Shown in pieces: positions 1 through 64,000 of a stretch of DNA of 64,000 nucleotides. The translations under genes and the position numbers were made by a program. The first letter of the stretch is position 1. Each line of letters begins with the position of its first letter. The stretch covers positions 10,262 to 74,261 of the forward strand of contig CAYXYY010000030.1 in the NCBI GenBank assembly GCA_964469495.1, given 5' to 3'. The notes beneath the pieces are model-generated. The model was not told the DNA's origin. It made no database searches and was given only the letters and a program-made list of their open reading frames with translations. This stretch comes from an uncultured Planctomycetia bacterium (GTDB taxonomy: Bacteria; Omnitrophota; Gorgyraeia; S143-82).

Positions 1-916
1 GGCCGTTGCTCTGTGCCCATTGTCCCTTTAATATCTTTTTATCGCGCAAATATACATCAACAACCGTATTAACCTTTTTGTTGAGCAGGACCACATCACC
101 CTTATTAAGCGAAACAATTTCCTTCACAGGCATCTTCATCTTATCCAGCACAGCCCTGACAGGGGCAGAGGCAGACAACAATCCCCTACGCCACTTTTCC
201 ACTACCTCGCCTTTTGCTCCTTTAGAGGATTGCCTTGACAAGAGCATAGGGATAACAGGTTCTAATAAATTAATCGGATAACACAAACTCAAGATGCCTT
301 TGGTATCACCAACAGACACATCAAAACAGACTAACAAGACCAATTCATTAGGGGCAAGGACCTGCGCAAAATACGGATTACTCTCCTGATCCACAATCTT
401 GATATTGAAGGAAATAACAGATGACCAGACGTTTTTTAGTTCTGTGGTTATCTTATTTATTATGCGCCTTGCTACAACCCATTCTATCTCCGTAAGCTCT
501 CTATTCTTCACATCGATGGCCTTACCGGATCCTCCCAGCAATCTGTCGATAATGCTAATCAATACACTTGGATTTATCTCTAAAGCCATTTTCCCCTTTA
601 AAGGCGGCAATTCCAGAACGTTAAAACAGGTTGCCATGGGAACTGACAACAAAAACTCCTGATACGTAAGCTGATCAATAGACGAAATAGATACCTCTAT
701 AACGGAGCGAGTATAACCGGCTATGCTAAGGGCAAAGCTGCGCGCAAAAGATTCGTGTAAGGCACGCACCCTCCTTAAACCCTCCTTTGGAAACCTTTCC
801 GGATTTTTAAAATCATATACGCGGGCATTGCGCTTGCGCAGTTCTTCCTGAGTTAATCGCTTGGTGCTTGATAGAAGAGCATTTATCTCTTCCTGAGAAA
901 GTATCTTATCAGGCAT
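1..916 (-). CDS. fliM: Flagellar motor switch protein FliM. The 5' end is in the window; the 3' end runs off the left edge, with about 305 codons visible.
   Basis: My own minus-strand translation from the ATG at 916-914 gives MPDKILSQEEINALLSS, which contains the FliM N-terminal CheY-P-binding LSQxEIxALL motif. The frame is open for 305 codons to position 2. The visible end (GDVVLLNKKVNTVVDVYLRDKKILKG) resembles a SpoA/FliN-like domain. The ORF is missing from the supplied track because it has no stop in the window. Confidence 0.8.
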   Translation of the reverse strand, partial: MPDKILSQEEINALLSSTKRLTQEELRKRNARVYDFKNPERFPKEGLRRVRALHESFARSFALSIAGYTRSVIEVSISSIDQLTYQEFLLSVPMATCFNVLELPPLKGKMALEINPSVLISIIDRLLGGSGKAIDVKNRELTEIEWVVARRIINKITTELKNVWSSVISFNIKIVDQESNPYFAQVLAPNELVLLVCFDVSVGDTKGILSLCYPINLLEPVIPMLLSRQSSKGAKGEVVEKWRRGLLSASAPVRAVLDKMKMPVKEIVSLNKGDVVLLNKKVNTVVDVYLRDKKILKGQWAQSNG

Positions 917-3311
917 ATAATTTCACCCCTATTTTTTCTCCCAATTCTTTCCATAATGGCATTATATCTGGCATAATCCTTTCGCTATGCCGCTTCGTTA
1001 TATTAAAGTATATATTCTGCAACAGCCATATATCAACCTGAATTTTTATGCGGGAGACGACATCTAAAACACGTAACATTTTAGACAAAGACTCATAACT
1101 GACTTGTTCCTGTATAGCCAGGGCCTTTTGCCGTATTCCCTTATCCAACAGGCCCTTTATTTGCCCCACCTCAACAGATATCCCATACATGTCAATATCG
1201 TCTAATACAGAAATGATATGCGTATAATTTTCTTCGTCCATATCGCCATCAGAGATCAAGGCCTTCAGCCGGCCATTTAAAACCTCCTGCAAAACAAGGC
1301 TAAGCCCCGGAGGCAAAATATAATGCAGTTTTCTTAATCCAACAAAAAACAGATGATAAGCGTCATAAAGACTTTCAAAGGTCTCTTCAAACTGAGACAC
1401 GGTATCCTTTACAAGAAAGTCTATTATCTTTCGCCTTTCCTGCAGAAATACACTCTCAAGCGTATAATAGCTATGCCCAAAGTAATTGTCCATGGCGCGC
1501 ACTAATTCCGTCACATTATGTCCCTTAAATGCCCCTTCTACAGCCTCTAAAAACACGTCAAAATATTGTTCATCTATTCCCTGCTTTAGAGAACACCTCA
1601 CATCGTATGCGCCTGTATGCAGAGAGCAAAACTCAAAAGACTCCTCTTTTAGCGTGTTTAGAGACTTAACAAATATCTGTCCGGACGAAATGGAGAAATC
1701 ACTTAAACCGTCTCTAAAAAGTTCCTTTATCTGCGCATAATAACTATATGCCTTTTGTTGGACGGGCAAATCCGGAATAAAGTGCCTGCTTATAACAAAG
1801 TGGGCAGCTGCATCACTAATCGAAACCTCACGCATCTTTGCCATAACAGTATATACATATGCGCCGTCTTTAAATTCCGGGATATTGCTTTTTGCCCTGC
1901 CCAATATAGACAGATATTCCGCCTCTATGTCAGTTCCCAAATCCTTTAAAAGCTCTATCGCTCTGGCAGCATAAGCCAAGATCTGCGTGGCCTCCAATCC
2001 TGATATATCGTCAAAAAACCAACCACAACTCGTAAAAGCGAATAAAGAAAATTTGCAGGCCTCAAGGCCCGTAAATAATCTGACGAGCTCCTGATTAGAC
2101 AATGTTTTATTCAATTCCTTCTGCACCCATTCTTCGTGGTTGCCGAAAAGCATAACGTCTATATAATCCTTCTCCAGCTGAAATGGGTCAACGTCGGTAA
2201 TCTCGGCGGCAGTATTGGAAAAAACCTCTATTGTTTTCTCCCGTAAAAAGTCCATTGCATCGCGTAAAGGCGTGCGCCATTTTTGATTCCAGTCAGGCCC
2301 GCCTCCTATGTGGCATCCACAATCACTACGCCAACGCTCTACGCCGTGAGCGCAGCTCCAAGCAGTCCTTTCCTTAACGTCTACTTCAAAATCGACCCCG
2401 TATAAATCCAAAAACTCCGCATAGTTCAATAACTTAAAATCAGACTCTTTTATCCTCTTTATAGTATATGCCAAGGCCATTTCAGCAAACTTATGGTGAT
2501 GGCCATAAGTCTCTCCGTCAGTTGCGACATTCAGGAGCAATGCATCGACCTCTCCCAGAGGGAATTCAGCGCTGGCAACAGAGGCAAGCCTATTAAAGAA
2601 GGCCTCTCCGCTATTTAGAATGCCTGCGAAGGCAACGTCCTGCGCAATAGGGCCGTCATAGAAAAATAAAACAATACTCTTGCCTCCGGGCAAACGGCAT
2701 AAGTAAGGCACCCGGCCATCAATAGCAGAATCCACATCCTTCCAATGGCCTTTTAGTCTTCTAAATCTCTTGGCCTGATACGGAGATAAAATAGTAAATT
2801 TCAAACCATAATCAGCCAACACCTCCAACGTCTCTATATCAACCGCTGTTTCAGCAAGCCACATCCCTTCTGGATCTCTGTGGAAATGGCTGCGAAAGTC
2901 ATCTATACCCCATTTAATCTGAAGTTCTTTGTCCCTCCGCGTCGCCAACGGCATAATAATATGGTTATAAACCTGCGCAATGGCATTTCCATGGCCATGG
3001 TGTTGTTTTATACTCTTGGTATCTGCCTGAACAATCGCCTCGTATACATCCTGCTCATGTCTTTTAAGCCAACGCATCAGCGTTGGGCCGAAATTAAAAC
3101 TGATGTGCTCATAATTATTCATTATATCGATTATTTTACCTTCAGAATCCATAAGACGGGCAGCTGTATTAGGACGATAGCATTCTGCCGTTATTCGCTG
3201 GTTCCAGTCGTGATATGGATAAGCAGAATCCTGACGTTCTACGACGTCCAGCCATGGATTTTCTCTCGGCGGTTGATAAAAATGCCCATGCAGGCAAATA
3301 CACCTCTGCAT
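909..3311 (-). CDS. Glycoside hydrolase family 57 alpha-glucan enzyme (branching enzyme or amylopullulanase-like) with a C-terminal DUF3536-type extension.
   Basis: 800-aa ORF. The N-terminal motif CLHGHFYQPPRENPW is characteristic of GH57. Its stop (TGA, 909-911) overlaps the fliM start codon. Confidence 0.8.
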   Translation of the reverse strand: MQRCICLHGHFYQPPRENPWLDVVERQDSAYPYHDWNQRITAECYRPNTAARLMDSEGKIIDIMNNYEHISFNFGPTLMRWLKRHEQDVYEAIVQADTKSIKQHHGHGNAIAQVYNHIIMPLATRRDKELQIKWGIDDFRSHFHRDPEGMWLAETAVDIETLEVLADYGLKFTILSPYQAKRFRRLKGHWKDVDSAIDGRVPYLCRLPGGKSIVLFFYDGPIAQDVAFAGILNSGEAFFNRLASVASAEFPLGEVDALLLNVATDGETYGHHHKFAEMALAYTIKRIKESDFKLLNYAEFLDLYGVDFEVDVKERTAWSCAHGVERWRSDCGCHIGGGPDWNQKWRTPLRDAMDFLREKTIEVFSNTAAEITDVDPFQLEKDYIDVMLFGNHEEWVQKELNKTLSNQELVRLFTGLEACKFSLFAFTSCGWFFDDISGLEATQILAYAARAIELLKDLGTDIEAEYLSILGRAKSNIPEFKDGAYVYTVMAKMREVSISDAAAHFVISRHFIPDLPVQQKAYSYYAQIKELFRDGLSDFSISSGQIFVKSLNTLKEESFEFCSLHTGAYDVRCSLKQGIDEQYFDVFLEAVEGAFKGHNVTELVRAMDNYFGHSYYTLESVFLQERRKIIDFLVKDTVSQFEETFESLYDAYHLFFVGLRKLHYILPPGLSLVLQEVLNGRLKALISDGDMDEENYTHIISVLDDIDMYGISVEVGQIKGLLDKGIRQKALAIQEQVSYESLSKMLRVLDVVSRIKIQVDIWLLQNIYFNITKRHSERIMPDIMPLWKELGEKIGVKLYA

Positions 3312-3330
3312 TTATGCGCCCCTTTCTATC

Positions 3331-3687
3331 CTATTTTTTGAGATATAAAAACCGCTCCGATCTGGCATACTGGCCTTCATGCCAAGATATCGTTATGAGA
3401 CACCTCTGCAACTGGCCATCCTTTATGCCGTCTAATTCTGCCGGCGTTTGCGAAATAGCCCACGAATACCTGCCACTTGATCCTGTTGCAGGAACATTTT
3501 CTCCTGATTTTATCCTTTCTATGAGCTCCTGCCCAAGTTCAGCGACCTCCACCCATGCCTTGGCCCTGCTGTTGTGTTTCATCCCGGCAGAAAATGCAGG
3601 TAAAAGCCCCACGATACCAATAACCAAAATGGCGCCGGCAATCATTACCTCTAAAAGACTAAAACCACGTTTAGGCATATATGCCAC
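3331..3687 (-). CDS. Prepilin-type N-terminal cleavage/methylation domain protein (orphan pseudopilin or minor pilin).
   Basis: N-terminus KRGFSLLEVMIAGAILVIGIVGLL is a class III signal: G-F-S/T-L-hydrophobic-E followed by a hydrophobic helix. 118 aa. Confidence 0.7.
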   Translation of the reverse strand: MAYMPKRGFSLLEVMIAGAILVIGIVGLLPAFSAGMKHNSRAKAWVEVAELGQELIERIKSGENVPATGSSGRYSWAISQTPAELDGIKDGQLQRCLITISWHEGQYARSERFLYLKK

Positions 3688-3771
3688 CTTTGTTTTTTAT
3701 TTCTCTTATTATACTTGATATACGGGCTGAAAGGAAAAGAAAAAATCACAACACACAACAAATAAGACGAC

Positions 3772-4947
3772 TCACACGTGAGACAACAAACCACCCATTC
3801 GATCCACTATATCTCCCAAAAGGCCTGCATCCTTGTCTAACATATTCCCCCTTATTAAAACAGGCTCAAAAAATTCCGCGCGCAGACTTGACAACATATT
3901 TCTTAATTGCTCTGCCCCGCGTCCGCCCCAGCCGTAAGAAAATACACTCGCCACAACCTTTGCTTTCGGCCTTAAGGCATTTGTAAGATATGCGGCATAT
4001 ACAACCGCAGGATGCATACCGGCCAACACATAAGGCGATGCAAAAACCAGCGCCCCTGCATCAACCAATTCCATGGCGAATTGCCCGACATCTGACACAG
4101 ACAAGTTAACAGGAACCACAGTCATGCCCTTCTTAATAAGATTACTCGTCAAGACATCCACTATCCTCTGCGTGCTCCCATGCATTGAGACATAGGCAAT
4201 AACCACCTTTTTGTTCACCGAATCGGAAACCCAATCTCTATATGCATCTATTATCAAAGATGGCCTATCATAAACAGGCCCATGACTGGGCGCAATTTTA
4301 TCGATTGCCAACAGAGACAATTTCTCCAGATTCTTTTTTATCTGCTGACGGAAAGGCATCATTATCTCTGCATAATACCTTTTTGCATCCTGCAAAACCT
4401 TGCATTCATCTTCTACATATAGATTGCTCGCCGCCCTATGAGAACCAAAGAAATCACAAGAAAACAAAATTTTTTCCTCCTGCAAATAAGTGGACATCGT
4501 CTCAGGCCAGTGCACCCATGGCGTATAGATAAATTTCAACGTCATGCCGCCTAAATCCAATTCTTCCCCGTCATGGACTTCAATAAATTTCTCTTCAGGT
4601 ATGTGGAGCAGGTCCATTAAAAAACCTTTACACTTAGGATTGGTTATCACCTCTGCCATTGGATATCTTTCCAATACCGCAGGAATGGCTCCGGAATGGT
4701 CTTGTTCTGCATGATTGGCAACCACAAAATCCAGACTCGAAATATCAAGCTCGTTTAGATTCAAAAAAAGTTCTTTTTGTTTCGCAGGATCAACAGCATC
4801 TATCAAAACGGTTTTTACGCGGCCCCTGAGAAGGTAGGCATTATAACTCGTCCCGTCGGGCAAAGGGATAAGCTCATCAAAAATCTGTCTATCCCAGTCA
4901 ATTGCCCCAACAGAAAAAACATCCTTTGATAACTGGCGGACAGCCAT
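3772..4947 (-). CDS. fprA: Flavodiiron protein (FprA family, rubredoxin:oxygen/NO oxidoreductase). It has a metallo-beta-lactamase-like diiron domain and a flavodoxin domain.
   Basis: The HAEQDHSG metallo-beta-lactamase/diiron motif is present, with a C-terminal flavodoxin-like segment (KVVIAYVSMHGST). The likely start is MAVRQ, with ATG at 4945-4947. This start overlaps the rubredoxin stop by 1 nt. Confidence 0.85.
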   Translation of the reverse strand: MAVRQLSKDVFSVGAIDWDRQIFDELIPLPDGTSYNAYLLRGRVKTVLIDAVDPAKQKELFLNLNELDISSLDFVVANHAEQDHSGAIPAVLERYPMAEVITNPKCKGFLMDLLHIPEEKFIEVHDGEELDLGGMTLKFIYTPWVHWPETMSTYLQEEKILFSCDFFGSHRAASNLYVEDECKVLQDAKRYYAEIMMPFRQQIKKNLEKLSLLAIDKIAPSHGPVYDRPSLIIDAYRDWVSDSVNKKVVIAYVSMHGSTQRIVDVLTSNLIKKGMTVVPVNLSVSDVGQFAMELVDAGALVFASPYVLAGMHPAVVYAAYLTNALRPKAKVVASVFSYGWGGRGAEQLRNMLSSLRAEFFEPVLIRGNMLDKDAGLLGDIVDRMGGLLSHV

Positions 4948-5105
4948 CAAACCTCCTCGAACTGGTCTTTCCCAACACCGCAGACAGGACAAACCCAATC
5001 ATCAGCAATAGCTTCAAAAGGCGTGCCCGGCGATATGCCGCCATCAGGATCGCCTTTTTCGGGATCGTAAATATAATCACAAACAATACACCTATATCGC
5101 TTCAT
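4947..5105 (-). CDS. Rubredoxin
   Basis: [52 protein letters not shown] carries two CxxC pairs in the canonical rubredoxin arrangement. An RBS (AAAGGGGA) lies upstream of the internal Met at 5105. Confidence 0.85.
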
Positions 5106-5143
5106 AAAATCCCCTTTGTTAATAGACCGGATTTTAACACAAG

Positions 5144-5168
5144 AAAAGGCCTTAATAAAAGGCCTTTT
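5144..5168. terminator. Palindromic hairpin downstream of the hcp stop that could act as a rho-independent terminator. The stem AAAAGGCC pairs with GGCCTTTT around a 9-nt loop, and A/T runs flank it.
   Basis: Seen in the sequence at 5144-5168, immediately 3' of the hcp stop (5199) on the minus strand. The stem includes U-rich arms. Confidence 0.45.
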
Positions 5169-5198
5169 CTCGTTTCTGCAAAAAACAAAACACAATAA

Positions 5199-6500
5199 TT
5201 ACACGTTCACACTTCCAAGTATGGATTGTATATCTTCGTCAGCCGTTGATATCAACTTAAGATCATACTTGTCCACCAAAACCTTAAGTATTGCATCGTC
5301 AACCCATGCAGGTTTAATCGGCCCAAGATATATCCCTTTGATGTTCAGGGAAAGCAGCGTCCACAAGATAGCAACTGCCTTTTGTTCCATCCAAGAAACA
5401 ATCAAGTTCACAGGCAGGTCGTTAACACCAACATTGAACAAGTCTGCCAAGGCCGAAACGATCTCTATTGCATCTATGGCATCATTGCACTGGCCCAAAT
5501 CAATGAGACGAGGTATACCTTCGATCTCTCCCAAGTCCATATCATTAAATCTGAATTTACCACAAGCAAGTGTCAAAATAACCGTATCTTTTGGCAATTT
5601 CTCAACAAACTCTCTATAATATTGGGACATCTTAAATGGCGTGTCGCATCCCCCAACCAAGAAGAAGTTTCTAATCTTTCCTGCCTCCACCAGAGACTTT
5701 ATCTTATCAGCCAATCCAAGAACCGTGCCAGCGGAAAAACCTGTGGTGATAAAACGCTCCTCTTCTTCTTGAAGTTCAGGCAAAGACAAGGCCTTTTCTA
5801 TTACTGCAGAATAATCGTAATTATCTATATGAGGAACATCGGGAAGCCCCGCTATTCCGCACGTAAAAATCCTGTCTTTATAAGATTTATCCGGAATAAG
5901 CACGCAGTTAGAGGTCCCCAATATAGCCGCTTCGTATTTCTTAAACAGGGCCTTTTGATCATGCCATGCCCCGCCAAGGTTTCCGGCTAAATGTTTGAAC
6001 TTTTTCAGCTCAGGATAACCATGCGCAGGAAGCATTTCCGAATGCGTATAGACGTTAATACCCTTACCCTCTGTCTGTTTTAATAACTCGTAAAGGGCCT
6101 TTAGATTATGTCCTGTCACTATAATGGCCTTGCCCTTAACAGCCGAGGCGCGCACCTTCGTTGGAACAGGCTGGCCAAAGGCCTTTACATGAGCCTCTTT
6201 GAGCATCTTCATGGCCTTGAGATTTATCTGCCCTGCCTTCAGAGATAAGTCGATAAATCGCGCAATGTCAAAATTGACGTTAGTCAGCGTGGAATACAAG
6301 GCCTCCGCAAAAAACTCATTTATCTCATCATCAGAAGCTCCTAACTCCCTTGCATGAAAGGAATAAGCAGCTATCCCCTTTAACGCAAAAATCAGATTAT
6401 CCTGTAAATGCGCCAACACAGGGTCCTTGCCACAAACCCCATACTTTGTGCAGCCTTCTCCGTTTACTGTCTGAGAACACTGAAAACAAAACATATCCAT
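5199..6500 (-). CDS. hcp: Hybrid-cluster protein / hydroxylamine reductase (Hcp, prismane).
   Basis: [25 protein letters not shown] is the N-terminal Cys cluster of HCP. Further Cys/Glu/His ligand regions follow downstream. The start is at the internal Met (6500) with a GGAGGTG RBS. The ORF extension to 6644 is judged non-coding. Confidence 0.9.
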
Positions 6501-6543
6501 ATCAACACCTCCATTTTTAGTTGTTTTTACCCCCCCCAATATT

Positions 6544-6562
6544 TTGTTAGAACTACTAACAA
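6544..6562. promoter_or_regulatory. Perfect 7-5-7 palindrome, TTGTTAG-AACTA-CTAACAA, in the hcp/marR divergent promoter region. It is a candidate operator. A second inverted repeat, TTGAC-N13-GTCAA, lies at 6577-6599.
   Basis: Seen directly. The palindrome is centred about 53 nt upstream of the hcp start codon and about 140 nt upstream of the divergent MarR gene. Confidence 0.4.
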
Positions 6563-6695
6563 ATGAAATAATTATATTGACTTTTATACAATTTGTCAAT
6601 AATAATATATACATATATGAAAGCGGCAAGAAAAATGTAAGCATTGATAACTATCTTATAAAGATTAGGTCTGATAATAAAAAAATGAGGGAAGC

Positions 6696-7265
6696 ATGGA
6701 AGAGAAGATTGCGTTCTTATTGGAAAAGATATGTCTCGTGCACAAAAATCTGTTGTGGAAAATAGCCTCGGATGAAAAGCTGACGCCTACGCAGATTGAA
6801 ATAATATTTTTAATAGCATCTACTCGGCCAGAAAAGGCATTGACTTCGATAATCGCAAAAGAGCTCGGCCTTACCAAGCCGACTATCAGTGAATCGGTAA
6901 AATCTCTGAAATCCAAGGGAGTTGTCACAACTATGGCTCTTGGCGATAAAAGAAAACATGCGATCTTGCTTACGCCAAAAGGCAAGAAGATATTTCAAAA
7001 ACTAAGCAAACTTACGCAAACAACGAAAAGGTTTTTCAAGTCCGTTTCCAGTGAAAAACAGGAACTGTTGTTCGAAGTGCTTTTTGATTTTATTCAATAC
7101 CTGAGAGATAAAGGCCTTCTTACGAGATTGCGTGTTTGCCCGTTTTGCGGGAATCTACATTACAATAAACAATTAAAGGAATATTTTTGTTATCTTTCTT
7201 TAAAACCAATTACGTACAAGACAATGCAGACGAATTGCCCTGAATACGAAGAACCGTTGGCATAA
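6696..7265 (+). CDS. MarR-family winged-helix transcriptional regulator with a Cys-rich C-terminal extension (CPFCG...C...C).
   Basis: The helix-turn-helix wing region LTPTQIEIIFLIAS...IAKELGLTKPTISESVKSLKSKGVV is typical of MarR. Four Cys lie in the last 50 aa. The gene is divergent from hcp. Confidence 0.65.
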   Translation: MEEKIAFLLEKICLVHKNLLWKIASDEKLTPTQIEIIFLIASTRPEKALTSIIAKELGLTKPTISESVKSLKSKGVVTTMALGDKRKHAILLTPKGKKIFQKLSKLTQTTKRFFKSVSSEKQELLFEVLFDFIQYLRDKGLLTRLRVCPFCGNLHYNKQLKEYFCYLSLKPITYKTMQTNCPEYEEPLA

Positions 7266-7268
7266 AGG

Positions 7269-7910
7269 CTATTTAAAGACCTCTCCTGCCTGTTTATACC
7301 AAAACAAGAGGTCCAAATCTGCCATAGGAATGCCTGTTTTCTCGGAAAAGGCCATCATCTTATCCTCTATCTCCAGATATATGCTTTTTGTAAGACTATT
7401 GGGCACCCCTTTTATTACGCCAAATCTATGCAGGTTTTTCAGTATATGCCTGTCAAGTATAGCCAGCTCCAACCCTATACCTATGTTCCTCAAAAAATGG
7501 CTCGCCTCTTTTAATCCGAGCCCCTTGACATCCTTAACCAGATTTATTCTTATCTGTTTTGGAGAACCGGTGAGATACTTCTTCCAGCTAAATTCCGGAG
7601 ATAGAAAACGCTGTCTTGCCAAAATCAGGTATCGAGACTTATTAAAACGAAAACGCACAGGCCTTATGCCTTGCGCTATTTCTAACGCGTTTGCATTCCA
7701 CAACAGATTATTTCTATCCAAAAATTCCACGGCCTCCCAGCAGGCCTTGGCCTTTGACTGAGGCGTAAAAAGGCAAAATACAAGCTCCTTAAATATCCTT
7801 CTATCGTCCGCTGACTTCAAAAATCCCTGAAATTCCCTTACCCTTGACTGGATTTCATCCTTGATCTGCCTGTATAATTCAATCAGGTCATCCTGTTCTC
7901 TTGCTGCCAT
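7269..7910 (-). CDS. Archaeal-type (Ogg2-like) 8-oxoguanine DNA glycosylase / AP lyase. It belongs to the HhH-GPD superfamily.
   Basis: 213 aa. A helix-hairpin-helix with a Gly/Asp loop is present: VKGLGLKEASHFLRNIG...ILDRH. Size and motif fit the N-glycosylase/DNA lyase family. Confidence 0.6.
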   Translation of the reverse strand: MAAREQDDLIELYRQIKDEIQSRVREFQGFLKSADDRRIFKELVFCLFTPQSKAKACWEAVEFLDRNNLLWNANALEIAQGIRPVRFRFNKSRYLILARQRFLSPEFSWKKYLTGSPKQIRINLVKDVKGLGLKEASHFLRNIGIGLELAILDRHILKNLHRFGVIKGVPNSLTKSIYLEIEDKMMAFSEKTGIPMADLDLLFWYKQAGEVFK

Positions 7911-8670
7911 GATAATACTTTGCCGCTTCTTTTAATACAAACTCATTTACCAGCGTGTATCTTCTCCCGTCTATTTCCACATACGCGCCCTCATATGGAG
8001 GATACCAAAAGGCCCGAATCTTTCTCTCTATCTCTTCTTGACTATCTTTATTTGTTATCCTCCTAATCCTTTCAAATTCAGACCTATCGATATACCTGCC
8101 ATTGCCTTGTTTACGTCTTGGCACGCCGGACTTCTTTAGTTTAAATTCCAACATAACTTCCTTAAACAGTTCCAACAGATAATCCTGTGTTGTTTGCTCA
8201 AGAGAAAAGGCAGTTAACTCTTCGGAATTTATAGGGAATCTATTTACTTTAATTATATCCCCAGTGTCAAAATCCTGATCAACAAAATGCGCAGAGACGC
8301 CCCATTCTTTCAGTTTTTCGTATATCGCTATATTATAACCGCCAACCCCCCTAAAATCAGGCAAAGGCGCAGGATGAAAATTAATACACCCATATTTCGG
8401 TCCGGTAATGAGTGGCTCTTTTATTTTTTCCCAGAACAGATAAGACACAACCAGATCAACACCCCGCACTTTTTGCAATTCTTCATAAATCAAATCTTCT
8501 GACACTATTTTTATGTTATGTTTCTTCACTGTGTCTTTTAATGGATTGTGCCAGTGCAGTCTTTTATCCTCTAAAATAGCGCAGACAAACAGGACATTAA
8601 ACCCCTGCTCTATCAGAAATTCCAAGGCAAGACTTGCCCCCGGTTTTTTACCTAAAAAAATAACATCCAT
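7888..8670 (-). CDS. Formyltransferase-family protein (Fmt or sugar N-formyltransferase-like). Probably a dTDP-amino-sugar N-formyltransferase, given its position next to the rml genes.
   Basis: The formyl_trans_N signature is present: ...VVSYLFWEKI... then NFHPAPLPDFRGVGGYNIAIYE (the HxSLLP-like region). There is no tRNA-binding C-terminal domain. The gene is immediately upstream of rmlD in the same orientation. Confidence 0.6.
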   Translation of the reverse strand: MDVIFLGKKPGASLALEFLIEQGFNVLFVCAILEDKRLHWHNPLKDTVKKHNIKIVSEDLIYEELQKVRGVDLVVSYLFWEKIKEPLITGPKYGCINFHPAPLPDFRGVGGYNIAIYEKLKEWGVSAHFVDQDFDTGDIIKVNRFPINSEELTAFSLEQTTQDYLLELFKEVMLEFKLKKSGVPRRKQGNGRYIDRSEFERIRRITNKDSQEEIERKIRAFWYPPYEGAYVEIDGRRYTLVNEFVLKEAAKYYHGSKRTG

Positions 8671-8689
8671 AATCTATCCTCACTTATGC

Positions 8690-9550
8690 TTAATCTCCCC
8701 GCAAACTATCCCCTAAAAAATCTCTCACTGCCTCTTGCCAAGGACGCATTGTAATGCCTTTCTTAGAGGCAAGCGGGCTCCATACGGGCCGTCTCGCTTT
8801 TGTTGGAAATTCACTTGAACTTACAGGCAGGATACTCGCGCGCAAGCCAACAGCTGAAATTATCTCTGATGCAAACTCATACCATGAGCATATCCCGCTG
8901 TTGACGACGTGGTATATACCATATTCCCTGTCTGAAAGCGCGATATCCCAAATCATACCTGCTGCGTCTAACGCATATGTGGGACTCATAAAGATGTCGT
9001 TGACTACGTTGACAGTCTTCCTTTCCTTTGCCAGTTTTAGCATGGTATAGACGAAATTTCCGCCTTTGCCCATTGCCCCGGCCTTTCCGTATAGGCTCGC
9101 CAAACGCACTATGTAATGCCTCTGGCAATAACTCTGAGCAAATAACTCACCGGCATATTTTGATATGCCGTATGTGTTTATAGGCGCAGGGCAATCGTCT
9201 TCAAAATACGGCTCCTTTTTGCTGACTTTCCCTCCGTCAAACACATAATCTGTGCTTATATGCACGAGCCTTGCGCCGCATAACTGCGCGGCAATACTTA
9301 CGTGCTTCACGCCTATCGCATTCACATTCATCGCCAAATCAACATTCTCTTCTGCATCGTCTACCCTTGTGTAAGCGGCCGTATTGATAATTAGGTCCGG
9401 AGCCTGTTCTTTTATAATAGACAAAACAGAGGCCTGATGAGTGATATCCAAATCGTCTTGGGTAAGGCCTGTCAATGACACATCATCCGGGCATGTCCTC
9501 TTTAGGTCCGTTCCAAGTTGTCCGTCAACGCCTATCAAAAGCGCCTTCAT
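8690..9550 (-). CDS. rmlD: dTDP-4-dehydrorhamnose reductase
   Basis: MKALLIGVDGQLGTDL Rossmann N-terminus. The length (286 aa) and overall similarity fit RmlD. The stop overlaps the rmlB start. Confidence 0.85.
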   Translation of the reverse strand: MKALLIGVDGQLGTDLKRTCPDDVSLTGLTQDDLDITHQASVLSIIKEQAPDLIINTAAYTRVDDAEENVDLAMNVNAIGVKHVSIAAQLCGARLVHISTDYVFDGGKVSKKEPYFEDDCPAPINTYGISKYAGELFAQSYCQRHYIVRLASLYGKAGAMGKGGNFVYTMLKLAKERKTVNVVNDIFMSPTYALDAAGMIWDIALSDREYGIYHVVNSGICSWYEFASEIISAVGLRASILPVSSSEFPTKARRPVWSPLASKKGITMRPWQEAVRDFLGDSLRGD

Positions 9551-10593
9551 ATCAATCCCTCTTTTTTAAATTTTTCAACAAACCACTTCACTGTCTCATA
9601 AAGCCCCTCTTCAAACTTAACCTGCGGGGCCCATTGTAAAACGGATCTTATCTTTGATATATCCATTGCATAACGCCAATCATGTCCCGGACGATCTTTT
9701 ACAAAAGTAATATTTCGGCTATACGTCCCTTTCGGTTTATCCATAATGGTGTCTAAAATAGAACATATCTCTTGCGCCACTTCTATGTTTTTTCTCTCGC
9801 TCTCACCGCCTATATTAAATGTTTCGCCGCTATTTGCCTCGTGAAAAACAACATCAATAGCCCGGCAATGGTCGTATACAAATAGCCAATCGCGCGTATT
9901 TAATCCCTTGCCGTAAATCGGTATGGGCTTCATCTGAATGGCCGTCCTGATTACAGTGGGAATGAATTTCTCCGTATGCTGAAACGGGCCGTAATTATTG
10001 GAACAGTTTGTAATAACCACGTCCATATTATAGGTATGATAATAACTGCGCGCCAGCATATCACTGCCAGCCTTAGAGGCGCTGTAAGGGGAATTAGGCG
10101 CATACGGCATCTCTTCCGTGAAAAGGCCGGTATCTCCTAATGTGCCATATACCTCATCTGTTGAGATATGATGGAAACGGCACCCCTCATATCCTGCCTT
10201 GTATCTTCCCGGGCACTGCATCCAATAGTTATAGGCAGAATCCAAAAGCACGTGAGTCCCAAGGACATTTGTCTTTACAAAAACGCCCGGGTTTTCTATG
10301 GAATTGTCAACGTGGGATTCCGCTGCAAAGTGAATCACCCCTCTGATGTCGTATTTTTCAAATAGATCTTGCACTAAGGCCCTGTCGCATATATCGCCTT
10401 TAACAAAGATATAATTCGGATCTTTTTCCACAGGCCTTAGGTTATTGATATCAGAGGCATACGTCAATAAGTCAAGATTGACAATCCTGTAATTATCATA
10501 CCTGCCCAGAAAATATAGGATAAAATTTGCGCCTATAAATCCTGCGCCTCCTGTTATTAATATGGTTTTCTTATCATTCAAAGACATCGGCAT
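9547..10593 (-). CDS. rmlB: dTDP-glucose 4,6-dehydratase
   Basis: ILITGGAGFIGANF glycine-rich motif and a YxxxK catalytic region (YSASKAGSDML) are present. 348 aa. Confidence 0.9.
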   Translation of the reverse strand: MPMSLNDKKTILITGGAGFIGANFILYFLGRYDNYRIVNLDLLTYASDINNLRPVEKDPNYIFVKGDICDRALVQDLFEKYDIRGVIHFAAESHVDNSIENPGVFVKTNVLGTHVLLDSAYNYWMQCPGRYKAGYEGCRFHHISTDEVYGTLGDTGLFTEEMPYAPNSPYSASKAGSDMLARSYYHTYNMDVVITNCSNNYGPFQHTEKFIPTVIRTAIQMKPIPIYGKGLNTRDWLFVYDHCRAIDVVFHEANSGETFNIGGESERKNIEVAQEICSILDTIMDKPKGTYSRNITFVKDRPGHDWRYAMDISKIRSVLQWAPQVKFEEGLYETVKWFVEKFKKEGLI

Positions 10594-11125
10594 TACTTAA
10601 CAGCGGAAGGGATTTATCCTTTTCAGATATTATCAACTCATTTACGTCAAAAGGCCAATCAATATTTATATCTTTATCATCAAAGCGGACGCCTCTATCG
10701 CTGTCTTTATTATAGTAATTATCCACTTTATATGCCACAACCGTCCCGTCTTTTAAGGCAACAAATCCATGGCCAAAACCACGCGGGATAAAAAGCTGCC
10801 GTTTGTTCTCTGAAGAAAGCTCCAGTCCAAACCATTTCCCAAAATTAGGGCTGGATTTTCTAAGGTCAACGGCAACGTCAAACACAGCACCGCACACGAC
10901 TCTGACCAGTTTTGCCTGCGCAAATGGCGGCAACTGGTAATGTATTCCGCGCAACACGCCCTTAGAGGAAAGGGATTCATTATCCTGCAAAAACCCATAA
11001 GAGCCTTTTAGAAGTTCTGCGAAAAACGACTTGCGGTACGTCTCCAAAAAATATCCACGTTCATCCTTATACACATCAGGCTCTATAATAAAAACCCCGC
11101 CTAAAGGTGTGCCTATTAATTTCAA
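10574..11125 (-). CDS. rmlC: dTDP-4-dehydrorhamnose 3,5-epimerase
   Basis: 183-aa cupin-type protein. The RGIHYQ and [10 protein letters not shown] motifs are conserved RmlC signatures. Confidence 0.85.
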
Positions 11126-12006
11126 ATCCCCTCCTTACTAACAACCTCTAACAGATACTGGCCGTAATCAGTGTTTGAGAGTTTTTCAATCAAACTCTTA
11201 AACCCGCTGAAATCTATCCAGCCATTTCTATAGGCTATCTCCTCTATACAACCTATCATAAGTCCTGTCTTGTTTTCTATTGTGGCAACGAATTTTCCTG
11301 CTTCCAAAAAACTCTCGTGAGTGCCTGCGTCAAACCACGCAAACCCGCGGCCAAGCAGTTTTACCCTTAATTGATTATTCTGAAGATACATAGAATTTAC
11401 AGACGTGATTTCTATTTCTCCCCTGTCAGACGGTAAAACCTTTTTTGCATAATTCACAGCATTTTTATCGTAAAAATACATACCAACAACTGCATAATTT
11501 GATTTCGGGTTGTCCGGTTTTTCTTCAATAGACAAGACATTGCCTTTATCGTCAAATTCAAGTATTCCAAAATTTCCCGGGTCCTTTACGTTATAACCGA
11601 ACACATAAGCCCCTTTGTTTTCCTCTATTTCCTTGCGCGCGCTCTGCATAAGATTAACCAAGTCATGGCCGAAAAACACGTTATCTCCCAACATATAACA
11701 AACGCTGTCTCCCTGAAGGAAATCTTCTGCCAATAAAAGCCCTTCAGCCAATCCCCTTGGTTTTGGCTGCTCTGCGTATTCTATGCGCATTCCCAAAGAA
11801 GAACCATCGGAAAACAACGACACAAAATCGGTTTTATCCTGCGGATTAACGATAAACAGAACATCCCTTATCCCGCACAACATCGCCAGTGAAAGCGGAT
11901 AATATATCATGGGTTTGTTGTAAATCGGCAACAGATGTTTATTTACCGCCACTGTCACAGGGGCGAGCCTGCTGCCTGTGCCCCCCGCTAATATTACAGC
12001 CTTCAT
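11122..12006 (-). CDS. rmlA: Glucose-1-phosphate thymidylyltransferase
   Basis: [19 protein letters not shown]-terminal nucleotidyltransferase motif. 294 aa. Confidence 0.9.
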
Positions 12007-12060
12007 ACCATCTCCTTTTTACGATTAAATCTGCAAAAAGTAAATTATATCACACAAAGT

Positions 12061-12858
12061 CTATTTTTTAGCAAAGATATCTTGATTAAGCCTGCCAAAG
12101 GAATCAAAACAGCTCTTTCTAGTAAATACGATTGTCATCAATACGCTAAATACCGTGCTTACCAATATAGCAGACATTATCATTATCTGATATTTGATGG
12201 CAACAACCGGGTCTGCGCCCCCCAAAATCACGCCTGTCATCATCCCCGGCAAAGAAACTATGCCCATCGTGGCCATTGCAGCAAGTGTTGGTTGCAAGGC
12301 AAGCCGCATACTCTCTTTTAAGAACGGCAATGTTGCCTCACTTACGGTTGCGCCGTTTGCAATCAAGAAGAGGTATTTCTTATAGTGTTCTTTTATGCCT
12401 TTATAAAACGACGATATGCCGACTATGCTTCCTCTAAGGGAATTGCCCAGCACCATCCCACCCAACACTATCAGATATCTTGCATCAAATATGAAATCCA
12501 ATCTAACCACAAATATATTCAAAAACAACACCACAAAAAACGTTGCTGTGAAAAAAGAGGCAAAGGCAGGCCACAATACATATTTCACGGATAAATAAGA
12601 CCGCCCTATGGCCGAGAAAACAGCGACTATAACCATCACTATAAGCCAAACTACGTTTATAAACGGGTTATTTAATTTGAATATATATACCAAGAATACT
12701 CCTATAAGCGCCAATTGCAAAGACATTCTCAAAAATGAAAAGATTATCTGTCTGACAAGGCCCAAGCCAAAACGAAGGCTCAAAAATATCGGGATACATA
12801 ACAGGCTGACAGCCAATAAAAGCGCCGGCAACGACAGATTAACGGTCTCTTGAGTCAT
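12061..12858 (-). CDS. ABC transporter permease of the FetB/YbbM type (UPF0014), a putative iron-export permease.
   Basis: 265-aa polytopic membrane protein. It overlaps and is co-oriented with the upstream ABC ATPase. Its size and topology match FetB-like permeases. Confidence 0.55.
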   Translation of the reverse strand: MTQETVNLSLPALLLAVSLLCIPIFLSLRFGLGLVRQIIFSFLRMSLQLALIGVFLVYIFKLNNPFINVVWLIVMVIVAVFSAIGRSYLSVKYVLWPAFASFFTATFFVVLFLNIFVVRLDFIFDARYLIVLGGMVLGNSLRGSIVGISSFYKGIKEHYKKYLFLIANGATVSEATLPFLKESMRLALQPTLAAMATMGIVSLPGMMTGVILGGADPVVAIKYQIMIMSAILVSTVFSVLMTIVFTRKSCFDSFGRLNQDIFAKK

Positions 12859-13480
12859 TTACTACCCCTATCTCTACGGCATTGGTAATCCCGCTATGCC
12901 AAACCTCATCATGAGATATAACCAGAACCGTCCAGTCCTTTTTAGACAAAAACAGGCCCGCTGTTTTTTCTTTTAATCGCTTATCCAAAAATGCGGTTGG
13001 CTCGTCTAATATAAAAACATCTCTGTTCAAGCTCAATAAGGACACTATGCCAATTCTCTGCCTCTGGCCTCCTGACAAATCCATTATATCTTTATCCATA
13101 ATAGACAAAGGTAGTCCAAAAAAATCAAACCAGTTTTTTATATCCCCCATCTTATCTCCCAAATGGTGGTTTACACTGAAAGAAAAAAGGAATTCAAACC
13201 ACCCCCTAACACTTAACTGTGGCAGCGATACGTCTTGATCAAGGTAAGCGCACAACCTGCGCACATTGCAGATGGTATCAGGCGAGAGCTCATTGCCATT
13301 AAACAAAACGCTTCCTTTATCTGCCAATTCAATACCTAAAATAATCCTAAACAAGGTGCTTTTACCCGCGCCTGAACCTCCTTTTATCAGGACCTTTCCG
13401 CCCTTTTCCACGAACAGATTGAAATCCTGTAATACGGGTTCTTTCTTATAACTCTTGTATAATGACCTGCACTCTATCAC
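12839..13480 (-). CDS. ABC transporter ATP-binding protein (FetA-like).
   Basis: Walker A GGSGAGKST, signature LSGGQRQR, and Walker B ILDEP. 213 aa. Confidence 0.8.
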   Translation of the reverse strand: MIECRSLYKSYKKEPVLQDFNLFVEKGGKVLIKGGSGAGKSTLFRIILGIELADKGSVLFNGNELSPDTICNVRRLCAYLDQDVSLPQLSVRGWFEFLFSFSVNHHLGDKMGDIKNWFDFFGLPLSIMDKDIMDLSGGQRQRIGIVSLLSLNRDVFILDEPTAFLDKRLKEKTAGLFLSKKDWTVLVISHDEVWHSGITNAVEIGVVNDSRDR

Positions 13481-14217
13481 CGTCTTTCCACCATCTTTTT
13501 GAGTTGCTCTATCTCTCTTTGCCTAAGCAATCTAAACTCACCTTCTTTAAGCCTGCCAAGTCTGATTGGCCCAAAGGCAACCCTCAACAAGTCAATAACA
13601 GGATAACCCAAAAGCGCAAACATACGCCTTATCTGCCTTTTTTTACCCTCTTTCATAAACAGGCGAACAACTGTATGGTTCATAGAGGCGCGTTCCACCC
13701 GCGCCTTGCACGGCAAACCCTTAAAATCCGGAAACTCAAACCCGCTCTCTATCTTAGCGATAGCCTCTATTGGCAACCGTCCTTTTACCTTTACAAGATA
13801 TTCCTTTGTTATGCCGTATTTAGGATGCAGGAGTTTGTGTATAATTTCGCCGTCATCCGTAAATAAAAGCAGGCCTCTGGTATCCTTGTCTAATCTGCCA
13901 ACCGGTTTTAATTTGATATACTCATCAGGCAATAAATCCATGACAATCCTTTTGGCAAACCTGTCTTTGAGTGTCGTCGTATATCCCGCTGGTTTGTTCA
14001 AGATGCCGTACTGCAAAGACGGCAAAGATAACGTCTTGCCCTGAAACTCTACGATATCTCCAACAGAGACCTTTATGCCTATCTGATCCCTCTTAACCCT
14101 TGTGCCGTTAAAAAAGATTTGGCCACTCTTTATTGGTTTATCTGCCTGCCTCCGGGAACAACCAATAGACTTTGCAACAAAGGCATTTAGTCTTAACGGT
14201 TTGGCCTTAACGCTCAT
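13477..14217 (-). CDS. rRNA pseudouridine synthase of the RsuA/RluB/RluF family, with an N-terminal S4 domain.
   Basis: An S4-like N-terminus (RLNAFVAKSIGCSRRQADKPIKSG) is followed by the catalytic GRLDKDTRGLLLFTDDG motif. Confidence 0.8.
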   Translation of the reverse strand: MSVKAKPLRLNAFVAKSIGCSRRQADKPIKSGQIFFNGTRVKRDQIGIKVSVGDIVEFQGKTLSLPSLQYGILNKPAGYTTTLKDRFAKRIVMDLLPDEYIKLKPVGRLDKDTRGLLLFTDDGEIIHKLLHPKYGITKEYLVKVKGRLPIEAIAKIESGFEFPDFKGLPCKARVERASMNHTVVRLFMKEGKKRQIRRMFALLGYPVIDLLRVAFGPIRLGRLKEGEFRLLRQREIEQLKKMVERR

Positions 14218-14223
14218 CGCAGC

Positions 14224-14928
14224 CTATCCCGTGCTCCTGAAAAGCGCCCAATCCCCCTCTTGCATAATATATTCCTTGCCTTCCAACTTCAATCTCCCTG
14301 ACTGCCTTACTGCGGAAAGGCTGCCCAACTCTATTATGTCGTCATATTTTGCAATCTCTGCCCTGACAAAACCACGGGCAATATCCGTGTGTATAATGCC
14401 TGCGCATTCATGGGCAGTCTGGCCCAGACGAAACATCCATGCATGGGAATCCTTCTCCCCAGCTGTAAAAAATATACCTCGTCCGAAAATAGCCCACCAC
14501 AAGTCAGGCAAATCAGAGATCTGCGCGTTGCTATCTTCAAGAACAATATACGGAAGCAGGCTGTATATGGGATATTCATTTAACCTGCCTGCCTCATCCT
14601 GCGAGATATCACCCTGTTTTATGCCGTCATACAACGGCCTTTCACTCTCAAGCAATGCCATTGCCTTCTCCAATAATGCCTTGTCCTGAGAGGCCTCTTT
14701 GAGCTTCCTGTCTATAAAATCCATATCGTCAACGATCAGGTCAAAGAGCGCTTCCTGACTGCATATAATGCCTTCGCATGTATTTATCCTATCCTTGCCA
14801 AGAAAAAATGCGGATGCCGGCACGATTTCCTTTGATTTAAAAATCCCCTTCAAGGCCTTTAACCGATCATCTGGTATCTTAACCTTATTTTTAGGGAAGT
14901 TATCCAATCCCAAAACCGCTATATTCAT
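14224..14928 (-). CDS. YchF-like protein reduced to the helical insertion and the C-terminal TGS/DUF933 domain. The G-domain P-loop is missing.
   Basis: The C-terminus AGIIHTDIARGFVRAEIAKYDD...GRLKLEGKEYIMQEGD parallels the YchF TGS domain (IHTDFEKGFIRAE...EGKDYIVKDGD). The N-terminus MNIAVLGLDNFPKNK has no GxxxxGKS. There are only 234 aa, and the upstream gene's stop overlaps the start, so no missing exon is possible. Confidence 0.5.
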   Translation of the reverse strand: MNIAVLGLDNFPKNKVKIPDDRLKALKGIFKSKEIVPASAFFLGKDRINTCEGIICSQEALFDLIVDDMDFIDRKLKEASQDKALLEKAMALLESERPLYDGIKQGDISQDEAGRLNEYPIYSLLPYIVLEDSNAQISDLPDLWWAIFGRGIFFTAGEKDSHAWMFRLGQTAHECAGIIHTDIARGFVRAEIAKYDDIIELGSLSAVRQSGRLKLEGKEYIMQEGDWALFRSTG

Positions 14929-16643
14929 TTTGAGTTATCTCCTTTCTGCTCCCAAAAACTTACCACAGCCCTTAAACTTCCTGATGGACTATTATGCACA
15001 ATAAATCGCTCAAAGTAAAGCGTATCTGGATTGACCCATATGTTTATATAATCTCCATCCCTATCCTGAAATTTCAGGACTATCTTACCGTTATCCTTAA
15101 CAGATGCAATGAGTTTTGCGTTTGATAAAGCCCTGATAAGGCCTTGCAAAGAGAAGTTATCCAACATCTCCATCGCAGTTTTATACTGCGCGCTGTCTTT
15201 TTTTATCGGCGCTTGTCTTGAACCTTCTACTGAGAACAAATCATCTGCCTTGCGCCTGCAAGATATAAACAGGTATCCTGTGCCATCGAAGACCTTCCCC
15301 TGCATCTCCGCCTCTAAATCCGGCAAAAATTGGATAGAGGCCATTGCCTCTAATGCGCCGAATTGGCCTATTGGAATGGAAGAGTTTACCAATATAGCAT
15401 CTGCGCGATATCTCTTCCTGAAACGATTCGCATCTATAGCCTTTTGAATGTCTATTTCAGCGTTTGAACCATTCACCTCAAATCCGCCATACTCCAACGC
15501 CTTGATAAGCCAATCACCTGTTGTCTTAAGCTGAGAAAACATCTGTTTATCCACCCTTTGCAATACCAACATCTGATTACGCAAACAAGGGACATCCAGC
15601 CTATTTATACAATCCTGGGCAGTGACATAATATAAATAACCATCGTCAGGAGTATAGGATTTTAATCTTTGCAGCAGGCCCAAAAACTTGGCGCGCGAGT
15701 CTTTATCCTGCGGCATATCCGCATATACTCTGGCAAGAAGCCTGAGCATAGATATCTTGTGTTTTTTCCCATTAATGCGATTTAGATAAGACTCGCAAAT
15801 CTCTCTAACTTCTTTTGATTCCATTGCATTTGTTTCCAGCGACCACTTGGCGGAAGACTTGGCCACTATTCTTTTAAACTCCTTTGACTTATCGTCAATC
15901 CTGAGGCCCAACAAAAGCTGCCTGGCCGCCTCCTGTTTCTGGCGAGAACGAAAATCCCTGTCTTCGCCTTTAAGCATATCCAATAACTTAAGGTCTATAT
16001 CCTCATCTGAGACAATATGGCCTGACTTGTCCACCTTTATATCTAATTGCTTTAACAGATTCACAATACGTTTATCAGGATGGCCCCTATAATACACATA
16101 AAGCCTTGCAATACGTTGCGCCACTATATCATCGGAAAGCCACAGGTTTATAACCTTATGTACGATCTCTTTGTTCCCTGTGATAAAAAACTCTATCCAC
16201 AATACGTCCGGGTCCTGTTCAAAATCCGTAATATCTACCTTTTTTTGCGATTCAGCCTGTTTAATAACCTTTGCCCGCTCAGGGAACTCTTTTTTTAATT
16301 CAGCTAAGGCCTGCCTTGCCTGAAGGGTCCCTGCTTTACCCATTGCCAAAACCACCAAAGAAAATCCGGTTTTTGCAACCTTACGGGCCAAGTCCTTATA
16401 GTCTTTTGTCAAGTCAGGATATATCTGCAACATTCTTGCAAAACAATAAACCATAGGCATTATATCCCTGCCATTAAAAGCCCCTTTTTCCGCCTGACGG
16501 CACACTGCATTAAGCCCGGAAAGAACCTCAGATTTGTTCGGATTTTTATAAAATCCCCTTGGAAAGGCATTGCCAAAACCGCTATTAATAAATCCGAAGA
16601 AAATGGAAAACACCAACAAAAACACAAACCGTTTTTTAATCAT
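14925..16643 (-). CDS. Hypothetical secreted protein (572 aa) with an N-terminal signal peptide.
   Basis: Long ORF whose hydrophobic N-terminus (VFLLVFSIFFGFINSGFG) looks like a signal peptide. I recognise no catalytic motif. Confidence 0.45.
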   Translation of the reverse strand: MIKKRFVFLLVFSIFFGFINSGFGNAFPRGFYKNPNKSEVLSGLNAVCRQAEKGAFNGRDIMPMVYCFARMLQIYPDLTKDYKDLARKVAKTGFSLVVLAMGKAGTLQARQALAELKKEFPERAKVIKQAESQKKVDITDFEQDPDVLWIEFFITGNKEIVHKVINLWLSDDIVAQRIARLYVYYRGHPDKRIVNLLKQLDIKVDKSGHIVSDEDIDLKLLDMLKGEDRDFRSRQKQEAARQLLLGLRIDDKSKEFKRIVAKSSAKWSLETNAMESKEVREICESYLNRINGKKHKISMLRLLARVYADMPQDKDSRAKFLGLLQRLKSYTPDDGYLYYVTAQDCINRLDVPCLRNQMLVLQRVDKQMFSQLKTTGDWLIKALEYGGFEVNGSNAEIDIQKAIDANRFRKRYRADAILVNSSIPIGQFGALEAMASIQFLPDLEAEMQGKVFDGTGYLFISCRRKADDLFSVEGSRQAPIKKDSAQYKTAMEMLDNFSLQGLIRALSNAKLIASVKDNGKIVLKFQDRDGDYINIWVNPDTLYFERFIVHNSPSGSLRAVVSFWEQKGDNSK

Positions 16644-16662
16644 CAGCCCTCCTTGTACAAGG

Positions 16663-17346
16663 TCATTTTTCTACTGTTAAATTATAAGGCAAAATCGGTA
16701 TGGCGCCTTTAATCAACACAGGCAACATATCTTCTTTGCGAAAAAATACAATCACCTTTTTGGGCCTGCTGGAAACCATAACAGAAGAAAACCTGCCTAT
16801 CCTCGTATTTATAACGCGGTCTTTACCGACTATTATCTCCAACAACTGTTTTGGCAGCTGCAGTTTCATCCCTGTTTGAGGCCTCTGCCCCTGCTGCCAC
16901 AATCTATAAATAAAGGCAAAGACGTTATCTATCGGCAATGATTGTTTAAGGGCCGCAATCTGTTTGCCATTCTTTGTGATGCGCACCTCCTTATCTGCAT
17001 AATTATAATCCTCTATAATCTCCTCAGACATGCCCAGATAGGTCAACTGGCGAAATATCTTGTAAGGATAAAGCGTTTTTTCATCTAAATATATGTCCTC
17101 TTTATCTTTTAACTGGGGCGTGCGCACCTCTACCTGAAGATGCTCACATTCAATTCCATCCAGACGCGTCTTGCCAAAGACATGCCATTTGGCCCGGCCT
17201 ATCCTTACCATACCTATTTTTACCACGTATGACAAATCCCTCTTTTCCACTGCATAACCCCTTCCCGGACAAAACAACAGAATCAAAAGAATAGATATCA
17301 ACCTACCCATAACCACCCCTTTCACCGACTGGTTAAATATATCCAC
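16663..17346 (-). CDS. Hypothetical secreted protein, possibly DUF3108-like.
   Basis: A signal peptide (LISILLILLFCPGRGYA) precedes a mostly beta-strand-like sequence. It lies immediately downstream of the FeoB-like gene. Confidence 0.35.
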   Translation of the reverse strand: MDIFNQSVKGVVMGRLISILLILLFCPGRGYAVEKRDLSYVVKIGMVRIGRAKWHVFGKTRLDGIECEHLQVEVRTPQLKDKEDIYLDEKTLYPYKIFRQLTYLGMSEEIIEDYNYADKEVRITKNGKQIAALKQSLPIDNVFAFIYRLWQQGQRPQTGMKLQLPKQLLEIIVGKDRVINTRIGRFSSVMVSSRPKKVIVFFRKEDMLPVLIKGAIPILPYNLTVEK

Positions 17347-19316
17347 CCCATTGCAACTAATAAAGAAACCACTCCAAAAACAACTGCCCTCCTGCTCCTA
17401 ACGGCAATCGGGCAATTAGGCAAAAATGCCAGTAAAACCGACCACAACACCACCAAATCAAACGACAACCTGATTTTCCCTGAATACAATAATGCCGCCA
17501 ACAATAAAAAAACTGCTTTACTGATAATCAAGGCGAGCGTAAATATTGATTTAACAGCAAAACTGTGTTGAAGAAAATCAACCCCCATCGGACGTATTTT
17601 CATCAAATAGGATATAATCCCGGCAACAAATGTCAAAACAAAAAATAACCAAAGTCCCGCTTTTCTTAAAAACGCGCTTACATATATAAATGCCTGGCCA
17701 AAAACAAAACCTGGTTTAGGCAAGGCATACGGAGGCAGGTCCATAACCAAAGGCCGGCCTTCCGCAGAAACATTATCAATGCGTTTATATAATAAAAGGG
17801 ACGATAAGATAGACAAAAGGATAAATGCCAATAACAATAATATCCTCTCCGGCATAGGCACACCTGCAATATAGAATATGCAACTCAATACCAATACCTT
17901 GCCTATGCAAATAAACTGCGGGGCAATAGATGTAGGGCAGGCTAATGGACAAACAGCTGATTTAAGGAGCTCCTGAAAAACAACACCATGAAAACCTATC
18001 CTGTGCAAGGCAGAATCCAAAAGAAAACCTATGCGTTTTATATAATTGCTCTGTTTAAAGCCTTCAAACAACACAAAACTAAACAATAAAAATGCGGAAA
18101 CCAAGAAAACCCCGCCGCCAGCGTAAACAAGGGCGCTTAATACGACAAATCCTGTTGAGGAAAGCCATTGGCATAAATTGCTAAACCCCGCAAACAAAAA
18201 AACGCCTGCCTCAAGCAGGGCAAAAACAGATGCAAACAAAAGGACAAACGCCATTGGCAAACCCAATACAGGATTCAAAAACAACGTATCCAACATCCGA
18301 GAAACAGAGATGCGCCTGCACATAGAAGAGCGCTCCACCTCGCGCAAAAGCCCGTTTACAAAACCAAAACGCGCTTCTTCAATTATTCTGCGCGCCTCTT
18401 TGCCAAACTTTGCTTCAACGCCATTTATAACCTTTTCTCTTTCCATTAACAACTTAGGCAACAAGGTATCCTTGACGTTTGAAAAAACAATAGGGCAATT
18501 TTCCTTATCTTCCAAACAAAAAAGGACAAACGGATATGCCATCTTTCCAACCGATTCAGAAACTGCCAAAAGCATTGGCGATAACAGCTTGACAAATTCA
18601 TCTGATAGAGGGAATAAAGGATAATTATCCACATCGCAGGAAACAATAGCCTGAAGAGCTATATCCCAAAACACGCAATTATCCGTTATACGATTTGCGT
18701 CAAAAACCTTAACTCGCAACAATCGGGAAAGGGCATCAATATCTATCTCCTTACACTCCTCGATTAACCCGGATATCACGATAAAAAATCTAACGCGGGC
18801 CTGTAAAAATACCGCGGCTGTTGTGATACCCGCAAACATATCCTTATAATCAAAATACAAGACAAATCCCTCAAACCGGCCGTCAAAGAAGTTTTGCAAC
18901 CGGCCGCTCAATGAGGCCTTCCCTGAAAACGAGGCCCTTCCTAAAAACTCACATGAAAGCATATTATTATTCGTGCGAAGACAAGAACTGCCAATACCAT
19001 TTCCAAGCAAGGAATCAAAATTATCAACATCAACTCTGCCAACGGTAAATAACCCTAAACGAACAGAATTATCTTTAGATAAGGGCCTGACAATAACGTG
19101 CCGGGACAATCCAGCTCCTATCGCAAACCTGTCTGCGCCTACCTCCACCTTAAACGGGCCGCCGCCTCCCATCTTATTCAAGAGAACCAATTGCGCGCCC
19201 GGAACAATGCCCATATCCGACAACCTAAGCTGCGCTTGCCTTCCGCAAGAGATCCTCACCACATAAAGAGGCACACCGATAGGCGCATCAGCAAGGGTGG
19301 TAATATCTCTTTCCAT
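17322..19316 (-). CDS. FeoA-FeoB-like fusion protein. It has an N-terminal FeoA SH3-like domain, a region with a degenerate GTPase P-loop, and a C-terminal FeoB-type membrane domain.
   Basis: N-terminus VVRISCGRQAQLRLSDMGIVPGAQLVLL is FeoA-like. LGRASFSGKASL resembles a FeoB G1 motif (GNPNSGKTTL) with one inserted residue and T->A. The membrane domain contains the FeoB-typical VMDLPPYALPKPG motif. 664 aa. Confidence 0.5.
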   Translation of the reverse strand: MERDITTLADAPIGVPLYVVRISCGRQAQLRLSDMGIVPGAQLVLLNKMGGGGPFKVEVGADRFAIGAGLSRHVIVRPLSKDNSVRLGLFTVGRVDVDNFDSLLGNGIGSSCLRTNNNMLSCEFLGRASFSGKASLSGRLQNFFDGRFEGFVLYFDYKDMFAGITTAAVFLQARVRFFIVISGLIEECKEIDIDALSRLLRVKVFDANRITDNCVFWDIALQAIVSCDVDNYPLFPLSDEFVKLLSPMLLAVSESVGKMAYPFVLFCLEDKENCPIVFSNVKDTLLPKLLMEREKVINGVEAKFGKEARRIIEEARFGFVNGLLREVERSSMCRRISVSRMLDTLFLNPVLGLPMAFVLLFASVFALLEAGVFLFAGFSNLCQWLSSTGFVVLSALVYAGGGVFLVSAFLLFSFVLFEGFKQSNYIKRIGFLLDSALHRIGFHGVVFQELLKSAVCPLACPTSIAPQFICIGKVLVLSCIFYIAGVPMPERILLLLAFILLSILSSLLLYKRIDNVSAEGRPLVMDLPPYALPKPGFVFGQAFIYVSAFLRKAGLWLFFVLTFVAGIISYLMKIRPMGVDFLQHSFAVKSIFTLALIISKAVFLLLAALLYSGKIRLSFDLVVLWSVLLAFLPNCPIAVRSRRAVVFGVVSLLVAMGWIYLTSR

Positions 19317-19507
19317 TAATCCACCTTATAAAATCTATCCTGAGAACCATACGGCGAGATCTTAAACTCCACCTTCTTACAACACTTCGGGCAAAAACCG
19401 ACATATGCACTGCGGGCATTGTTTAAATAAATGCGCTGATAGACATTGCAACAGTCAAATATAATACCAATAAACGCGCGCTTTGACTTGGGCCTATGAC
19501 TATTCAT
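19316..19507 (-). CDS. Small Cys-rich protein (about 63 aa from the internal Met). It may be a FeoB-associated Cys-rich protein.
   Basis: The motifs DCC...CPKCC are present. It lies immediately upstream of the FeoAB-like gene on the same strand and overlaps the 3' end of panB. The coding call is uncertain. Confidence 0.25.
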   Translation of the reverse strand: MNSHRPKSKRAFIGIIFDCCNVYQRIYLNNARSAYVGFCPKCCKKVEFKISPYGSQDRFYKVD

Positions 19508-20294
19508 ATATGTTCTCTTCCTTAGGGAAATTCCCCTGCCTGACTTCTTCAACGTATTGAGAAACAGCGCTGTTATAAGCCTGCCATACGTCGCTATACG
19601 ATTTCACAAACTTGGGCCGAAACTTATCAAACGCGCCGACAACATCGTCAAACACAAGGACCTGTCCATCAGTATAACGTCCGGCGCCGATCCCTATAAC
19701 AGGTATAGCAAGCTGTTCACTAATACGCCTGCCAAGTTGTTCAGGCACACATTCAAGCACTAATGAGAAACATCCCGCCTCCTGCAATCGCACGGCCTCT
19801 TCTAGCAATGCATCCTGCGAGGCATCGTCTCTGCCCTGCACCTTAAATCCGGATCGATTAACAAGGCTCTGTGGAGTAAGCCCGATATGGCCCATAACCT
19901 CTATGCCGATATCCCTCATTGCCTTTACGTCATCAATAATCTTGGGATTTGCGCCTTCCAATTTTACAGCATTTGCCCTGCCCTGCTGTAAAAATCTAAT
20001 CGCGTTTTTAACGCTCTCTTCAGCAAGCACGCCATAAGAACCAAAAGGCATATCTGCAACAACAAAGCTCTCCTGCGCGCCCTGCCTTACAGCTGAAACA
20101 AACAACAACATCTCATCCACGCTTATAGGAATAGTGGACGGCCTTCCTAAAAACGTCATAGCAAGAGAATCCCCGACAAGGATAATGTCAACCCCGTTTT
20201 CCTCGCAGGCCATCGCCGTCGGCGCGCTATAGGCCGTGAGCATCACAATAGGCTCTTTGCCCTTTTTATCTTGTATGAAATTCACATTCCGCAT
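19500..20294 (-). CDS. panB: 3-methyl-2-oxobutanoate hydroxymethyltransferase (ketopantoate hydroxymethyltransferase).
   Basis: IVMLTAYSAPTAMACEENGVDIILVGDSLAMTFLG is the conserved PanB N-terminal region. 264 aa. Confidence 0.9.
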   Translation of the reverse strand: MRNVNFIQDKKGKEPIVMLTAYSAPTAMACEENGVDIILVGDSLAMTFLGRPSTIPISVDEMLLFVSAVRQGAQESFVVADMPFGSYGVLAEESVKNAIRFLQQGRANAVKLEGANPKIIDDVKAMRDIGIEVMGHIGLTPQSLVNRSGFKVQGRDDASQDALLEEAVRLQEAGCFSLVLECVPEQLGRRISEQLAIPVIGIGAGRYTDGQVLVFDDVVGAFDKFRPKFVKSYSDVWQAYNSAVSQYVEEVRQGNFPKEENIYE

Positions 20295-20911
20295 ATTAAC
20301 CTCATTAAAAACTCCATCATAGGATATAGAATATACACAAAAAACCCTGAAAACAACAAAAGCAACAGCACAATCGTGCCATAACGCGCAATCTGCATAT
20401 ACCGCTTGTACAATGCATCTGGCATAAACAATCCCGCAATAGATGCCCCGTCAAGCGGGGGAACAGGCATCAGATTGAACGCAGCCAATAACAGATTTAT
20501 TTTAAGCCCATATACGGCTATAATCAAGACATAAGGATTTTGGGAGAAAGTTCGCATCACAAGGCAGGAGATCATTGCTAACAACAGGTTTGCCAAAGGC
20601 CCTGCCAATGCGCATAACGCCATTGCTATGCGCGGATTTTGCAGTTTTGTAAATTTTAAAGGATTTACAGGCACGGGTAATGCCCATGCAAACAAAACAG
20701 GGCTGTGCGTTATATAAAGCAAAAAAGGTACAAGTAAGGTTCCAACAGGATGCACGTGTTTTATTGGATTCAGCGATAATCTTCCGGCCTTTGCGGCGGT
20801 ATCATCACCAAGCCAAAAGGCAGCAATACCGTGGGCGATCTCATGCAGGATTATGGAATATATAAGAACAAGGATAACAAGCGCCCAGAAAACAACACCG
20901 GAAGCAGGCAT
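20282..20911 (-). CDS. Site-2 protease family (peptidase M50) membrane zinc metalloprotease.
   Basis: HEIAHGIAA HExxH motif inside a transmembrane helix. Multiple TM segments. 209 aa. Confidence 0.8.
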   Translation of the reverse strand: MPASGVVFWALVILVLIYSIILHEIAHGIAAFWLGDDTAAKAGRLSLNPIKHVHPVGTLLVPFLLYITHSPVLFAWALPVPVNPLKFTKLQNPRIAMALCALAGPLANLLLAMISCLVMRTFSQNPYVLIIAVYGLKINLLLAAFNLMPVPPLDGASIAGLFMPDALYKRYMQIARYGTIVLLLLLFSGFFVYILYPMMEFLMRLICGM

Positions 20912-20912
20912 A

Positions 20913-21305
20913 TCAATCCCCGGCCTGTTTCACAATATCATAGGCAATCTTTACAGCAATGTCTGTATCAGGGATAAGTTTGGCTGTCTTACGCGCCTGC
21001 ACGGTCAAAAACGCCTTGCCATTACTGTTATCCTTTACATCCACCTCCACATAATATTTCCCAAATATCTTTTCTGCATAAATATGCATAGATTCTTCAT
21101 CCACCTCTTCAATCCTGCCGCGAGAACTGAGATAATCCAAGGCAGAATCAAATACCACAGCTGGCGACTTTTCAACAGGCAGATCAACAGAATCATTGCT
21201 TATCATAATCCCGCCTATAACCCCTGTCCCTAACAACATCGCGGCGCATCCGGACGAAAACAACACGGCCAAGACAAATAATAACCTAAATAAGACACCC
21301 CTCAT
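20913..21305 (-). CDS. Hypothetical lipoprotein.
   Basis: The signal peptide ends in the lipobox LFSSGC. 130 aa. Confidence 0.5.
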   Translation of the reverse strand: MRGVLFRLLFVLAVLFSSGCAAMLLGTGVIGGIMISNDSVDLPVEKSPAVVFDSALDYLSSRGRIEEVDEESMHIYAEKIFGKYYVEVDVKDNSNGKAFLTVQARKTAKLIPDTDIAVKIAYDIVKQAGD

Positions 21306-21314
21306 AATCCCCTC

Positions 21315-21815
21315 CTATGTGCTTAAAAAATCCCAATGTAAAACCTCAGACAAAGGCCTTTTTTCTTTTGAAACAGGTTCTCCCTCAGGATAACCAACAG
21401 CAATAACACTTATAAGGCGCAGTCCCCTGCTATTAACGAATCCTAAAACATCATCGCAGTAATCCTTTTTATCTCCTGCAATCCAGCATGCCCCTAACTG
21501 CAGGGCCGAAGCAGCAAGCAAAATATGCGCTGTCGCAGCAGAACCATCTTCAAGATAATACTTGGTATCCTTTGAAAGCACAACAATAGCAGCCGGAGCC
21601 GAAGCCAAAAACGCGCCATTGGGTTTTACAATATCGGCCAACTGCTTTATCCTATTGGTATCCGTGATAATAACAAACTCCCAAGGTTGTTCATTTCTCG
21701 CAGTTGGCGCAAGACGCGCGGAATCAACGAGCTTCACCAGCAAATCCCTTTCAACAGGTGCCTGTCTAAACTTGCGAACACTGCGCCTCTCTTTAACTGC
21801 CTCAAAAAAATCCAT
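21315..21815 (-). CDS. Nitroreductase-family protein.
   Basis: RRSVRKF...APTARNEQPWEFVIITD is the classic nitroreductase N-terminal FMN-binding motif. Confidence 0.8.
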   Translation of the reverse strand: MDFFEAVKERRSVRKFRQAPVERDLLVKLVDSARLAPTARNEQPWEFVIITDTNRIKQLADIVKPNGAFLASAPAAIVVLSKDTKYYLEDGSAATAHILLAASALQLGACWIAGDKKDYCDDVLGFVNSRGLRLISVIAVGYPEGEPVSKEKRPLSEVLHWDFLST

Positions 21816-22288
21816 TATCCCTTCCCCTTCCTGACATCGTCTCCAAACATCCCTTCCAATTCCCGCATAAACTGCCTAACGTCCTTAAACTGCCTGTAAA
21901 CCGAGGCAAACCTCACATATGCAACCTCATCCAATATAGCCAATTTGTCCATCACCATCTCGCCGATATCCTTTGAAGAGACCTCCATATCCGCCTTTGA
22001 ACGCAAGGCCTTTTCTATATCCTCCACAATCCGCTCTATTTTCTCAATACTGACAGGCCTTTTCTCACATGCCTTAATAATCCCTCCTATCACCTTATTT
22101 CTGTCAAAGGCCTCTCGCCTGCCGTCTCGTTTCGTCACAAATAATGGCGCAAGCTCAACATGCTCATATGTGGTAAACCTCTTGCCACAGGAAAGGCATT
22201 CTCTCCTTCGGCGGATAACCGTGCCATCGTCATTCTCACGAGAATCAACCACCTTATCAGAGACATCACCGCAATAAGGGCAACGCAT
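21815..22288 (-). CDS. nrdR: Transcriptional repressor NrdR.
   Basis: [42 protein letters not shown] is a zinc ribbon followed by an ATP-cone. The N-terminus is nearly universal among NrdR proteins. Confidence 0.9.
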
Positions 22289-22290
22289 AC

Positions 22291-22746
22291 CTATTCACCA
22301 TCCTTTACATCTACCTTTCTCACCAAAATCTGCGCCTCGTTTAAAAACTCCTCGGCAAGTTCGTCCGGGTATCCCTCTGCAATCACAATTTCCTTGATGC
22401 CGGCATTAATCAACATCTTTGCGCATATAATACACGGTTGATTAGTCACATACATCACACTGCCCTTTAAACTAACGCCATGAAGAGCCGCTTGAATAAT
22501 GGCATTCTGCTCGGCATGGAGCCCTCGGCAAAGCTCGTGTCTTTGCCCGGAAGGCACGTTGAGCTTTTCCCTGAGGCACCCGGTTTCACTACAATGCCTA
22601 ATCCCTGAAGGCGCGCCATTATAACCACTTGCCAGAATATGCTTATCCTTGACAGCCACAGCACCTACTTTTCTGCGCAAGCAGGTTGAACGTTGCCTTA
22701 CCAAAAATGCAATTCGCATAAAATATTCATCCCAGCTAGGACGCAC
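22291..22746 (-). CDS. dCMP deaminase (ComEB-like cytidine/deoxycytidylate deaminase).
   Basis: HAEQNAI...[14 protein letters not shown] zinc-binding H(A)E and PCxxC motifs. 151 aa. Confidence 0.85.
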
Positions 22747-23800
22747 TTAAACCAAACCTCCTCTTTAATGCCGCAGATGCAAACACATCATCAAATGCAT
22801 CTATCACATCCTGAACAGATATGTTTTGCAGGCAAATAAAACCCTTCCTGCACTTATGAGCAAGACAAACCTCACAAGTTGCCTTGTGCAAAACAGCCTT
22901 ATTGCTCGTCAAAGGAGCCCAACGCTGGGGCGAAAGCCCCGAGTCATTTCTGCCAAATATAACCACACATGCCAATCCCAAGGCAGCCGCAATATGCACA
23001 GGCCCGCTGTCATTTGAGATTATGATATCGCACCCAGACAATATTTCAACCGTTTCTTTGAGGCTTACCCCTGTTTTGTCCAAAACAAAACCATATTCTT
23101 CCGTTTGTTGCAGGATCATTTTGGCATTAGTGGCCTCGTTTTTATCACCTATCAAGATTACATCCAACTCTCTGCCTAACAAAACCTTTATAACCTCAAT
23201 GAAATTTTCTATCGGCCAACGTTTGGAAGGGCAACTCGCTCCTGTATGAACAGCAATGATAGGCCTTTCATTGCGAAAAGTCCTGCCCGGCACATTTAAT
23301 CTTGGTTCAGGCCTTTTCCACTTAGCAATCTCTAACATCGGCAAAAACAACATATTATATTGCGCTTCATGCATAAGGCCGTAACGCTTGGTATCCTCTA
23401 TCGTATTGGTTAAGAAAAACCTGCCACCTTTTACAGCCCACCCATAACGCCTTTTAATCCTGGACAAAAACAAAAGCAGATGCAGGCGAAAATTTGAATT
23501 TAAGGCAATCACCACATCAAACTCTTGGGATTTCAACTGCCTTGCAAAAGAAAAGAGATTGGACAGCTTCTTCATCTCCCTTTTATCATATACGAAAAAC
23601 CCGTCATTGGGTTCAACAAATTCCATCAACGGCCTATTAATAGGCGCAATGAGCCAGTATATCTTTGCATCAGGATAAGCCTGTCTTATCTCCTTGGCAA
23701 ATGGAATAGACAAAATAAAATCGCCTATTCTATCAGTCCTGCAAATGAGAATCCTTTTTAACTGCCCCATAACTCCCCTTATAATAAAAATTGGCCGCAT
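22736..23800 (-). CDS. Glycosyltransferase family 9 (ADP-heptose:LPS heptosyltransferase-like).
   Basis: [17 protein letters not shown]-terminus and a GT-B C-terminal half ([16 protein letters not shown]). 354 aa. Confidence 0.8.
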
Positions 23801-23900
23801 TAATTATACCACATAAAACCATAAGCCCAAACTTATGAGTATATAGGATTTATTTGCAAGAATAATATCCCTATAACTATATAAGTAACATAAATTTGTG

Positions 23901-23928
23901 TTGACAAGTCATTACAATTGGTTATAGT
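23901..23928 (+). promoter_or_regulatory. Sigma70-like promoter for the pseudopilin operon: TTGACA, a 16-nt spacer, then TATAGT. An AGGAGG RBS lies at 23941-23946.
   Basis: Seen directly, 22 nt upstream of the ATG at 23950. The -35 is a perfect consensus. Confidence 0.45.
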
Positions 23929-23949
23929 TTTAAGTAAACAGGAGGCCGG

Positions 23950-24522
23950 ATGCAAAAGTGGTTATACGCAGATAAAAAGGGATTTTCCCTAATCGAGGTA
24001 TTGATTGCAACTACGATACTTGCTATATCCATAGTTGCAGGATTAACTGCGTATATCAGTGGAGAGAAATACGTCAAAGCGGCCAGGACGCGGGATGCCG
24101 CTTATATGATCCTAACGCAGGAAGCGGAAGAACTGCTTTCTATGGACTTTAATTATTTATCAGGGCAAAGTTACTACAGTTTTTCTTTTGACGGAACAGG
24201 GGCGAACCTTAATAAAACAGGAAGCAATGTCATCATTTCTTGTGATCCGAATGACCTGCTTTCAAACGCCCCATACAAGGCCGCTCACTTTGACCCGCAT
24301 GGCCTGAAAGGCGCTATTAGGGTTTATATCAGCAAGGTTAATGGATCAAATGACAACCTGCTCGATGTCAAGATAGTCCTGTGTTATCAAATAGACAACG
24401 TGATTGTAGGCGAAGATAAAAATCTAAATGGATCATTAGAGATCGTGGAAGATAGTGATAGTGATGGCGAGATAGATTCTCCATTGACATTGAATATGTC
24501 CATATCAAGGATAGGCGTATGA
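23950..24522 (+). CDS. Prepilin-type N-terminal cleavage/methylation domain protein (pseudopilin or minor pilin, 190 aa).
   Basis: KKGFSLIEVLIATTILAISIVAGL class III signal. Confidence 0.7.
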   Translation: MQKWLYADKKGFSLIEVLIATTILAISIVAGLTAYISGEKYVKAARTRDAAYMILTQEAEELLSMDFNYLSGQSYYSFSFDGTGANLNKTGSNVIISCDPNDLLSNAPYKAAHFDPHGLKGAIRVYISKVNGSNDNLLDVKIVLCYQIDNVIVGEDKNLNGSLEIVEDSDSDGEIDSPLTLNMSISRIGV

Positions 24523-25130
24523 GAAAAGAGCAGGGATTTACATTAGTAGAACTTCTGATAGCTATGGCAATCGCCGTGATCATTGCCGGCGGGTTTCTTG
24601 CCGCTGGTATGCTTATGATACGGGGGACTAATTCCACAAACCAAAAGATACAGATTCAATACGAGTTTGATAGGACATGCCATGATATTTATAACCTGTT
24701 AATCAATACAGACAAAAGCCATATCAATCAGATTATCACAACGTCTCCCGCTCCCGATGCAATAGGAACAGGTATTATATTTCAGATCCCAACAATAGAC
24801 ACAAATGGATCTTTCACAACAAGTTCAGGTATATTAGTTTGGGGAGATGGACAGACTAAAAACCATTACATACGCATAAGACAGGATGAAAACAATGATG
24901 TTGTGATGGAAAAAATTACTAGTCTCTCTGGCCCTACAATAGTGGAGAAGAAAATCTTGATAAAAGACTGTTCAATGCAAATAAGGGGCGCTTTTATCAA
25001 CAACAGCGGGGCATTGGAATACAACAACGCGACTCCTTCTATACTGGACATCTCTTTTGAAAAACAGGATAAATACTTCACAAATCAGAAATACAAAAAA
25101 CACATCCATATTACGCTGAGAGTGCACTAA
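24519..25130 (+). CDS. Prepilin-type N-terminal cleavage/methylation domain protein (pseudopilin or minor pilin, 203 aa).
   Basis: EQGFTLVELLIAMAIAVIIAGGF class III signal. Its start overlaps the stop of the upstream pseudopilin. Confidence 0.7.
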   Translation: MRKEQGFTLVELLIAMAIAVIIAGGFLAAGMLMIRGTNSTNQKIQIQYEFDRTCHDIYNLLINTDKSHINQIITTSPAPDAIGTGIIFQIPTIDTNGSFTTSSGILVWGDGQTKNHYIRIRQDENNDVVMEKITSLSGPTIVEKKILIKDCSMQIRGAFINNSGALEYNNATPSILDISFEKQDKYFTNQKYKKHIHITLRVH

Positions 25131-26184
25131 TCAGGATTTATTCCCAGCGGAAAGCTCATCCAATATCCTTGAGGTGTATGGCAATGTGCACTTGTTGCAA
25201 ATGGCCATCTTTCTATAATTGCCTTCCCAATGCCATCTACGCATCTTCTCGTATTCCTCTCCATGCCAGATTTCATACAAGCTGTCTGTTTTTGCATTTC
25301 CAAGTTTTAAGGACACATCTAAATCTCCGCAACAAGGCGTTATTGTGCCATCCCATATAACAAACATCCTCTGCCATAATTGAGCGCATACAAAATCGTC
25401 TTCCGAGCCGTCTACCTTGGCAATATAGCGGTTATCCGCCTCTTTATCCTCGCCAAGATAATTGACATAATTCACAAACGTAACAAGATCAACTTTATCT
25501 TTCCAAAAATCATAGAATTCATCCACCTCGTCAAGGTTCTCTTTCATCTTCACCATTGACACGCGCACACAAGGCTTTCTCATTCCTTTTCTGTCGCGCA
25601 ACGCAACAAAATCCTCGACATTCCTCACGACCTCTTCAAAAACAGCTCCAACCCTTATCTGCTCGTACCTTTCCTTTTTTATCGAATCAAAGGATATAAT
25701 TATTCTATCTATGCCGGCATCCAAAACCCTTTCAGCCAAATCGCCCTTTAACAGGACACCATTTGTGTTAAATTGCACGTCAACAACTCCATTGTTTTTC
25801 GCGTATTTAATCATCTCCGGCAACTGCTTATGTAATAGGGGCTCGCCTGTGTAATTTAATTTCACTGCGTAAAGCCCATATTTGGCCCCTTCGTCTATTA
25901 TCTTCTTGTAAAGATCAAAATCCATAAAACCAAGCCTGTCCTTGTGTTTTGAGTCAAAATCCACCAGCGTCCTATAACACATAGGGCACTTCAAATTACA
26001 AAACGACGTGCTTTCCAGATCCAGATTTAAAGGGAATTCAGGGACATCACCCTTTTGTGGAAGTTCATTCCACAACCTACGGTATTCTTTATAACGATCT
26101 CCTAGGGCATCTTCACAAGGAAGCCATTCCACGTCCTTGACTTCCTCATATGTTGGATTGATTTTCACTTTTTTTTCCGCCATA
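25131..26184 (-). CDS. Radical SAM enzyme with a C-terminal Cys-rich partial-SPASM or twitch-like domain (about 351 aa from MAEKK).
   Basis: The CNLKCPMC CxxxCxxC radical SAM cluster lies about 70 aa from the N-terminus. C-terminal cysteines follow: C...CCGD...CNKC. The likely start is the ATG at 26182-26184, with a GAGGGGGA RBS. The ORF extension to 26261 is rejected. Confidence 0.7.
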
Positions 26185-26418
26185 CATCCCCCTCTACAAT
26201 TTATTGACATCAAAAAGGACCGCCTTGCCGTGGAATAGACATAGCCTGAACCCCAAAACAAAGTGGGAACTCGCCTTATGCCCCACGGGACACAAGGACG
26301 ACAGTCCCCTGTTTCAAGGTGTTGGTTCAGCTACGTGCCTATACCTCACGAACAAGGCAGTACCCATTACTAATAATAACAAAACCCGGATAAAAAGGCA
26401 ATCTTTATAAAAAGCGAT

Positions 26419-27474
26419 TTATCTTATGTAAACAAACGCGCCTTTTCTTTTTATTTCCCCGTTCAATTCCAGTTTCATCAACTCCTTCAATACATACGAG
26501 GCATCTTTTTGCAAAGCGAGACATATTTCTTCCACATCAAGACGGCATTTTTTATTTAACAATTTTAGTATGGGATGTGGATTTCCATTATACTTATCAA
26601 TTATATATTCTCTTTCTCTTTGATTTTTTAACACAGCGGTCTTTCTATTTATTCCCATACTCAACAAGACATCTTCAACCGACAAAAGAGGGATTGCGCC
26701 GTCAAATATCAGCTTATTGCTACCCATAGAATTAACAGCATTTATCTGCCCGGGAAGACTAAACACATCTCTGCCCAAATCAAGACTAAATCCGGCGGTA
26801 ATCAAAGCGCCGCTCCTTTTGCCCGCCTCCATTACCAACAGCACCTCTGATAAGGCGCTTATTATGCGATTTCTGCGAGGAAAGTTATATCTCATCGGCG
26901 GAACAAACGGCGGATATTCGCTGATTACAACGCCTCCTAGGCCTATTATGCGTTCGCTTAATGCCCTGTTTTGCTTTGGATACATATCGGCCAAACCACT
27001 GCCAATAACAGCAGCGGTAATGCCGCCTGCCTTTAACGCGCCTTTATGCGCATACGTATCTATTCCTATTGCAAGTCCGCTAATGACTGATATGTTCAAC
27101 TGCGCCAGTTCATATGCAAAACTCTGCGCGGCATTCAATCCATAGGCGCTTGCCCTGCGCGAGCCAACTATACCGACTCGTCTGCTATTATTTAATCTGC
27201 TCACATCACCCTCCACAAACAATACAATCGGCGCATCTTGAAGGTCCAATAAGGCCTCCGGATATGCCTTATCCCAGATGCTTATCAGACTAACATCGTT
27301 ATTCTCTATAAATGACCTTGCTTTCTCAAATTCATCGCTGTTTCTAATTTTTTCAATCTTTTCTCTATATAAACCAAAAAACTCCTGCGCGGAAGAACAA
27401 GAACGGGCCTGTTTTACGGCCTTTTTTTTATCATACAAAAAGGCTATACCCAATTTTAATGAAAGGATATCCAT
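26419..27474 (-). CDS. dprA: DNA-processing protein DprA (Smf).
   Basis: Rossmann-like DprA core with IVSGLAIGIDTYAHKGAL and a C-terminal winged-helix-like tail. 351 aa. Confidence 0.85.
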   Translation of the reverse strand: MDILSLKLGIAFLYDKKKAVKQARSCSSAQEFFGLYREKIEKIRNSDEFEKARSFIENNDVSLISIWDKAYPEALLDLQDAPIVLFVEGDVSRLNNSRRVGIVGSRRASAYGLNAAQSFAYELAQLNISVISGLAIGIDTYAHKGALKAGGITAAVIGSGLADMYPKQNRALSERIIGLGGVVISEYPPFVPPMRYNFPRRNRIISALSEVLLVMEAGKRSGALITAGFSLDLGRDVFSLPGQINAVNSMGSNKLIFDGAIPLLSVEDVLLSMGINRKTAVLKNQREREYIIDKYNGNPHPILKLLNKKCRLDVEEICLALQKDASYVLKELMKLELNGEIKRKGAFVYIR

Positions 27475-27478
27475 AGCA

Positions 27479-28552
27479 TTACTGGCTCATTACTTGCGTC
27501 AATGTAAATAAAGGCAAGAACATTGCTATGACAATAAAACCAACCATTAATCCCATAAAAACTATGAGAAACGGCTCTAATATAGACGTCAACGATCCAA
27601 CCAATACATCTATCTCATCATCAAATGTCTGCGCTATCTCCATAAGCATAGACGGCAGGTTTCCGGTCTCCTCACCGACACTTACCATTTCAACAAAAAG
27701 AGGGACAAAGACTTTCGGATTAGATCTCAAAAACGGCGTTATATTCTCTCCCTCTTCAACCAACAACGCCATCTGTCCTATTAAGGATTTGAACACCTGA
27801 TTATTAATCGTCTCTTTGACAACAGCTAATGCAGATAATATCGGCACGCCGCTTGCAAGCAGCGTCCCTAACATATGGGCAAAGACGCTCAAATAGAACT
27901 TTTTCAATAACGGCCCTATTACAGGCAATTTCAACACAAAATTATCAAACTTATACCTTAACGCCGGAACTTGCAACAGATAATTAAAACCCAATATCAA
28001 TAATGTTATTATGCCTATGCCTATATACCATTTGGACCTTATAAACGTTGAGACTGCCAATAAAAAGCGCGTTGGCCCCGGCAGGGCTTCTCCATATTCT
28101 GCAAACATCTTCATAAAAGATGGGACAACAAACGTCATTATAACCAATAAAATTATCAAAGCTATGGCCAAAATAAATGCAGGATACACAAATGCTGATA
28201 TCACTTTTCTCTTTGTCTTTTGCTGTTTTTCTAGAAAAACCGATAATCTGTGAAAGATCTCCTCCAGCGCGCCCCCCAATTCAGCCGCCTTGACCATATT
28301 AGTAAAATAATACGGAAAAACCTGTGGGAAGTTTTCCATTGCCCCTGACAACGGCTCGCCTTGTTCAACTTGCAAAGCAAGAGATGAAACTATCGCTTTC
28401 ATCTCATCATCGCTCATCTGGTCTGAAAGCGTTTTTAAGGCGCGAACCAACGGAATCCCAGACTTGAGCATTACATACAACTGGCGGGAAAAATAAACAA
28501 GCTGCCCTGAATGTCTTTTCCAGGGCAGCTTTATCCTGATATTGGAAAACAT
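27479..28552 (-). CDS. Type II secretion / type IV pilus platform protein (GspF/PilC/ComGB family).
   Basis: 357-aa polytopic protein with the GspF-family repeated cytoplasmic domain pattern, for example ...LSALAVVKETINN... The overall similarity fits. Confidence 0.75.
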   Translation of the reverse strand: MFSNIRIKLPWKRHSGQLVYFSRQLYVMLKSGIPLVRALKTLSDQMSDDEMKAIVSSLALQVEQGEPLSGAMENFPQVFPYYFTNMVKAAELGGALEEIFHRLSVFLEKQQKTKRKVISAFVYPAFILAIALIILLVIMTFVVPSFMKMFAEYGEALPGPTRFLLAVSTFIRSKWYIGIGIITLLILGFNYLLQVPALRYKFDNFVLKLPVIGPLLKKFYLSVFAHMLGTLLASGVPILSALAVVKETINNQVFKSLIGQMALLVEEGENITPFLRSNPKVFVPLFVEMVSVGEETGNLPSMLMEIAQTFDDEIDVLVGSLTSILEPFLIVFMGLMVGFIVIAMFLPLFTLTQVMSQ

Positions 28553-28553
28553 C

Positions 28554-29786
28554 TTATTTTACTGTATCGCCGACTTGTATCTCCTCATCTCCATAGATGT
28601 CAAGTATATCAGCTGCGCAGATCTTTTTCCTGACCATTACAACCTTAACACGCGCTATCTTTGTGCCATCTCTTAACACATCAAACTCCATATCCTTGAC
28701 AACGCCGTCTTTCTCCCCTATATCCACTACAACAAAGTTATTAGCTTCATTGACCGCTATAACCTTACCTTTTAACTTAAGGCCGGCGGATACAACCGAG
28801 CTGTCTTTATCCACGACTATCGGCGGCAGATCCACAATAGAAGATTTGGACGTATTATCCACCTTTTTCTTGACTGTGCTCATTTTATCCGTCATTTCCA
28901 TTATATTAGAGATACCTTCACGTATAATCGTATCCATATCCTCCAAGTTTCTCTTAAGCACATCTCTCTCTTCCTCTGTTGAAGCCAACTGCCTTTCAAG
29001 ATAGGTCTCTGATTTCGTGAGTTTCATCACGCGCGTCTTCATCTGTTTGTTCTCGCTATCTATTTTATCAAGCATCTGCCTCATAGCGCGGCGGTTTTCC
29101 TTCTCTCTCACAAAATCTCTTGAAAGGATTGCAACCATCCTTCTCGTATAATCAAGCTGTCTTTGAAGTTCGTCATTCTTTCTTTCCAGATTAGACAACT
29201 TTATCTCCAATTCCAATTTTTTCTGCAGGGCTTCTTTCCTATCCAATTTTGCCTGACGCAGCTCTGATTTAAGCTCGTCTATCTTTGCCTGAAGCTCGGC
29301 CTTGCTCTGAACAACGTCCGCCCAAAAATCATCTTGAGGAATCTCTTTAACCTCTTTCTTGGCAAGTTTCTTTTCTTCTTCCAACGTCTTGACTTTTACC
29401 TTTAATTCACCCAATTCTTCCTTTTTCTTGTCTAATTCGTCCTCCAGATCCGAAACTTTATCCTTTAACTTCGCCTTATCTTTCAAGACTTCTTCATATT
29501 TTGTCTTATAATTTTGTTTCTCCAGCTTCAAGGAATCAATCTGCGATTTATATGCGGTAATATCCTTCTCAAGGGAGGAAATCTTTGACTGCAATGAGGC
29601 CTTTTCTTTCTTTAAATTGCCTATATCCGTGTTGAGCTTGGAAAGTTTGGCATCGTATTTTCTGACTGTCTCTCTAAGGGAGCGTTTCAGTCCCTCTGAT
29701 TGAGAATAAAACTGAAAAGCAACACCCAAGACAACCAGAATCAATACAACTAATCCGACGATAAGAACCTTAGACTTATCCATCAT
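28554..29786 (-). CDS. Membrane-anchored long coiled-coil protein with a small C-terminal beta-rich domain.
   Basis: An N-terminal TM helix (VLIVGLVVLILVVLGVAF) is followed by about 300 aa of heptad-rich K/E/L sequence. The C-terminus is GKVIAVNEANNFVVVDIGEKDGV... There is a 1-nt gap to the downstream GspF-like gene. Confidence 0.45.
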   Translation of the reverse strand: MMDKSKVLIVGLVVLILVVLGVAFQFYSQSEGLKRSLRETVRKYDAKLSKLNTDIGNLKKEKASLQSKISSLEKDITAYKSQIDSLKLEKQNYKTKYEEVLKDKAKLKDKVSDLEDELDKKKEELGELKVKVKTLEEEKKLAKKEVKEIPQDDFWADVVQSKAELQAKIDELKSELRQAKLDRKEALQKKLELEIKLSNLERKNDELQRQLDYTRRMVAILSRDFVREKENRRAMRQMLDKIDSENKQMKTRVMKLTKSETYLERQLASTEEERDVLKRNLEDMDTIIREGISNIMEMTDKMSTVKKKVDNTSKSSIVDLPPIVVDKDSSVVSAGLKLKGKVIAVNEANNFVVVDIGEKDGVVKDMEFDVLRDGTKIARVKVVMVRKKICAADILDIYGDEEIQVGDTVK

Positions 29787-29826
29787 CCCCCCTTTTTTGG
29801 ATACAACTATCCTAACTTAAAAAAAA

Positions 29827-31041
29827 CTATAACTGGGCAAATACATTTCTCATCACAAGGCTAGATGCGCCTAATGCAACCGAATACTCACCTAACCTTG
29901 AAGGCACTATCCTCACCGCGGCTGCCATCTCATGAAACGCCCATGAATCCACTGTAGAGCGGATCTCATCCATTAATTCACTGCCCAATCTTTCTATCCC
30001 GCCGCCAATAATCAAGACCTGCGGATTAAGCAAATTCGTCAAAAATGCCGCCTTTAATCCAAGACACTTTGCCTTTTCTCTAATAACTTCCTTAACCAAA
30101 GCATCTCCTTTGGCAGCAGCCTCAATCACCTTATCAAAATCCAATTTATCCAAATCACCGCCCAAAGACTGAACAAGCGGACTTATATCGTCTCTCTTCT
30201 TTTTCAATCGTTTTTTCAACTCAGCAATAATACCTAAATCAGCAGGCACCCGGCTTGTAAAACAGGCCTCAGCAGGTGATTCCCCCTCATTGGCAATAGA
30301 AAGTTCTCCCGCGCTTCCTGTACTGCCGCGATAAAGTTCACCATTAAGTATTATACCACACCCAACGCCGGAGAACAAATATAACATATTCTCAACATCA
30401 GAATCCAGATAAAACCAGTACTCTCCAAAAGCAGAAACAGTGGCATCATTTTCAACTAAAACAGGCAGGCCAAAATCCCTTTCTATGTATTCTCTCAAAG
30501 GCACATAAATAGACACATAATCCAATTTATCGTCGCCAACCTTTTCCGGCCACTTTATCGTCCCTGCCTGACGGTTTACAACCCCTCCAATACCTATACC
30601 AATTCCCTTTATCTTAGACTTATCACCGTCAAACTGCCCCATAAGTTCGGACAAAATTTTCCTTATAGTTGAAAGGATATCCTTTATCCCCATTGTCTCA
30701 GGCTTTATCTTTATCTCGCTGAGTATCTGGCCGTCTATGTTCGTAATAACAGCAACCAGTGAATTCATATTCACGCCAACACCAATCGCATATGAGGCAT
30801 CGGCATTGAGATCCAATAGTACTGCCCGCCGTCCGCCCTGTGAAACGTCCAAATCCTTTTCAACAACCAAATCCGTATCTATGAAGTGATTGATATAGTT
30901 GGTCACTGTGACGACGTTAAGCCCGACCATATTAGAGATTTCCGCCTTGGTAAGAGGACCGGCCTTACGCAAACTCTCCAATATAGCTACGTTTCGTCTG
31001 GCTCTTTCGCTAAAACGAACGTTATCTTTTAGGCCCTCCAT
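29827..31041 (-). CDS. ROK-family transcriptional regulator (NagC/XylR-like).
   Basis: An N-terminal HTH (LTKAEISNMVGLNVVTVTNYINHFI) is followed by a ROK sugar-kinase-like fold with GIGIGIGGVV and a Cys/His zinc site. Confidence 0.8.
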   Translation of the reverse strand: MEGLKDNVRFSERARRNVAILESLRKAGPLTKAEISNMVGLNVVTVTNYINHFIDTDLVVEKDLDVSQGGRRAVLLDLNADASYAIGVGVNMNSLVAVITNIDGQILSEIKIKPETMGIKDILSTIRKILSELMGQFDGDKSKIKGIGIGIGGVVNRQAGTIKWPEKVGDDKLDYVSIYVPLREYIERDFGLPVLVENDATVSAFGEYWFYLDSDVENMLYLFSGVGCGIILNGELYRGSTGSAGELSIANEGESPAEACFTSRVPADLGIIAELKKRLKKKRDDISPLVQSLGGDLDKLDFDKVIEAAAKGDALVKEVIREKAKCLGLKAAFLTNLLNPQVLIIGGGIERLGSELMDEIRSTVDSWAFHEMAAAVRIVPSRLGEYSVALGASSLVMRNVFAQL

Positions 31042-31053
31042 CTTAACTCCTTT

Positions 31054-33753
31054 CTAAAACTGCTTTTCATACACTAATCTAAAAATATGCCTCGTATCCA
31101 ATGCGCTCATATGCCAGTAATCGCTGTCCGAATCATATCCGGCATATTCTCCCCACATCGCCTTTAGATATTCTTCTTCTGAGAAATTATATTTATATCC
31201 CACAAAAAAGTTGTTGTGAGACTCGTAATCCAAATTTCCTTCTATTTCATACTTATACACGTCGTATAAACGTGAATACGTATATGAGAAAAACATCTCT
31301 GCCTTTGGTCCGAGTTTATATAATGCCTCAAACCCAAAGTGACTGCCATTGTCGTCTATGCCCGGCATTGCATATTTATTCTGGTTCTTTGTAAAAGAAA
31401 ACGTAAGCTGTAAATCCTCTAACGGAGTTAAACCAGTCTTCATTTTTATTATATGATAATAATCATATGGGGGCAAGCCAAATATGCTCTGATCGTATAA
31501 AAAAGGAACAATTTTATCCCACATATAATCGCCTATTATTTCATCTGTGACATAAGTGCTGCACAAAAGTACCCTTGGGAAAACCATAGGGTCATTTGTC
31601 TCTTCAAAACCGAGTTCAAAATAGGCATTATCGTCGATATCATAACGGCCGGCTATACCAAAATGGCCGATAGAAGGATCCTTTCCCGCCTCTATTGCCG
31701 TGTTTTGCAAAGCCTCATTTTGCCCGCTGTAATAGTCGCTGATGTCATATAGGTTGTCCGCATAGATTAACGGGTCCTTATCAACCTCTGTATCAGGCAA
31801 TGCCTTATACCAAGCCAAGGCTTTCAATGTTAACTTATCAACAGGTGAAGCCGTTGCCTCTAATCTGCCAAGGGTCTCTATGGGAACGCCTCCATCACTA
31901 TGGACGTTTCTGACAAACACGTCCCAATTCGTATTCCATAAATCGAAATTCGCATATATCCCGGCAGCGGACCTGCCTCTGTCTATCCCATCGCCATAAG
32001 TCTCTATGCCTTTCTTGCGATTTTCTTCTTCGTCAAAGGTTATGTGCTTGCTCGCCTCTGTCTCTATCCTCGTATATCTATATGAGGAAAGTCCCGGTGA
32101 AAATTTATCTCCCATATAGTTATAGTAAAATTCTATTTTATTAATAGGCCAATGCAATGGTTGGAATTTTATTCCATATGCATAATCATCATAATACGTT
32201 TTCGTATCGTTGGCTTCATCAATTGTTGAAGAACTGTGGGCAACCTCACCTGATACCAAAACACCAAACAATTGTTTTGCCCCATCAATAGCCCACACAT
32301 AATTTTCAGCCTCAAGGTCATCACTGTCATTGAATCCCAGCTTTGAACTAAAAAAGGCTCCTATATAATCATTGGAATCGTCCTCAAAATAATATTTCCA
32401 ACGCGTTGCCCCGTCCAATGAATTGACATCTGAATAATCATCCCACAATGTCATAGGCAAGGCAATTGTGGCTTGCCCTTCAACAGAACCTTCTTTAATA
32501 GAAAAGCTGGCTCCCCTTAAATACGTAAGCCTTTCCCATTCACTATCACGAACGTATGCAGATATATTATGCTGCCATTTCCCTCCTTTAAGCGGATATC
32601 CAGGCCTTAAAAACCTACGGCTTGGGCTATACGTATCTATCCACGGGCTTTCTTCCCAATCTTTCCTATTATCAGAAAGCCGCATAAGATCGTCGCTCTT
32701 CAACGCCTCTTGCTGCGATGAAATCAGAAATACTTTGCCGCTAAATCCATCCGATTCATTTCCGTAATCAAACCATAGTTTTCTGATTATATTCCACCTC
32801 TCGTGGAGATCTTCCCCCCCAATTGTATTGAAATCAGTGTACCAATCATAAATACCCGTTGGAGTGTATGGAGAAAGTTTTCCATCAACTACCTTGATAT
32901 TGTTAAAAACCAATATATTGCCATATTTTGTCCTGAATGTTTCATTCATTGTCTGCCCGGTTGCAAAGAAATATTTCAATCTAACATTTGCTGAATCCAA
33001 ACCATTCGTACTTGTCACCTCGGCATCTATTGTGCCAACGTATGACCATGGGTCCAAAACTAATTGCGCATACAAATTTATCGCATCAGAAAAATCTGTA
33101 TCTATATTTAGTTCCAGTCTATCATAGACCTTTGGATCAAACGTATTTTCATGTTCTTCACCCCAGATATAGCGCCAGTTCTTCTCGTATGGAACAGCAT
33201 TCTTATCCGGATTGGCATCCTTCCATAGTATATCTCCGTCGGAATTCACCTCCCCTGCCAATCTGATCTTACCTGTTATATGGACATTAGAATCGGTTTT
33301 ATCCTCTGCAGACTCACTCGGCATGTGTGTTATAGGCGCAGGTTTTTTAGGAGATATTTCTGAAGGGCTTTGCATAACCTTATTCGATCCTGCAGCCAGT
33401 TTCTGTTCCATATACGCCTTCATTGCAAACCTGCCTGCGTTTTCTTCTTCATGCAAGGCCCTTTCCCCCTCTTCCAAACTCGCCAAAAAATCTGCCATTG
33501 CAACCTTTTTTTTCTGCTCCTCGCATAAGATTTCAACACCTTTTAGAGACACAATAACAGCCAATGCTTCTTTATTTTCCGGATCTTGATCTAATGCAGA
33601 TAATGCATCTTCATAGGCTGATTGATAGTCTTTCATGGCAAATTCCTCTTTGGCAAGTTGGGCATAATAACTTGCCTGACTAGCCCTTGCAATTCCCTGC
33701 GCCAAAAACGTTATCAATAAAAAAAATAATAAAACTCTTTCTATTCTAAACAC
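31054..33753 (-). CDS. Large secreted protein (899 aa) with an N-terminal TPR-like segment and an aromatic C-terminus. It is probably an outer-membrane beta-barrel.
   Basis: It has a signal peptide and ends ...RLVYEKQF. The C-terminal half is rich in Y/W/G/D, as in beta-barrels. It is the first gene of the glycan-utilisation-like cluster. Confidence 0.4.
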   Translation of the reverse strand: MFRIERVLLFFLLITFLAQGIARASQASYYAQLAKEEFAMKDYQSAYEDALSALDQDPENKEALAVIVSLKGVEILCEEQKKKVAMADFLASLEEGERALHEEENAGRFAMKAYMEQKLAAGSNKVMQSPSEISPKKPAPITHMPSESAEDKTDSNVHITGKIRLAGEVNSDGDILWKDANPDKNAVPYEKNWRYIWGEEHENTFDPKVYDRLELNIDTDFSDAINLYAQLVLDPWSYVGTIDAEVTSTNGLDSANVRLKYFFATGQTMNETFRTKYGNILVFNNIKVVDGKLSPYTPTGIYDWYTDFNTIGGEDLHERWNIIRKLWFDYGNESDGFSGKVFLISSQQEALKSDDLMRLSDNRKDWEESPWIDTYSPSRRFLRPGYPLKGGKWQHNISAYVRDSEWERLTYLRGASFSIKEGSVEGQATIALPMTLWDDYSDVNSLDGATRWKYYFEDDSNDYIGAFFSSKLGFNDSDDLEAENYVWAIDGAKQLFGVLVSGEVAHSSSTIDEANDTKTYYDDYAYGIKFQPLHWPINKIEFYYNYMGDKFSPGLSSYRYTRIETEASKHITFDEEENRKKGIETYGDGIDRGRSAAGIYANFDLWNTNWDVFVRNVHSDGGVPIETLGRLEATASPVDKLTLKALAWYKALPDTEVDKDPLIYADNLYDISDYYSGQNEALQNTAIEAGKDPSIGHFGIAGRYDIDDNAYFELGFEETNDPMVFPRVLLCSTYVTDEIIGDYMWDKIVPFLYDQSIFGLPPYDYYHIIKMKTGLTPLEDLQLTFSFTKNQNKYAMPGIDDNGSHFGFEALYKLGPKAEMFFSYTYSRLYDVYKYEIEGNLDYESHNNFFVGYKYNFSEEEYLKAMWGEYAGYDSDSDYWHMSALDTRHIFRLVYEKQF

Positions 33754-33778
33754 TACAATCCTCCTTTAAAATAACTAT

Positions 33779-35170
33779 TTATCCAGAGTGTTCTGTTAGT
33801 TCTTTAATCGAACTCTTTACGGCTAAACTCTGCAACTGGCTAGGAGTCTCTCCCTGCCAAAGCGCCTTTAGGACATAATAGGCCTTTTTAGGAATTCTCT
33901 TATTGATACCCTTCTCCCCTTTGCGTCTAGATATTCTAACTATGCCCCACCATTCCTCATTCATATTTAAATTTTTCGGAGCAGCTATATCATGATAATA
34001 GCCTCCACAAGACCAATCCCCTTTCATATCGTGCACCATCCAGGATTTTGGATTAAAATGGTCGCTCTTCCACCATTCATCCGTCCATTCAAAAACTATT
34101 CCTCCTAAAACGTTTCCCCATCCTTTATTCCCGGGCAAATTTTTGCTTATCTCTTTCCACAACTCGCCTATATATAAAGATTGGATGGCCTCATCTTCCC
34201 TTTTTTGGACAGCATCAAGACTGTCTGCCCCAAATTCCATTACAAAGAACGGCTTCTTCCACATATGATGCATATCTCTCCACACATGCCCGAAACTCTT
34301 CCCCAAAAACAGTGTCAATCCAGCGATATCAACGTTTTTACATTCATCCCCGGCTATATCCATAAAACGCGTTCCCCCATTTCCAAGGGCAACGACTCGG
34401 GAAGGATCCATTTGTTTAATCATACCTGCCAATTCATTGACAAAAGAATAATAAATCCTGGCTTTCTCTTCCCTGCGTTTCATGGGGTCCCGTTCCTTTA
34501 TCAATTCCGGTGTTGTCCAGACATTAACGTTTTCTGGACCAAAAGAAAAATTGTTTTCATTACCCAAAACCCACATAATAATGCCCGGTTCATCTTTTAA
34601 CTGCCTCACCATATTCAATACTTCCTGCTTTACATATGAACGGAATGTCCCATCAGCATAATTTGGACTGTTCCAAAAACCAAGCCAATTACCCATAATA
34701 GTATAGATACCGTATTCTTCATACATATACCTTATAAACTGCTTTGCGGCCTCTATATCCGGACTGAGGCAATAAAATCTTATCACGTTAGCCCCCATCT
34801 GCTTTATCAACGGCCCGTCAACATCCGCTAATCTTTTCCCCTGCTTAAAGAAATCAAATTCCCAATTCTTTCCCGGAGGTATTGGTTGATAGACAACTCC
34901 CTTTATAACAAAAGGCCTTCCATATACAGAGAGTATCTGCTGTCCATTATTTGTGGGCACGATTTCAGATATCTTACCCGCAACCTTGATTTCCTTTGTT
35001 GAGAAAGAATTATTATTTCCATTGGCAGATGCCTCAACAGACGCATTATTCAAGAACAAAACAAAACCCATCAAGAACATATAATAGAGTGAGGGGGCAA
35101 CAAGCCCCCTCACTAATACTCTCCAACAGGTCTTTCTATCTATGTGTTTATTCTTCAAAAACAACATCAT
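33779..35170 (-). CDS. Secreted clan GH-A TIM-barrel glycoside hydrolase (GH2/GH5-like catalytic domain only).
   Basis: It has a signal peptide. WVLGNENNF matches the GH-A acid/base motif (WSLGNE in GH2). It is a paralog of the 36412-38328 gene. Confidence 0.55.
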   Translation of the reverse strand: MMLFLKNKHIDRKTCWRVLVRGLVAPSLYYMFLMGFVLFLNNASVEASANGNNNSFSTKEIKVAGKISEIVPTNNGQQILSVYGRPFVIKGVVYQPIPPGKNWEFDFFKQGKRLADVDGPLIKQMGANVIRFYCLSPDIEAAKQFIRYMYEEYGIYTIMGNWLGFWNSPNYADGTFRSYVKQEVLNMVRQLKDEPGIIMWVLGNENNFSFGPENVNVWTTPELIKERDPMKRREEKARIYYSFVNELAGMIKQMDPSRVVALGNGGTRFMDIAGDECKNVDIAGLTLFLGKSFGHVWRDMHHMWKKPFFVMEFGADSLDAVQKREDEAIQSLYIGELWKEISKNLPGNKGWGNVLGGIVFEWTDEWWKSDHFNPKSWMVHDMKGDWSCGGYYHDIAAPKNLNMNEEWWGIVRISRRKGEKGINKRIPKKAYYVLKALWQGETPSQLQSLAVKSSIKELTEHSG

Positions 35171-36344
35171 CTAAATAAAACACGGCTCCTTCAGGATTGA
35201 CATCGGCATTTGTAACCCAGCAAAAACCGCCTATGATATAGGACATATCTTTCCCTGAAAGGTCTATCGTGTACTGCTTCCATTCAGTAGTTAACACTAT
35301 AGGACCTATATCTGCTGCATCTGAATCCGAATACTTGCCCTGAACACCTCCTACCTTGAACTGCTCAATCCTTTCTCCGCCTTTCTCTCCTCTTGCCCAA
35401 AACGTCAACTTCTTGGCCTTGCTAAGATCATATCCACCATCCAAAAGGCCCCAATTGTTTGCAGGATTAAGCCAATAAACACCAGCCCATCTTGCGCCTT
35501 GCGATGCCTTTGCTGTGTATTCAAAACGAATACAGGTATCACCGCTATGAGGATTCTCTTCAGATGCCTCATCCATCTTTATATCACCCCAGTCTCCCAT
35601 ATAACCGGATGGCACATAATGGTTATTAACAGACCTCTTGTCTGTATAAACAGCAAACGGCATAGGTTCTGCGCCTTTCAGGTTTGCCTTTAAGTCAGGA
35701 TCATACTCAAGTTTGATATCATCGAGGTAAAACGTACATCCGTCGGGATTCTGCCCCGCCTGCAAAATAAAAGCAAAACCGCCACTGATATAGCTCAAAT
35801 CCTTTCCAACGAGATTTATCGTATACTGCTGCCACTCATCACTAAGCTGTACAGGGCCAAAATCCACTTCCGTTGTATCTGCATAAGAACCCTTGATGCC
35901 TCCTACTATAAACTTAGCGATTATTTCATCTCCGTACTCTCCTCTTGCCCAGAAGGTCAATTTATTCATTGCAGATAAATCATAACCACCCTGCTTAGTT
36001 CCCCAGTTATTTGCGGGATTCTGCCAATAGACCCCAACCCAACCTTTCTTCTGACTTTTGTCAGCAGTATAAATAACCTGGATGCAGGTCTTGCCTTCTT
36101 TTACGTTTTCCGTGTATTCCTCATTCAAACGAACATCATTGTAATCGCCCATATAACCCGATGGGATATAGTGATTACCCGGAGCCCCTTTGTCGGAATA
36201 TATATAAAATAAATCCTTGTTGGAAACCTGAATTCCTTCCGTCTTTGCCGCGTGCGCCATTCCACAGGCAAAGAATACCCCTGCTAAGATGACTGCCCAA
36301 ATCCTGCGCATAACCATACCTCCTTTTTTAGACCTATAACACAA
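35148..36344 (-). CDS. Secreted protein made of two tandem ~190-aa repeats. It is probably a carbohydrate-binding protein.
   Basis: The internal duplication is obvious: ...NHYIPSGYMGDYNDVRLNE...GWVGVYWQNPANNWG...GGYDLS...KLTFWARGE versus ...NHYVPSGYMGDWGDIKMDE...RWAGVYWLNPANNWG...GGYDLS...KLTFWARGE. A signal peptide is present. The likely start is an internal Met near 36317. Confidence 0.5.
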   Translation of the reverse strand: MCYRSKKGGMVMRRIWAVILAGVFFACGMAHAAKTEGIQVSNKDLFYIYSDKGAPGNHYIPSGYMGDYNDVRLNEEYTENVKEGKTCIQVIYTADKSQKKGWVGVYWQNPANNWGTKQGGYDLSAMNKLTFWARGEYGDEIIAKFIVGGIKGSYADTTEVDFGPVQLSDEWQQYTINLVGKDLSYISGGFAFILQAGQNPDGCTFYLDDIKLEYDPDLKANLKGAEPMPFAVYTDKRSVNNHYVPSGYMGDWGDIKMDEASEENPHSGDTCIRFEYTAKASQGARWAGVYWLNPANNWGLLDGGYDLSKAKKLTFWARGEKGGERIEQFKVGGVQGKYSDSDAADIGPIVLTTEWKQYTIDLSGKDMSYIIGGFCWVTNADVNPEGAVFYLDDVVFEE

Positions 36345-36411
36345 TTTACCTTATTTTGCTATTTTACACAAATAATCCCTTTTAGTCAAATACTTTTAAA
36401 AAAAGTTTTAA

Positions 36412-38328
36412 TTAATCCATCCATGCTTTTCGTAAATATTCATATGCTTTTCTAACAACGCGCATAAAGGGACTATATTCAGGATCTCCCTGTCCTGTTA
36501 TTCCAAGCCACTCCTCATACATAAAACCATCCAAAAACGGCCCAGCCCATCTGGTTTCCGTATTATGTTTAAACGGCTCATATGCCTTCCACCATTCATC
36601 CGTCCATTCAAATGCAAAACCACCAATAGAATTGCCAACGCCCCAATCGTAATCAGCAGAATTGTAAAGTATATCCTCCCAACAACCGAGGTAATACATG
36701 GCCTGACCTTCTTCCGCGGCCTCAACAGACAGGCCCTTGCCATAAGCAGGACACCCGTACTCTGTTATCATAGCCGCTTTATCAGGAGCCAAGACAAAAA
36801 CCTTTTCCCAGATGTCTCCAAAACCGGCATTCCCGCGATATGCGTTCATCCCAACAATATCAACATCCGGGCAATACTTGGCCAGTTTATCCAAAAACAG
36901 CACATCGCCATTACATATGGCAACCGGCCTTGTGGGATCTATTTTTTTTATCATCTTCGCCACCTCATTTACGAATTTATAATATGCATCCGGTTTTTCT
37001 TTTGCATTATTAGCAACGCCATAGTTGTTTTCATTGCCCAAAAGCCAAAACAATACATACGGTTCATCCTTAAATTGCTCGACCAATTCTTTTACGTGAC
37101 GCTTCATATTCTCCTGCTGTTTTTTATTCGTATAATCCGTTCCCTCTTCCCATGTAGCTCCACTGCCTATGGTATACATACCAAGGAAATCACTCATAAC
37201 AAAACGTATGCCAAAACGCTCGTACATATCTTTTAATAATATCTTGTTTAATTTTTCTTCCGGCAGACGATATATCCTAAGGGTATTAGCGCCCATCTCT
37301 TTAAGCAGGCTTAAATCGCCCACTGCCGACTCATCTTTGTCCTGCTTTCCGTTTCTGTTCCAGTCAATCCACGCGTCATACGGCCCGTCGATTAATCCGT
37401 TTTTATTATAGTCATAAAACATCCAGTTGCGCATCGTACCGTCATCCGGACTCTGACCTATCTTTGTGGTAGCATATGTAATCCCCTTGATTATATACGG
37501 CTTGCCATCAACCAATAACTGCCACGAGCCGTCTTTGTACTTTACAAGCTGCGTGTTTTTGCCTCCCTTTTTCTCAACTATATCTTTTAGTCCATGTTTC
37601 CTTTTGTGAGGCAAGACATCATCTTCACTTTCAACGTGTACTATCTTGCCCGGCCATACAACAACTTGGTCATTTAAGATGTTATTATCTTCTCCATTCT
37701 TTATAATTATTTTGGCATCAACCAGTTTCATCTTTAATTCAGGATATCTCCTTGTCAAATACCTTATCCGATGCAGAGAGGCAGGCCCTATATACCAAGG
37801 GGTATGCCAATAGGTCCAGCCATTTGCATAGGGGAAATGTATCACTATAGAATAATAGGCCTTTATTGCGTGCTTTATCAGGCCTGCTTCCTCTAAAATA
37901 GTTGCTATGTAAAACTGTCTTACGCCCGGCGGTTCAGGGGCAGAACACCATTTATAAAAATTTGCAAGCAAGTCCCTGCCATGAACAAAATCCCAATGAT
38001 TGCCCTTTAATAATCCCTGTTTTTTATATTCTATATACTTGGGATCCCAACGAAAACTCGTGGAGTTCGGGTAAATACCTTCTCCTGTTGCATTGGCAAG
38101 GCCCTCCTGATCCTTTACAACGTATTTATACTGAGCAGTTCCCACATTCTGAAATTCTCCATACTTTTCATAATCCACTATGTCTTCCTTGCCGTAGTTA
38201 TAAAGAGAAAACGCGGGAGAAGGCAATGGATTGGTATAAGGAAGGAATGTTTCTCTTTTTGCGCATGCAGAAGAGACCATTAATAAAAAACACATGCCTA
38301 TGCAGATTAATGATCTCGATCTATTCAT
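36412..38328 (-). CDS. Secreted clan GH-A TIM-barrel glycoside hydrolase (638 aa). It is a paralog of 33779-35170 with an additional N-terminal domain.
   Basis: It has a signal peptide and the motifs WLLGNENNYG and ITEYGCPAYG. The C-terminus (EEWLGITG) is shared with its paralog. Confidence 0.55.
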   Translation of the reverse strand: MNRSRSLICIGMCFLLMVSSACAKRETFLPYTNPLPSPAFSLYNYGKEDIVDYEKYGEFQNVGTAQYKYVVKDQEGLANATGEGIYPNSTSFRWDPKYIEYKKQGLLKGNHWDFVHGRDLLANFYKWCSAPEPPGVRQFYIATILEEAGLIKHAIKAYYSIVIHFPYANGWTYWHTPWYIGPASLHRIRYLTRRYPELKMKLVDAKIIIKNGEDNNILNDQVVVWPGKIVHVESEDDVLPHKRKHGLKDIVEKKGGKNTQLVKYKDGSWQLLVDGKPYIIKGITYATTKIGQSPDDGTMRNWMFYDYNKNGLIDGPYDAWIDWNRNGKQDKDESAVGDLSLLKEMGANTLRIYRLPEEKLNKILLKDMYERFGIRFVMSDFLGMYTIGSGATWEEGTDYTNKKQQENMKRHVKELVEQFKDEPYVLFWLLGNENNYGVANNAKEKPDAYYKFVNEVAKMIKKIDPTRPVAICNGDVLFLDKLAKYCPDVDIVGMNAYRGNAGFGDIWEKVFVLAPDKAAMITEYGCPAYGKGLSVEAAEEGQAMYYLGCWEDILYNSADYDWGVGNSIGGFAFEWTDEWWKAYEPFKHNTETRWAGPFLDGFMYEEWLGITGQGDPEYSPFMRVVRKAYEYLRKAWMD

Positions 38329-38914
38329 TATTACACTCCTTTTCTAACTGCTTTAATTTGGCGGAGGCCTCTTCTTTGATGCTCCAATACCAGCCGCGGG
38401 GGTCCCAATTCTGAGACAATGGAAATTTTTCTATAGCAGACTCATAATTTGATTTTGCATTATCACAGTCCCCCATCTTTTGATAACTTTCTGCTTTTAC
38501 GTAATACGACGCGCCGACAGCGTTTAACTCTTTATACTTAAGTTCATCCCCTGCCTTTGGAAAGTGTCCATGTAAGGCCTTTTGCTGACTCAATGCATTA
38601 GATTCAAACCGCTTTATACAGATATCCGCCAGTTTTATAGCGTCTTCATATGCCCTGGCGCCCAAAGCGGCCCATGCCTTTTGTATTACCTTTTCTGCGG
38701 GGGCTTCATCCATTTCCTTCCAATCAACGTCTATGTGCACAGTCTTATCCGTGGTATCTTCCGTAATTAATATATCTTTAGGAAAGACAGGGGCGCCCTT
38801 GCTTGCCGGCTTTAACGTAAGCCTAAACCCCTCTTCTTTATTTTCATCACATCCTGATATAAAAAACACAGAACAAAACAAAGACACTGACAAAAAAATT
38901 GCCCAGATATTCAT
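38321..38914 (-). CDS. Lipoprotein with a TPR-like repeat.
   Basis: The lipobox FISGC follows a signal peptide. A helical hairpin-repeat region (AYEDAIKLADICI...YYVKAESYQKMGDCDNAKSNYESAI) follows. The start is taken at the internal Met. Confidence 0.45.
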   Translation of the reverse strand: MNIWAIFLSVSLFCSVFFISGCDENKEEGFRLTLKPASKGAPVFPKDILITEDTTDKTVHIDVDWKEMDEAPAEKVIQKAWAALGARAYEDAIKLADICIKRFESNALSQQKALHGHFPKAGDELKYKELNAVGASYYVKAESYQKMGDCDNAKSNYESAIEKFPLSQNWDPRGWYWSIKEEASAKLKQLEKECNNE

Positions 38915-38930
38915 AAGTCCTCTCTTTCTG

Positions 38931-39770
38931 TTATTGGCCTGTGAGGGCACCGGCTGTAATACCTTTTATAATGTGCCTCTGCATCAGCAGATAAACTATT
39001 ATCACGGGGACAACCGTGATAGTCATACCTGCCATCAACAATGGATAGTTGACAAGGTGGGCGCCCTGAAACACCATAAGGCCTCTTGGCAAAGGCATCT
39101 TCGCCTTGTCCTGTAATATCAACATAGCGAGCAGATATTCATTCCACACCGCCAAGGTATTAAATATGATAACAACAGCCAAAGCAGGCATTGCCAAAGG
39201 AATAGCGACATGTCTCCATATACCAAGTTTGGAACATCCGTCTATCCTTGCCGCATCTTCCAACTCCCTTGGCAATTTATCGAAAAAGGTTTTTAACAAA
39301 AATATAGCAAATGGCAATCCCATATTTATTTGCGGCAATATATAACCTATTCGCGTATTCACCAGTCCCAAGTTCTTTAAGAGAACAAACAATGCGATAA
39401 ACGCGCCGGGAATAGGGATCATCATCGTTGCAATCAATATGATATAAAGCGCGCCTTTAAAAGGAAACTCCAATCTAGAAAAGGCAAAAGCGGCCAATGA
39501 GGATAGAATAACAATAAAAAAGACCACAACAAAGGTATAAAATAAACTATTTAAGAAAAATTGGCCAAATCCTCCCTGCGTCCAGGCCAATGCGAAATTT
39601 TCCCAACGCGGAGAGATAGGGAACAAACTCATATCCGTAAAAATACCATATTGACTTTTTAAAGAAGAGGTAAACATCCAGTAAAGGGGAAATAAACAAG
39701 AAAGGGCCACAGCGGAAAGGACCGTATAGATACCGATATAACCCAATACCTTTTTTACCTTATACCACAC
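38931..39770 (-). CDS. Carbohydrate ABC transporter permease (MalG-like).
   Basis: 279 aa with six TM segments. An EAA-loop-like DAARIDGCSKLGIWRHVAIP motif is present. Confidence 0.85.
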   Translation of the reverse strand: MWYKVKKVLGYIGIYTVLSAVALSCLFPLYWMFTSSLKSQYGIFTDMSLFPISPRWENFALAWTQGGFGQFFLNSLFYTFVVVFFIVILSSLAAFAFSRLEFPFKGALYIILIATMMIPIPGAFIALFVLLKNLGLVNTRIGYILPQINMGLPFAIFLLKTFFDKLPRELEDAARIDGCSKLGIWRHVAIPLAMPALAVVIIFNTLAVWNEYLLAMLILQDKAKMPLPRGLMVFQGAHLVNYPLLMAGMTITVVPVIIVYLLMQRHIIKGITAGALTGQ

Positions 39771-39774
39771 AATC

Positions 39775-40746
39775 TCACTCCTGTTTCATCTTTTTGGAAA
39801 CCCACAACTGAAACATTGACACGCTCAACAACAACACCCCAAAGACTATACCTTGGGCGCATGCATATCCAAATCTGCCAGCGCCCTGCATAGACGCCAA
39901 AATCCTCGTTACAGGAACCTCAGTGTGATATGACGGGCCGCCATTTGTCGTCGCCGCAATAATGTCGTAAATCTGCATACTTCCCAAGATAGTCAGAATA
40001 GAGACCAAAATAAATACAGGTATCATCAACGGCACTGTAATGTATATAAACCTGTGCCATGCATTGGCGCCATCCACTCTTGCCGCCTCGTAAATCTGAT
40101 GTGGGATATTCTGCAGACCCGCCAATAATATAACGAATCCCCATCCAAATCCACGCCACATGTGCACAACTGCAACGGCATTTAAGGCCGTTGCGGGATT
40201 CGAAAGCCAGTCCCTAACCAAGTGCTGCATACCCATTTTTACCAATGCGAAATTTAAAATCCCGTCAGGATACCTGAAAATCCATTTCCAGATAAGACCG
40301 ATAACAATACCTGATAATACCGGGGGCAGATAGAATATAACCCTATACACATGGCCTCCCCTGATATCCTTTGCGCACATAAGGGCCAAAATCAAGGCCA
40401 CGCCATTTTGTATCGTCAATGCCAAGAACGTAATCCACGAGGCATTTAGCACAGACGCCCACCAAACCTTATCGTGCAATACTTCAATAAAGTTCTGCAT
40501 TCCGACAAAGGTCATGTGTTTTGAAAGCCCGTCCCATGCCATTGTGGAAAGCTGAAACACCTTAAAAAATGGATACAGGCCAAAGACAATAAACAATATA
40601 AACGCGGGAAGCACAAATAAATAGTTAGTCAAGATATTGGGATCCTTAAAGGACTTCTTTAAATATTCGAGATTTTCTTTTGCATCATTTATATACTTAC
40701 GTACAAGCGCATTTATCTTTTCATTGCTCTTATCTACAAATGCCAT
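39775..40746 (-). CDS. Carbohydrate ABC transporter permease (MalF-like).
   Basis: EAARVDGANAWHRFIYITVPL EAA motif. 323 aa. Confidence 0.85.
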   Translation of the reverse strand: MAFVDKSNEKINALVRKYINDAKENLEYLKKSFKDPNILTNYLFVLPAFILFIVFGLYPFFKVFQLSTMAWDGLSKHMTFVGMQNFIEVLHDKVWWASVLNASWITFLALTIQNGVALILALMCAKDIRGGHVYRVIFYLPPVLSGIVIGLIWKWIFRYPDGILNFALVKMGMQHLVRDWLSNPATALNAVAVVHMWRGFGWGFVILLAGLQNIPHQIYEAARVDGANAWHRFIYITVPLMIPVFILVSILTILGSMQIYDIIAATTNGGPSYHTEVPVTRILASMQGAGRFGYACAQGIVFGVLLLSVSMFQLWVSKKMKQE

Positions 40747-40797
40747 TGCATTACGCTCCTTTTAATTATTGGCCATAAAAACACCTGCCAATAACAA

Positions 40798-42117
40798 TTA
40801 TTTCTGTTTTTCCATCTGTTTTTTCTTCAACTTATCCAGTTCTTCAGCAACCTGCTGAGGAGTCTTTTCCTGTATAATAATGGCCTGTAAGCCTTTACTA
40901 AACGCCTCTTGCACAACAGGATCTTCCTGAACAGGGAAGGTATCCGGATGATAAGCATACTTCATTGCCTCCAAAAAACCCTTAACCTTATCAGGGACAA
41001 GATCTATGCAATTCTTATTTGCCGGTATGTTTTTCGTTTCAATAGCCCATTCCTTTTGCTGTTCAGGCATTGTAAGCCACTTCAAAAACTCAACAGCCAA
41101 ATCCTTTTTTGAGGATTTCGCATTGACAACGAGTCTCGTGCCTGCCCCTCCCCAGATTCCAACTGGATTGGCATTCGACACCTTTGGGGGAAGCATAACC
41201 CCATAGTCAAGAGGTTTGGCAGCCTCTTTTGTCATTTCATCATAAACATTAACCGCCCAGGAACCATTAAACGCCAATGCAGCCCTTCCAAGGGAAAAAT
41301 TCAATTCTGCCTCTTTATTGGACAAAATAACTATACCACTTGCAAAAAGGCCCTTTTTAGCAAGTTGATCAAACAAAGAAAATACCTTTATCCAATCCGG
41401 ATCCGTATAAGAAACCTCTCCTCTGTAAGTCGCCAGCATCTTGTTTTCACCCATAATATTCCAGGCAAAATTAGATGCAAGACAACTGGCAAGCCACGGC
41501 TCACCAAATCCGCTTATAAGATAATCAACACCTGTTGCCTTTACCTTTTCTCCGGCTTTCACAAACTCTTCCCACGTAACAGGCGGATTGTCAGGATCAA
41601 TGCCCGCCTTTTTAAATATATCCTTATTATAGATAAACTGGATAGTGACCACGTCCAACGGCACCTCATAAATGCCGGCAGGAACCTTGAACTCATTGCC
41701 TTCGGAAAAAGAAACGGAATTAATCGCCTGCCTAAAAAACTGTTTTTTCCACTCGGAATCGTTCTTTTTCATTTCAGCTGACAATGGCATTACATGTCCG
41801 GACTTTATAAAATTGGCCTTATCTCTTTTACTTCCCAAAATACCATAGATCTCCGGCAAGGTATCCGTTTGAGCAGATGCCATAATCTTTTGTTTATATG
41901 CCTCGGAAGGAGAAAAAAGCTCCATCTTTACGTATATGCCTGTTTTTTCATAGTATTTTTTGGAAAGTTTTTCTAAAACATCTTGCCTGTCGGAGAGCCA
42001 GTGCCACATGGTAAGTTGTTTTTCAGGCGGGACATCTATCTTATCCTTTTTTACAGCGCACCCTGAAATCAAAACCGCTGCGAAAATACCTATCATCAAT
42101 CCCATTATTCGGCGCAT
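40798..42117 (-). CDS. Extracellular solute-binding protein of a sugar ABC importer. It is a lipoprotein.
   Basis: The lipobox LISGC follows a signal peptide. The 439-aa family-1 SBP size and pattern fit. Confidence 0.8.
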   Translation of the reverse strand: MRRIMGLMIGIFAAVLISGCAVKKDKIDVPPEKQLTMWHWLSDRQDVLEKLSKKYYEKTGIYVKMELFSPSEAYKQKIMASAQTDTLPEIYGILGSKRDKANFIKSGHVMPLSAEMKKNDSEWKKQFFRQAINSVSFSEGNEFKVPAGIYEVPLDVVTIQFIYNKDIFKKAGIDPDNPPVTWEEFVKAGEKVKATGVDYLISGFGEPWLASCLASNFAWNIMGENKMLATYRGEVSYTDPDWIKVFSLFDQLAKKGLFASGIVILSNKEAELNFSLGRAALAFNGSWAVNVYDEMTKEAAKPLDYGVMLPPKVSNANPVGIWGGAGTRLVVNAKSSKKDLAVEFLKWLTMPEQQKEWAIETKNIPANKNCIDLVPDKVKGFLEAMKYAYHPDTFPVQEDPVVQEAFSKGLQAIIIQEKTPQQVAEELDKLKKKQMEKQK

Positions 42118-42174
42118 AATGCCTCCTTTGTGCTAACATGCGGATTAATAATTTACCAAGTCAACGCCAGTCTG

Positions 42175-44052
42175 TCAAGCAGTCGCCAAATTAAAAGGCG
42201 AAACCTCTTTTCCCTTTTCCTCCATAAAAGTCTTTAGGCGTTTTTCTTGTTCATCAAATGCCTCGAATACAATATCCGGTGTTTTATTTTCTTTGTCAGA
42301 ATATATTCCCCTCATTCTATCCAATTTAGCCAGCCAATTTTCCACGTTGATGGTAAATTGCCGCTCATAATCCTTTTCAGTATAATCTATATTCAGAACC
42401 TTCGCAAAAAGCGATTTCAAGTCTTCGTACAATGGAATCATACCAATAGGGGTTTCTATTGCCCCTGCCTCATCATACACCCTTTTCTCCATCCACTTCA
42501 GCCACACGCGTTTATGGTGCATACCGGTCAGATATTTTCCGTCTTTTTTCTGGAAATAGTTCACGCCAAAGACCTTTGGGACGTCATTTACATCCTTAAC
42601 GAACTCCAAGTAATTTGCAATATACACGCCTATGGGTATAGACAAGAAGTCAAGATTTGCCATAGGGTTAAACTTCCGCACACCCTGCTTGCCCAAAGTC
42701 GCTGCTGTTGTCTCTGATTCCAGACAAGAGGCCATTGTAATAATCCCATGCGCCCAATCAAAGCTCTCAAACACAGGCACCCAAGTATCAGAATCCCTTC
42801 CACCAAAAATAAGTCCGCTGAGTTTAACGCCTTCAGGGTTTTCAAGCAGTTCATTATCACAATTCTTTAAATAAGAAAGTCTGATGGTATATCTTGCATT
42901 CGGATGAGAATAAGGGATCTCATTACCGGCATCATCTTTCTTGCCCTTGCGCCAGTGCCCGGCAAAGTTCTCTCCCTCTTCAGGAATCGGCCGACCATCA
43001 CCCTGCCAATAAGGCTGCCCATTGTTTATCAATACGTTTGAAAATATAACCTCGCGAGGAGAAGTCAACACGTCCCAAATCACAGGGTCGTCCTTTGGGT
43101 TTACGTCTTTAATAATACCGAAAATGCCCCTCTCTACGTTAACGGCATACACCGACCCGTTCTTTTTTCTCAAATAAGATATATCATCGCCTAAAACCGT
43201 CTCGCCCTCAACCATACACGTTGACGTCTTTCCGCAAGCGCTGGGAAAAGCGCCGGAAAAGAATGTCCTCCTCTGTTTGTCTTTATTATTGACCGCCATA
43301 AGAAACATATGCTCTGCAAGCCATCCCTCTCTGCTAGCCTTGTTTATAGCAAGGCGCAAGGCCAGTTTCTTCATTCCCACAGTATTTCCGGCGTACTGAG
43401 AATTAGCAGTATATACAATTTCATCTTCCAAATCTATATAAACCCTTCTCTTATCTATGTCCACGCTATTGCCTCTATCATCTAACCTTCCAGCTGAATG
43501 GACAAATCTAAAAAATTTCAAAGAATCCTGCTGCTTAATTGCATCATATGCCGGCCTATACAAGATATCCTCCGAATGGGCAACATAAGCGGAATCCGTA
43601 ATCTGCACTGCATATAAGGAGAAATCACCTCCAACAGGCCCGAGTCCTAAAAACAGGACATACATCTCTTTGCCTTTCATAGAATCCTTAAGCAAACCGC
43701 AAATCTCTTTTACGCCTTCCTCTTTATCAATAACATTCAGGGACTTTGGCAAATCCATATTCGGAGAAACCAAAAATTTTGTGTTAGCCTTATCCCTTGC
43801 CTGATCCTTTGGCCCATCAAAATGCACAGTATGGCCTTCTGTTTTTAATGGCCTCTCTTCTTTATTGGCAATGGCTTTGTTTCGAATATATTCAATATCC
43901 TCTTTAGAGTCAGTTCTGACAAAAATAGAATCAGGATTACACAGCAAAGCAACTTCATCGATAAAATCCAGAATACGCTTATCCTTTACTCCATTCAATG
44001 CCTGAAAACTTTTTTCAGAACACAGTCTTTGCAAGATCGTATAGCCTGCCAT
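42175..44052 (-). CDS. pckG: Phosphoenolpyruvate carboxykinase (GTP).
   Basis: FPSACGKTS kinase-1a P-loop and overall GTP-PEPCK similarity. 625 aa. Confidence 0.9.
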   Translation of the reverse strand: MAGYTILQRLCSEKSFQALNGVKDKRILDFIDEVALLCNPDSIFVRTDSKEDIEYIRNKAIANKEERPLKTEGHTVHFDGPKDQARDKANTKFLVSPNMDLPKSLNVIDKEEGVKEICGLLKDSMKGKEMYVLFLGLGPVGGDFSLYAVQITDSAYVAHSEDILYRPAYDAIKQQDSLKFFRFVHSAGRLDDRGNSVDIDKRRVYIDLEDEIVYTANSQYAGNTVGMKKLALRLAINKASREGWLAEHMFLMAVNNKDKQRRTFFSGAFPSACGKTSTCMVEGETVLGDDISYLRKKNGSVYAVNVERGIFGIIKDVNPKDDPVIWDVLTSPREVIFSNVLINNGQPYWQGDGRPIPEEGENFAGHWRKGKKDDAGNEIPYSHPNARYTIRLSYLKNCDNELLENPEGVKLSGLIFGGRDSDTWVPVFESFDWAHGIITMASCLESETTAATLGKQGVRKFNPMANLDFLSIPIGVYIANYLEFVKDVNDVPKVFGVNYFQKKDGKYLTGMHHKRVWLKWMEKRVYDEAGAIETPIGMIPLYEDLKSLFAKVLNIDYTEKDYERQFTINVENWLAKLDRMRGIYSDKENKTPDIVFEAFDEQEKRLKTFMEEKGKEVSPFNLATA

Positions 44053-44139
44053 AATAAACCTCCTTCATCTAAAAAGCGACATCATCAGATGCTGATAGAA
44101 CCTTTATTTTACATAAAAAACTTAGAAATGCAAAGGGTT

Positions 44140-45684
44140 TTATCTCTGTTTATTCATGGCAAACAATCGCCTTATAAAATCATCTGCCATAAACTTGATA
44201 AATCTATATGTATCCCTTACTGGATTAATATGGCTTTTTGCATCCTCGTGATAAATGCTTTTAACCGGCACAGATAGAATATCCCATTTTTTATCACGCA
44301 CCCGCAATATTATATCTGTTTCTATTTCATACTTATCCCCTGAAAGCGCATCGGGATTAATAGCCGACAGCCTTACCAAACGAAAGCCACACTGCGTATC
44401 TTCTATCCATTTCCCAACATAAAGGGATATAATCAAGGACATAATCCTGTTCGTAAAAAGGCGAATAATCGGCATATCTTGCGGATTGCGCAATCTTGAA
44501 CCGCATACCATACCAACGTTTTCAAAAGCGCACTCCAAAAACTTATCTATATCTTCGCTAACGTGCTGGCCGTCGGCATCCATAAGCAATGCCCATTTAA
44601 ATCCCTTGCGTTTGGCGTATCCCAGCCCCTCTTTTATTGCAACACCCTTGCCTTCATTGCACGAAAAAGACACCACGTCTATCCAAGGATAACCCGCAAG
44701 AACCTCCATAGTATTGTCGGTAGATCCGTCGTTGATAACTATTATATGGTAATTCAACGGCCTAAGCTCGCCCAGGACCCTGCCTATTATCTTTGCCTCA
44801 TTATACGCAGGAATAATAATACAAAGTTCTTTCGCATCTATCTGCTCCGGGGCTTCGTTTATATGCCCAAACATATACCATTGGCCGTAATATTTACTAA
44901 CACACCCCTCTATTGCCCTTGCGCAAAGCTGATGAACCTGTTCTCTGCTTTTCCCTTCAGGATAAATAGGGGCAGATATATTCAGCGTATAGGTACCGTC
45001 TTGGTTTCTTACGGAAAAAGTCGGCACAATGGGGCAATTCTTTCTAACGGCAAACGTTGCCGGGCCGGCAGGCATAAGTATCCTCCTTCCGAAAAATTCA
45101 GCTGGCAAAACCGCCCTTTTGCCTGAAAAATCCCAATCCCCAACCAATGCAAGGCACTTATCCCCGTTCAAAACCCTCAGGCATTTTGATACAGAACCCG
45201 TGGGTATTATCTTTAAATTATGAGCAAGCCTGCCTTGGTCAAAAAAATCATTGATGCGGCCATCCTTATGGGGCAAGGCAATGGCATACATATCATAACC
45301 GGCCTCTCCCAACCGCATCCCGCCAGCCTCCCAATTGCCTATATGAGCCGTAAGCAGGATAACGCCCCTGCCCTTTAAAACGGCCTCTTTCAAAAAAGCC
45401 TCATTGTCTATATCCACCCTCTTCATCAGGGCGGTTTTGTCAACGGAAAACCAGATAAAATCCGCCCAATATTTTACGAACTCACACAACACCTTTCTTC
45501 CGTCCCAAAATGCCCGCCAATACCTAAAATCCTCGCCTTGGGCAAGGCGGAAATTTCTAACAATCCGCTTTTGGTCTGCAGGGGATAAAAAGTATTTTAT
45601 GCTTGCAAAAAAACATAATACCGCCTTGCTTTGAGATGGAAATCTCGGGATTAAAAACCTTGCTATTCTATAAACCCACCACAT
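44140..45684 (-). CDS. Bifunctional fusion. The N-terminal half is a lysophospholipid/lipid A-type acyltransferase (LPLAT, HtrB/LpxL-like). The C-terminal half is a GT2 glycosyltransferase (DPM1-like).
   Basis: The N-terminal half contains RGVILLTAHIGNWE, the HtrB-like acyltransferase motif. The C-terminal half contains IIPAYNEAKII...VINDGSTDNT...DADGQH, the GT2 DxD region. 514 aa. Confidence 0.7.
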   Translation of the reverse strand: MWWVYRIARFLIPRFPSQSKAVLCFFASIKYFLSPADQKRIVRNFRLAQGEDFRYWRAFWDGRKVLCEFVKYWADFIWFSVDKTALMKRVDIDNEAFLKEAVLKGRGVILLTAHIGNWEAGGMRLGEAGYDMYAIALPHKDGRINDFFDQGRLAHNLKIIPTGSVSKCLRVLNGDKCLALVGDWDFSGKRAVLPAEFFGRRILMPAGPATFAVRKNCPIVPTFSVRNQDGTYTLNISAPIYPEGKSREQVHQLCARAIEGCVSKYYGQWYMFGHINEAPEQIDAKELCIIIPAYNEAKIIGRVLGELRPLNYHIIVINDGSTDNTMEVLAGYPWIDVVSFSCNEGKGVAIKEGLGYAKRKGFKWALLMDADGQHVSEDIDKFLECAFENVGMVCGSRLRNPQDMPIIRLFTNRIMSLIISLYVGKWIEDTQCGFRLVRLSAINPDALSGDKYEIETDIILRVRDKKWDILSVPVKSIYHEDAKSHINPVRDTYRFIKFMADDFIRRLFAMNKQR

Positions 45685-45685
45685 A

Positions 45686-46798
45686 TCAAATCTCTAATAC
45701 AAGATGGGCAAGCCCCAGAGAAGAGTTAGGCCTTGCCAGCCTCAAGGCATTGGTATGCAGTTTTTGCCATACTTTTTTATCTTTAAGAATCCTATCCAAC
45801 CGCCTCGCGGCCTCCTTGCCGTCTTCCGCGCGCAAGGCAATCCTGTGTTTTAATAAAAACCTCAGATTATTATATTCCTGCCCGGGAAGGGAATTCATTA
45901 TTATCATAGGCAGGCCCTTGGCCATTGCCTCTGAAACGGTAAGGCCTCCCGCCTTTGTGATAATCACATCCGATGCCTCCATCAACTCGTCAACATTATC
46001 CACGTATGCAAAATTTATCATTGTATGCCGCAATTTCGGCCTTAACCTCTGCAAGGACTTATATAAGCGTTTGTTCGTCCCGCAGATACTGATTATGGCA
46101 AAACGCCTTTCCAGCTTGTCTATCTCCTTTACCACCTTTTTAAAAGGGCCAATACCTTGCCCGCCGCCCATAATCAAGACAACCGGCATATCATCCGGAA
46201 CGCGGAGCTGTCTCTTTATCTTTTGTTTTGCTTTCGGTATTGCAAACCTGGGATCTATCGGTATGCCCAAAACCTTTATCTTGTCTGGATCCACTCCCTT
46301 TTTGAGCATCCTTTCGCGCACATCGTCGGATGCCACCACAAAGAAATCCACTTCAGGAGATATCCAAAAAGAATGAGGCGCATAATCGGTAAGCACGGCA
46401 AACAATTTAAACTGATGGCCGCTCTGCCTCTTATAAGACGACAATATCTCGCAAGGAAATGCCTGCGTAGTTATCACCACATCGGGATTGTGTTTTTTCA
46501 TCAAGCTATGAACCTTTTTCTCAACTTGCTTATATACGAATTTCCTAATCCTTGACGTTGACCTAATGACTCTCGGATTGTCGTACATAACCTGCCATAT
46601 GATAGGCGCTGTTTTTATCACTCCCATATACATACTATTGACAACCTTCTCTATGATAGGAAACACATAATTGAAGAAGTTCATACTAATCATTTCCGTC
46701 TTGGGAGCTAACGATAAAATCGCCTTTTCTATGGCCATTGCCGCGCTCTTATGCCCGGATATATTGGATATGTACAATATCATCACCTTTTTATTCAT
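45686..46798 (-). CDS. GT28-family glycosyltransferase (MGDG synthase / processive diacylglycerol glycosyltransferase-like).
   Basis: MGDG_synth-like N-terminus (VMILYISNISGHKSAAMAIEKA) and a GT-B C-terminal half (ITKAGGLTVSEAMAKGLPMII). 370 aa. Confidence 0.7.
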   Translation of the reverse strand: MNKKVMILYISNISGHKSAAMAIEKAILSLAPKTEMISMNFFNYVFPIIEKVVNSMYMGVIKTAPIIWQVMYDNPRVIRSTSRIRKFVYKQVEKKVHSLMKKHNPDVVITTQAFPCEILSSYKRQSGHQFKLFAVLTDYAPHSFWISPEVDFFVVASDDVRERMLKKGVDPDKIKVLGIPIDPRFAIPKAKQKIKRQLRVPDDMPVVLIMGGGQGIGPFKKVVKEIDKLERRFAIISICGTNKRLYKSLQRLRPKLRHTMINFAYVDNVDELMEASDVIITKAGGLTVSEAMAKGLPMIIMNSLPGQEYNNLRFLLKHRIALRAEDGKEAARRLDRILKDKKVWQKLHTNALRLARPNSSLGLAHLVLEI

Positions 46799-47033
46799 CT
46801 TTATCTCCTACAATCTCCGCCAGGACCATATCCTCGCCCAATTTCTCGCCTTGTTTTTTCAAAATTTCTTTTACCGTTCCATCAACAGGGCTGGGCACCA
46901 CAAACGAGGCCTTATCCGTAACCAATTCAACAAGGTCCTGCCCCTGCTTGACAAAACCACCTTCCTTTACCAGCCATTCCACAATGACCGCATTTTTGAA
47001 ATCATCGCCTATATCGGGAATCCTTACAAACAT
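46791..47033 (-). CDS. Stand-alone biotin/lipoyl-attachment domain protein (about 80 aa).
   Basis: FVRIPDIGDDFKNAVIVEWLVKEGGFVKQGQDLVELVTDKASFVVPSPVDGTV is a lipoyl-domain fold, and the lipoyl-lysine sits in the TDKAS context. The start is taken at the internal Met. It overlaps the lipB 3' end by about 10 nt. Confidence 0.55.
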   Translation of the reverse strand: MFVRIPDIGDDFKNAVIVEWLVKEGGFVKQGQDLVELVTDKASFVVPSPVDGTVKEILKKQGEKLGEDMVLAEIVGDKDE

Positions 47034-47629
47034 AGCCCCTCCAAAACTATTATCAAATTCCTTTGCAGGGCTTTTACCAAATCGTCCCTGCTGACTTTGA
47101 CATTGGCAAACACGCCATCCTCGCCGCAAGGGTATACGCGCTCATTTACACTATCGTCCAATTTATACGTAATGCCGGCGCCAAACCTCGTAATCCAATG
47201 CCTAACCCCTACACCAAAAGAGGCCACCTTTCCCATTCCAATCCAAAGCCCCCTGTTGCGCCGTTCAATCCCTCTTATGTTCATATCAAACAGTGAAGAA
47301 TAAACGACGTCTTCCAATAATTGCATCCATTCCTTGATGCCAAGGCCTATGGCCTTTAGATTCATTATAACATAGAACATCAACTGCCCGGGGAAATGAG
47401 CGGTTATGCTCCCTCCCCTATTTACTTTTATAAGTTCAACGTCCGAGCCATCTTCCCTAAACAGTCTGCCAACAGGCAGTTTCCCCACAGTAAAAACCAT
47501 TGGATGTTCCGCAAATATAACAACGGCCTTCTGGCCGCCTGTTATATCCGGATTTGATGCAATCTCCTCCTGCCTTTTCAAAAACTCCTTATAATCTATC
47601 AACCCCAAGTCTATCTTTTCAAGAAACAT
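47024..47629 (-). CDS. lipB: Lipoyl(octanoyl) transferase LipB.
   Basis: 201 aa. LipB-like N-terminus, and a C-terminal NRGG...TAHFPGQL...region containing the catalytic Cys/Lys context. Confidence 0.75.
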   Translation of the reverse strand: MFLEKIDLGLIDYKEFLKRQEEIASNPDITGGQKAVVIFAEHPMVFTVGKLPVGRLFREDGSDVELIKVNRGGSITAHFPGQLMFYVIMNLKAIGLGIKEWMQLLEDVVYSSLFDMNIRGIERRNRGLWIGMGKVASFGVGVRHWITRFGAGITYKLDDSVNERVYPCGEDGVFANVKVSRDDLVKALQRNLIIVLEGLCL

Positions 47630-47640
47630 AATAAGGCCTA

Positions 47641-48303
47641 TTATATAATCTCAAAAGCAGACCTCAAAGATTTTATTGCCTTTACTCTATCTTCCGCGCG
47701 GAAGATAAAACTGCCGGCAACCAATATATCAACTCCGGCTTTGGCAGTTAAACGCGCGCTCTCGGCATTAATACCGCCGTCCACAGAAATCATCCCCTCA
47801 AACACCTTTCTAATCTCCCTTATCTTCTCAACAGCAACCGGCATAAACTCCTGCCCGCCAAATCCCGGCTCAACAGACATCACCAAAATCATGTCCAAGT
47901 CAGATAAAAATGGCATAAGTTCTGCAACCTCTGTTGCCGGTTTTATTGACAGGCCAGCCTTTGCACCTTTGCTCTTCACAATAGAAATAAACTCCTTTAC
48001 TTCATCTTGGCTTGAAAACGCCTCTATGTGCGCGGTCAAAAATCGCGCGCCTGCGTCCAAAAACGCATTTGCATATCTATTGGGATTCTCTATCATCAAG
48101 TGTACGTCCAAAGGAACATCTGTTATCTTATTTATGGCCTTGACAATAAAAGGGCCTATGGTGATATTCGGCACAAAATGCCCGTCCATAACATCTACGT
48201 GCCACAGGTCTGCCAAAGGCTCCACGTCTGCAATATCCTTGAAAAGGCACGAGAAATCCGCTGAAAGCAAAGAAGGCGCAATAAGGCCCTTATTCAACTC
48301 CAT
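47641..48303 (-). CDS. rpe: Ribulose-phosphate 3-epimerase.
   Basis: IAPSLLSADF...HVDVMDGHFVPNITIGP is an almost invariant Rpe N-terminus. Confidence 0.9.
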   Translation of the reverse strand: MELNKGLIAPSLLSADFSCLFKDIADVEPLADLWHVDVMDGHFVPNITIGPFIVKAINKITDVPLDVHLMIENPNRYANAFLDAGARFLTAHIEAFSSQDEVKEFISIVKSKGAKAGLSIKPATEVAELMPFLSDLDMILVMSVEPGFGGQEFMPVAVEKIREIRKVFEGMISVDGGINAESARLTAKAGVDILVAGSFIFRAEDRVKAIKSLRSAFEII

Positions 48304-49264
48304 CCAACAGCTCCTTTACCCTTGACAACAACTCATCCAAACCAAACCCTGTCTTTGCGCTGGCAATCACAACAGGGACGTCCTTTCCAAAATCCGCAAC
48401 ACACCTTTTTATCTTTCCTATATTATCCACAAGATCTGCCTTATTTAAAACAACTATTTGCCTCTTTTTGAGTATATCAGGATTATAAAGCCTCATCTCC
48501 TCATTTATCTTGGAAAATCTATTTAACAATTCCGCGCAGTCATCAATATCGGAAACGTCAATAACATGCAGGAGCATCCTTGCCCGTTCTATGTGCTTTA
48601 AGAACTTATCCCCTAAACCCCTGCCTTTGTGCGCGCCCTCAATAAGTCCGGGCATATCCGCTATTACTATCTCAAGATCAGGCAACGCCCCTATGACCGG
48701 GTTTTTTGTCGTAAAGTGATATTCCGCTGTCTTTGCGCCAGCGCCTGTCAGCGCATTAAGCAGGCTTGATTTACCCACACTTGGAAATCCTACAATCCCC
48801 ACATCGGATATATACTTGAGCTCCAGTATAAGTTCCCGCTCTTCCCCGGGCTTTGGAGGGACGACCTCTTTATCCTTTGTATAAGCATTGCCCACGCCGC
48901 CTCTGCCACCCTTTGCAACAACAACGGAATCACCAGGCTTATCAAGAGATTTCAATACCTTCCCGGAGAATGCATCTTTGACTATCGTTCCCGGCGGGAC
49001 ATTTAAAACAAGCGGGTCTCTATCCTTGCCACGTTTTCTGCTGCTACTGCCGTGCCCGCCGCGTTTTCCCTTGAAATGTTGTCTAAAATGGAAGGCCCGC
49101 AAGGTATTTAAGGATTCGTCGGCCTCAACGATTATATCAGAGCCGTCTCCCCCGCAACCGCCATCGGCCCGAGGAAACCGCATACGCCTGTTCTTGAAAA
49201 AACTGCGACAGCCCTTTCCGCCATCGCCGGCCTTGACCCAGACCTTGACAAAATCAATAGCCAT
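48290..49264 (-). CDS. obg: GTPase Obg (Obg fold plus G domain; no long C-terminal domain).
   Basis: FVKVWVKAGDGGKGCRSFFKN... glycine-rich Obg fold. G domain with GFPSVGKSSLLNALT, DMPGLIEGA and NKAD motifs. Confidence 0.9.
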   Translation of the reverse strand: MAIDFVKVWVKAGDGGKGCRSFFKNRRMRFPRADGGCGGDGSDIIVEADESLNTLRAFHFRQHFKGKRGGHGSSSRKRGKDRDPLVLNVPPGTIVKDAFSGKVLKSLDKPGDSVVVAKGGRGGVGNAYTKDKEVVPPKPGEERELILELKYISDVGIVGFPSVGKSSLLNALTGAGAKTAEYHFTTKNPVIGALPDLEIVIADMPGLIEGAHKGRGLGDKFLKHIERARMLLHVIDVSDIDDCAELLNRFSKINEEMRLYNPDILKKRQIVVLNKADLVDNIGKIKRCVADFGKDVPVVIASAKTGFGLDELLSRVKELLDGVE

Positions 49265-49273
49265 TACCGAGTA

Positions 49274-49519
49274 TTAAGCCGCAGGCTCAATAGAAACTAT
49301 TCTAGGCTTTGGGAAAGAAACTCGCCCGTCAGTCAAAGCAAATAACGTATAATCCCTTCCCATTCCAACGTTTTTGCCGGGTTTAAACTTCGTGCCTCTC
49401 TGCCTGACAATAATTGTCCCGGCCTTAACTGCTTGGCCTGCAAAACGTTTTAACCCTAAAAACTTAGGCTTACTATCGCGGCCGTTTTTGGAGCTGCCCA
49501 TTCCTTTTTTATGCGCCAT
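49274..49519 (-). CDS. rpmA: 50S ribosomal protein L27.
   Basis: [52 protein letters not shown] is a canonical L27. Confidence 0.9.
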
Positions 49520-49561
49520 AGCAAATCACCTCTCTATTAATTGATATAGGCTATACATATA

Positions 49562-49873
49562 TTATTTTGAAATCGCGCTTATCTTTACCTTGGTGATGGG
49601 CTGACGGTGGCCTCTCTTAACGCGATACTTATGCCTTCTCCTAAACTTAAAAATAACAACCTTCTTGCCCTTTTTCTGTTCCTCAACAGAGGCCTTTACC
49701 TGCGCGCCTTCTATATAAGGATTTCCAACGTAAATCTTCTCTCCGTCGGAATACATCAAAACCTTGTCAAAGACTACCTCTTTGCCTTCTTCCGCGCTTA
49801 TCTTTTCTATCTCAAGAACGCTGTCTTCCTCCACTTTATACTGCTTTCCACCCCATTCTATTACTGCATACAT
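49562..49873 (-). CDS. rplU: 50S ribosomal protein L21.
   Basis: MYAVIEWGGKQYKVEEDSVLEIEKI... is a canonical L21. Gene order rplU-rpmA-obg. Confidence 0.9.
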   Translation of the reverse strand: MYAVIEWGGKQYKVEEDSVLEIEKISAEEGKEVVFDKVLMYSDGEKIYVGNPYIEGAQVKASVEEQKKGKKVVIFKFRRRHKYRVKRGHRQPITKVKISAISK

Positions 49874-49968
49874 AATCCTACCTCCTAACGTGCCTTCACA
49901 AAATCTCTATTATAGAAAGTTTACTTTATACACCAATTTTTAAACAATTGCAATGAAAATTTATCACA

Positions 49969-50664
49969 TCACATACAGGCTGTCAAGCCGCTCAATCTCA
50001 GGACATCCCCGCCAACATAGCGCACCACAGATTCGTTATGGGAGATTAATATCATTGAAAATCCGAATTCCGTTTGCAAATCCAAGATTAAATCCAATGC
50101 CTGCTTGCGCAAAGATGCGTCCAATGCAGAGGTCGGTTCATCTAACAACAGCACCTTTGGCCTCAATATCAAGGCCTGAGCCAGCATCGCCCTCTGCGCC
50201 ATGCCCCCGCTCAATTGAAAAGGATAAGAAAACGCAAAACGCCCTTCCATTCCCATTTTCTTAAGCAAGGCAAGGGCCTCTGCATAGGCGTCCTCTTTTG
50301 TCATTTCCCTGACTAAGACGGCCGAGTCTGTTACCTGGTCTATAACCCTCATCATAGGGTTCATATAAGTTCTCGGCTGTTGAAACAAACAGGCAAACCC
50401 CTTCCCCCTGAAAACAGGACTGCCCGCAAAATCCACGCCAAGGCCTTCTATGCCAACAATCCCCTGAACCTGACTGCTTTTAGGCAGGATGCCTAATAAG
50501 GCAAACAAAATAGAACTCTTGCCTATGCCTGACGGCCCTGCAATACAAAGCCTCCCACCGCGTTTAATGGAAAAATTCAATCCATCATCAAACAACCATT
50601 TTCCTAAAACAGGCTCTGTATATCGGATATTTAGGCCCTGAACAAACAAATCGCCAACAGCCAT
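49969..50664 (-). CDS. ABC transporter ATP-binding protein (orphan; no cognate permease adjacent).
   Basis: Walker A GPSGIGKSS, signature LSGGMAQRA, and Walker B LLLDEPTSALD. 231 aa. Confidence 0.75.
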   Translation of the reverse strand: MAVGDLFVQGLNIRYTEPVLGKWLFDDGLNFSIKRGGRLCIAGPSGIGKSSILFALLGILPKSSQVQGIVGIEGLGVDFAGSPVFRGKGFACLFQQPRTYMNPMMRVIDQVTDSAVLVREMTKEDAYAEALALLKKMGMEGRFAFSYPFQLSGGMAQRAMLAQALILRPKVLLLDEPTSALDASLRKQALDLILDLQTEFGFSMILISHNESVVRYVGGDVLRLSGLTACM

Positions 50665-50676
50665 AGCGTTTTTCCT

Positions 50677-51768
50677 TTATAAAGAGGATTCTATGTTCTT
50701 CATTAAATCAGGCAGGTATTTTTTCCAAGAAAGCTCCTTTTCTATAATAGATAGGGCCTCTTCCTTATAGCTTTGCCTTGCCTTTTCGTCAGACATCAAG
50801 CGTTCAAGCACATAATCAAAGTGTTTTCTATCCTTTATATCAACGGCAAGTTCCAAGTCCTTCCAAATGCCCTTTTTGGGCAAAATGCTAACGCCGCCCG
50901 CCTTCCATATCTGCCAATACACGCTGTCCCACCCGCTCTCATTGAACACAGAAGGCAAATGAAGCACCAAAGGCACAGACTGCACCGCCTCGGCTAAGGC
51001 CTTAAAAGAAGGATAACCCAACAGAATATCTTGCATTTCCCAAGAAAACTGACTCAAACGCTTCTTCAATAAGCTTCTGTACTTCTGCATATAGTAATAA
51101 TCTATATCATCCAACAGCTTTATCTCTAAAAGAGTTCCCCGAATTATCTCAGGTAAATATGATGATACATTGTCAAAATCCGGATTGTCCATTTTAATGG
51201 CCCTCTCATACACGGACATATATTCCTGTGAATATCCCACGAAATTCCTGTCCTCATCTATTATAGATTGCCACAAAAAAATCTTATTTGACTGTGGCCT
51301 TGCAACTATTTTCTTCTGTCTTAGATATCCCATAGACAACGGCAGAAAGGACACGTTTTCCATACCAGAGCGATTTGCCAATTTCAAATACGCTTTGTTA
51401 GCAAAAGTAAACTGTTTACAATTTTTCATAATACGAAATAGCGTAATCCATCTCTTTATTGTTTCAAAAGGCAAATCCATATTAATGGAAATATATGGTA
51501 TTTCCTTGATTTCTAATAAAGGAATCTTCATCATACCGAATTCTTTAATCAGATCAAAGATATAAGAACCATAGGTAAAAATCACATCTGGCCTGTTTTT
51601 TGATAAGAAATCCTCAAACTGGGCCATATTATCCCTAAAGTAATCCAAGTTTTCCTTGAATATGATAACATTATATCCTAATCGTTCGAGTTCATATGCG
51701 ATATCCCTGTTGAGCAAGAAATCCTCTAGAACAAGCCCGGGAAAAAACATAATCTTACGTATCTTCAA
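50677..51768 (-). CDS. Hypothetical protein, possibly a CgeB/DUF3880-like glycosyltransferase-fold protein. It is in the flagellar glycosylation island.
   Basis: 363 aa with no clear motif. Its stop overlaps the start of the Maf-like gene. Confidence 0.3.
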   Translation of the reverse strand: MKIRKIMFFPGLVLEDFLLNRDIAYELERLGYNVIIFKENLDYFRDNMAQFEDFLSKNRPDVIFTYGSYIFDLIKEFGMMKIPLLEIKEIPYISINMDLPFETIKRWITLFRIMKNCKQFTFANKAYLKLANRSGMENVSFLPLSMGYLRQKKIVARPQSNKIFLWQSIIDEDRNFVGYSQEYMSVYERAIKMDNPDFDNVSSYLPEIIRGTLLEIKLLDDIDYYYMQKYRSLLKKRLSQFSWEMQDILLGYPSFKALAEAVQSVPLVLHLPSVFNESGWDSVYWQIWKAGGVSILPKKGIWKDLELAVDIKDRKHFDYVLERLMSDEKARQSYKEEALSIIEKELSWKKYLPDLMKNIESSL

Positions 51769-53672
51769 ATCAAACCTTCCTTTTTATATAGTTTCAAGGA
51801 ATCTCTATATAGGTCCAAGACGTCCTTTGAGGCCTTCATTATGCCCTCCCAAAATGCCAGTATAGTCTCAAACCTATCCTTATGAGAAACATCTTCTGTA
51901 AATGTCAGATACTTCTTTACCAGCAACGTCACCATACCTGCCAGAAGCTGGCAAAAACCTATCTCCTCCTCATAGTCCTCAAACAGTTTATCTATTATAG
52001 TATTTACCTTCAATAAATCCTGCTCCTGCCAGACGTTTTTCCTTCTCCCTTTCTTATATATCTGTTCTATTGTTCCAAATGCCTTTTTAACGTCTTTATT
52101 AAGTCCGTTATACCGCCTGATAATCTTTCTCATCTTCTTTGATATCCCCTTCATATCAATATCCGCCACAGAGTATCTCGCAAAAACCTCTGCTCTGCCC
52201 ATTATATCCATATCAGGTTGAAGGCCCTTACAGAACCTTTCGTAGGCCTCATCAGGCGGCATATTAACCGCGCCTTTTATCTTCATTCCCCTCGTCTTTG
52301 CGTCAATAACGTTTACTCTTAGAGAATCTATCATCCTTTCAAAGGTTATGCCAAAGGTAAGAAAGATGGGCTCGGTAATCACCTCCCCGCCGTCAACCGC
52401 TTCTACCCTTTCCAAAAATGTCAAACTCTTCTTCGTTGGGTCATCGCTATTTATCTTTAACAACAATTCGTTGCCTGCCCTATCTTTGACTATTGTCAAT
52501 TTTCTCTGATAAGAAACACCGGGAACGTACGCCTCATCTATATCAGGATAAGAGAGATCCTGTCCTATCAGGATAATCGGGTCCCCTCCCATATAAAATG
52601 CAAACAAAAAGGCCATATGCGATGTTGTCGGCCCTTTAACCATATTAGATTTAAAGTGAAAATACCCCTGTAAATAATGGTTATAATACGTCGTAAACAT
52701 AGGGCCTTTCCACATAGGGAATATCTCCGAATACATATCGCTATCCGCTATAAGAATAATATCCTTCATATCCTCCTCAGAAACGCCTTCATAGTGCCGT
52801 TTATTTTCAGGCGTAAAATCCATTCCTATCACAAAGTCCGGTTTAACGCCGTTTTTTAACAAAGGCTTTAGGGCAGTATCAACTGCAACGATGGGCGCCT
52901 TTCCCTTTGCCTTTTTCAAGACATCTATGGCGGTTTTCAAGGAAGGGCCCGGTGAAACACAAAAAATCGGCCTGTCTTTAAAAGCAGATAGCCAACCTTC
53001 AACGCCGGGACACTTGACCAAGTAAGGTAAATTCCTAAAGGAATTCTCCATTGTCTTAAAACTAACGACCAAGACCGTTGTCGCCATTGTACTGCTATAC
53101 ATTATATCGTCTTCCACAACCGTTTTTAACTGACTGAACTTCTCAGGGAATAATCTGGTTATGGGTTCGTAAAACATCAAAAGCGGCCGCCATAAGACCC
53201 TTGGCTGGTTTTTCTTGTTGATTATATTCATCGCCTCTATGGCAGTTGCTCCGACAACAAACGTAATGCGCTCGTCCATTATCCAACTGGTAATGTCTCT
53301 GGCAGACAAGAGCAGCCTAAACAAACTCAAATCAGCCTCCAATACATTTATACTCTCAAGACGCTCTTCCAAAAGCAGGTCTATATGATAACCAAGCCCT
53401 ATTCCAAATACAAATACCTCCAGCCTCTTTGTGAAATCATAGGATTTCACAAACCTCTCTGCCTCTTTTTCAGGGTCATATCTGCTGTGCAGGTATTTCT
53501 TTGAACCGTTATCTACAAAGACAATAGTCTTGCTTCCGTTTTGGGCATCATCCAGAACAAAACGGCCTGAGAGAGGTGTTGACTTTACCTTTTGATATAG
53601 ATTGAAGTCTTTGCTTTTAAGCGCATCTAAGTTTTTCTCCAATATAGTGTATTGTTCCACATCGCTTGGCAT
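51765..53672 (-). CDS. Motility-associated factor (Maf)-like protein with a DUF115 (MptE-like) domain. It is a putative flagellin nonulosonic-acid or glycan transferase.
   Basis: The central region FCVSPGPSLKTAIDVLKKAKGKAPIVAVDTALKPLLKNGVKPDFVIGMDF matches the DUF115 core of Maf proteins. 635 aa. It lies 5' of the fliC-fliD block. Confidence 0.6.
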   Translation of the reverse strand: MPSDVEQYTILEKNLDALKSKDFNLYQKVKSTPLSGRFVLDDAQNGSKTIVFVDNGSKKYLHSRYDPEKEAERFVKSYDFTKRLEVFVFGIGLGYHIDLLLEERLESINVLEADLSLFRLLLSARDITSWIMDERITFVVGATAIEAMNIINKKNQPRVLWRPLLMFYEPITRLFPEKFSQLKTVVEDDIMYSSTMATTVLVVSFKTMENSFRNLPYLVKCPGVEGWLSAFKDRPIFCVSPGPSLKTAIDVLKKAKGKAPIVAVDTALKPLLKNGVKPDFVIGMDFTPENKRHYEGVSEEDMKDIILIADSDMYSEIFPMWKGPMFTTYYNHYLQGYFHFKSNMVKGPTTSHMAFLFAFYMGGDPIILIGQDLSYPDIDEAYVPGVSYQRKLTIVKDRAGNELLLKINSDDPTKKSLTFLERVEAVDGGEVITEPIFLTFGITFERMIDSLRVNVIDAKTRGMKIKGAVNMPPDEAYERFCKGLQPDMDIMGRAEVFARYSVADIDMKGISKKMRKIIRRYNGLNKDVKKAFGTIEQIYKKGRRKNVWQEQDLLKVNTIIDKLFEDYEEEIGFCQLLAGMVTLLVKKYLTFTEDVSHKDRFETILAFWEGIMKASKDVLDLYRDSLKLYKKEGLI

Positions 53673-53734
53673 AAGAATATCCCCTTATTATATTGACAAA
53701 CCCCTTGTTCTCTCTTAAAATATCTCTCATTACT

Positions 53735-53807
53735 GCCGGGATAGCTCAGGAGGTAGAGCGCAGGCCTGAAAAGCCTGGCGTCCCCAGTTCGACTCTGGGT
53801 CCCGGCA
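53735..53807 (+). tRNA. tRNA-Phe (anticodon GAA), 73 nt. CCA is not encoded.
   Basis: I folded it by hand. Acceptor GCCGGGA/TCCCGGC, D-stem GCTC/GAGC, anticodon stem CAGGC/GCCTG with loop CTGAAAA, T-stem CCCAG/CTGGG with T-loop TTCGACT. It is followed by a T-run. Confidence 0.85.
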
Positions 53808-53811
53808 CTTT

Positions 53812-55368
53812 TTATTTTCTATTAATAAAGTACTCCTTCCATAACCATAAAATATGTCTCATTATAACCGGCTGTGGATAACTTTCAAACCGTTTTGTTA
53901 TCTGCCCAAATGAACACGGAAAAGGCATAGACAGGATATCCTTCAAAAGCTTCACGGACATATCCTCTCCATGCGCCTCATATAAAAACAACCCGGATTT
54001 ACCTTCCACGACATCCCTTCCAAATTCGGTTATCTCAAATTGCGCATCTTCAAACATTATGTCTTCTGTCATATAATGCGCAAAGAGTTTAGAAAAAGGC
54101 ATCTTCCACTTCACGTCCCTTTCTCCTGCCGGGTGTTCCATTGCGCCATTTTTCAACCTATCCCACAGTCTTTCGTACTGTTTTACAACCTCTTTCCAAG
54201 AAAACCTTTCCTTTACAAGTTCCAACGCGCGATTTCCCATTCGCTCTGCCAATGACCTGTCGGAAGAAATCCTGCGCATACGGTCCAGAAGCATATCAAT
54301 GGAAACCACTGTGGTTTGGGCAAACGCGAAATGCGACATATTCTCATACATAAAAACCGCTTCTCTTTCTATTTGCTCCCACACATCTAATGAAGCAATC
54401 GTATCAATCAAAAATCCTGTTTCACCATCAACAACTATTGACTTGTATCCGTCCCAATCACTTGCAATAACCGGAAGGCCGTAACTAGCGGCTTCAAGCA
54501 AGGTCAGGCCAAAGGTCTCCTGCAAATTATCGCTAAGAGAGATAAAACAATCCGCCAAGCTGTATAATAATGCCTTCTCATCTTCATTGATATCCTCATA
54601 GACCTTAACCCTGCCTGCAAGGTTATGCTTTTCTATAAACATCCTTACTATGTGGGAATAATTGCTTTCAGCCGAACTGCCGGCAATAATCATCCGCGCG
54701 TCTTTGTTTTCTTTTGATAAAAGATAAAATGCCCTAATCATTGGAAACAAATCTGCCTTACTATATTCAGATATCCTTCCTATATACAGGAAAACAAAGC
54801 TATCCTCATCATAACCAGCGCGCTGTTTTGCATCGTTTACCCGCGCGTTTTCTTCCGCGCCAAATGGTATAACATCAATATAAGGAGCAGATTTTAATCC
54901 TAAATACGCAAAGGCATTTTCCAAAACGGTTTTTGCCGTCGGACTCGTTGCAACGATAGCATCCCAACTTTGACACACATCGTATTTCATAAATTCCAAC
55001 ATAAAACGCGGATAACTAATAGAATGCGTCAGCCCAAACACAGGCACAGACCTTGCAAATACATTGCGCCAAGAAGCCACCGGTCCAATACACACGTCCG
55101 GCTGAAGAATAACCTGATAATCGTTTCTCAGAAACAGGCGTTTTGCCTCATTGCGCAAAAACACCTTTACCCTTTTTCCCCGAGCGCCGGATAAGAATCC
55201 GGCTGATTTGAAGAAATTCTCCCTTTCATATAAATCGCCCAGAAAAAAATGAACCTCATCTATTGAGGAATAATCTAGTATAGCGGATAAAAGGGATTGG
55301 TTGGCAACTGTCCTGCCATAAACACCTCTGGACTCTGATAGAGAATCAAAGCATGCAATCGCCTTCAT
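53812..55368 (-). CDS. Glycosyltransferase family 4 (GT-B, group 1) with a long N-terminal extension.
   Basis: The C-terminal GT4 motif SLSDNLQETFGLTLLEAASYGLPVIASDWDGYKSIVVDGETGFL is present. 518 aa. Its start abuts the fliS stop. Confidence 0.75.
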   Translation of the reverse strand: MKAIACFDSLSESRGVYGRTVANQSLLSAILDYSSIDEVHFFLGDLYERENFFKSAGFLSGARGKRVKVFLRNEAKRLFLRNDYQVILQPDVCIGPVASWRNVFARSVPVFGLTHSISYPRFMLEFMKYDVCQSWDAIVATSPTAKTVLENAFAYLGLKSAPYIDVIPFGAEENARVNDAKQRAGYDEDSFVFLYIGRISEYSKADLFPMIRAFYLLSKENKDARMIIAGSSAESNYSHIVRMFIEKHNLAGRVKVYEDINEDEKALLYSLADCFISLSDNLQETFGLTLLEAASYGLPVIASDWDGYKSIVVDGETGFLIDTIASLDVWEQIEREAVFMYENMSHFAFAQTTVVSIDMLLDRMRRISSDRSLAERMGNRALELVKERFSWKEVVKQYERLWDRLKNGAMEHPAGERDVKWKMPFSKLFAHYMTEDIMFEDAQFEITEFGRDVVEGKSGLFLYEAHGEDMSVKLLKDILSMPFPCSFGQITKRFESYPQPVIMRHILWLWKEYFINRK

Positions 55369-55371
55369 TCC

Positions 55372-55812
55372 TTATGCAACCTTTTTCAACTGCTCCTGGC
55401 CGCTGTTGGAAGATTCTTGATCTTGATTCTGCGTTTCTTCATTTTGCGGATTAGTCAACATCTGCGCCCATGCATCCCTTATAGCGGAAAGCCATGATAT
55501 CACTTGTTCCAAAAGCTGAGGCTCTTTTCTCAAATTCGCGACAACAGAACTCTGATAACAAAAGTTGTATATTGCGCGCAGGTTGTCCGAAATCTCTCCT
55601 GCATCATCGTTTAATGCCAAGGTAAGCTCCGATAAGATGCGTCTTGCGCGAAACAGCTTTTCATTACACATCTCATATTCCTTGTTAATCATATGCTCCT
55701 TGGCCTCTGAAAAAAACCTTATCATCCCATTATACAGGTAAAGCACTGCCTTACCGGGACTGGCCGTCTCTAAATTCATTTGGCGATAACGCGCATAGGC
55801 ATTCTTTAACAT
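55372..55812 (-). CDS. fliS: Flagellar export chaperone FliS.
   Basis: MLKNAYARYRQMNLETASPGKAVLYLYNGMIRF is a typical FliS N-terminus. 146 aa. It is immediately downstream of fliD. Confidence 0.85.
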   Translation of the reverse strand: MLKNAYARYRQMNLETASPGKAVLYLYNGMIRFFSEAKEHMINKEYEMCNEKLFRARRILSELTLALNDDAGEISDNLRAIYNFCYQSSVVANLRKEPQLLEQVISWLSAIRDAWAQMLTNPQNEETQNQDQESSNSGQEQLKKVA

Positions 55813-55826
55813 ACAACCCCCTCTTT

Positions 55827-58800
55827 TTACTTCTTGGACGAACTAGGCAATTGCGATATCTGCTGGCCAAGCCACGAACTCATAGAATTCATCTGCCCCA
55901 TCAAAGACTCCATCTGAGTAAACTGCGCATACAAAAATTCCTTTCTCTTATCTAACCTTGCCTGCAAGGATTCTATCTGCTCGTCAAATAGATCTATGTT
56001 GTCCTCGCTGGCATCTATCTCATTTGCAATAAGGCCCACCTCAGGGTCGGTCAAATATCCGAGCCTGCCATTAATACGCAGGCCTACCCCCCTTGCCTCT
56101 GTCGCCTGAACCTCAACTATTCTCGCATAGCCATCGGCTCCGGTCAATTTATTAAAACGTATCTTATCTGTGTAATACGGCAGGGAAAAATAATGATATA
56201 TCTCCTCATCCGCATTACTGGAAACGCTCATATAATCATTCCACTGATTGTTATACCAATATTGCAATGTATATCCTGTAAGGCGTTGTGAAAGACTGCT
56301 TACAGTATTTAATGTCACCTTATACAAGGATATCTTTTGCGAAAAATCCACCTCAAACCACGCATTGCTCTCATTTTGAACCGCATTTTGCCAGCCATTC
56401 ACTCCAGCGCCGAATTCGTCTTCATCTGTGTTGCCATTAATCGCATCGCTAGGACTAAATCCTGTATAGGACGACGATGCGCTTGCGCTTCCCCCATTTG
56501 CACTGGAAGCCATATTCACCTGATAACTAAACAGCCTTTCAACGGCCGCTGCATCGTCATTCAGCTTTTCCTGAAGGGTTGTCTCATCCAGTTCAAGCTT
56601 TCCCGAACTATTCATAGATATACCTATCGCGGATATATGGTTCATCGTATTCGGCAAACCGTCAACAGCGCTGTTAACCATATTAAACAATTGTGTCTGA
56701 AGTGTCATAATAGAAACGCTTCCGAGCAGGATACCTGATTCCCCTGTTTCAGTATCATAATCAATCGCATCGTCAATGTATTCCATAATACTGTTAAAAC
56801 CGTCCACAAAATCCTGAACAGCGGTGGTTATCTCCTCAAGATCTCTTTCTACTTTTAATGTAACCGGAGTATCTGACTCAGATAAAAGGGATATACTCAA
56901 ACCTGTAATCGCGTTTTTTATAGTATTACTGTGACCCGTCACAACCAAGCCTGAATTAGAATCATCCCCAACAAAGACAACGGCATCATCGGCCTTAACA
57001 GAATCGCTAAAAGTCAGTGTATCCCCGCTAAGACGGGAATCAACGACAATCCGCCCCAAAGAACCCTCATACTTGCTGGTAATGACCAGCCTGTATGGAT
57101 TTATTCCGCTTCCATCATTCAAAACATATGCGCTGACCTTATCCGTTGCATCATTGATAGAGCTTACTACATCGTCCAAATCATCGGTGCTAGACACCGT
57201 TATACTTATTTTATTTGCCCCGTCATAACTCGTATTGGCAATCCCGCTTGTCTCTTCAATGCCAAGGCTTTGAGAGACTGAATTATCCTCTATGTATAGA
57301 TACCCCTCCTCGCCTGTCGTGTCCTTTATAATCAACCCGGCCCCATTTGAATCAATGCTCGCTTCAACCCCTATGCCTGACGCGTTTATTTTATCTACAA
57401 TATCGCTCAAAAACCTGTCCGTGGAACTCACTGAGATGGTAGCAACTGCACCTGAACGGTCCGTAATAGTAAAAGAACCAGTCGTAATACCTGCAAAGTT
57501 ATTCAACGCCGCCAAGGATTTATCTCCCAAAACAGACGTCAGATATTCCCCTGTAATAGAGCTGCCTGATGAACTCGTTGCTATGCCAAGATCCTCTGCC
57601 GTATTAGAGCTGTTTATACTTGAAATAGAAAGAGTGCCTGTACCTGCGGTATTATCTGTAATTACCAAACTCAAACCATCGGAAGAAAGGCTTGCCGTAA
57701 TCCTGCCGCCATTGTCTGTGTCATTGTTTATAGCGCTTATAATATCGCCAATAGTTGACGAACCATCTATATTTACGTCAATAGTCGTACCGTCTTTTGC
57801 AATTATCCTGATGTCATCAAGTCCACTTGCAGTCCTGACACCTGCGCCATCCAGCACATAACTCAACGCGCTAGAAGTGCTCAAATACAGGATTGCATCG
57901 CCGGTAATAGTCGTGCCTGCGCTGGCGCCATCAATTCCAAGACTGGCGGCCGCGCCATTGCCGTCTATGACCCATAACTGTCCGGTTGAACCGCTGGTAT
58001 CAGTGATAAGCAGGCCCGTGCCTGCGCTATTAACTGATACACTTACGCGAAGCGCGCTCGTATTATTTATAATATCCACAACATCCTGAATAGTCCTTGC
58101 GCTGGATATGTCAATACTTGCAGTTGTGCCTGACTTGTCCCGTATCTGAAACCAAGTGCCTGATACGCCACTCTGCCCGTTTAAAAAGGCAAGCTGCCTG
58201 TCATTAATAGGGCTGAATATATCCTCCCCTGCAAGTTGGGAACTGTCTATGCCGGATGTATTCAATATACCTAAATCATCGGCCGTTGTTGAATCTATCT
58301 CATATACATAAATAGGATCGCCTCCACCGGTCGTGTCTACCAAATTAATAGCATTGCCGGTTGAATCCAAAGTTGCGGTTATTCCAATAGATGCGGCATT
58401 TATAGCATCCAATACATCCTGCACAGTCGTTGCGCTGGACAAATCTATGCTCGCGCTTGCGCCTGAACGGTCCGTTATCTTTATCCTGCCAAGAGCAACT
58501 CCCATACCGTCATTTAACTTGGACAACGCGGTTGTTCCTGATAAATAAGCGAGGTCGTCTCCGTGTTTTTTCTGTTGAACAGAAGTTGATGACTTTATGT
58601 TCAAACTTTCAGCCGTCTTGCCTCCATTCATCTCCTCTATCTTTAAATCATATGCCTCATCCCCTGTCAGATCTAGGACAATAATCCCATCCCCTGTATC
58701 ATTTACCCTTGCCAAAACGCTTATACTTGATTTATTATTGATTGCATCGATAACATCGCCTATTGTCTTGATACTCTCTTCATCACTCAAGTCAATGCTA

Positions 58801-60311
58801 ACTACATTCCCTGCACGGTCTGTAATTTTTATCTTTCCATAATCCATTCCCTCTCCGCCATTTAAATCGGACAAAAGCGTTGCGCGCGAAATATATTGCA
58901 AATGCACATCTGTGCCATTTAAAACCCCGCTGGAGTTTGCCGAACCCAAAATCCCAAGGTCCGACGCAGTTGTGCTTCCGCCTTCGGCAATACTCATCGT
59001 GCCTGTCCCGCCTGCGCTGTCAACCAGCTTAATACCATCCTTTGCGCTGTTAATAGAGGCCGTAACGGATACTGAAGCGCTGTTTATCGCATCCAATACG
59101 TCCTGCAAGGTCTCAGCGGAAGACAGGTCTATAGTGGCAACCGCGCCTGCGCTGTCAGTTATTACGATTGAACCGGCAGCAACTCCGCTGCCTCCGTTAA
59201 ATCTGGAAAGCAATACGTCGTTTAATCCTGCAATCAATGCCTTACCTGTAATATATGTTCCGGATGAAGTCCCTGCGATACCCAAATCCTCTGCGCTATA
59301 ACTATTGTTTATGCTAGAGATAGTTAAAGTCCCTGTTCCGCTTGTATTATCTGTGATAAGCAACCTGTTGCCATCCGATGCGATAGAGGCCGTTATCTTG
59401 CCTCCATTTGCAGAATCATTGTTAATTGCATCTATTACATCGCCCAAAGTCGTTGCGCTGCTTAAGTTAACGTCAATAGTCGTGCCGTCTTTTGCAATTA
59501 TCCTGATGTCGTCTCCTGATGCATAAGTCCTTATACCTGTTTTCTCGTTTAAAAGCCTTAAATCCGTTCCCGAGGCTATATTGTTTATGTCTGATCCTGT
59601 AATAGTCGCGCCTGTTGTGGAACCCAAAATCCCCAAAGACTGCGCAGTCGTAGATTCTCCGACTTCCTGCACAATCAAGGATCCTGTCCCGCCGGATGTA
59701 TCGGTCAAAATAAACTTATCGCCAGAAACAGCAATAGACACCTCTATATCTGAATTATTGTTTATGGCATTTATTACATCGTCTATTGTCGTTGCCATAG
59801 ACAGGTCAATAACAGCCGACCCGCCGTCTTTGTCAATTATCCTAATAGAACCCCTTGAAATCCCTGCCTGTGAATTGATAAACTCAACAGAGGTATCCTT
59901 GTTAAGATATCCCCCTCCAAACTTTATAGTAAGGGTCCCACTGCCAATCGCGCTGTCTTTATCTATGATACCTTGGCTTATAACCTGATGCGCTTTGGCA
60001 AGGGATTTTACAGTCAAACTATAATTGCCCGGAATTGCCGTTGTATAGGCGCTTGCAGTTGCAACCGATTCATTGGTCGAGCTGACGGAATAAGATTTAT
60101 AAAGGGCAGGCCGGGATAAGGCATACGACTTCAGTTTAAAATCCAACAATTTTATATTTATCGTGCGCCACGCCTCTTTTTTCTGTTCTTCCAGCTCTTT
60201 CTTTGCCTGCAAGAGTTTTAACGGATAACTCTCCAGTTCTATGAGCTGATCCACAATATTTTGCGTATCTAACCCCGAGACTAATCCCGAGACACTATTG
60301 GTTCCAGGCAT
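55827..60311 (-). CDS. fliD: Flagellar filament capping protein FliD, unusually large (1494 aa). It has about ten tandem Flagellin-IN-like repeat modules and a discoidin (F5/8 type C)-like domain near the C-terminus.
   Basis: The N-terminus MPGTNSVSGLVSGLDTQNIVDQLIELE and the C-terminus ...LQARLDKRKEFLYAQFTQMESLMGQMNS are FliD N- and C-helical domains. The middle has reiterated modules of about 100-110 aa (IxItDrsGaxaxIDLSsAtTxxDVIDAINN...DtsGGTG...A.DLGI). The segment NAWFEVDFSQKISLYKVTL...GYTLQYWYNNQWNDY is F5/8-type-C-like. Confidence 0.8.
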   Translation of the reverse strand: MPGTNSVSGLVSGLDTQNIVDQLIELESYPLKLLQAKKELEEQKKEAWRTINIKLLDFKLKSYALSRPALYKSYSVSSTNESVATASAYTTAIPGNYSLTVKSLAKAHQVISQGIIDKDSAIGSGTLTIKFGGGYLNKDTSVEFINSQAGISRGSIRIIDKDGGSAVIDLSMATTIDDVINAINNNSDIEVSIAVSGDKFILTDTSGGTGSLIVQEVGESTTAQSLGILGSTTGATITGSDINNIASGTDLRLLNEKTGIRTYASGDDIRIIAKDGTTIDVNLSSATTLGDVIDAINNDSANGGKITASIASDGNRLLITDNTSGTGTLTISSINNSYSAEDLGIAGTSSGTYITGKALIAGLNDVLLSRFNGGSGVAAGSIVITDSAGAVATIDLSSAETLQDVLDAINSASVSVTASINSAKDGIKLVDSAGGTGTMSIAEGGSTTASDLGILGSANSSGVLNGTDVHLQYISRATLLSDLNGGEGMDYGKIKITDRAGNVVSIDLSDEESIKTIGDVIDAINNKSSISVLARVNDTGDGIIVLDLTGDEAYDLKIEEMNGGKTAESLNIKSSTSVQQKKHGDDLAYLSGTTALSKLNDGMGVALGRIKITDRSGASASIDLSSATTVQDVLDAINAASIGITATLDSTGNAINLVDTTGGGDPIYVYEIDSTTADDLGILNTSGIDSSQLAGEDIFSPINDRQLAFLNGQSGVSGTWFQIRDKSGTTASIDISSARTIQDVVDIINNTSALRVSVSVNSAGTGLLITDTSGSTGQLWVIDGNGAAASLGIDGASAGTTITGDAILYLSTSSALSYVLDGAGVRTASGLDDIRIIAKDGTTIDVNIDGSSTIGDIISAINNDTDNGGRITASLSSDGLSLVITDNTAGTGTLSISSINSSNTAEDLGIATSSSGSSITGEYLTSVLGDKSLAALNNFAGITTGSFTITDRSGAVATISVSSTDRFLSDIVDKINASGIGVEASIDSNGAGLIIKDTTGEEGYLYIEDNSVSQSLGIEETSGIANTSYDGANKISITVSSTDDLDDVVSSINDATDKVSAYVLNDGSGINPYRLVITSKYEGSLGRIVVDSRLSGDTLTFSDSVKADDAVVFVGDDSNSGLVVTGHSNTIKNAITGLSISLLSESDTPVTLKVERDLEEITTAVQDFVDGFNSIMEYIDDAIDYDTETGESGILLGSVSIMTLQTQLFNMVNSAVDGLPNTMNHISAIGISMNSSGKLELDETTLQEKLNDDAAAVERLFSYQVNMASSANGGSASASSSYTGFSPSDAINGNTDEDEFGAGVNGWQNAVQNESNAWFEVDFSQKISLYKVTLNTVSSLSQRLTGYTLQYWYNNQWNDYMSVSSNADEEIYHYFSLPYYTDKIRFNKLTGADGYARIVEVQATEARGVGLRINGRLGYLTDPEVGLIANEIDASEDNIDLFDEQIESLQARLDKRKEFLYAQFTQMESLMGQMNSMSSWLGQQISQLPSSSKK

Positions 60312-60357
60312 AAAACAACCCCTTTATAGATAAAATTTATCCAACCTAATAACAAAA

Positions 60358-60750
60358 TTATATATACTTATCCAAAATCATACCAACTGCATCGTGTATC
60401 TTTATCATAGCTTCCACCATCTCCTCAGGCGGAATCTCTTTAACGACCTCGTTGGTTTCAGGGTTTATCACCTCTACATATGCAAAATCCGTGCCATCGA
60501 CAAAGAGATGAAATTTTAAATCCTTGCTAAAGTCCTTCATCATATCATTCAGATTATCCACTGCCTCTTGGGCAAGAGACAGGACCTCTTCCTTGCTCAT
60601 TGATTGAATAGCGCCTGCCTGGCCATTAGACTCATCCTTGGGTGCTGAAAAGGCCTGTTTAACCGACTCCGTCACAGCCTCATCCTGCAGATTCTTCACT
60701 TCCGATGCATTCGGTTCTACAGGGCCTAGGCCTTTTATATCCATTTCCAA
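60358..60750 (-). CDS. flaG: Flagellar protein FlaG.
   Basis: 130 aa. It sits between fliC and fliD, as is typical. The C-terminal region (...FAYVEVINPETNEVVKEIPPEEM...) fits the FlaG family. Confidence 0.65.
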   Translation of the reverse strand: MEMDIKGLGPVEPNASEVKNLQDEAVTESVKQAFSAPKDESNGQAGAIQSMSKEEVLSLAQEAVDNLNDMMKDFSKDLKFHLFVDGTDFAYVEVINPETNEVVKEIPPEEMVEAMIKIHDAVGMILDKYI

Positions 60751-60800
60751 CTCCTTGTTATTGTTATAGTTTCGTTTTTAAAATTATTTAGCTTTCTGAG

Positions 60801-60830
60801 AAAAAAGGGGAGGGCAAGCCCTCCCCTTTT
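60801..60830 (-). terminator. Rho-independent terminator after fliC: GGGGAGGGC-AA-GCCCTCCCC followed by a U-run on the minus-strand transcript.
   Basis: Seen directly: a 9-bp GC-rich stem with an A6 tract on the plus strand, which is a U6 tract for the minus transcript. It is 8 nt downstream of the fliC stop. Confidence 0.65.
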
Positions 60831-60837
60831 ACCATCC

Positions 60838-62265
60838 TTAACCAAGCAACTGGAGTATTGACTGAGGGGCAACGTTTGCCTGAGCAAGCATAGCAGTGCC
60901 TGCCTGCATCAAGATCTGCAACCTCGTGAACTCCACCATCTCTGACGCCATATCAACGTCGCGGATACGCGACTCGGATGACTGTATGTTCTCGCGGGTC
61001 ACGCCAAGGTTTGCAATCGTGCTTTCCAGTGTATTCTTCTGGAACGCGCCAAGGGCAGACCTCTGGTCAGAAACATCATCTATGGCCTCGTCGATAATGT
61101 CTATTGCCGTTGCCGCGTTTGAATCCAGGTCATATGTCCCGCCTGACTTGATTGCCAAAAGGCCGTTAGAACCAGCTGTTGATGTGCCTAATTTATTGGC
61201 GCGCATAGAAGAGATAGAGATAGTCGCTATCTCATTGCTATCGCCGTTAGCGCCCAATACAAACCTCAAAAGCCCGGCAGTAACGCTCAAGTCGTTTGTC
61301 AAAGAAGAAGTGGAAGAGCTGTTATAGCTGGCATTTATGGTAATACCCATATTCTTAAACGTCCCTGACAATGCTATAAGCTCTAATCCACTGCCGGATG
61401 CAGAATATCCGTGTATAAGTCCGCCGATGTCCTGTCCAACATCTGCTTGTGTGCCACTTACAACATCTGCATCACCACTAATAACCAGAGATGCAGAACG
61501 GCCATATGACTTTGTGGCTATCATCAAACGATACCCACTTGTAGCAGTAGAAACCCATGCGCTTACCACCCCGGACAAAGAGGAATGGTGATTGATAGCG
61601 CTCACCACCTGTGCTATAGTGTTGCCATTGCTCAATGTAATCTGGATACCATTGACTGTGATACTCGTAACGTTCGCGGCTACACCTGTGCTCGCGCCTG
61701 TCATCGTTACGCCGCCGCTAACCTGTGCATAACTTGCTTCACGGGAAATGCGGTATGAAACAGTGCCTGTGCTGGCGTAGTTTCCTACGGAAACACTTGC
61801 AATCCTGTTGCTGTTGTTGACAGTTGCGGTGTTTCCAGAAGCGCCGTTAAGCAGGTATTTTCCTGCGTACTTTGTTGTGTTGGCAATTCTGTCAATAGAA
61901 TCAACAGAAGAGTCAACCTGCGCCTGGTCGGCCGCAATAGTTGCGCTGTCATTAGCACCTTCGTTAGCCGAATGCAATGCCAATGAACGAATAGAGTTTA
62001 AAAGTGTGTGCATCTCTGTCAATGCACCTTCAGCAGTCTGGACCATAGAAACCGCGTCTTCTGAGTTCTTTATTGCCTGATCCAAACCAGTAATATTTGC
62101 CCTCAATTTTTCTGAAATAACCAATCCGGCTGGGTCATCGCCAGCGCGGTTGATACGATAACCAGAAGAGAGCTTTTCAAGAGATTTTCTGATGGAACTA
62201 TCCGTCTTTGTCAAGTTCCACCACGCGTTTAACGCAGCGATATTGTGATTAATCCTTACGCCCAT
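60838..62265 (-). CDS. fliC: Flagellin.
   Basis: The N-terminus MGVRINHNIAALNAWWNLTKTDSSIRKSLEKLSSGYRINRAGDDPAGLVISEKLRANITGLDQAIKN and the C-terminus ...LQANVAPQSILQLLG are flagellin D0/D1. 475 aa. Confidence 0.9.
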   Translation of the reverse strand: MGVRINHNIAALNAWWNLTKTDSSIRKSLEKLSSGYRINRAGDDPAGLVISEKLRANITGLDQAIKNSEDAVSMVQTAEGALTEMHTLLNSIRSLALHSANEGANDSATIAADQAQVDSSVDSIDRIANTTKYAGKYLLNGASGNTATVNNSNRIASVSVGNYASTGTVSYRISREASYAQVSGGVTMTGASTGVAANVTSITVNGIQITLSNGNTIAQVVSAINHHSSLSGVVSAWVSTATSGYRLMIATKSYGRSASLVISGDADVVSGTQADVGQDIGGLIHGYSASGSGLELIALSGTFKNMGITINASYNSSSTSSLTNDLSVTAGLLRFVLGANGDSNEIATISISSMRANKLGTSTAGSNGLLAIKSGGTYDLDSNAATAIDIIDEAIDDVSDQRSALGAFQKNTLESTIANLGVTRENIQSSESRIRDVDMASEMVEFTRLQILMQAGTAMLAQANVAPQSILQLLG

Positions 62266-62394
62266 TTTAGCCTCCTTGCTTTTTTCACCCCATTAAAAGT
62301 CAACGTCCTTGTCAACTTTCCTTCCCCAGTCCAGCGCCCTTTTTTCTCCCTCACCTCCCTTCCAAGGAAACTGCTGTCTGAGCCTTCATATAAA

Positions 62395-62421
62395 TTATCG
62401 CCTGTTTTCTCTTTTTCTTTA
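62395..62421 (-). promoter_or_regulatory. Sigma28 (FliA)-type promoter for fliC: TAAA, a 15-nt spacer, then GGCGATAA on the minus strand. It would give a 5' leader of about 120 nt containing GGA motifs. An AAGGAGG RBS is present.
   Basis: The reverse complement of 62395-62421 reads TAAAG AAAAAGAGAAAACA GGCGATAA, against the consensus TAAA-N15-GCCGATAA. The fit is one mismatch. Confidence 0.5.
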
Positions 62422-62552
62422 ATACAAAAACCTATTTTTTGCTCATTTTGCAAAAATTCCCTTACAATCAAAACCCCTTACATCTCAATATGATACAAAA
62501 AAGGGGCATCCTAAGATGCCCCTTTAAAAGACAATCTTTCCAACAAAACGGA

Positions 62553-63857
62553 TTAAAAACTCCACCTCATACGCAAGTATACGTTTTTATCTTGTTCCAT
62601 CTGGCCAAACTCCGATGTGTCGCGCTTTCCCCAGATTAGATTTGCGCCAACCGTAACGTTGAAGTTATCCGTGACGTCCCAGCTCACATACGGCCTCCAA
62701 TAGGTATCCCTGTCTGTTTCGCTATAAAACACAAACAAGCCCGTACGCACTGTCTGGTTTTTAAATAGTTTTGTTAGACGCAATGTGCTAAGGTGGTAAT
62801 ACCTGTCATAAATAATGTCCCACGGCATACGCGCATCATAATAGTTGTTGTAATTCAGCATTTGCTCAAACAGGTGCTGAACACCTATACTAAAGTCATG
62901 TCCAAGGTCCTTTTCATAACCAACCAAAAACTTTACGCGGTCATTCGGGATAAGCCTATTGGTTCCGCTCCTGTCCTTGCGCGAATCATAATAACCGAAT
63001 TCAACACTGCCGATTCCCCTGAAAATAGCCCCTCTCAACGATGCGCCGTAAACCGACAGTCTTGGATAGAACACGACCTTGTTCATCTCGTCATAAAAAC
63101 CCCTCGGGCTCTTATAAAAGCCATCGTAAAAGTAAAACGCCCATTCATAACCCGAAACATTGCCGTACCAGCGCGCGGCGTATTCCGCATTGCCAAGCGT
63201 CCTGTCAGGCCTGTGAACAGAAAACGAAGAAGACGCGCCAACTATCCCCTGCTGAAATACGTCGTAAAAAGACAGCCTCGTGCCATTAGGCACTGTATTA
63301 GACTCCACAAACGGCAAATAGACCAAGTCTATATTCGAGTTTTTCAAATAAATAGAGGCCTTTGTGCCGTAAGACGGCTTTTTCAGGTATTCATCGTTCC
63401 TGCCGATAAAGAAAGAGACATAGTCCTTTGGGAACAGGTCATTGATAAACAGATAATCGCCGGTTCCCCAAGTAAATATCTGTTTTCCAAGTTTCACGTC
63501 CATAAAAGACGCAGGCGAAACAGACAAGGAAAACTCCCTAAAGGTCTTGTCCAAAGTCGTGTCAAAATACTCGTCTAATGTAAGCTCTGCCTTTATGTTA
63601 AGCTCTGCGTTCCAGTCGTATAAAAAGGCAGGATTCTCCGGAAAGAGCCTTGTCTTTAACTGGAGTTTCTGTTCTGCCAGATTGTAATGAGTGTGCTTTG
63701 TGTCTTCGTCGTGGTCAAACTTTACCCCAAAGTCAGTCTCTATAAACCCATATACCCTTGGCCCGTTTTTGCCAAGCCTAAAGGCATACGCCTTGGAAAA
63801 CAATCCTACGCACAAAGATAAAACGACAATGACAAATAATTGTTTTTTTACCATCAT
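62553..63857 (-). CDS. Putative outer-membrane beta-barrel protein (434 aa) with a signal peptide and a C-terminal Phe.
   Basis: Signal peptide MMVKKQLFVIVVLSLCVGLFSKAYA. Y/G/W-rich alternating pattern. It ends ...RMRWSF, an OMP beta-signal-like terminus. Confidence 0.5.
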   Translation of the reverse strand: MMVKKQLFVIVVLSLCVGLFSKAYAFRLGKNGPRVYGFIETDFGVKFDHDEDTKHTHYNLAEQKLQLKTRLFPENPAFLYDWNAELNIKAELTLDEYFDTTLDKTFREFSLSVSPASFMDVKLGKQIFTWGTGDYLFINDLFPKDYVSFFIGRNDEYLKKPSYGTKASIYLKNSNIDLVYLPFVESNTVPNGTRLSFYDVFQQGIVGASSSFSVHRPDRTLGNAEYAARWYGNVSGYEWAFYFYDGFYKSPRGFYDEMNKVVFYPRLSVYGASLRGAIFRGIGSVEFGYYDSRKDRSGTNRLIPNDRVKFLVGYEKDLGHDFSIGVQHLFEQMLNYNNYYDARMPWDIIYDRYYHLSTLRLTKLFKNQTVRTGLFVFYSETDRDTYWRPYVSWDVTDNFNVTVGANLIWGKRDTSEFGQMEQDKNVYLRMRWSF

Positions 63858-63878
63858 GGATTTATTTAACTTTTTTAT

Positions 63879-64000
63879 TCAATCCAACCATTTTCTCGGA
63901 GGCCTTCTAAGATATCTCTCTGTAAAGATATCATCAGGCAGACCGATGTCGTACTTTACCTCTGTAAAGTCCATCAAGGTCTCGCTCCCTGTCTCCAAGT
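63879..64000 (-). CDS. Partial ORF: the C-terminal 39 codons of a gene whose start lies beyond the right edge. Function unknown.
   Basis: Only one minus-strand frame is open from 63998 down to a TGA at 63879-63881 (...VKYDIGLPDDIFTERYLRRPPRKWLD*). There is no recognisable motif. The call is weak. Confidence 0.25.
   Translation of the reverse strand, partial: LETGSETLMDFTEVKYDIGLPDDIFTERYLRRPPRKWLD

Follow-up and report, generated by a model that had tools for sequence, protein, structure and literature searches.

A probable flagellin glycosylation module of GT4, Maf and an orphan GT-B-fold protein after fliS, with an antisense tRNA-Phe gene, in a filament operon of a probable member of Omnitrophota

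tRNA genes are common integration sites, and a tRNA gene embedded among glycosyltransferase genes beside a flagellar filament operon raises the question of whether such genes were acquired as an island or inherited with the filament genes, and of what they modify. The 64-kb stretch of DNA analysed here, referred to as the window, carries such an arrangement around a tRNA-Phe(GAA) gene. A first-pass annotation of this DNA had proposed a flagellin glycosylation locus that may have been gained as an islet. The first part of that proposal is supported by the domain matches of Maf, the coupled gene ends, the gene order kept in seven other lineages and the nonulosonate-pathway genes that adjoin the module in relatives; the second part finds no support in the comparisons described below. 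We consider it likely that the distal part of the filament operon carries, after fliS, a vertically inherited flagellin glycosylation module that consists of GT4, Maf and a lineage-restricted GT-B-fold protein.

Organization of the filament and glycosylation genes

The minus-strand genes are transcribed in the order fliC, flaG, fliD, fliS, GT4, maf and orf363, with the tRNA gene placed antisense between GT4 and maf (Table 1); beyond these named genes, no other minus-strand ORF of at least 60 aa was found at 49.9-55.8 kb. As previously annotated, the four filament genes share one strand with the glycosylation genes, but maf is not immediately 5′ of fliS, being downstream of it and non-adjacent. 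The distance between maf and GT4, previously given as 62 nt, is 139 nt (53673-53811) when measured between the stop codon of GT4 and the start codon of maf, and 62 nt is the length of the spacer from the maf ATG to the tRNA 5′ end only. The GT4 start codon lies 3 nt past the fliS stop, and the ends of both the fliS/GT4 and the maf/orf363 gene pairs abut or overlap.

Table 1. Features of the locus, in window coordinates
Feature	Position	Strand	Basis
Sigma-28-like promoter 5′ of fliC (TAAA-N15-GGCGATAA)	62395..62421	-	pattern search
fliC, flagellin, 475 aa	60838..62265	-	Flagellin_N E 2e-37; Flagellin_C E 1.9e-27
Intrinsic terminator, hairpin + T6, directly 3′ of fliC stop	60801..60826	-	read from sequence
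flaG	60358..60750	-	PF03646 E 6.4e-18
fliD, giant filament cap, 1494 aa	55827..60311	-	FliD_N, FliD_C and F5_F8_type_C_2 matches
fliS, flagellin export chaperone	55372..55812	-	PF02561 E 1.3e-31; TIGR00208 83.8 bits (cut-off 53.75)
GT4-family (retaining, GT-B) glycosyltransferase, 518 aa	53812..55368	-	Glycos_transf_1 (PF00534) E 1.2e-27
Candidate sigma-70-like promoter in GT4 3′ end, facing maf (TTGAAA-16-TATAAT)	53861..53888	-	score 11/12
tRNA-Phe(GAA), 73 nt, without encoded CCA, convergent with GT4	53735..53807	+	ARAGORN; Rfam RF00005
tRNA-Phe promoter (TTGACA-17-TAAAAT)	53693..53721	+	score 11/12
maf, motility-associated-factor-type flagellin glycosyltransferase, 635 aa	51765..53672	-	PF01973, PF20157 and 5MU5 matches
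orf363, orphan GT-B-fold protein, 363 aa	50677..51768	-	TTG start overlaps maf stop (TTGA)

At the head of the cluster, the sigma-28-like site, a consensus match only, is located ~155 nt 5′ of the fliC ATG and agrees with 7/8 bases of the second element. Since a hairpin (GGGGAGGGC-TTG-CCCTCCCC) and then TTTTTT follow the fliC stop, fliC would be a largely separate transcription unit. Ser and Thr together make up 28% of the central region of FliC (aa 146-385), and FliC is the presumed glycosylation acceptor. FliD contains repeats of ~113 aa, identified by a repeat search and at the protein level, and an inserted F5/8-type-C-like domain; the FliD proteins of relatives have 1487-1495 aa. Tandem Repeats Finder gave nothing useful on fliD, the repeats being too diverged.

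The glycosylation proteins and their predicted roles

The GT4 assignment of the first-pass annotation agrees with our domain search (Table 1). The protein has a C-terminal extension of ~120 aa, and its EX7E motif (QETFG...LEA, with E284 and E292) is invariant in 7 orthologues. A marginal match to PF13524 (CgeB-type) was present in this protein and not in the 363-aa protein.

The product of maf, described earlier as a DUF115 protein, matched the MptE-like/DUF115 domain PF01973 in our Pfam search over residues 210-376 (E 2.8e-36; 125.3 bits, cut-off 34.6). It also carries the Maf N-terminal domain PF20157 (Maf_flag10_N; E 1.2e-7; 31.9 bits, cut-off 23.5), and its residues 85-374 match the solved M. 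magneticum Maf (PDB 5MU5_A, E 2.6e-7). Against the curated NCBIfam PseD model NF050051 the protein scored 82.3 bits, under the cut-off of 670; judged by sequence, it is a distant Maf and not a PseD orthologue. No TPR domain was identified in it by Pfam search.

According to the accounts cited here, the Maf proteins that have been characterised use CMP-activated Pse, Leg, Neu5Ac or Kdo to modify Ser/Thr residues of flagellin (10.1101/2020.06.03.131540, PMC11339370), and Maf action precedes chaperone binding and export (PMC4065374). The window Maf would similarly O-link a CMP-activated sialic-acid-like sugar to Ser/Thr of the surface-exposed central flagellin domain, in a step that would be timed ahead of FliS binding and export. 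GT4, whose EX7E motif is intact, would use a nucleotide-sugar donor to add or extend a second sugar, and orf363, translationally coupled to maf, would either add a further sugar or serve as a partner of Maf.

The donor-sugar pathway would be encoded beyond the window: in agreement with the first-pass annotation, which had reported no nonulosonic-acid biosynthesis genes, none for NeuB, CMP-transferase, DegT or Epimerase_2 was found among ~56 ORFs scanned over the 64 kb. Nor did the 10-kb flanks available from the Omnitrophota relatives show a nonulosonate synthase or CMP-synthetase. Two related loci, L009 and L011, encode after the tRNA NeuC/NnaA hydrolysing 2-epimerases (338 and 336 bits; cut-off 235.9), L009 additionally carries a PseC/LegC-like aminotransferase and a weak LegB-like SDR, and NeuB is next in order in a Planctomycetota Maf relative. 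The genes that adjoin the module in relatives favour a nonulosonate of the legionaminic or neuraminic type as the sugar that Maf would attach.

The three enzymes could instead act mainly on a target other than flagellin, either the giant FliD cap or a non-flagellar surface glycan, with the operon link reflecting co-expression. FliD is unusually large, has Ser/Thr-rich repeats and is encoded in the same operon, and the missing donor-pathway genes would also fit such a target; moreover, the GT4 family is a generalist one, and this member has its best NCBIfam matches in BshA, glycogen synthase and EPS enzymes. Nevertheless, flagellin is the substrate of every characterised Maf in the accounts cited above, it has itself a Ser/Thr-rich central domain, and the gene ends are tightly coupled to fliS, which encodes a flagellin-specific chaperone. 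We regard a non-flagellin target as unlikely and retain flagellin as the preferred substrate.

The 363-aa ORF, which the first-pass annotation had left uncharacterised, has no match in Pfam or NCBIfam. A word-indexed search gave 3-4 homologues and a full HMMER scan 8 cluster representatives. Its fold comprises two Rossmann-like domains that are superposable on known GT-B enzymes, and its best structural matches, T4 AGT, PimA and BshA, outrank those of the GtfA/GtfB type. Across the family (9 sequences), only D22, F37, D61, E86, P91, Y92 and G291 are invariant; the EX7E motif or another conserved nucleotide-sugar or catalytic motif is absent, as is a conserved acidic pair in the C-terminal domain. 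Given the absent EX7E motif and the seven invariant residues, orf363 may be non-catalytic. The earlier label of this protein as CgeB-like had to be abandoned, since 0/9 family members match PF13524/DUF3880, or any glycosyltransferase/CgeB Pfam model, even at E<=10. Membership in the GT4 family was likewise rejected (hhalign against the adjoining GT4 family, probability 2.5%).

In Shewanella, flagellin binding by Maf was reported to need a TPR domain or a GlfM partner, which represent two solutions, namely, a C-terminal TPR (Maf-1 type) and a cis-encoded GlfM (Maf-2 type) (10.1101/2023.12.03.569772). No gene for a GlfM-like small partner was found 3′ of maf in the window; orf363 occupies that place, which is the place of the GlfM gene in other bacteria. 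The GT4-Maf-orf363 triad might be a new multi-component system, in which orf363, a lineage-restricted protein with a degenerate donor-binding motif, would recognise the acceptor for, or activate, a Maf that lacks both TPR and GlfM; the antisense tRNA could, as an option, be a transcriptional insulator that would set the Maf:filament expression ratio. We hold this broader proposal to be unlikely.

Inheritance of the module and position of the tRNA gene

The loci compared are metagenomic contigs retrieved via Maf or orf363 homologues, a procedure by which genomes without these genes are undetectable. A genome-contig search with the single Maf protein yielded no relative, and one with a 5-sequence alignment yielded one labelled genome only. 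The module from fliC to orf36x recurs, together with the antisense tRNA-Phe, in seven further lineages (Maf identities of 35-61%), of which one carries the label Candidatus Omnitrophota; from this single labelled relative, the host of the window is probably a member of that phylum. The order fliC-flaG-fliD(~1490 aa)-fliS-GT4-maf-orf36x is seen in L003-L008, L009/L010, L011-L013 and L014/L015, while GT4-maf-orf36x is seen at L018 and maf-orf36x at the truncated L017; fliC-flaG-fliD-fliS-GT4-(tRNA)-maf is kept in the related lineages whose contigs reach that far. The start/stop overlap of maf and orf36x (ATGA or TTGA) is present in 7/8 lineages, and fliS either overlaps or adjoins GT4. Divergence is proportional among all module proteins, with GT4, Maf and orf363 tracking FliS and FlaG.

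The tRNA-Phe(GAA) on the opposite strand, already reported in the first-pass annotation, was found by both ARAGORN and Rfam (RF00005, 65.8 bits, threshold 29, E 1e-12), and in 7 related lineages its sequence varies by at most 1 base. Its promoter, located 13 nt 5′ of the tRNA, is the best sigma-70-like site in 49.5-64 kb, and a TTGACA -35 with a TAnAAT-like -10 is found in the same place in 8/8 lineages. The gene is a normal housekeeping gene with a strong promoter of its own and is probably essential. The tRNA is antisense and adjoins the module in 8/8 lineages, down to a Maf identity of 35%; in each of them, the convergent gene ends, at its stop codon, ~1-10 nt from the tRNA 3′ end.

Two positions of the tRNA were observed. 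It lies between GT4 and maf in the window, L003 and L008, which form one clade of the Maf tree with 100% bootstrap. The other five lineages, whose clade is weakly supported, have it after orf36x. With outgroups, the root of this tree falls between both arrangements and gives no polarity for the swap; at the two outgroup loci, neither GT4 nor the tRNA adjoins maf. The ends of GT4 and maf abut or overlap in the clade with the tRNA after orf36x, which is no more than a hint that GT4-maf contiguity may be ancestral. As read from gene order, the placement in the window's clade is a local rearrangement, in which the tRNA and the maf-orf363 pair swapped places; the tRNA would otherwise have been kept at the module end, in convergent orientation, through the evolution of the group. 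The tRNA also constitutes a synteny boundary, with gene order beyond it differing between lineages.

This boundary, which in every lineage limits the conserved gene order, would be in keeping with the horizontally acquired glycosylation islet that was earlier proposed to have integrated at the tRNA-Phe gene, as would the frequent use of tRNA genes for integration and the low total GC of orf363 (0.373, z = -2.3). The latter is explained by amino-acid composition; GC3 is normal in orf363 (z = -0.2), maf (+0.4) and GT4 (-0.9), and a GC-based island signal was rejected on these values. Module and tRNA occur together in 8/8 lineages, with no empty site among the loci retrieved via Maf or orf363 homologues, so that the locus comparison gave no presence/absence variation around the tRNA, and the parallel divergence of GT4, Maf and orf363 with FliS and FlaG also argues against acquisition. 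An integrase or transposase was absent from the ~56 window ORFs (Pfam) and from the precomputed Pfam families of called genes in the related loci. No tRNA-derived direct repeat was found: in the window and seven related loci, repeats of a tRNA fragment did not go past chance 10-12-mers. Finally, islands integrate at the 3′ side of tRNA genes, whereas in the window the maf-orf363 pair is found on the 5′ (promoter) side and the core filament genes on the 3′ side. Acquisition as an islet is therefore highly improbable; on this sequence evidence, the three-gene glycosylation set is long inherited and not a recently acquired island.

Because the tRNA now splits the operon, transcription of maf-orf363 must cross it or start within GT4; it would thus run antisense through the tRNA gene, or begin just upstream inside GT4. 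The candidate promoter in the GT4 3′ end is the second-best sigma-70-like site in 14.5 kb, and its hypothetical role would be to drive maf, although it is in coding sequence, where conservation is inseparable from protein constraint. The antisense RNA of the tRNA has a cloverleaf-like fold without a U-tract and is therefore not an intrinsic terminator, so that read-through could occur; this candidate role was also rejected because the fold is no better than that of shuffled sequence (z = -0.42).

The antisense tRNA-Phe may still be a functional part of the operon, acting as a head-on roadblock or insulator, or as a mirror-cloverleaf mRNA processing site, so that expression of maf-orf363 would be uncoupled from that of the filament genes or tuned against it. 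Its linkage and orientation in 8/8 lineages despite differing outer flanks are consistent with such a role but, in few related lineages, are explicable by plain inheritance. A strong promoter (the strongest sigma-70-like site of the region), the closeness of the tRNA 3′ end to the convergent stop codon and a cloverleaf-like antisense RNA that would permit read-through point in the same direction; against this, the fold stability equals that of shuffled sequence, and there are two different tRNA positions, neither of which is required. We judge a functional role to be quite improbable, and prefer simple co-inheritance of the tRNA with the module.

Comparison with known systems

As in tRNA-targeted genomic islands, a tRNA stands at the edge of surface-modification genes and synteny breaks there. 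The window differs from such islands in lacking an integrase, an att repeat and compositional bias, and presence/absence polymorphism was not found among the loci compared. Here, the conserved block lies on the tRNA 3′ side and consists of core filament genes, and block and tRNA are co-inherited. The locus runs counter to the rule by which a tRNA beside surface-modification genes is read as the sign of an island, its history being one of co-inheritance with a small local rearrangement.

GtfA/GtfB of the accessory Sec system is a two-protein O-glycosyltransferase in which a catalytic GT4 is joined by a non-catalytic GT-B-fold partner. The window resembles it, as an analogy only, in combining within one operon a GT4 with an intact motif and a GT-B-fold protein whose nucleotide-sugar motif is unconserved. 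However, GtfA/GtfB is not the best structural match of orf363, sequence homology is undetectable, and orf363 is coupled to maf, not to GT4.

In the glycosylation islands of Aeromonas group II flagella, Fgi glycosyltransferases extend a glycan linked through pseudaminic acid, and Maf is similarly accompanied by extra glycosyltransferase genes in the flagellar locus (PMC7874193). By analogy, additional glycosyltransferase genes beside maf would point to a glycan built from at least two sugars in the window's host. Here, the extra enzymes comprise the GT4, which is extended at its C-terminus, and the orphan GT-B protein, which matches no Pfam or NCBIfam family.

The window shares with known Maf systems the central DUF115/MptE-like and Maf N-terminal domains, the similarity to 5MU5 and the position of the gene in a flagellin/fliS locus; in relatives, NeuC-, PseC/LegC- and LegB-like genes adjoin the module. 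In contrast to them, the window contains no nonulosonate synthesis genes, its Maf is far under the NCBIfam PseD cut-off and belongs to another host phylum, and there is neither a TPR nor, 3′ of maf, a GlfM-like gene for a four-helix bundle of ~90 aa (10.1101/2023.12.03.569772), with the 363-aa orphan GT-B-fold gene translationally coupled to maf instead. These findings do not overturn current understanding of flagellin glycosylation. They would extend the Maf type to flagellated bacteria within Omnitrophota, an uncultured phylum for which the two large genome surveys consulted make no mention of flagella. A Maf without TPR or GlfM, whose gene always comes with those for a GT4 and for an orphan protein of GT-B fold, would be a candidate third solution to flagellin binding.

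Gene order and transcription of the flagellar locus

Sequence homology and conserved gene context give good support to the reading of this region as a flagellin glycosylation locus of the known Maf type. The genes from approximately 44 to 64 kb of the window all lie on the minus strand, with tRNA-Phe antisense to them. In the direction of transcription, the GT4, maf and orf363 genes are downstream of fliS, not 5′ of it as the first-pass annotation had claimed, and the 62 nt that it gave for the GT4-maf gap correspond to the maf-tRNA spacer, the gap itself being 139 nt. Apart from this geometry and a "CgeB-like" label for the 363-aa protein, its facts were right, including the tRNA-Phe(GAA) on the opposite strand, and its observation was largely correct. 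Beyond orf363 lie an orphan ABC ATPase gene and then rplU, rpmA, obg, rpe and lipB.

Features of the flagellar locus, in order of minus-strand transcription
Feature	Position	Strand	Remarks
434-aa ORF	62553-63857	minus	No Pfam or NCBIfam match; first in transcription order
Terminator after 434-aa ORF	62525-62500	minus	Strongest of the region
fliC sigma-28-like promoter	62395-62421	minus	TAAA-N15-GGCGATAA; sequence match
fliC	60838-62265	minus	
Hairpin-T6 terminator right after fliC stop	60801-60826	minus	Strong; read from sequence
flaG	60358-60750	minus	
fliD	55827-60311	minus	1494 aa
fliS	55372-55812	minus	
GT4 glycosyltransferase	53812-55368	minus	518 aa
Sigma-70-like site within GT4 3′ end	53888-53861	minus	Candidate driver of maf-orf363
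tRNA-Phe(GAA)	53735-53807	plus	ARAGORN; Rfam 65.8 bits
tRNA-Phe promoter	53693-53721	plus	TTGACA-17-TAAAAT; best sigma-70-like site in 14.5 kb
Maf protein	51765-53672	minus	635 aa
orf363	50677-51768	minus	363 aa

The terminator that follows fliC was missed by the promoter/terminator scanner. From flaG to GT4 the genes are closely packed. The antisense tRNA region forms a mirror-cloverleaf fold that has no U-tract and is no better than that of shuffled sequence; thus, read-through into maf is possible. Alternatively, the sigma-70-like site in GT4 could drive maf-orf363. By either route, transcription of maf would run head-on against the strong tRNA promoter. The T-run 3′ of tRNA-Phe overlaps the final GT4 codons.

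The 434-aa ORF has a signal-peptide-like N-terminus and a composition resembling that of an outer-membrane protein. Elsewhere on the minus strand, a single 514-aa ORF (44140-45684) combines two fused domains, a lipid A biosynthesis acyltransferase (PF03279) and a GT2 glycosyltransferase (PF00535), and adjoins an MGDG-synthase-like GT28 gene. Three further minus-strand ORFs (14925-16643, 31054-33753 and 35148-36344; 572, 899 and 398 aa, respectively) are without a Pfam match at E≤1e-5, the last two sitting amid GH2-like and sugar ABC transporter genes.

Assignment of the Maf, GT4 and orf363 proteins

The 635-aa protein is firmly assigned by its sequence as a Maf: the DUF115 profile (PF01973) was matched with an E-value of 2.8e-36, as expected in the first-pass annotation, PF20157 scored above its cut-off, and the solved Maf structure 5MU5 was matched at E 2.6e-7. 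Its score against the NCBIfam PseD model was 82 bits, with a cut-off of 670, which makes it a remote Maf rather than an orthologue of PseD. The assignment of the 518-aa protein as a GT4 is likewise firm, based on its match to Glycos_transf_1 (E 1.2e-27) and on an EX7E motif that is invariant over seven orthologues. This protein also marginally matches the CgeB-type domain PF13524, Glyco_trans_1_2 (26.2 bits, cut-off 25), and its C-terminal extension of ~120 aa, without family assignment, is kept in all orthologues (W508 and K511 invariant). Kinship between orf363 and this neighbouring GT4 family was rejected, their profile-profile comparison being negative (probability 2.5%).

For orf363, neither Pfam nor NCBIfam gave a match, and across nine members of its family the models for glycosyltransferases and CgeB went unmatched even with the threshold relaxed to E≤10, which leaves the "CgeB-like" label unsupported. 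Scanned in full with HMMER, 1.84 billion representatives yielded homologues in only eight clusters at E≤1e-10, and all family members on contigs longer than ~1.3 kb lie directly downstream of maf. Using the nine-sequence alignment, AlphaFold produced a confident model (pLDDT 87.4, pTM 0.87). Just seven positions never vary in the family, most of them in the N-terminal (acceptor) domain, and there is no conserved EX7E-like pair. Considering the confident model, the lack of a family match and the lack of such a pair, orf363 is an orphan protein with a predicted GT-B fold and a candidate enzyme.

Conservation of the module and position of tRNA-Phe

Related loci were reached through homologues of orf363 and Maf; the window sequence matches metagenome contigs. 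Seven further lineages carry genes of the module. Maf identity to the window was 61% in the L003-L007 lineage, 59% in L008 and, where measured, 35-38% in L009/L010, L011-L013, L014/L015 and L018, while L017, with a truncated maf, was recognised through its orf363 orthologue (orf36x). Every long-enough contig shares the order fliC, flaG, fliD, fliS, GT4, maf, orf36x, with sizes of 1487-1495 aa for fliD, 498-528 aa for GT4, 630-648 aa for maf and 351-382 aa for orf36x. Most lineages have a stop/start overlap of the form ATGA or TTGA between maf and orf36x, with fliS likewise overlapping or adjoining GT4. Compared with L009, the window's proteins had identities of 76% for FliC, 61% for FliD, 47% for FliS, 43% for FlaG, 38% for Maf, 35% for GT4 and 25% for orf363; the rank order is the same for near and far relatives, indicating that the module diverged as a unit. 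The genes upstream of fliC differ among lineages.

FliD is two to three times the usual size, with at least six tandem repeats of ~113 aa (anchors near residues 175, 288, 401, 516, 629 and 740) and an F5/8-type-C/NedA-like galactose-binding domain inserted in its FliD_C region (residues ~1290-1370). In the five loci compared, its identity was 61-84%, higher than that of FliS or FlaG. This giant, lectin-bearing filament cap could be an adhesin and may be more unusual than the glycosylation locus itself.

The antisense tRNA-Phe is present in 8/8 lineages; its 73-nt sequence is identical or changed in one D-loop base, and every copy has a TTGACA -35 box and a TAnAAT-like -10 element, with CCA encoded in none. 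The genes beyond it (beyond orf363 in the window's clade) differ in every lineage. Thus, tRNA-Phe is a long-standing neighbour of the module and a synteny boundary. In the window, L003 and L008 (clade bootstrap 100%), it occupies the gap that separates the GT4 stop from the maf start; in L009, L011, L014 and L018 it is found a few nucleotides after orf36x, with GT4 and maf abutting or overlapping, and it also follows orf36x in L017, truncated before the GT4 end. These arrangements indicate that tRNA-Phe and the maf-orf363 pair switched positions in one clade. The root of the outgroup-rooted Maf tree falls between the two tRNA-position groups, and the loci of the outgroup do not reveal the direction of change. 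The swap might have arisen, without damage to gene ends, if maf-orf36x-tRNA was duplicated in tandem and copies were then lost.

The embedded tRNA had also been taken as a sign that the glycosylation genes may have been acquired as an islet. This part of the first-pass reading is not supported, as it failed every test that could be run. The Pfam scan of ~56 ORFs covering the window matched no integrase or transposase; neither the window nor the related loci showed a tRNA-derived repeat; and GC3 is normal (z of -0.2 for orf363, +0.4 for maf and -0.9 for GT4), the low total GC of orf363 being due to its amino-acid composition. Additionally, tRNA-Phe has maf and orf363 on its promoter side and the core filament genes on its 3′ side. 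The suggested comparison around the tRNA gave no lineage lacking the genes, in a sample biased to carriers since the loci were reached through these very proteins.

Donor sugar and comparison with known Maf systems

According to published work, Maf enzymes O-link nonulosonic acids in CMP-activated form (Pse and Leg, but also Neu5Ac or Kdo) to flagellin Ser/Thr (10.1101/2020.06.03.131540; PMC11339370). Maf glycosylation is cytoplasmic and precedes chaperone binding and export (PMC4065374). The central domain of the flagellin is 28% Ser+Thr. As previously noted for nonulosonate genes, NeuB, CMP-sugar synthetase, DegT and Epimerase_2 were unmatched in the ~56 ORFs of the window.

Sister lineages carry sugar-nucleotide enzyme genes just past tRNA-Phe (L009, 13108-17722; L011, 13193-15029; L018, 4805-6348), a position taken by maf-orf363 in the window's clade. 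L009 and L011 have NeuC/NnaA-type hydrolysing UDP-GlcNAc 2-epimerases above the curated cut-off; to these, L009 adds a PseC/LegC-like aminotransferase, a weak LegB-like SDR, WbqC and a PIG-L deacetylase; L018 has an SDR similar to that of L009. A methyltransferase gene also occurs in this position. NeuB follows a Maf relative from Planctomycetota. By homology, the genes past the tRNA suggest a sugar of the legionaminic or neuraminic type. From these genes, the Ser/Thr-rich flagellin and the published Maf work, we infer a Leg- or Neu-type nonulosonate donor, which would be produced elsewhere in the genome and transferred by Maf, with CMP-Kdo as the fallback donor. GT4, being intact, would be responsible for adding or extending a second sugar, and orf363 might contribute another sugar or act as a helper of Maf.

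An rmlA-rmlC-rmlB-rmlD cluster (dTDP-rhamnose pathway; 7888-12006, minus), followed by a 260-aa formyltransferase-like gene of low GC3 (z = -2.1), lies 40 kb from the flagellar locus and could yield a formylated dTDP-amino-sugar.

In Shewanella, a TPR domain or a GlfM-like partner was necessary for Maf to bind flagellin (10.1101/2023.12.03.569772). The Maf described here lacks both a TPR domain and a small partner of the GlfM kind, and orf363 is downstream of and translationally coupled to maf, the position usual for GlfM. On this basis, GT4-Maf-orf363 might be proposed as a new multi-component system, with orf363 as the acceptor-recognition or activating partner of Maf, which we consider unlikely. 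The preferred reading is a Maf-type flagellin glycosylation locus in a phylum where flagella have drawn little attention, with a GT-B partner of orphan status and a limited, well-documented change of gene order at a housekeeping tRNA.
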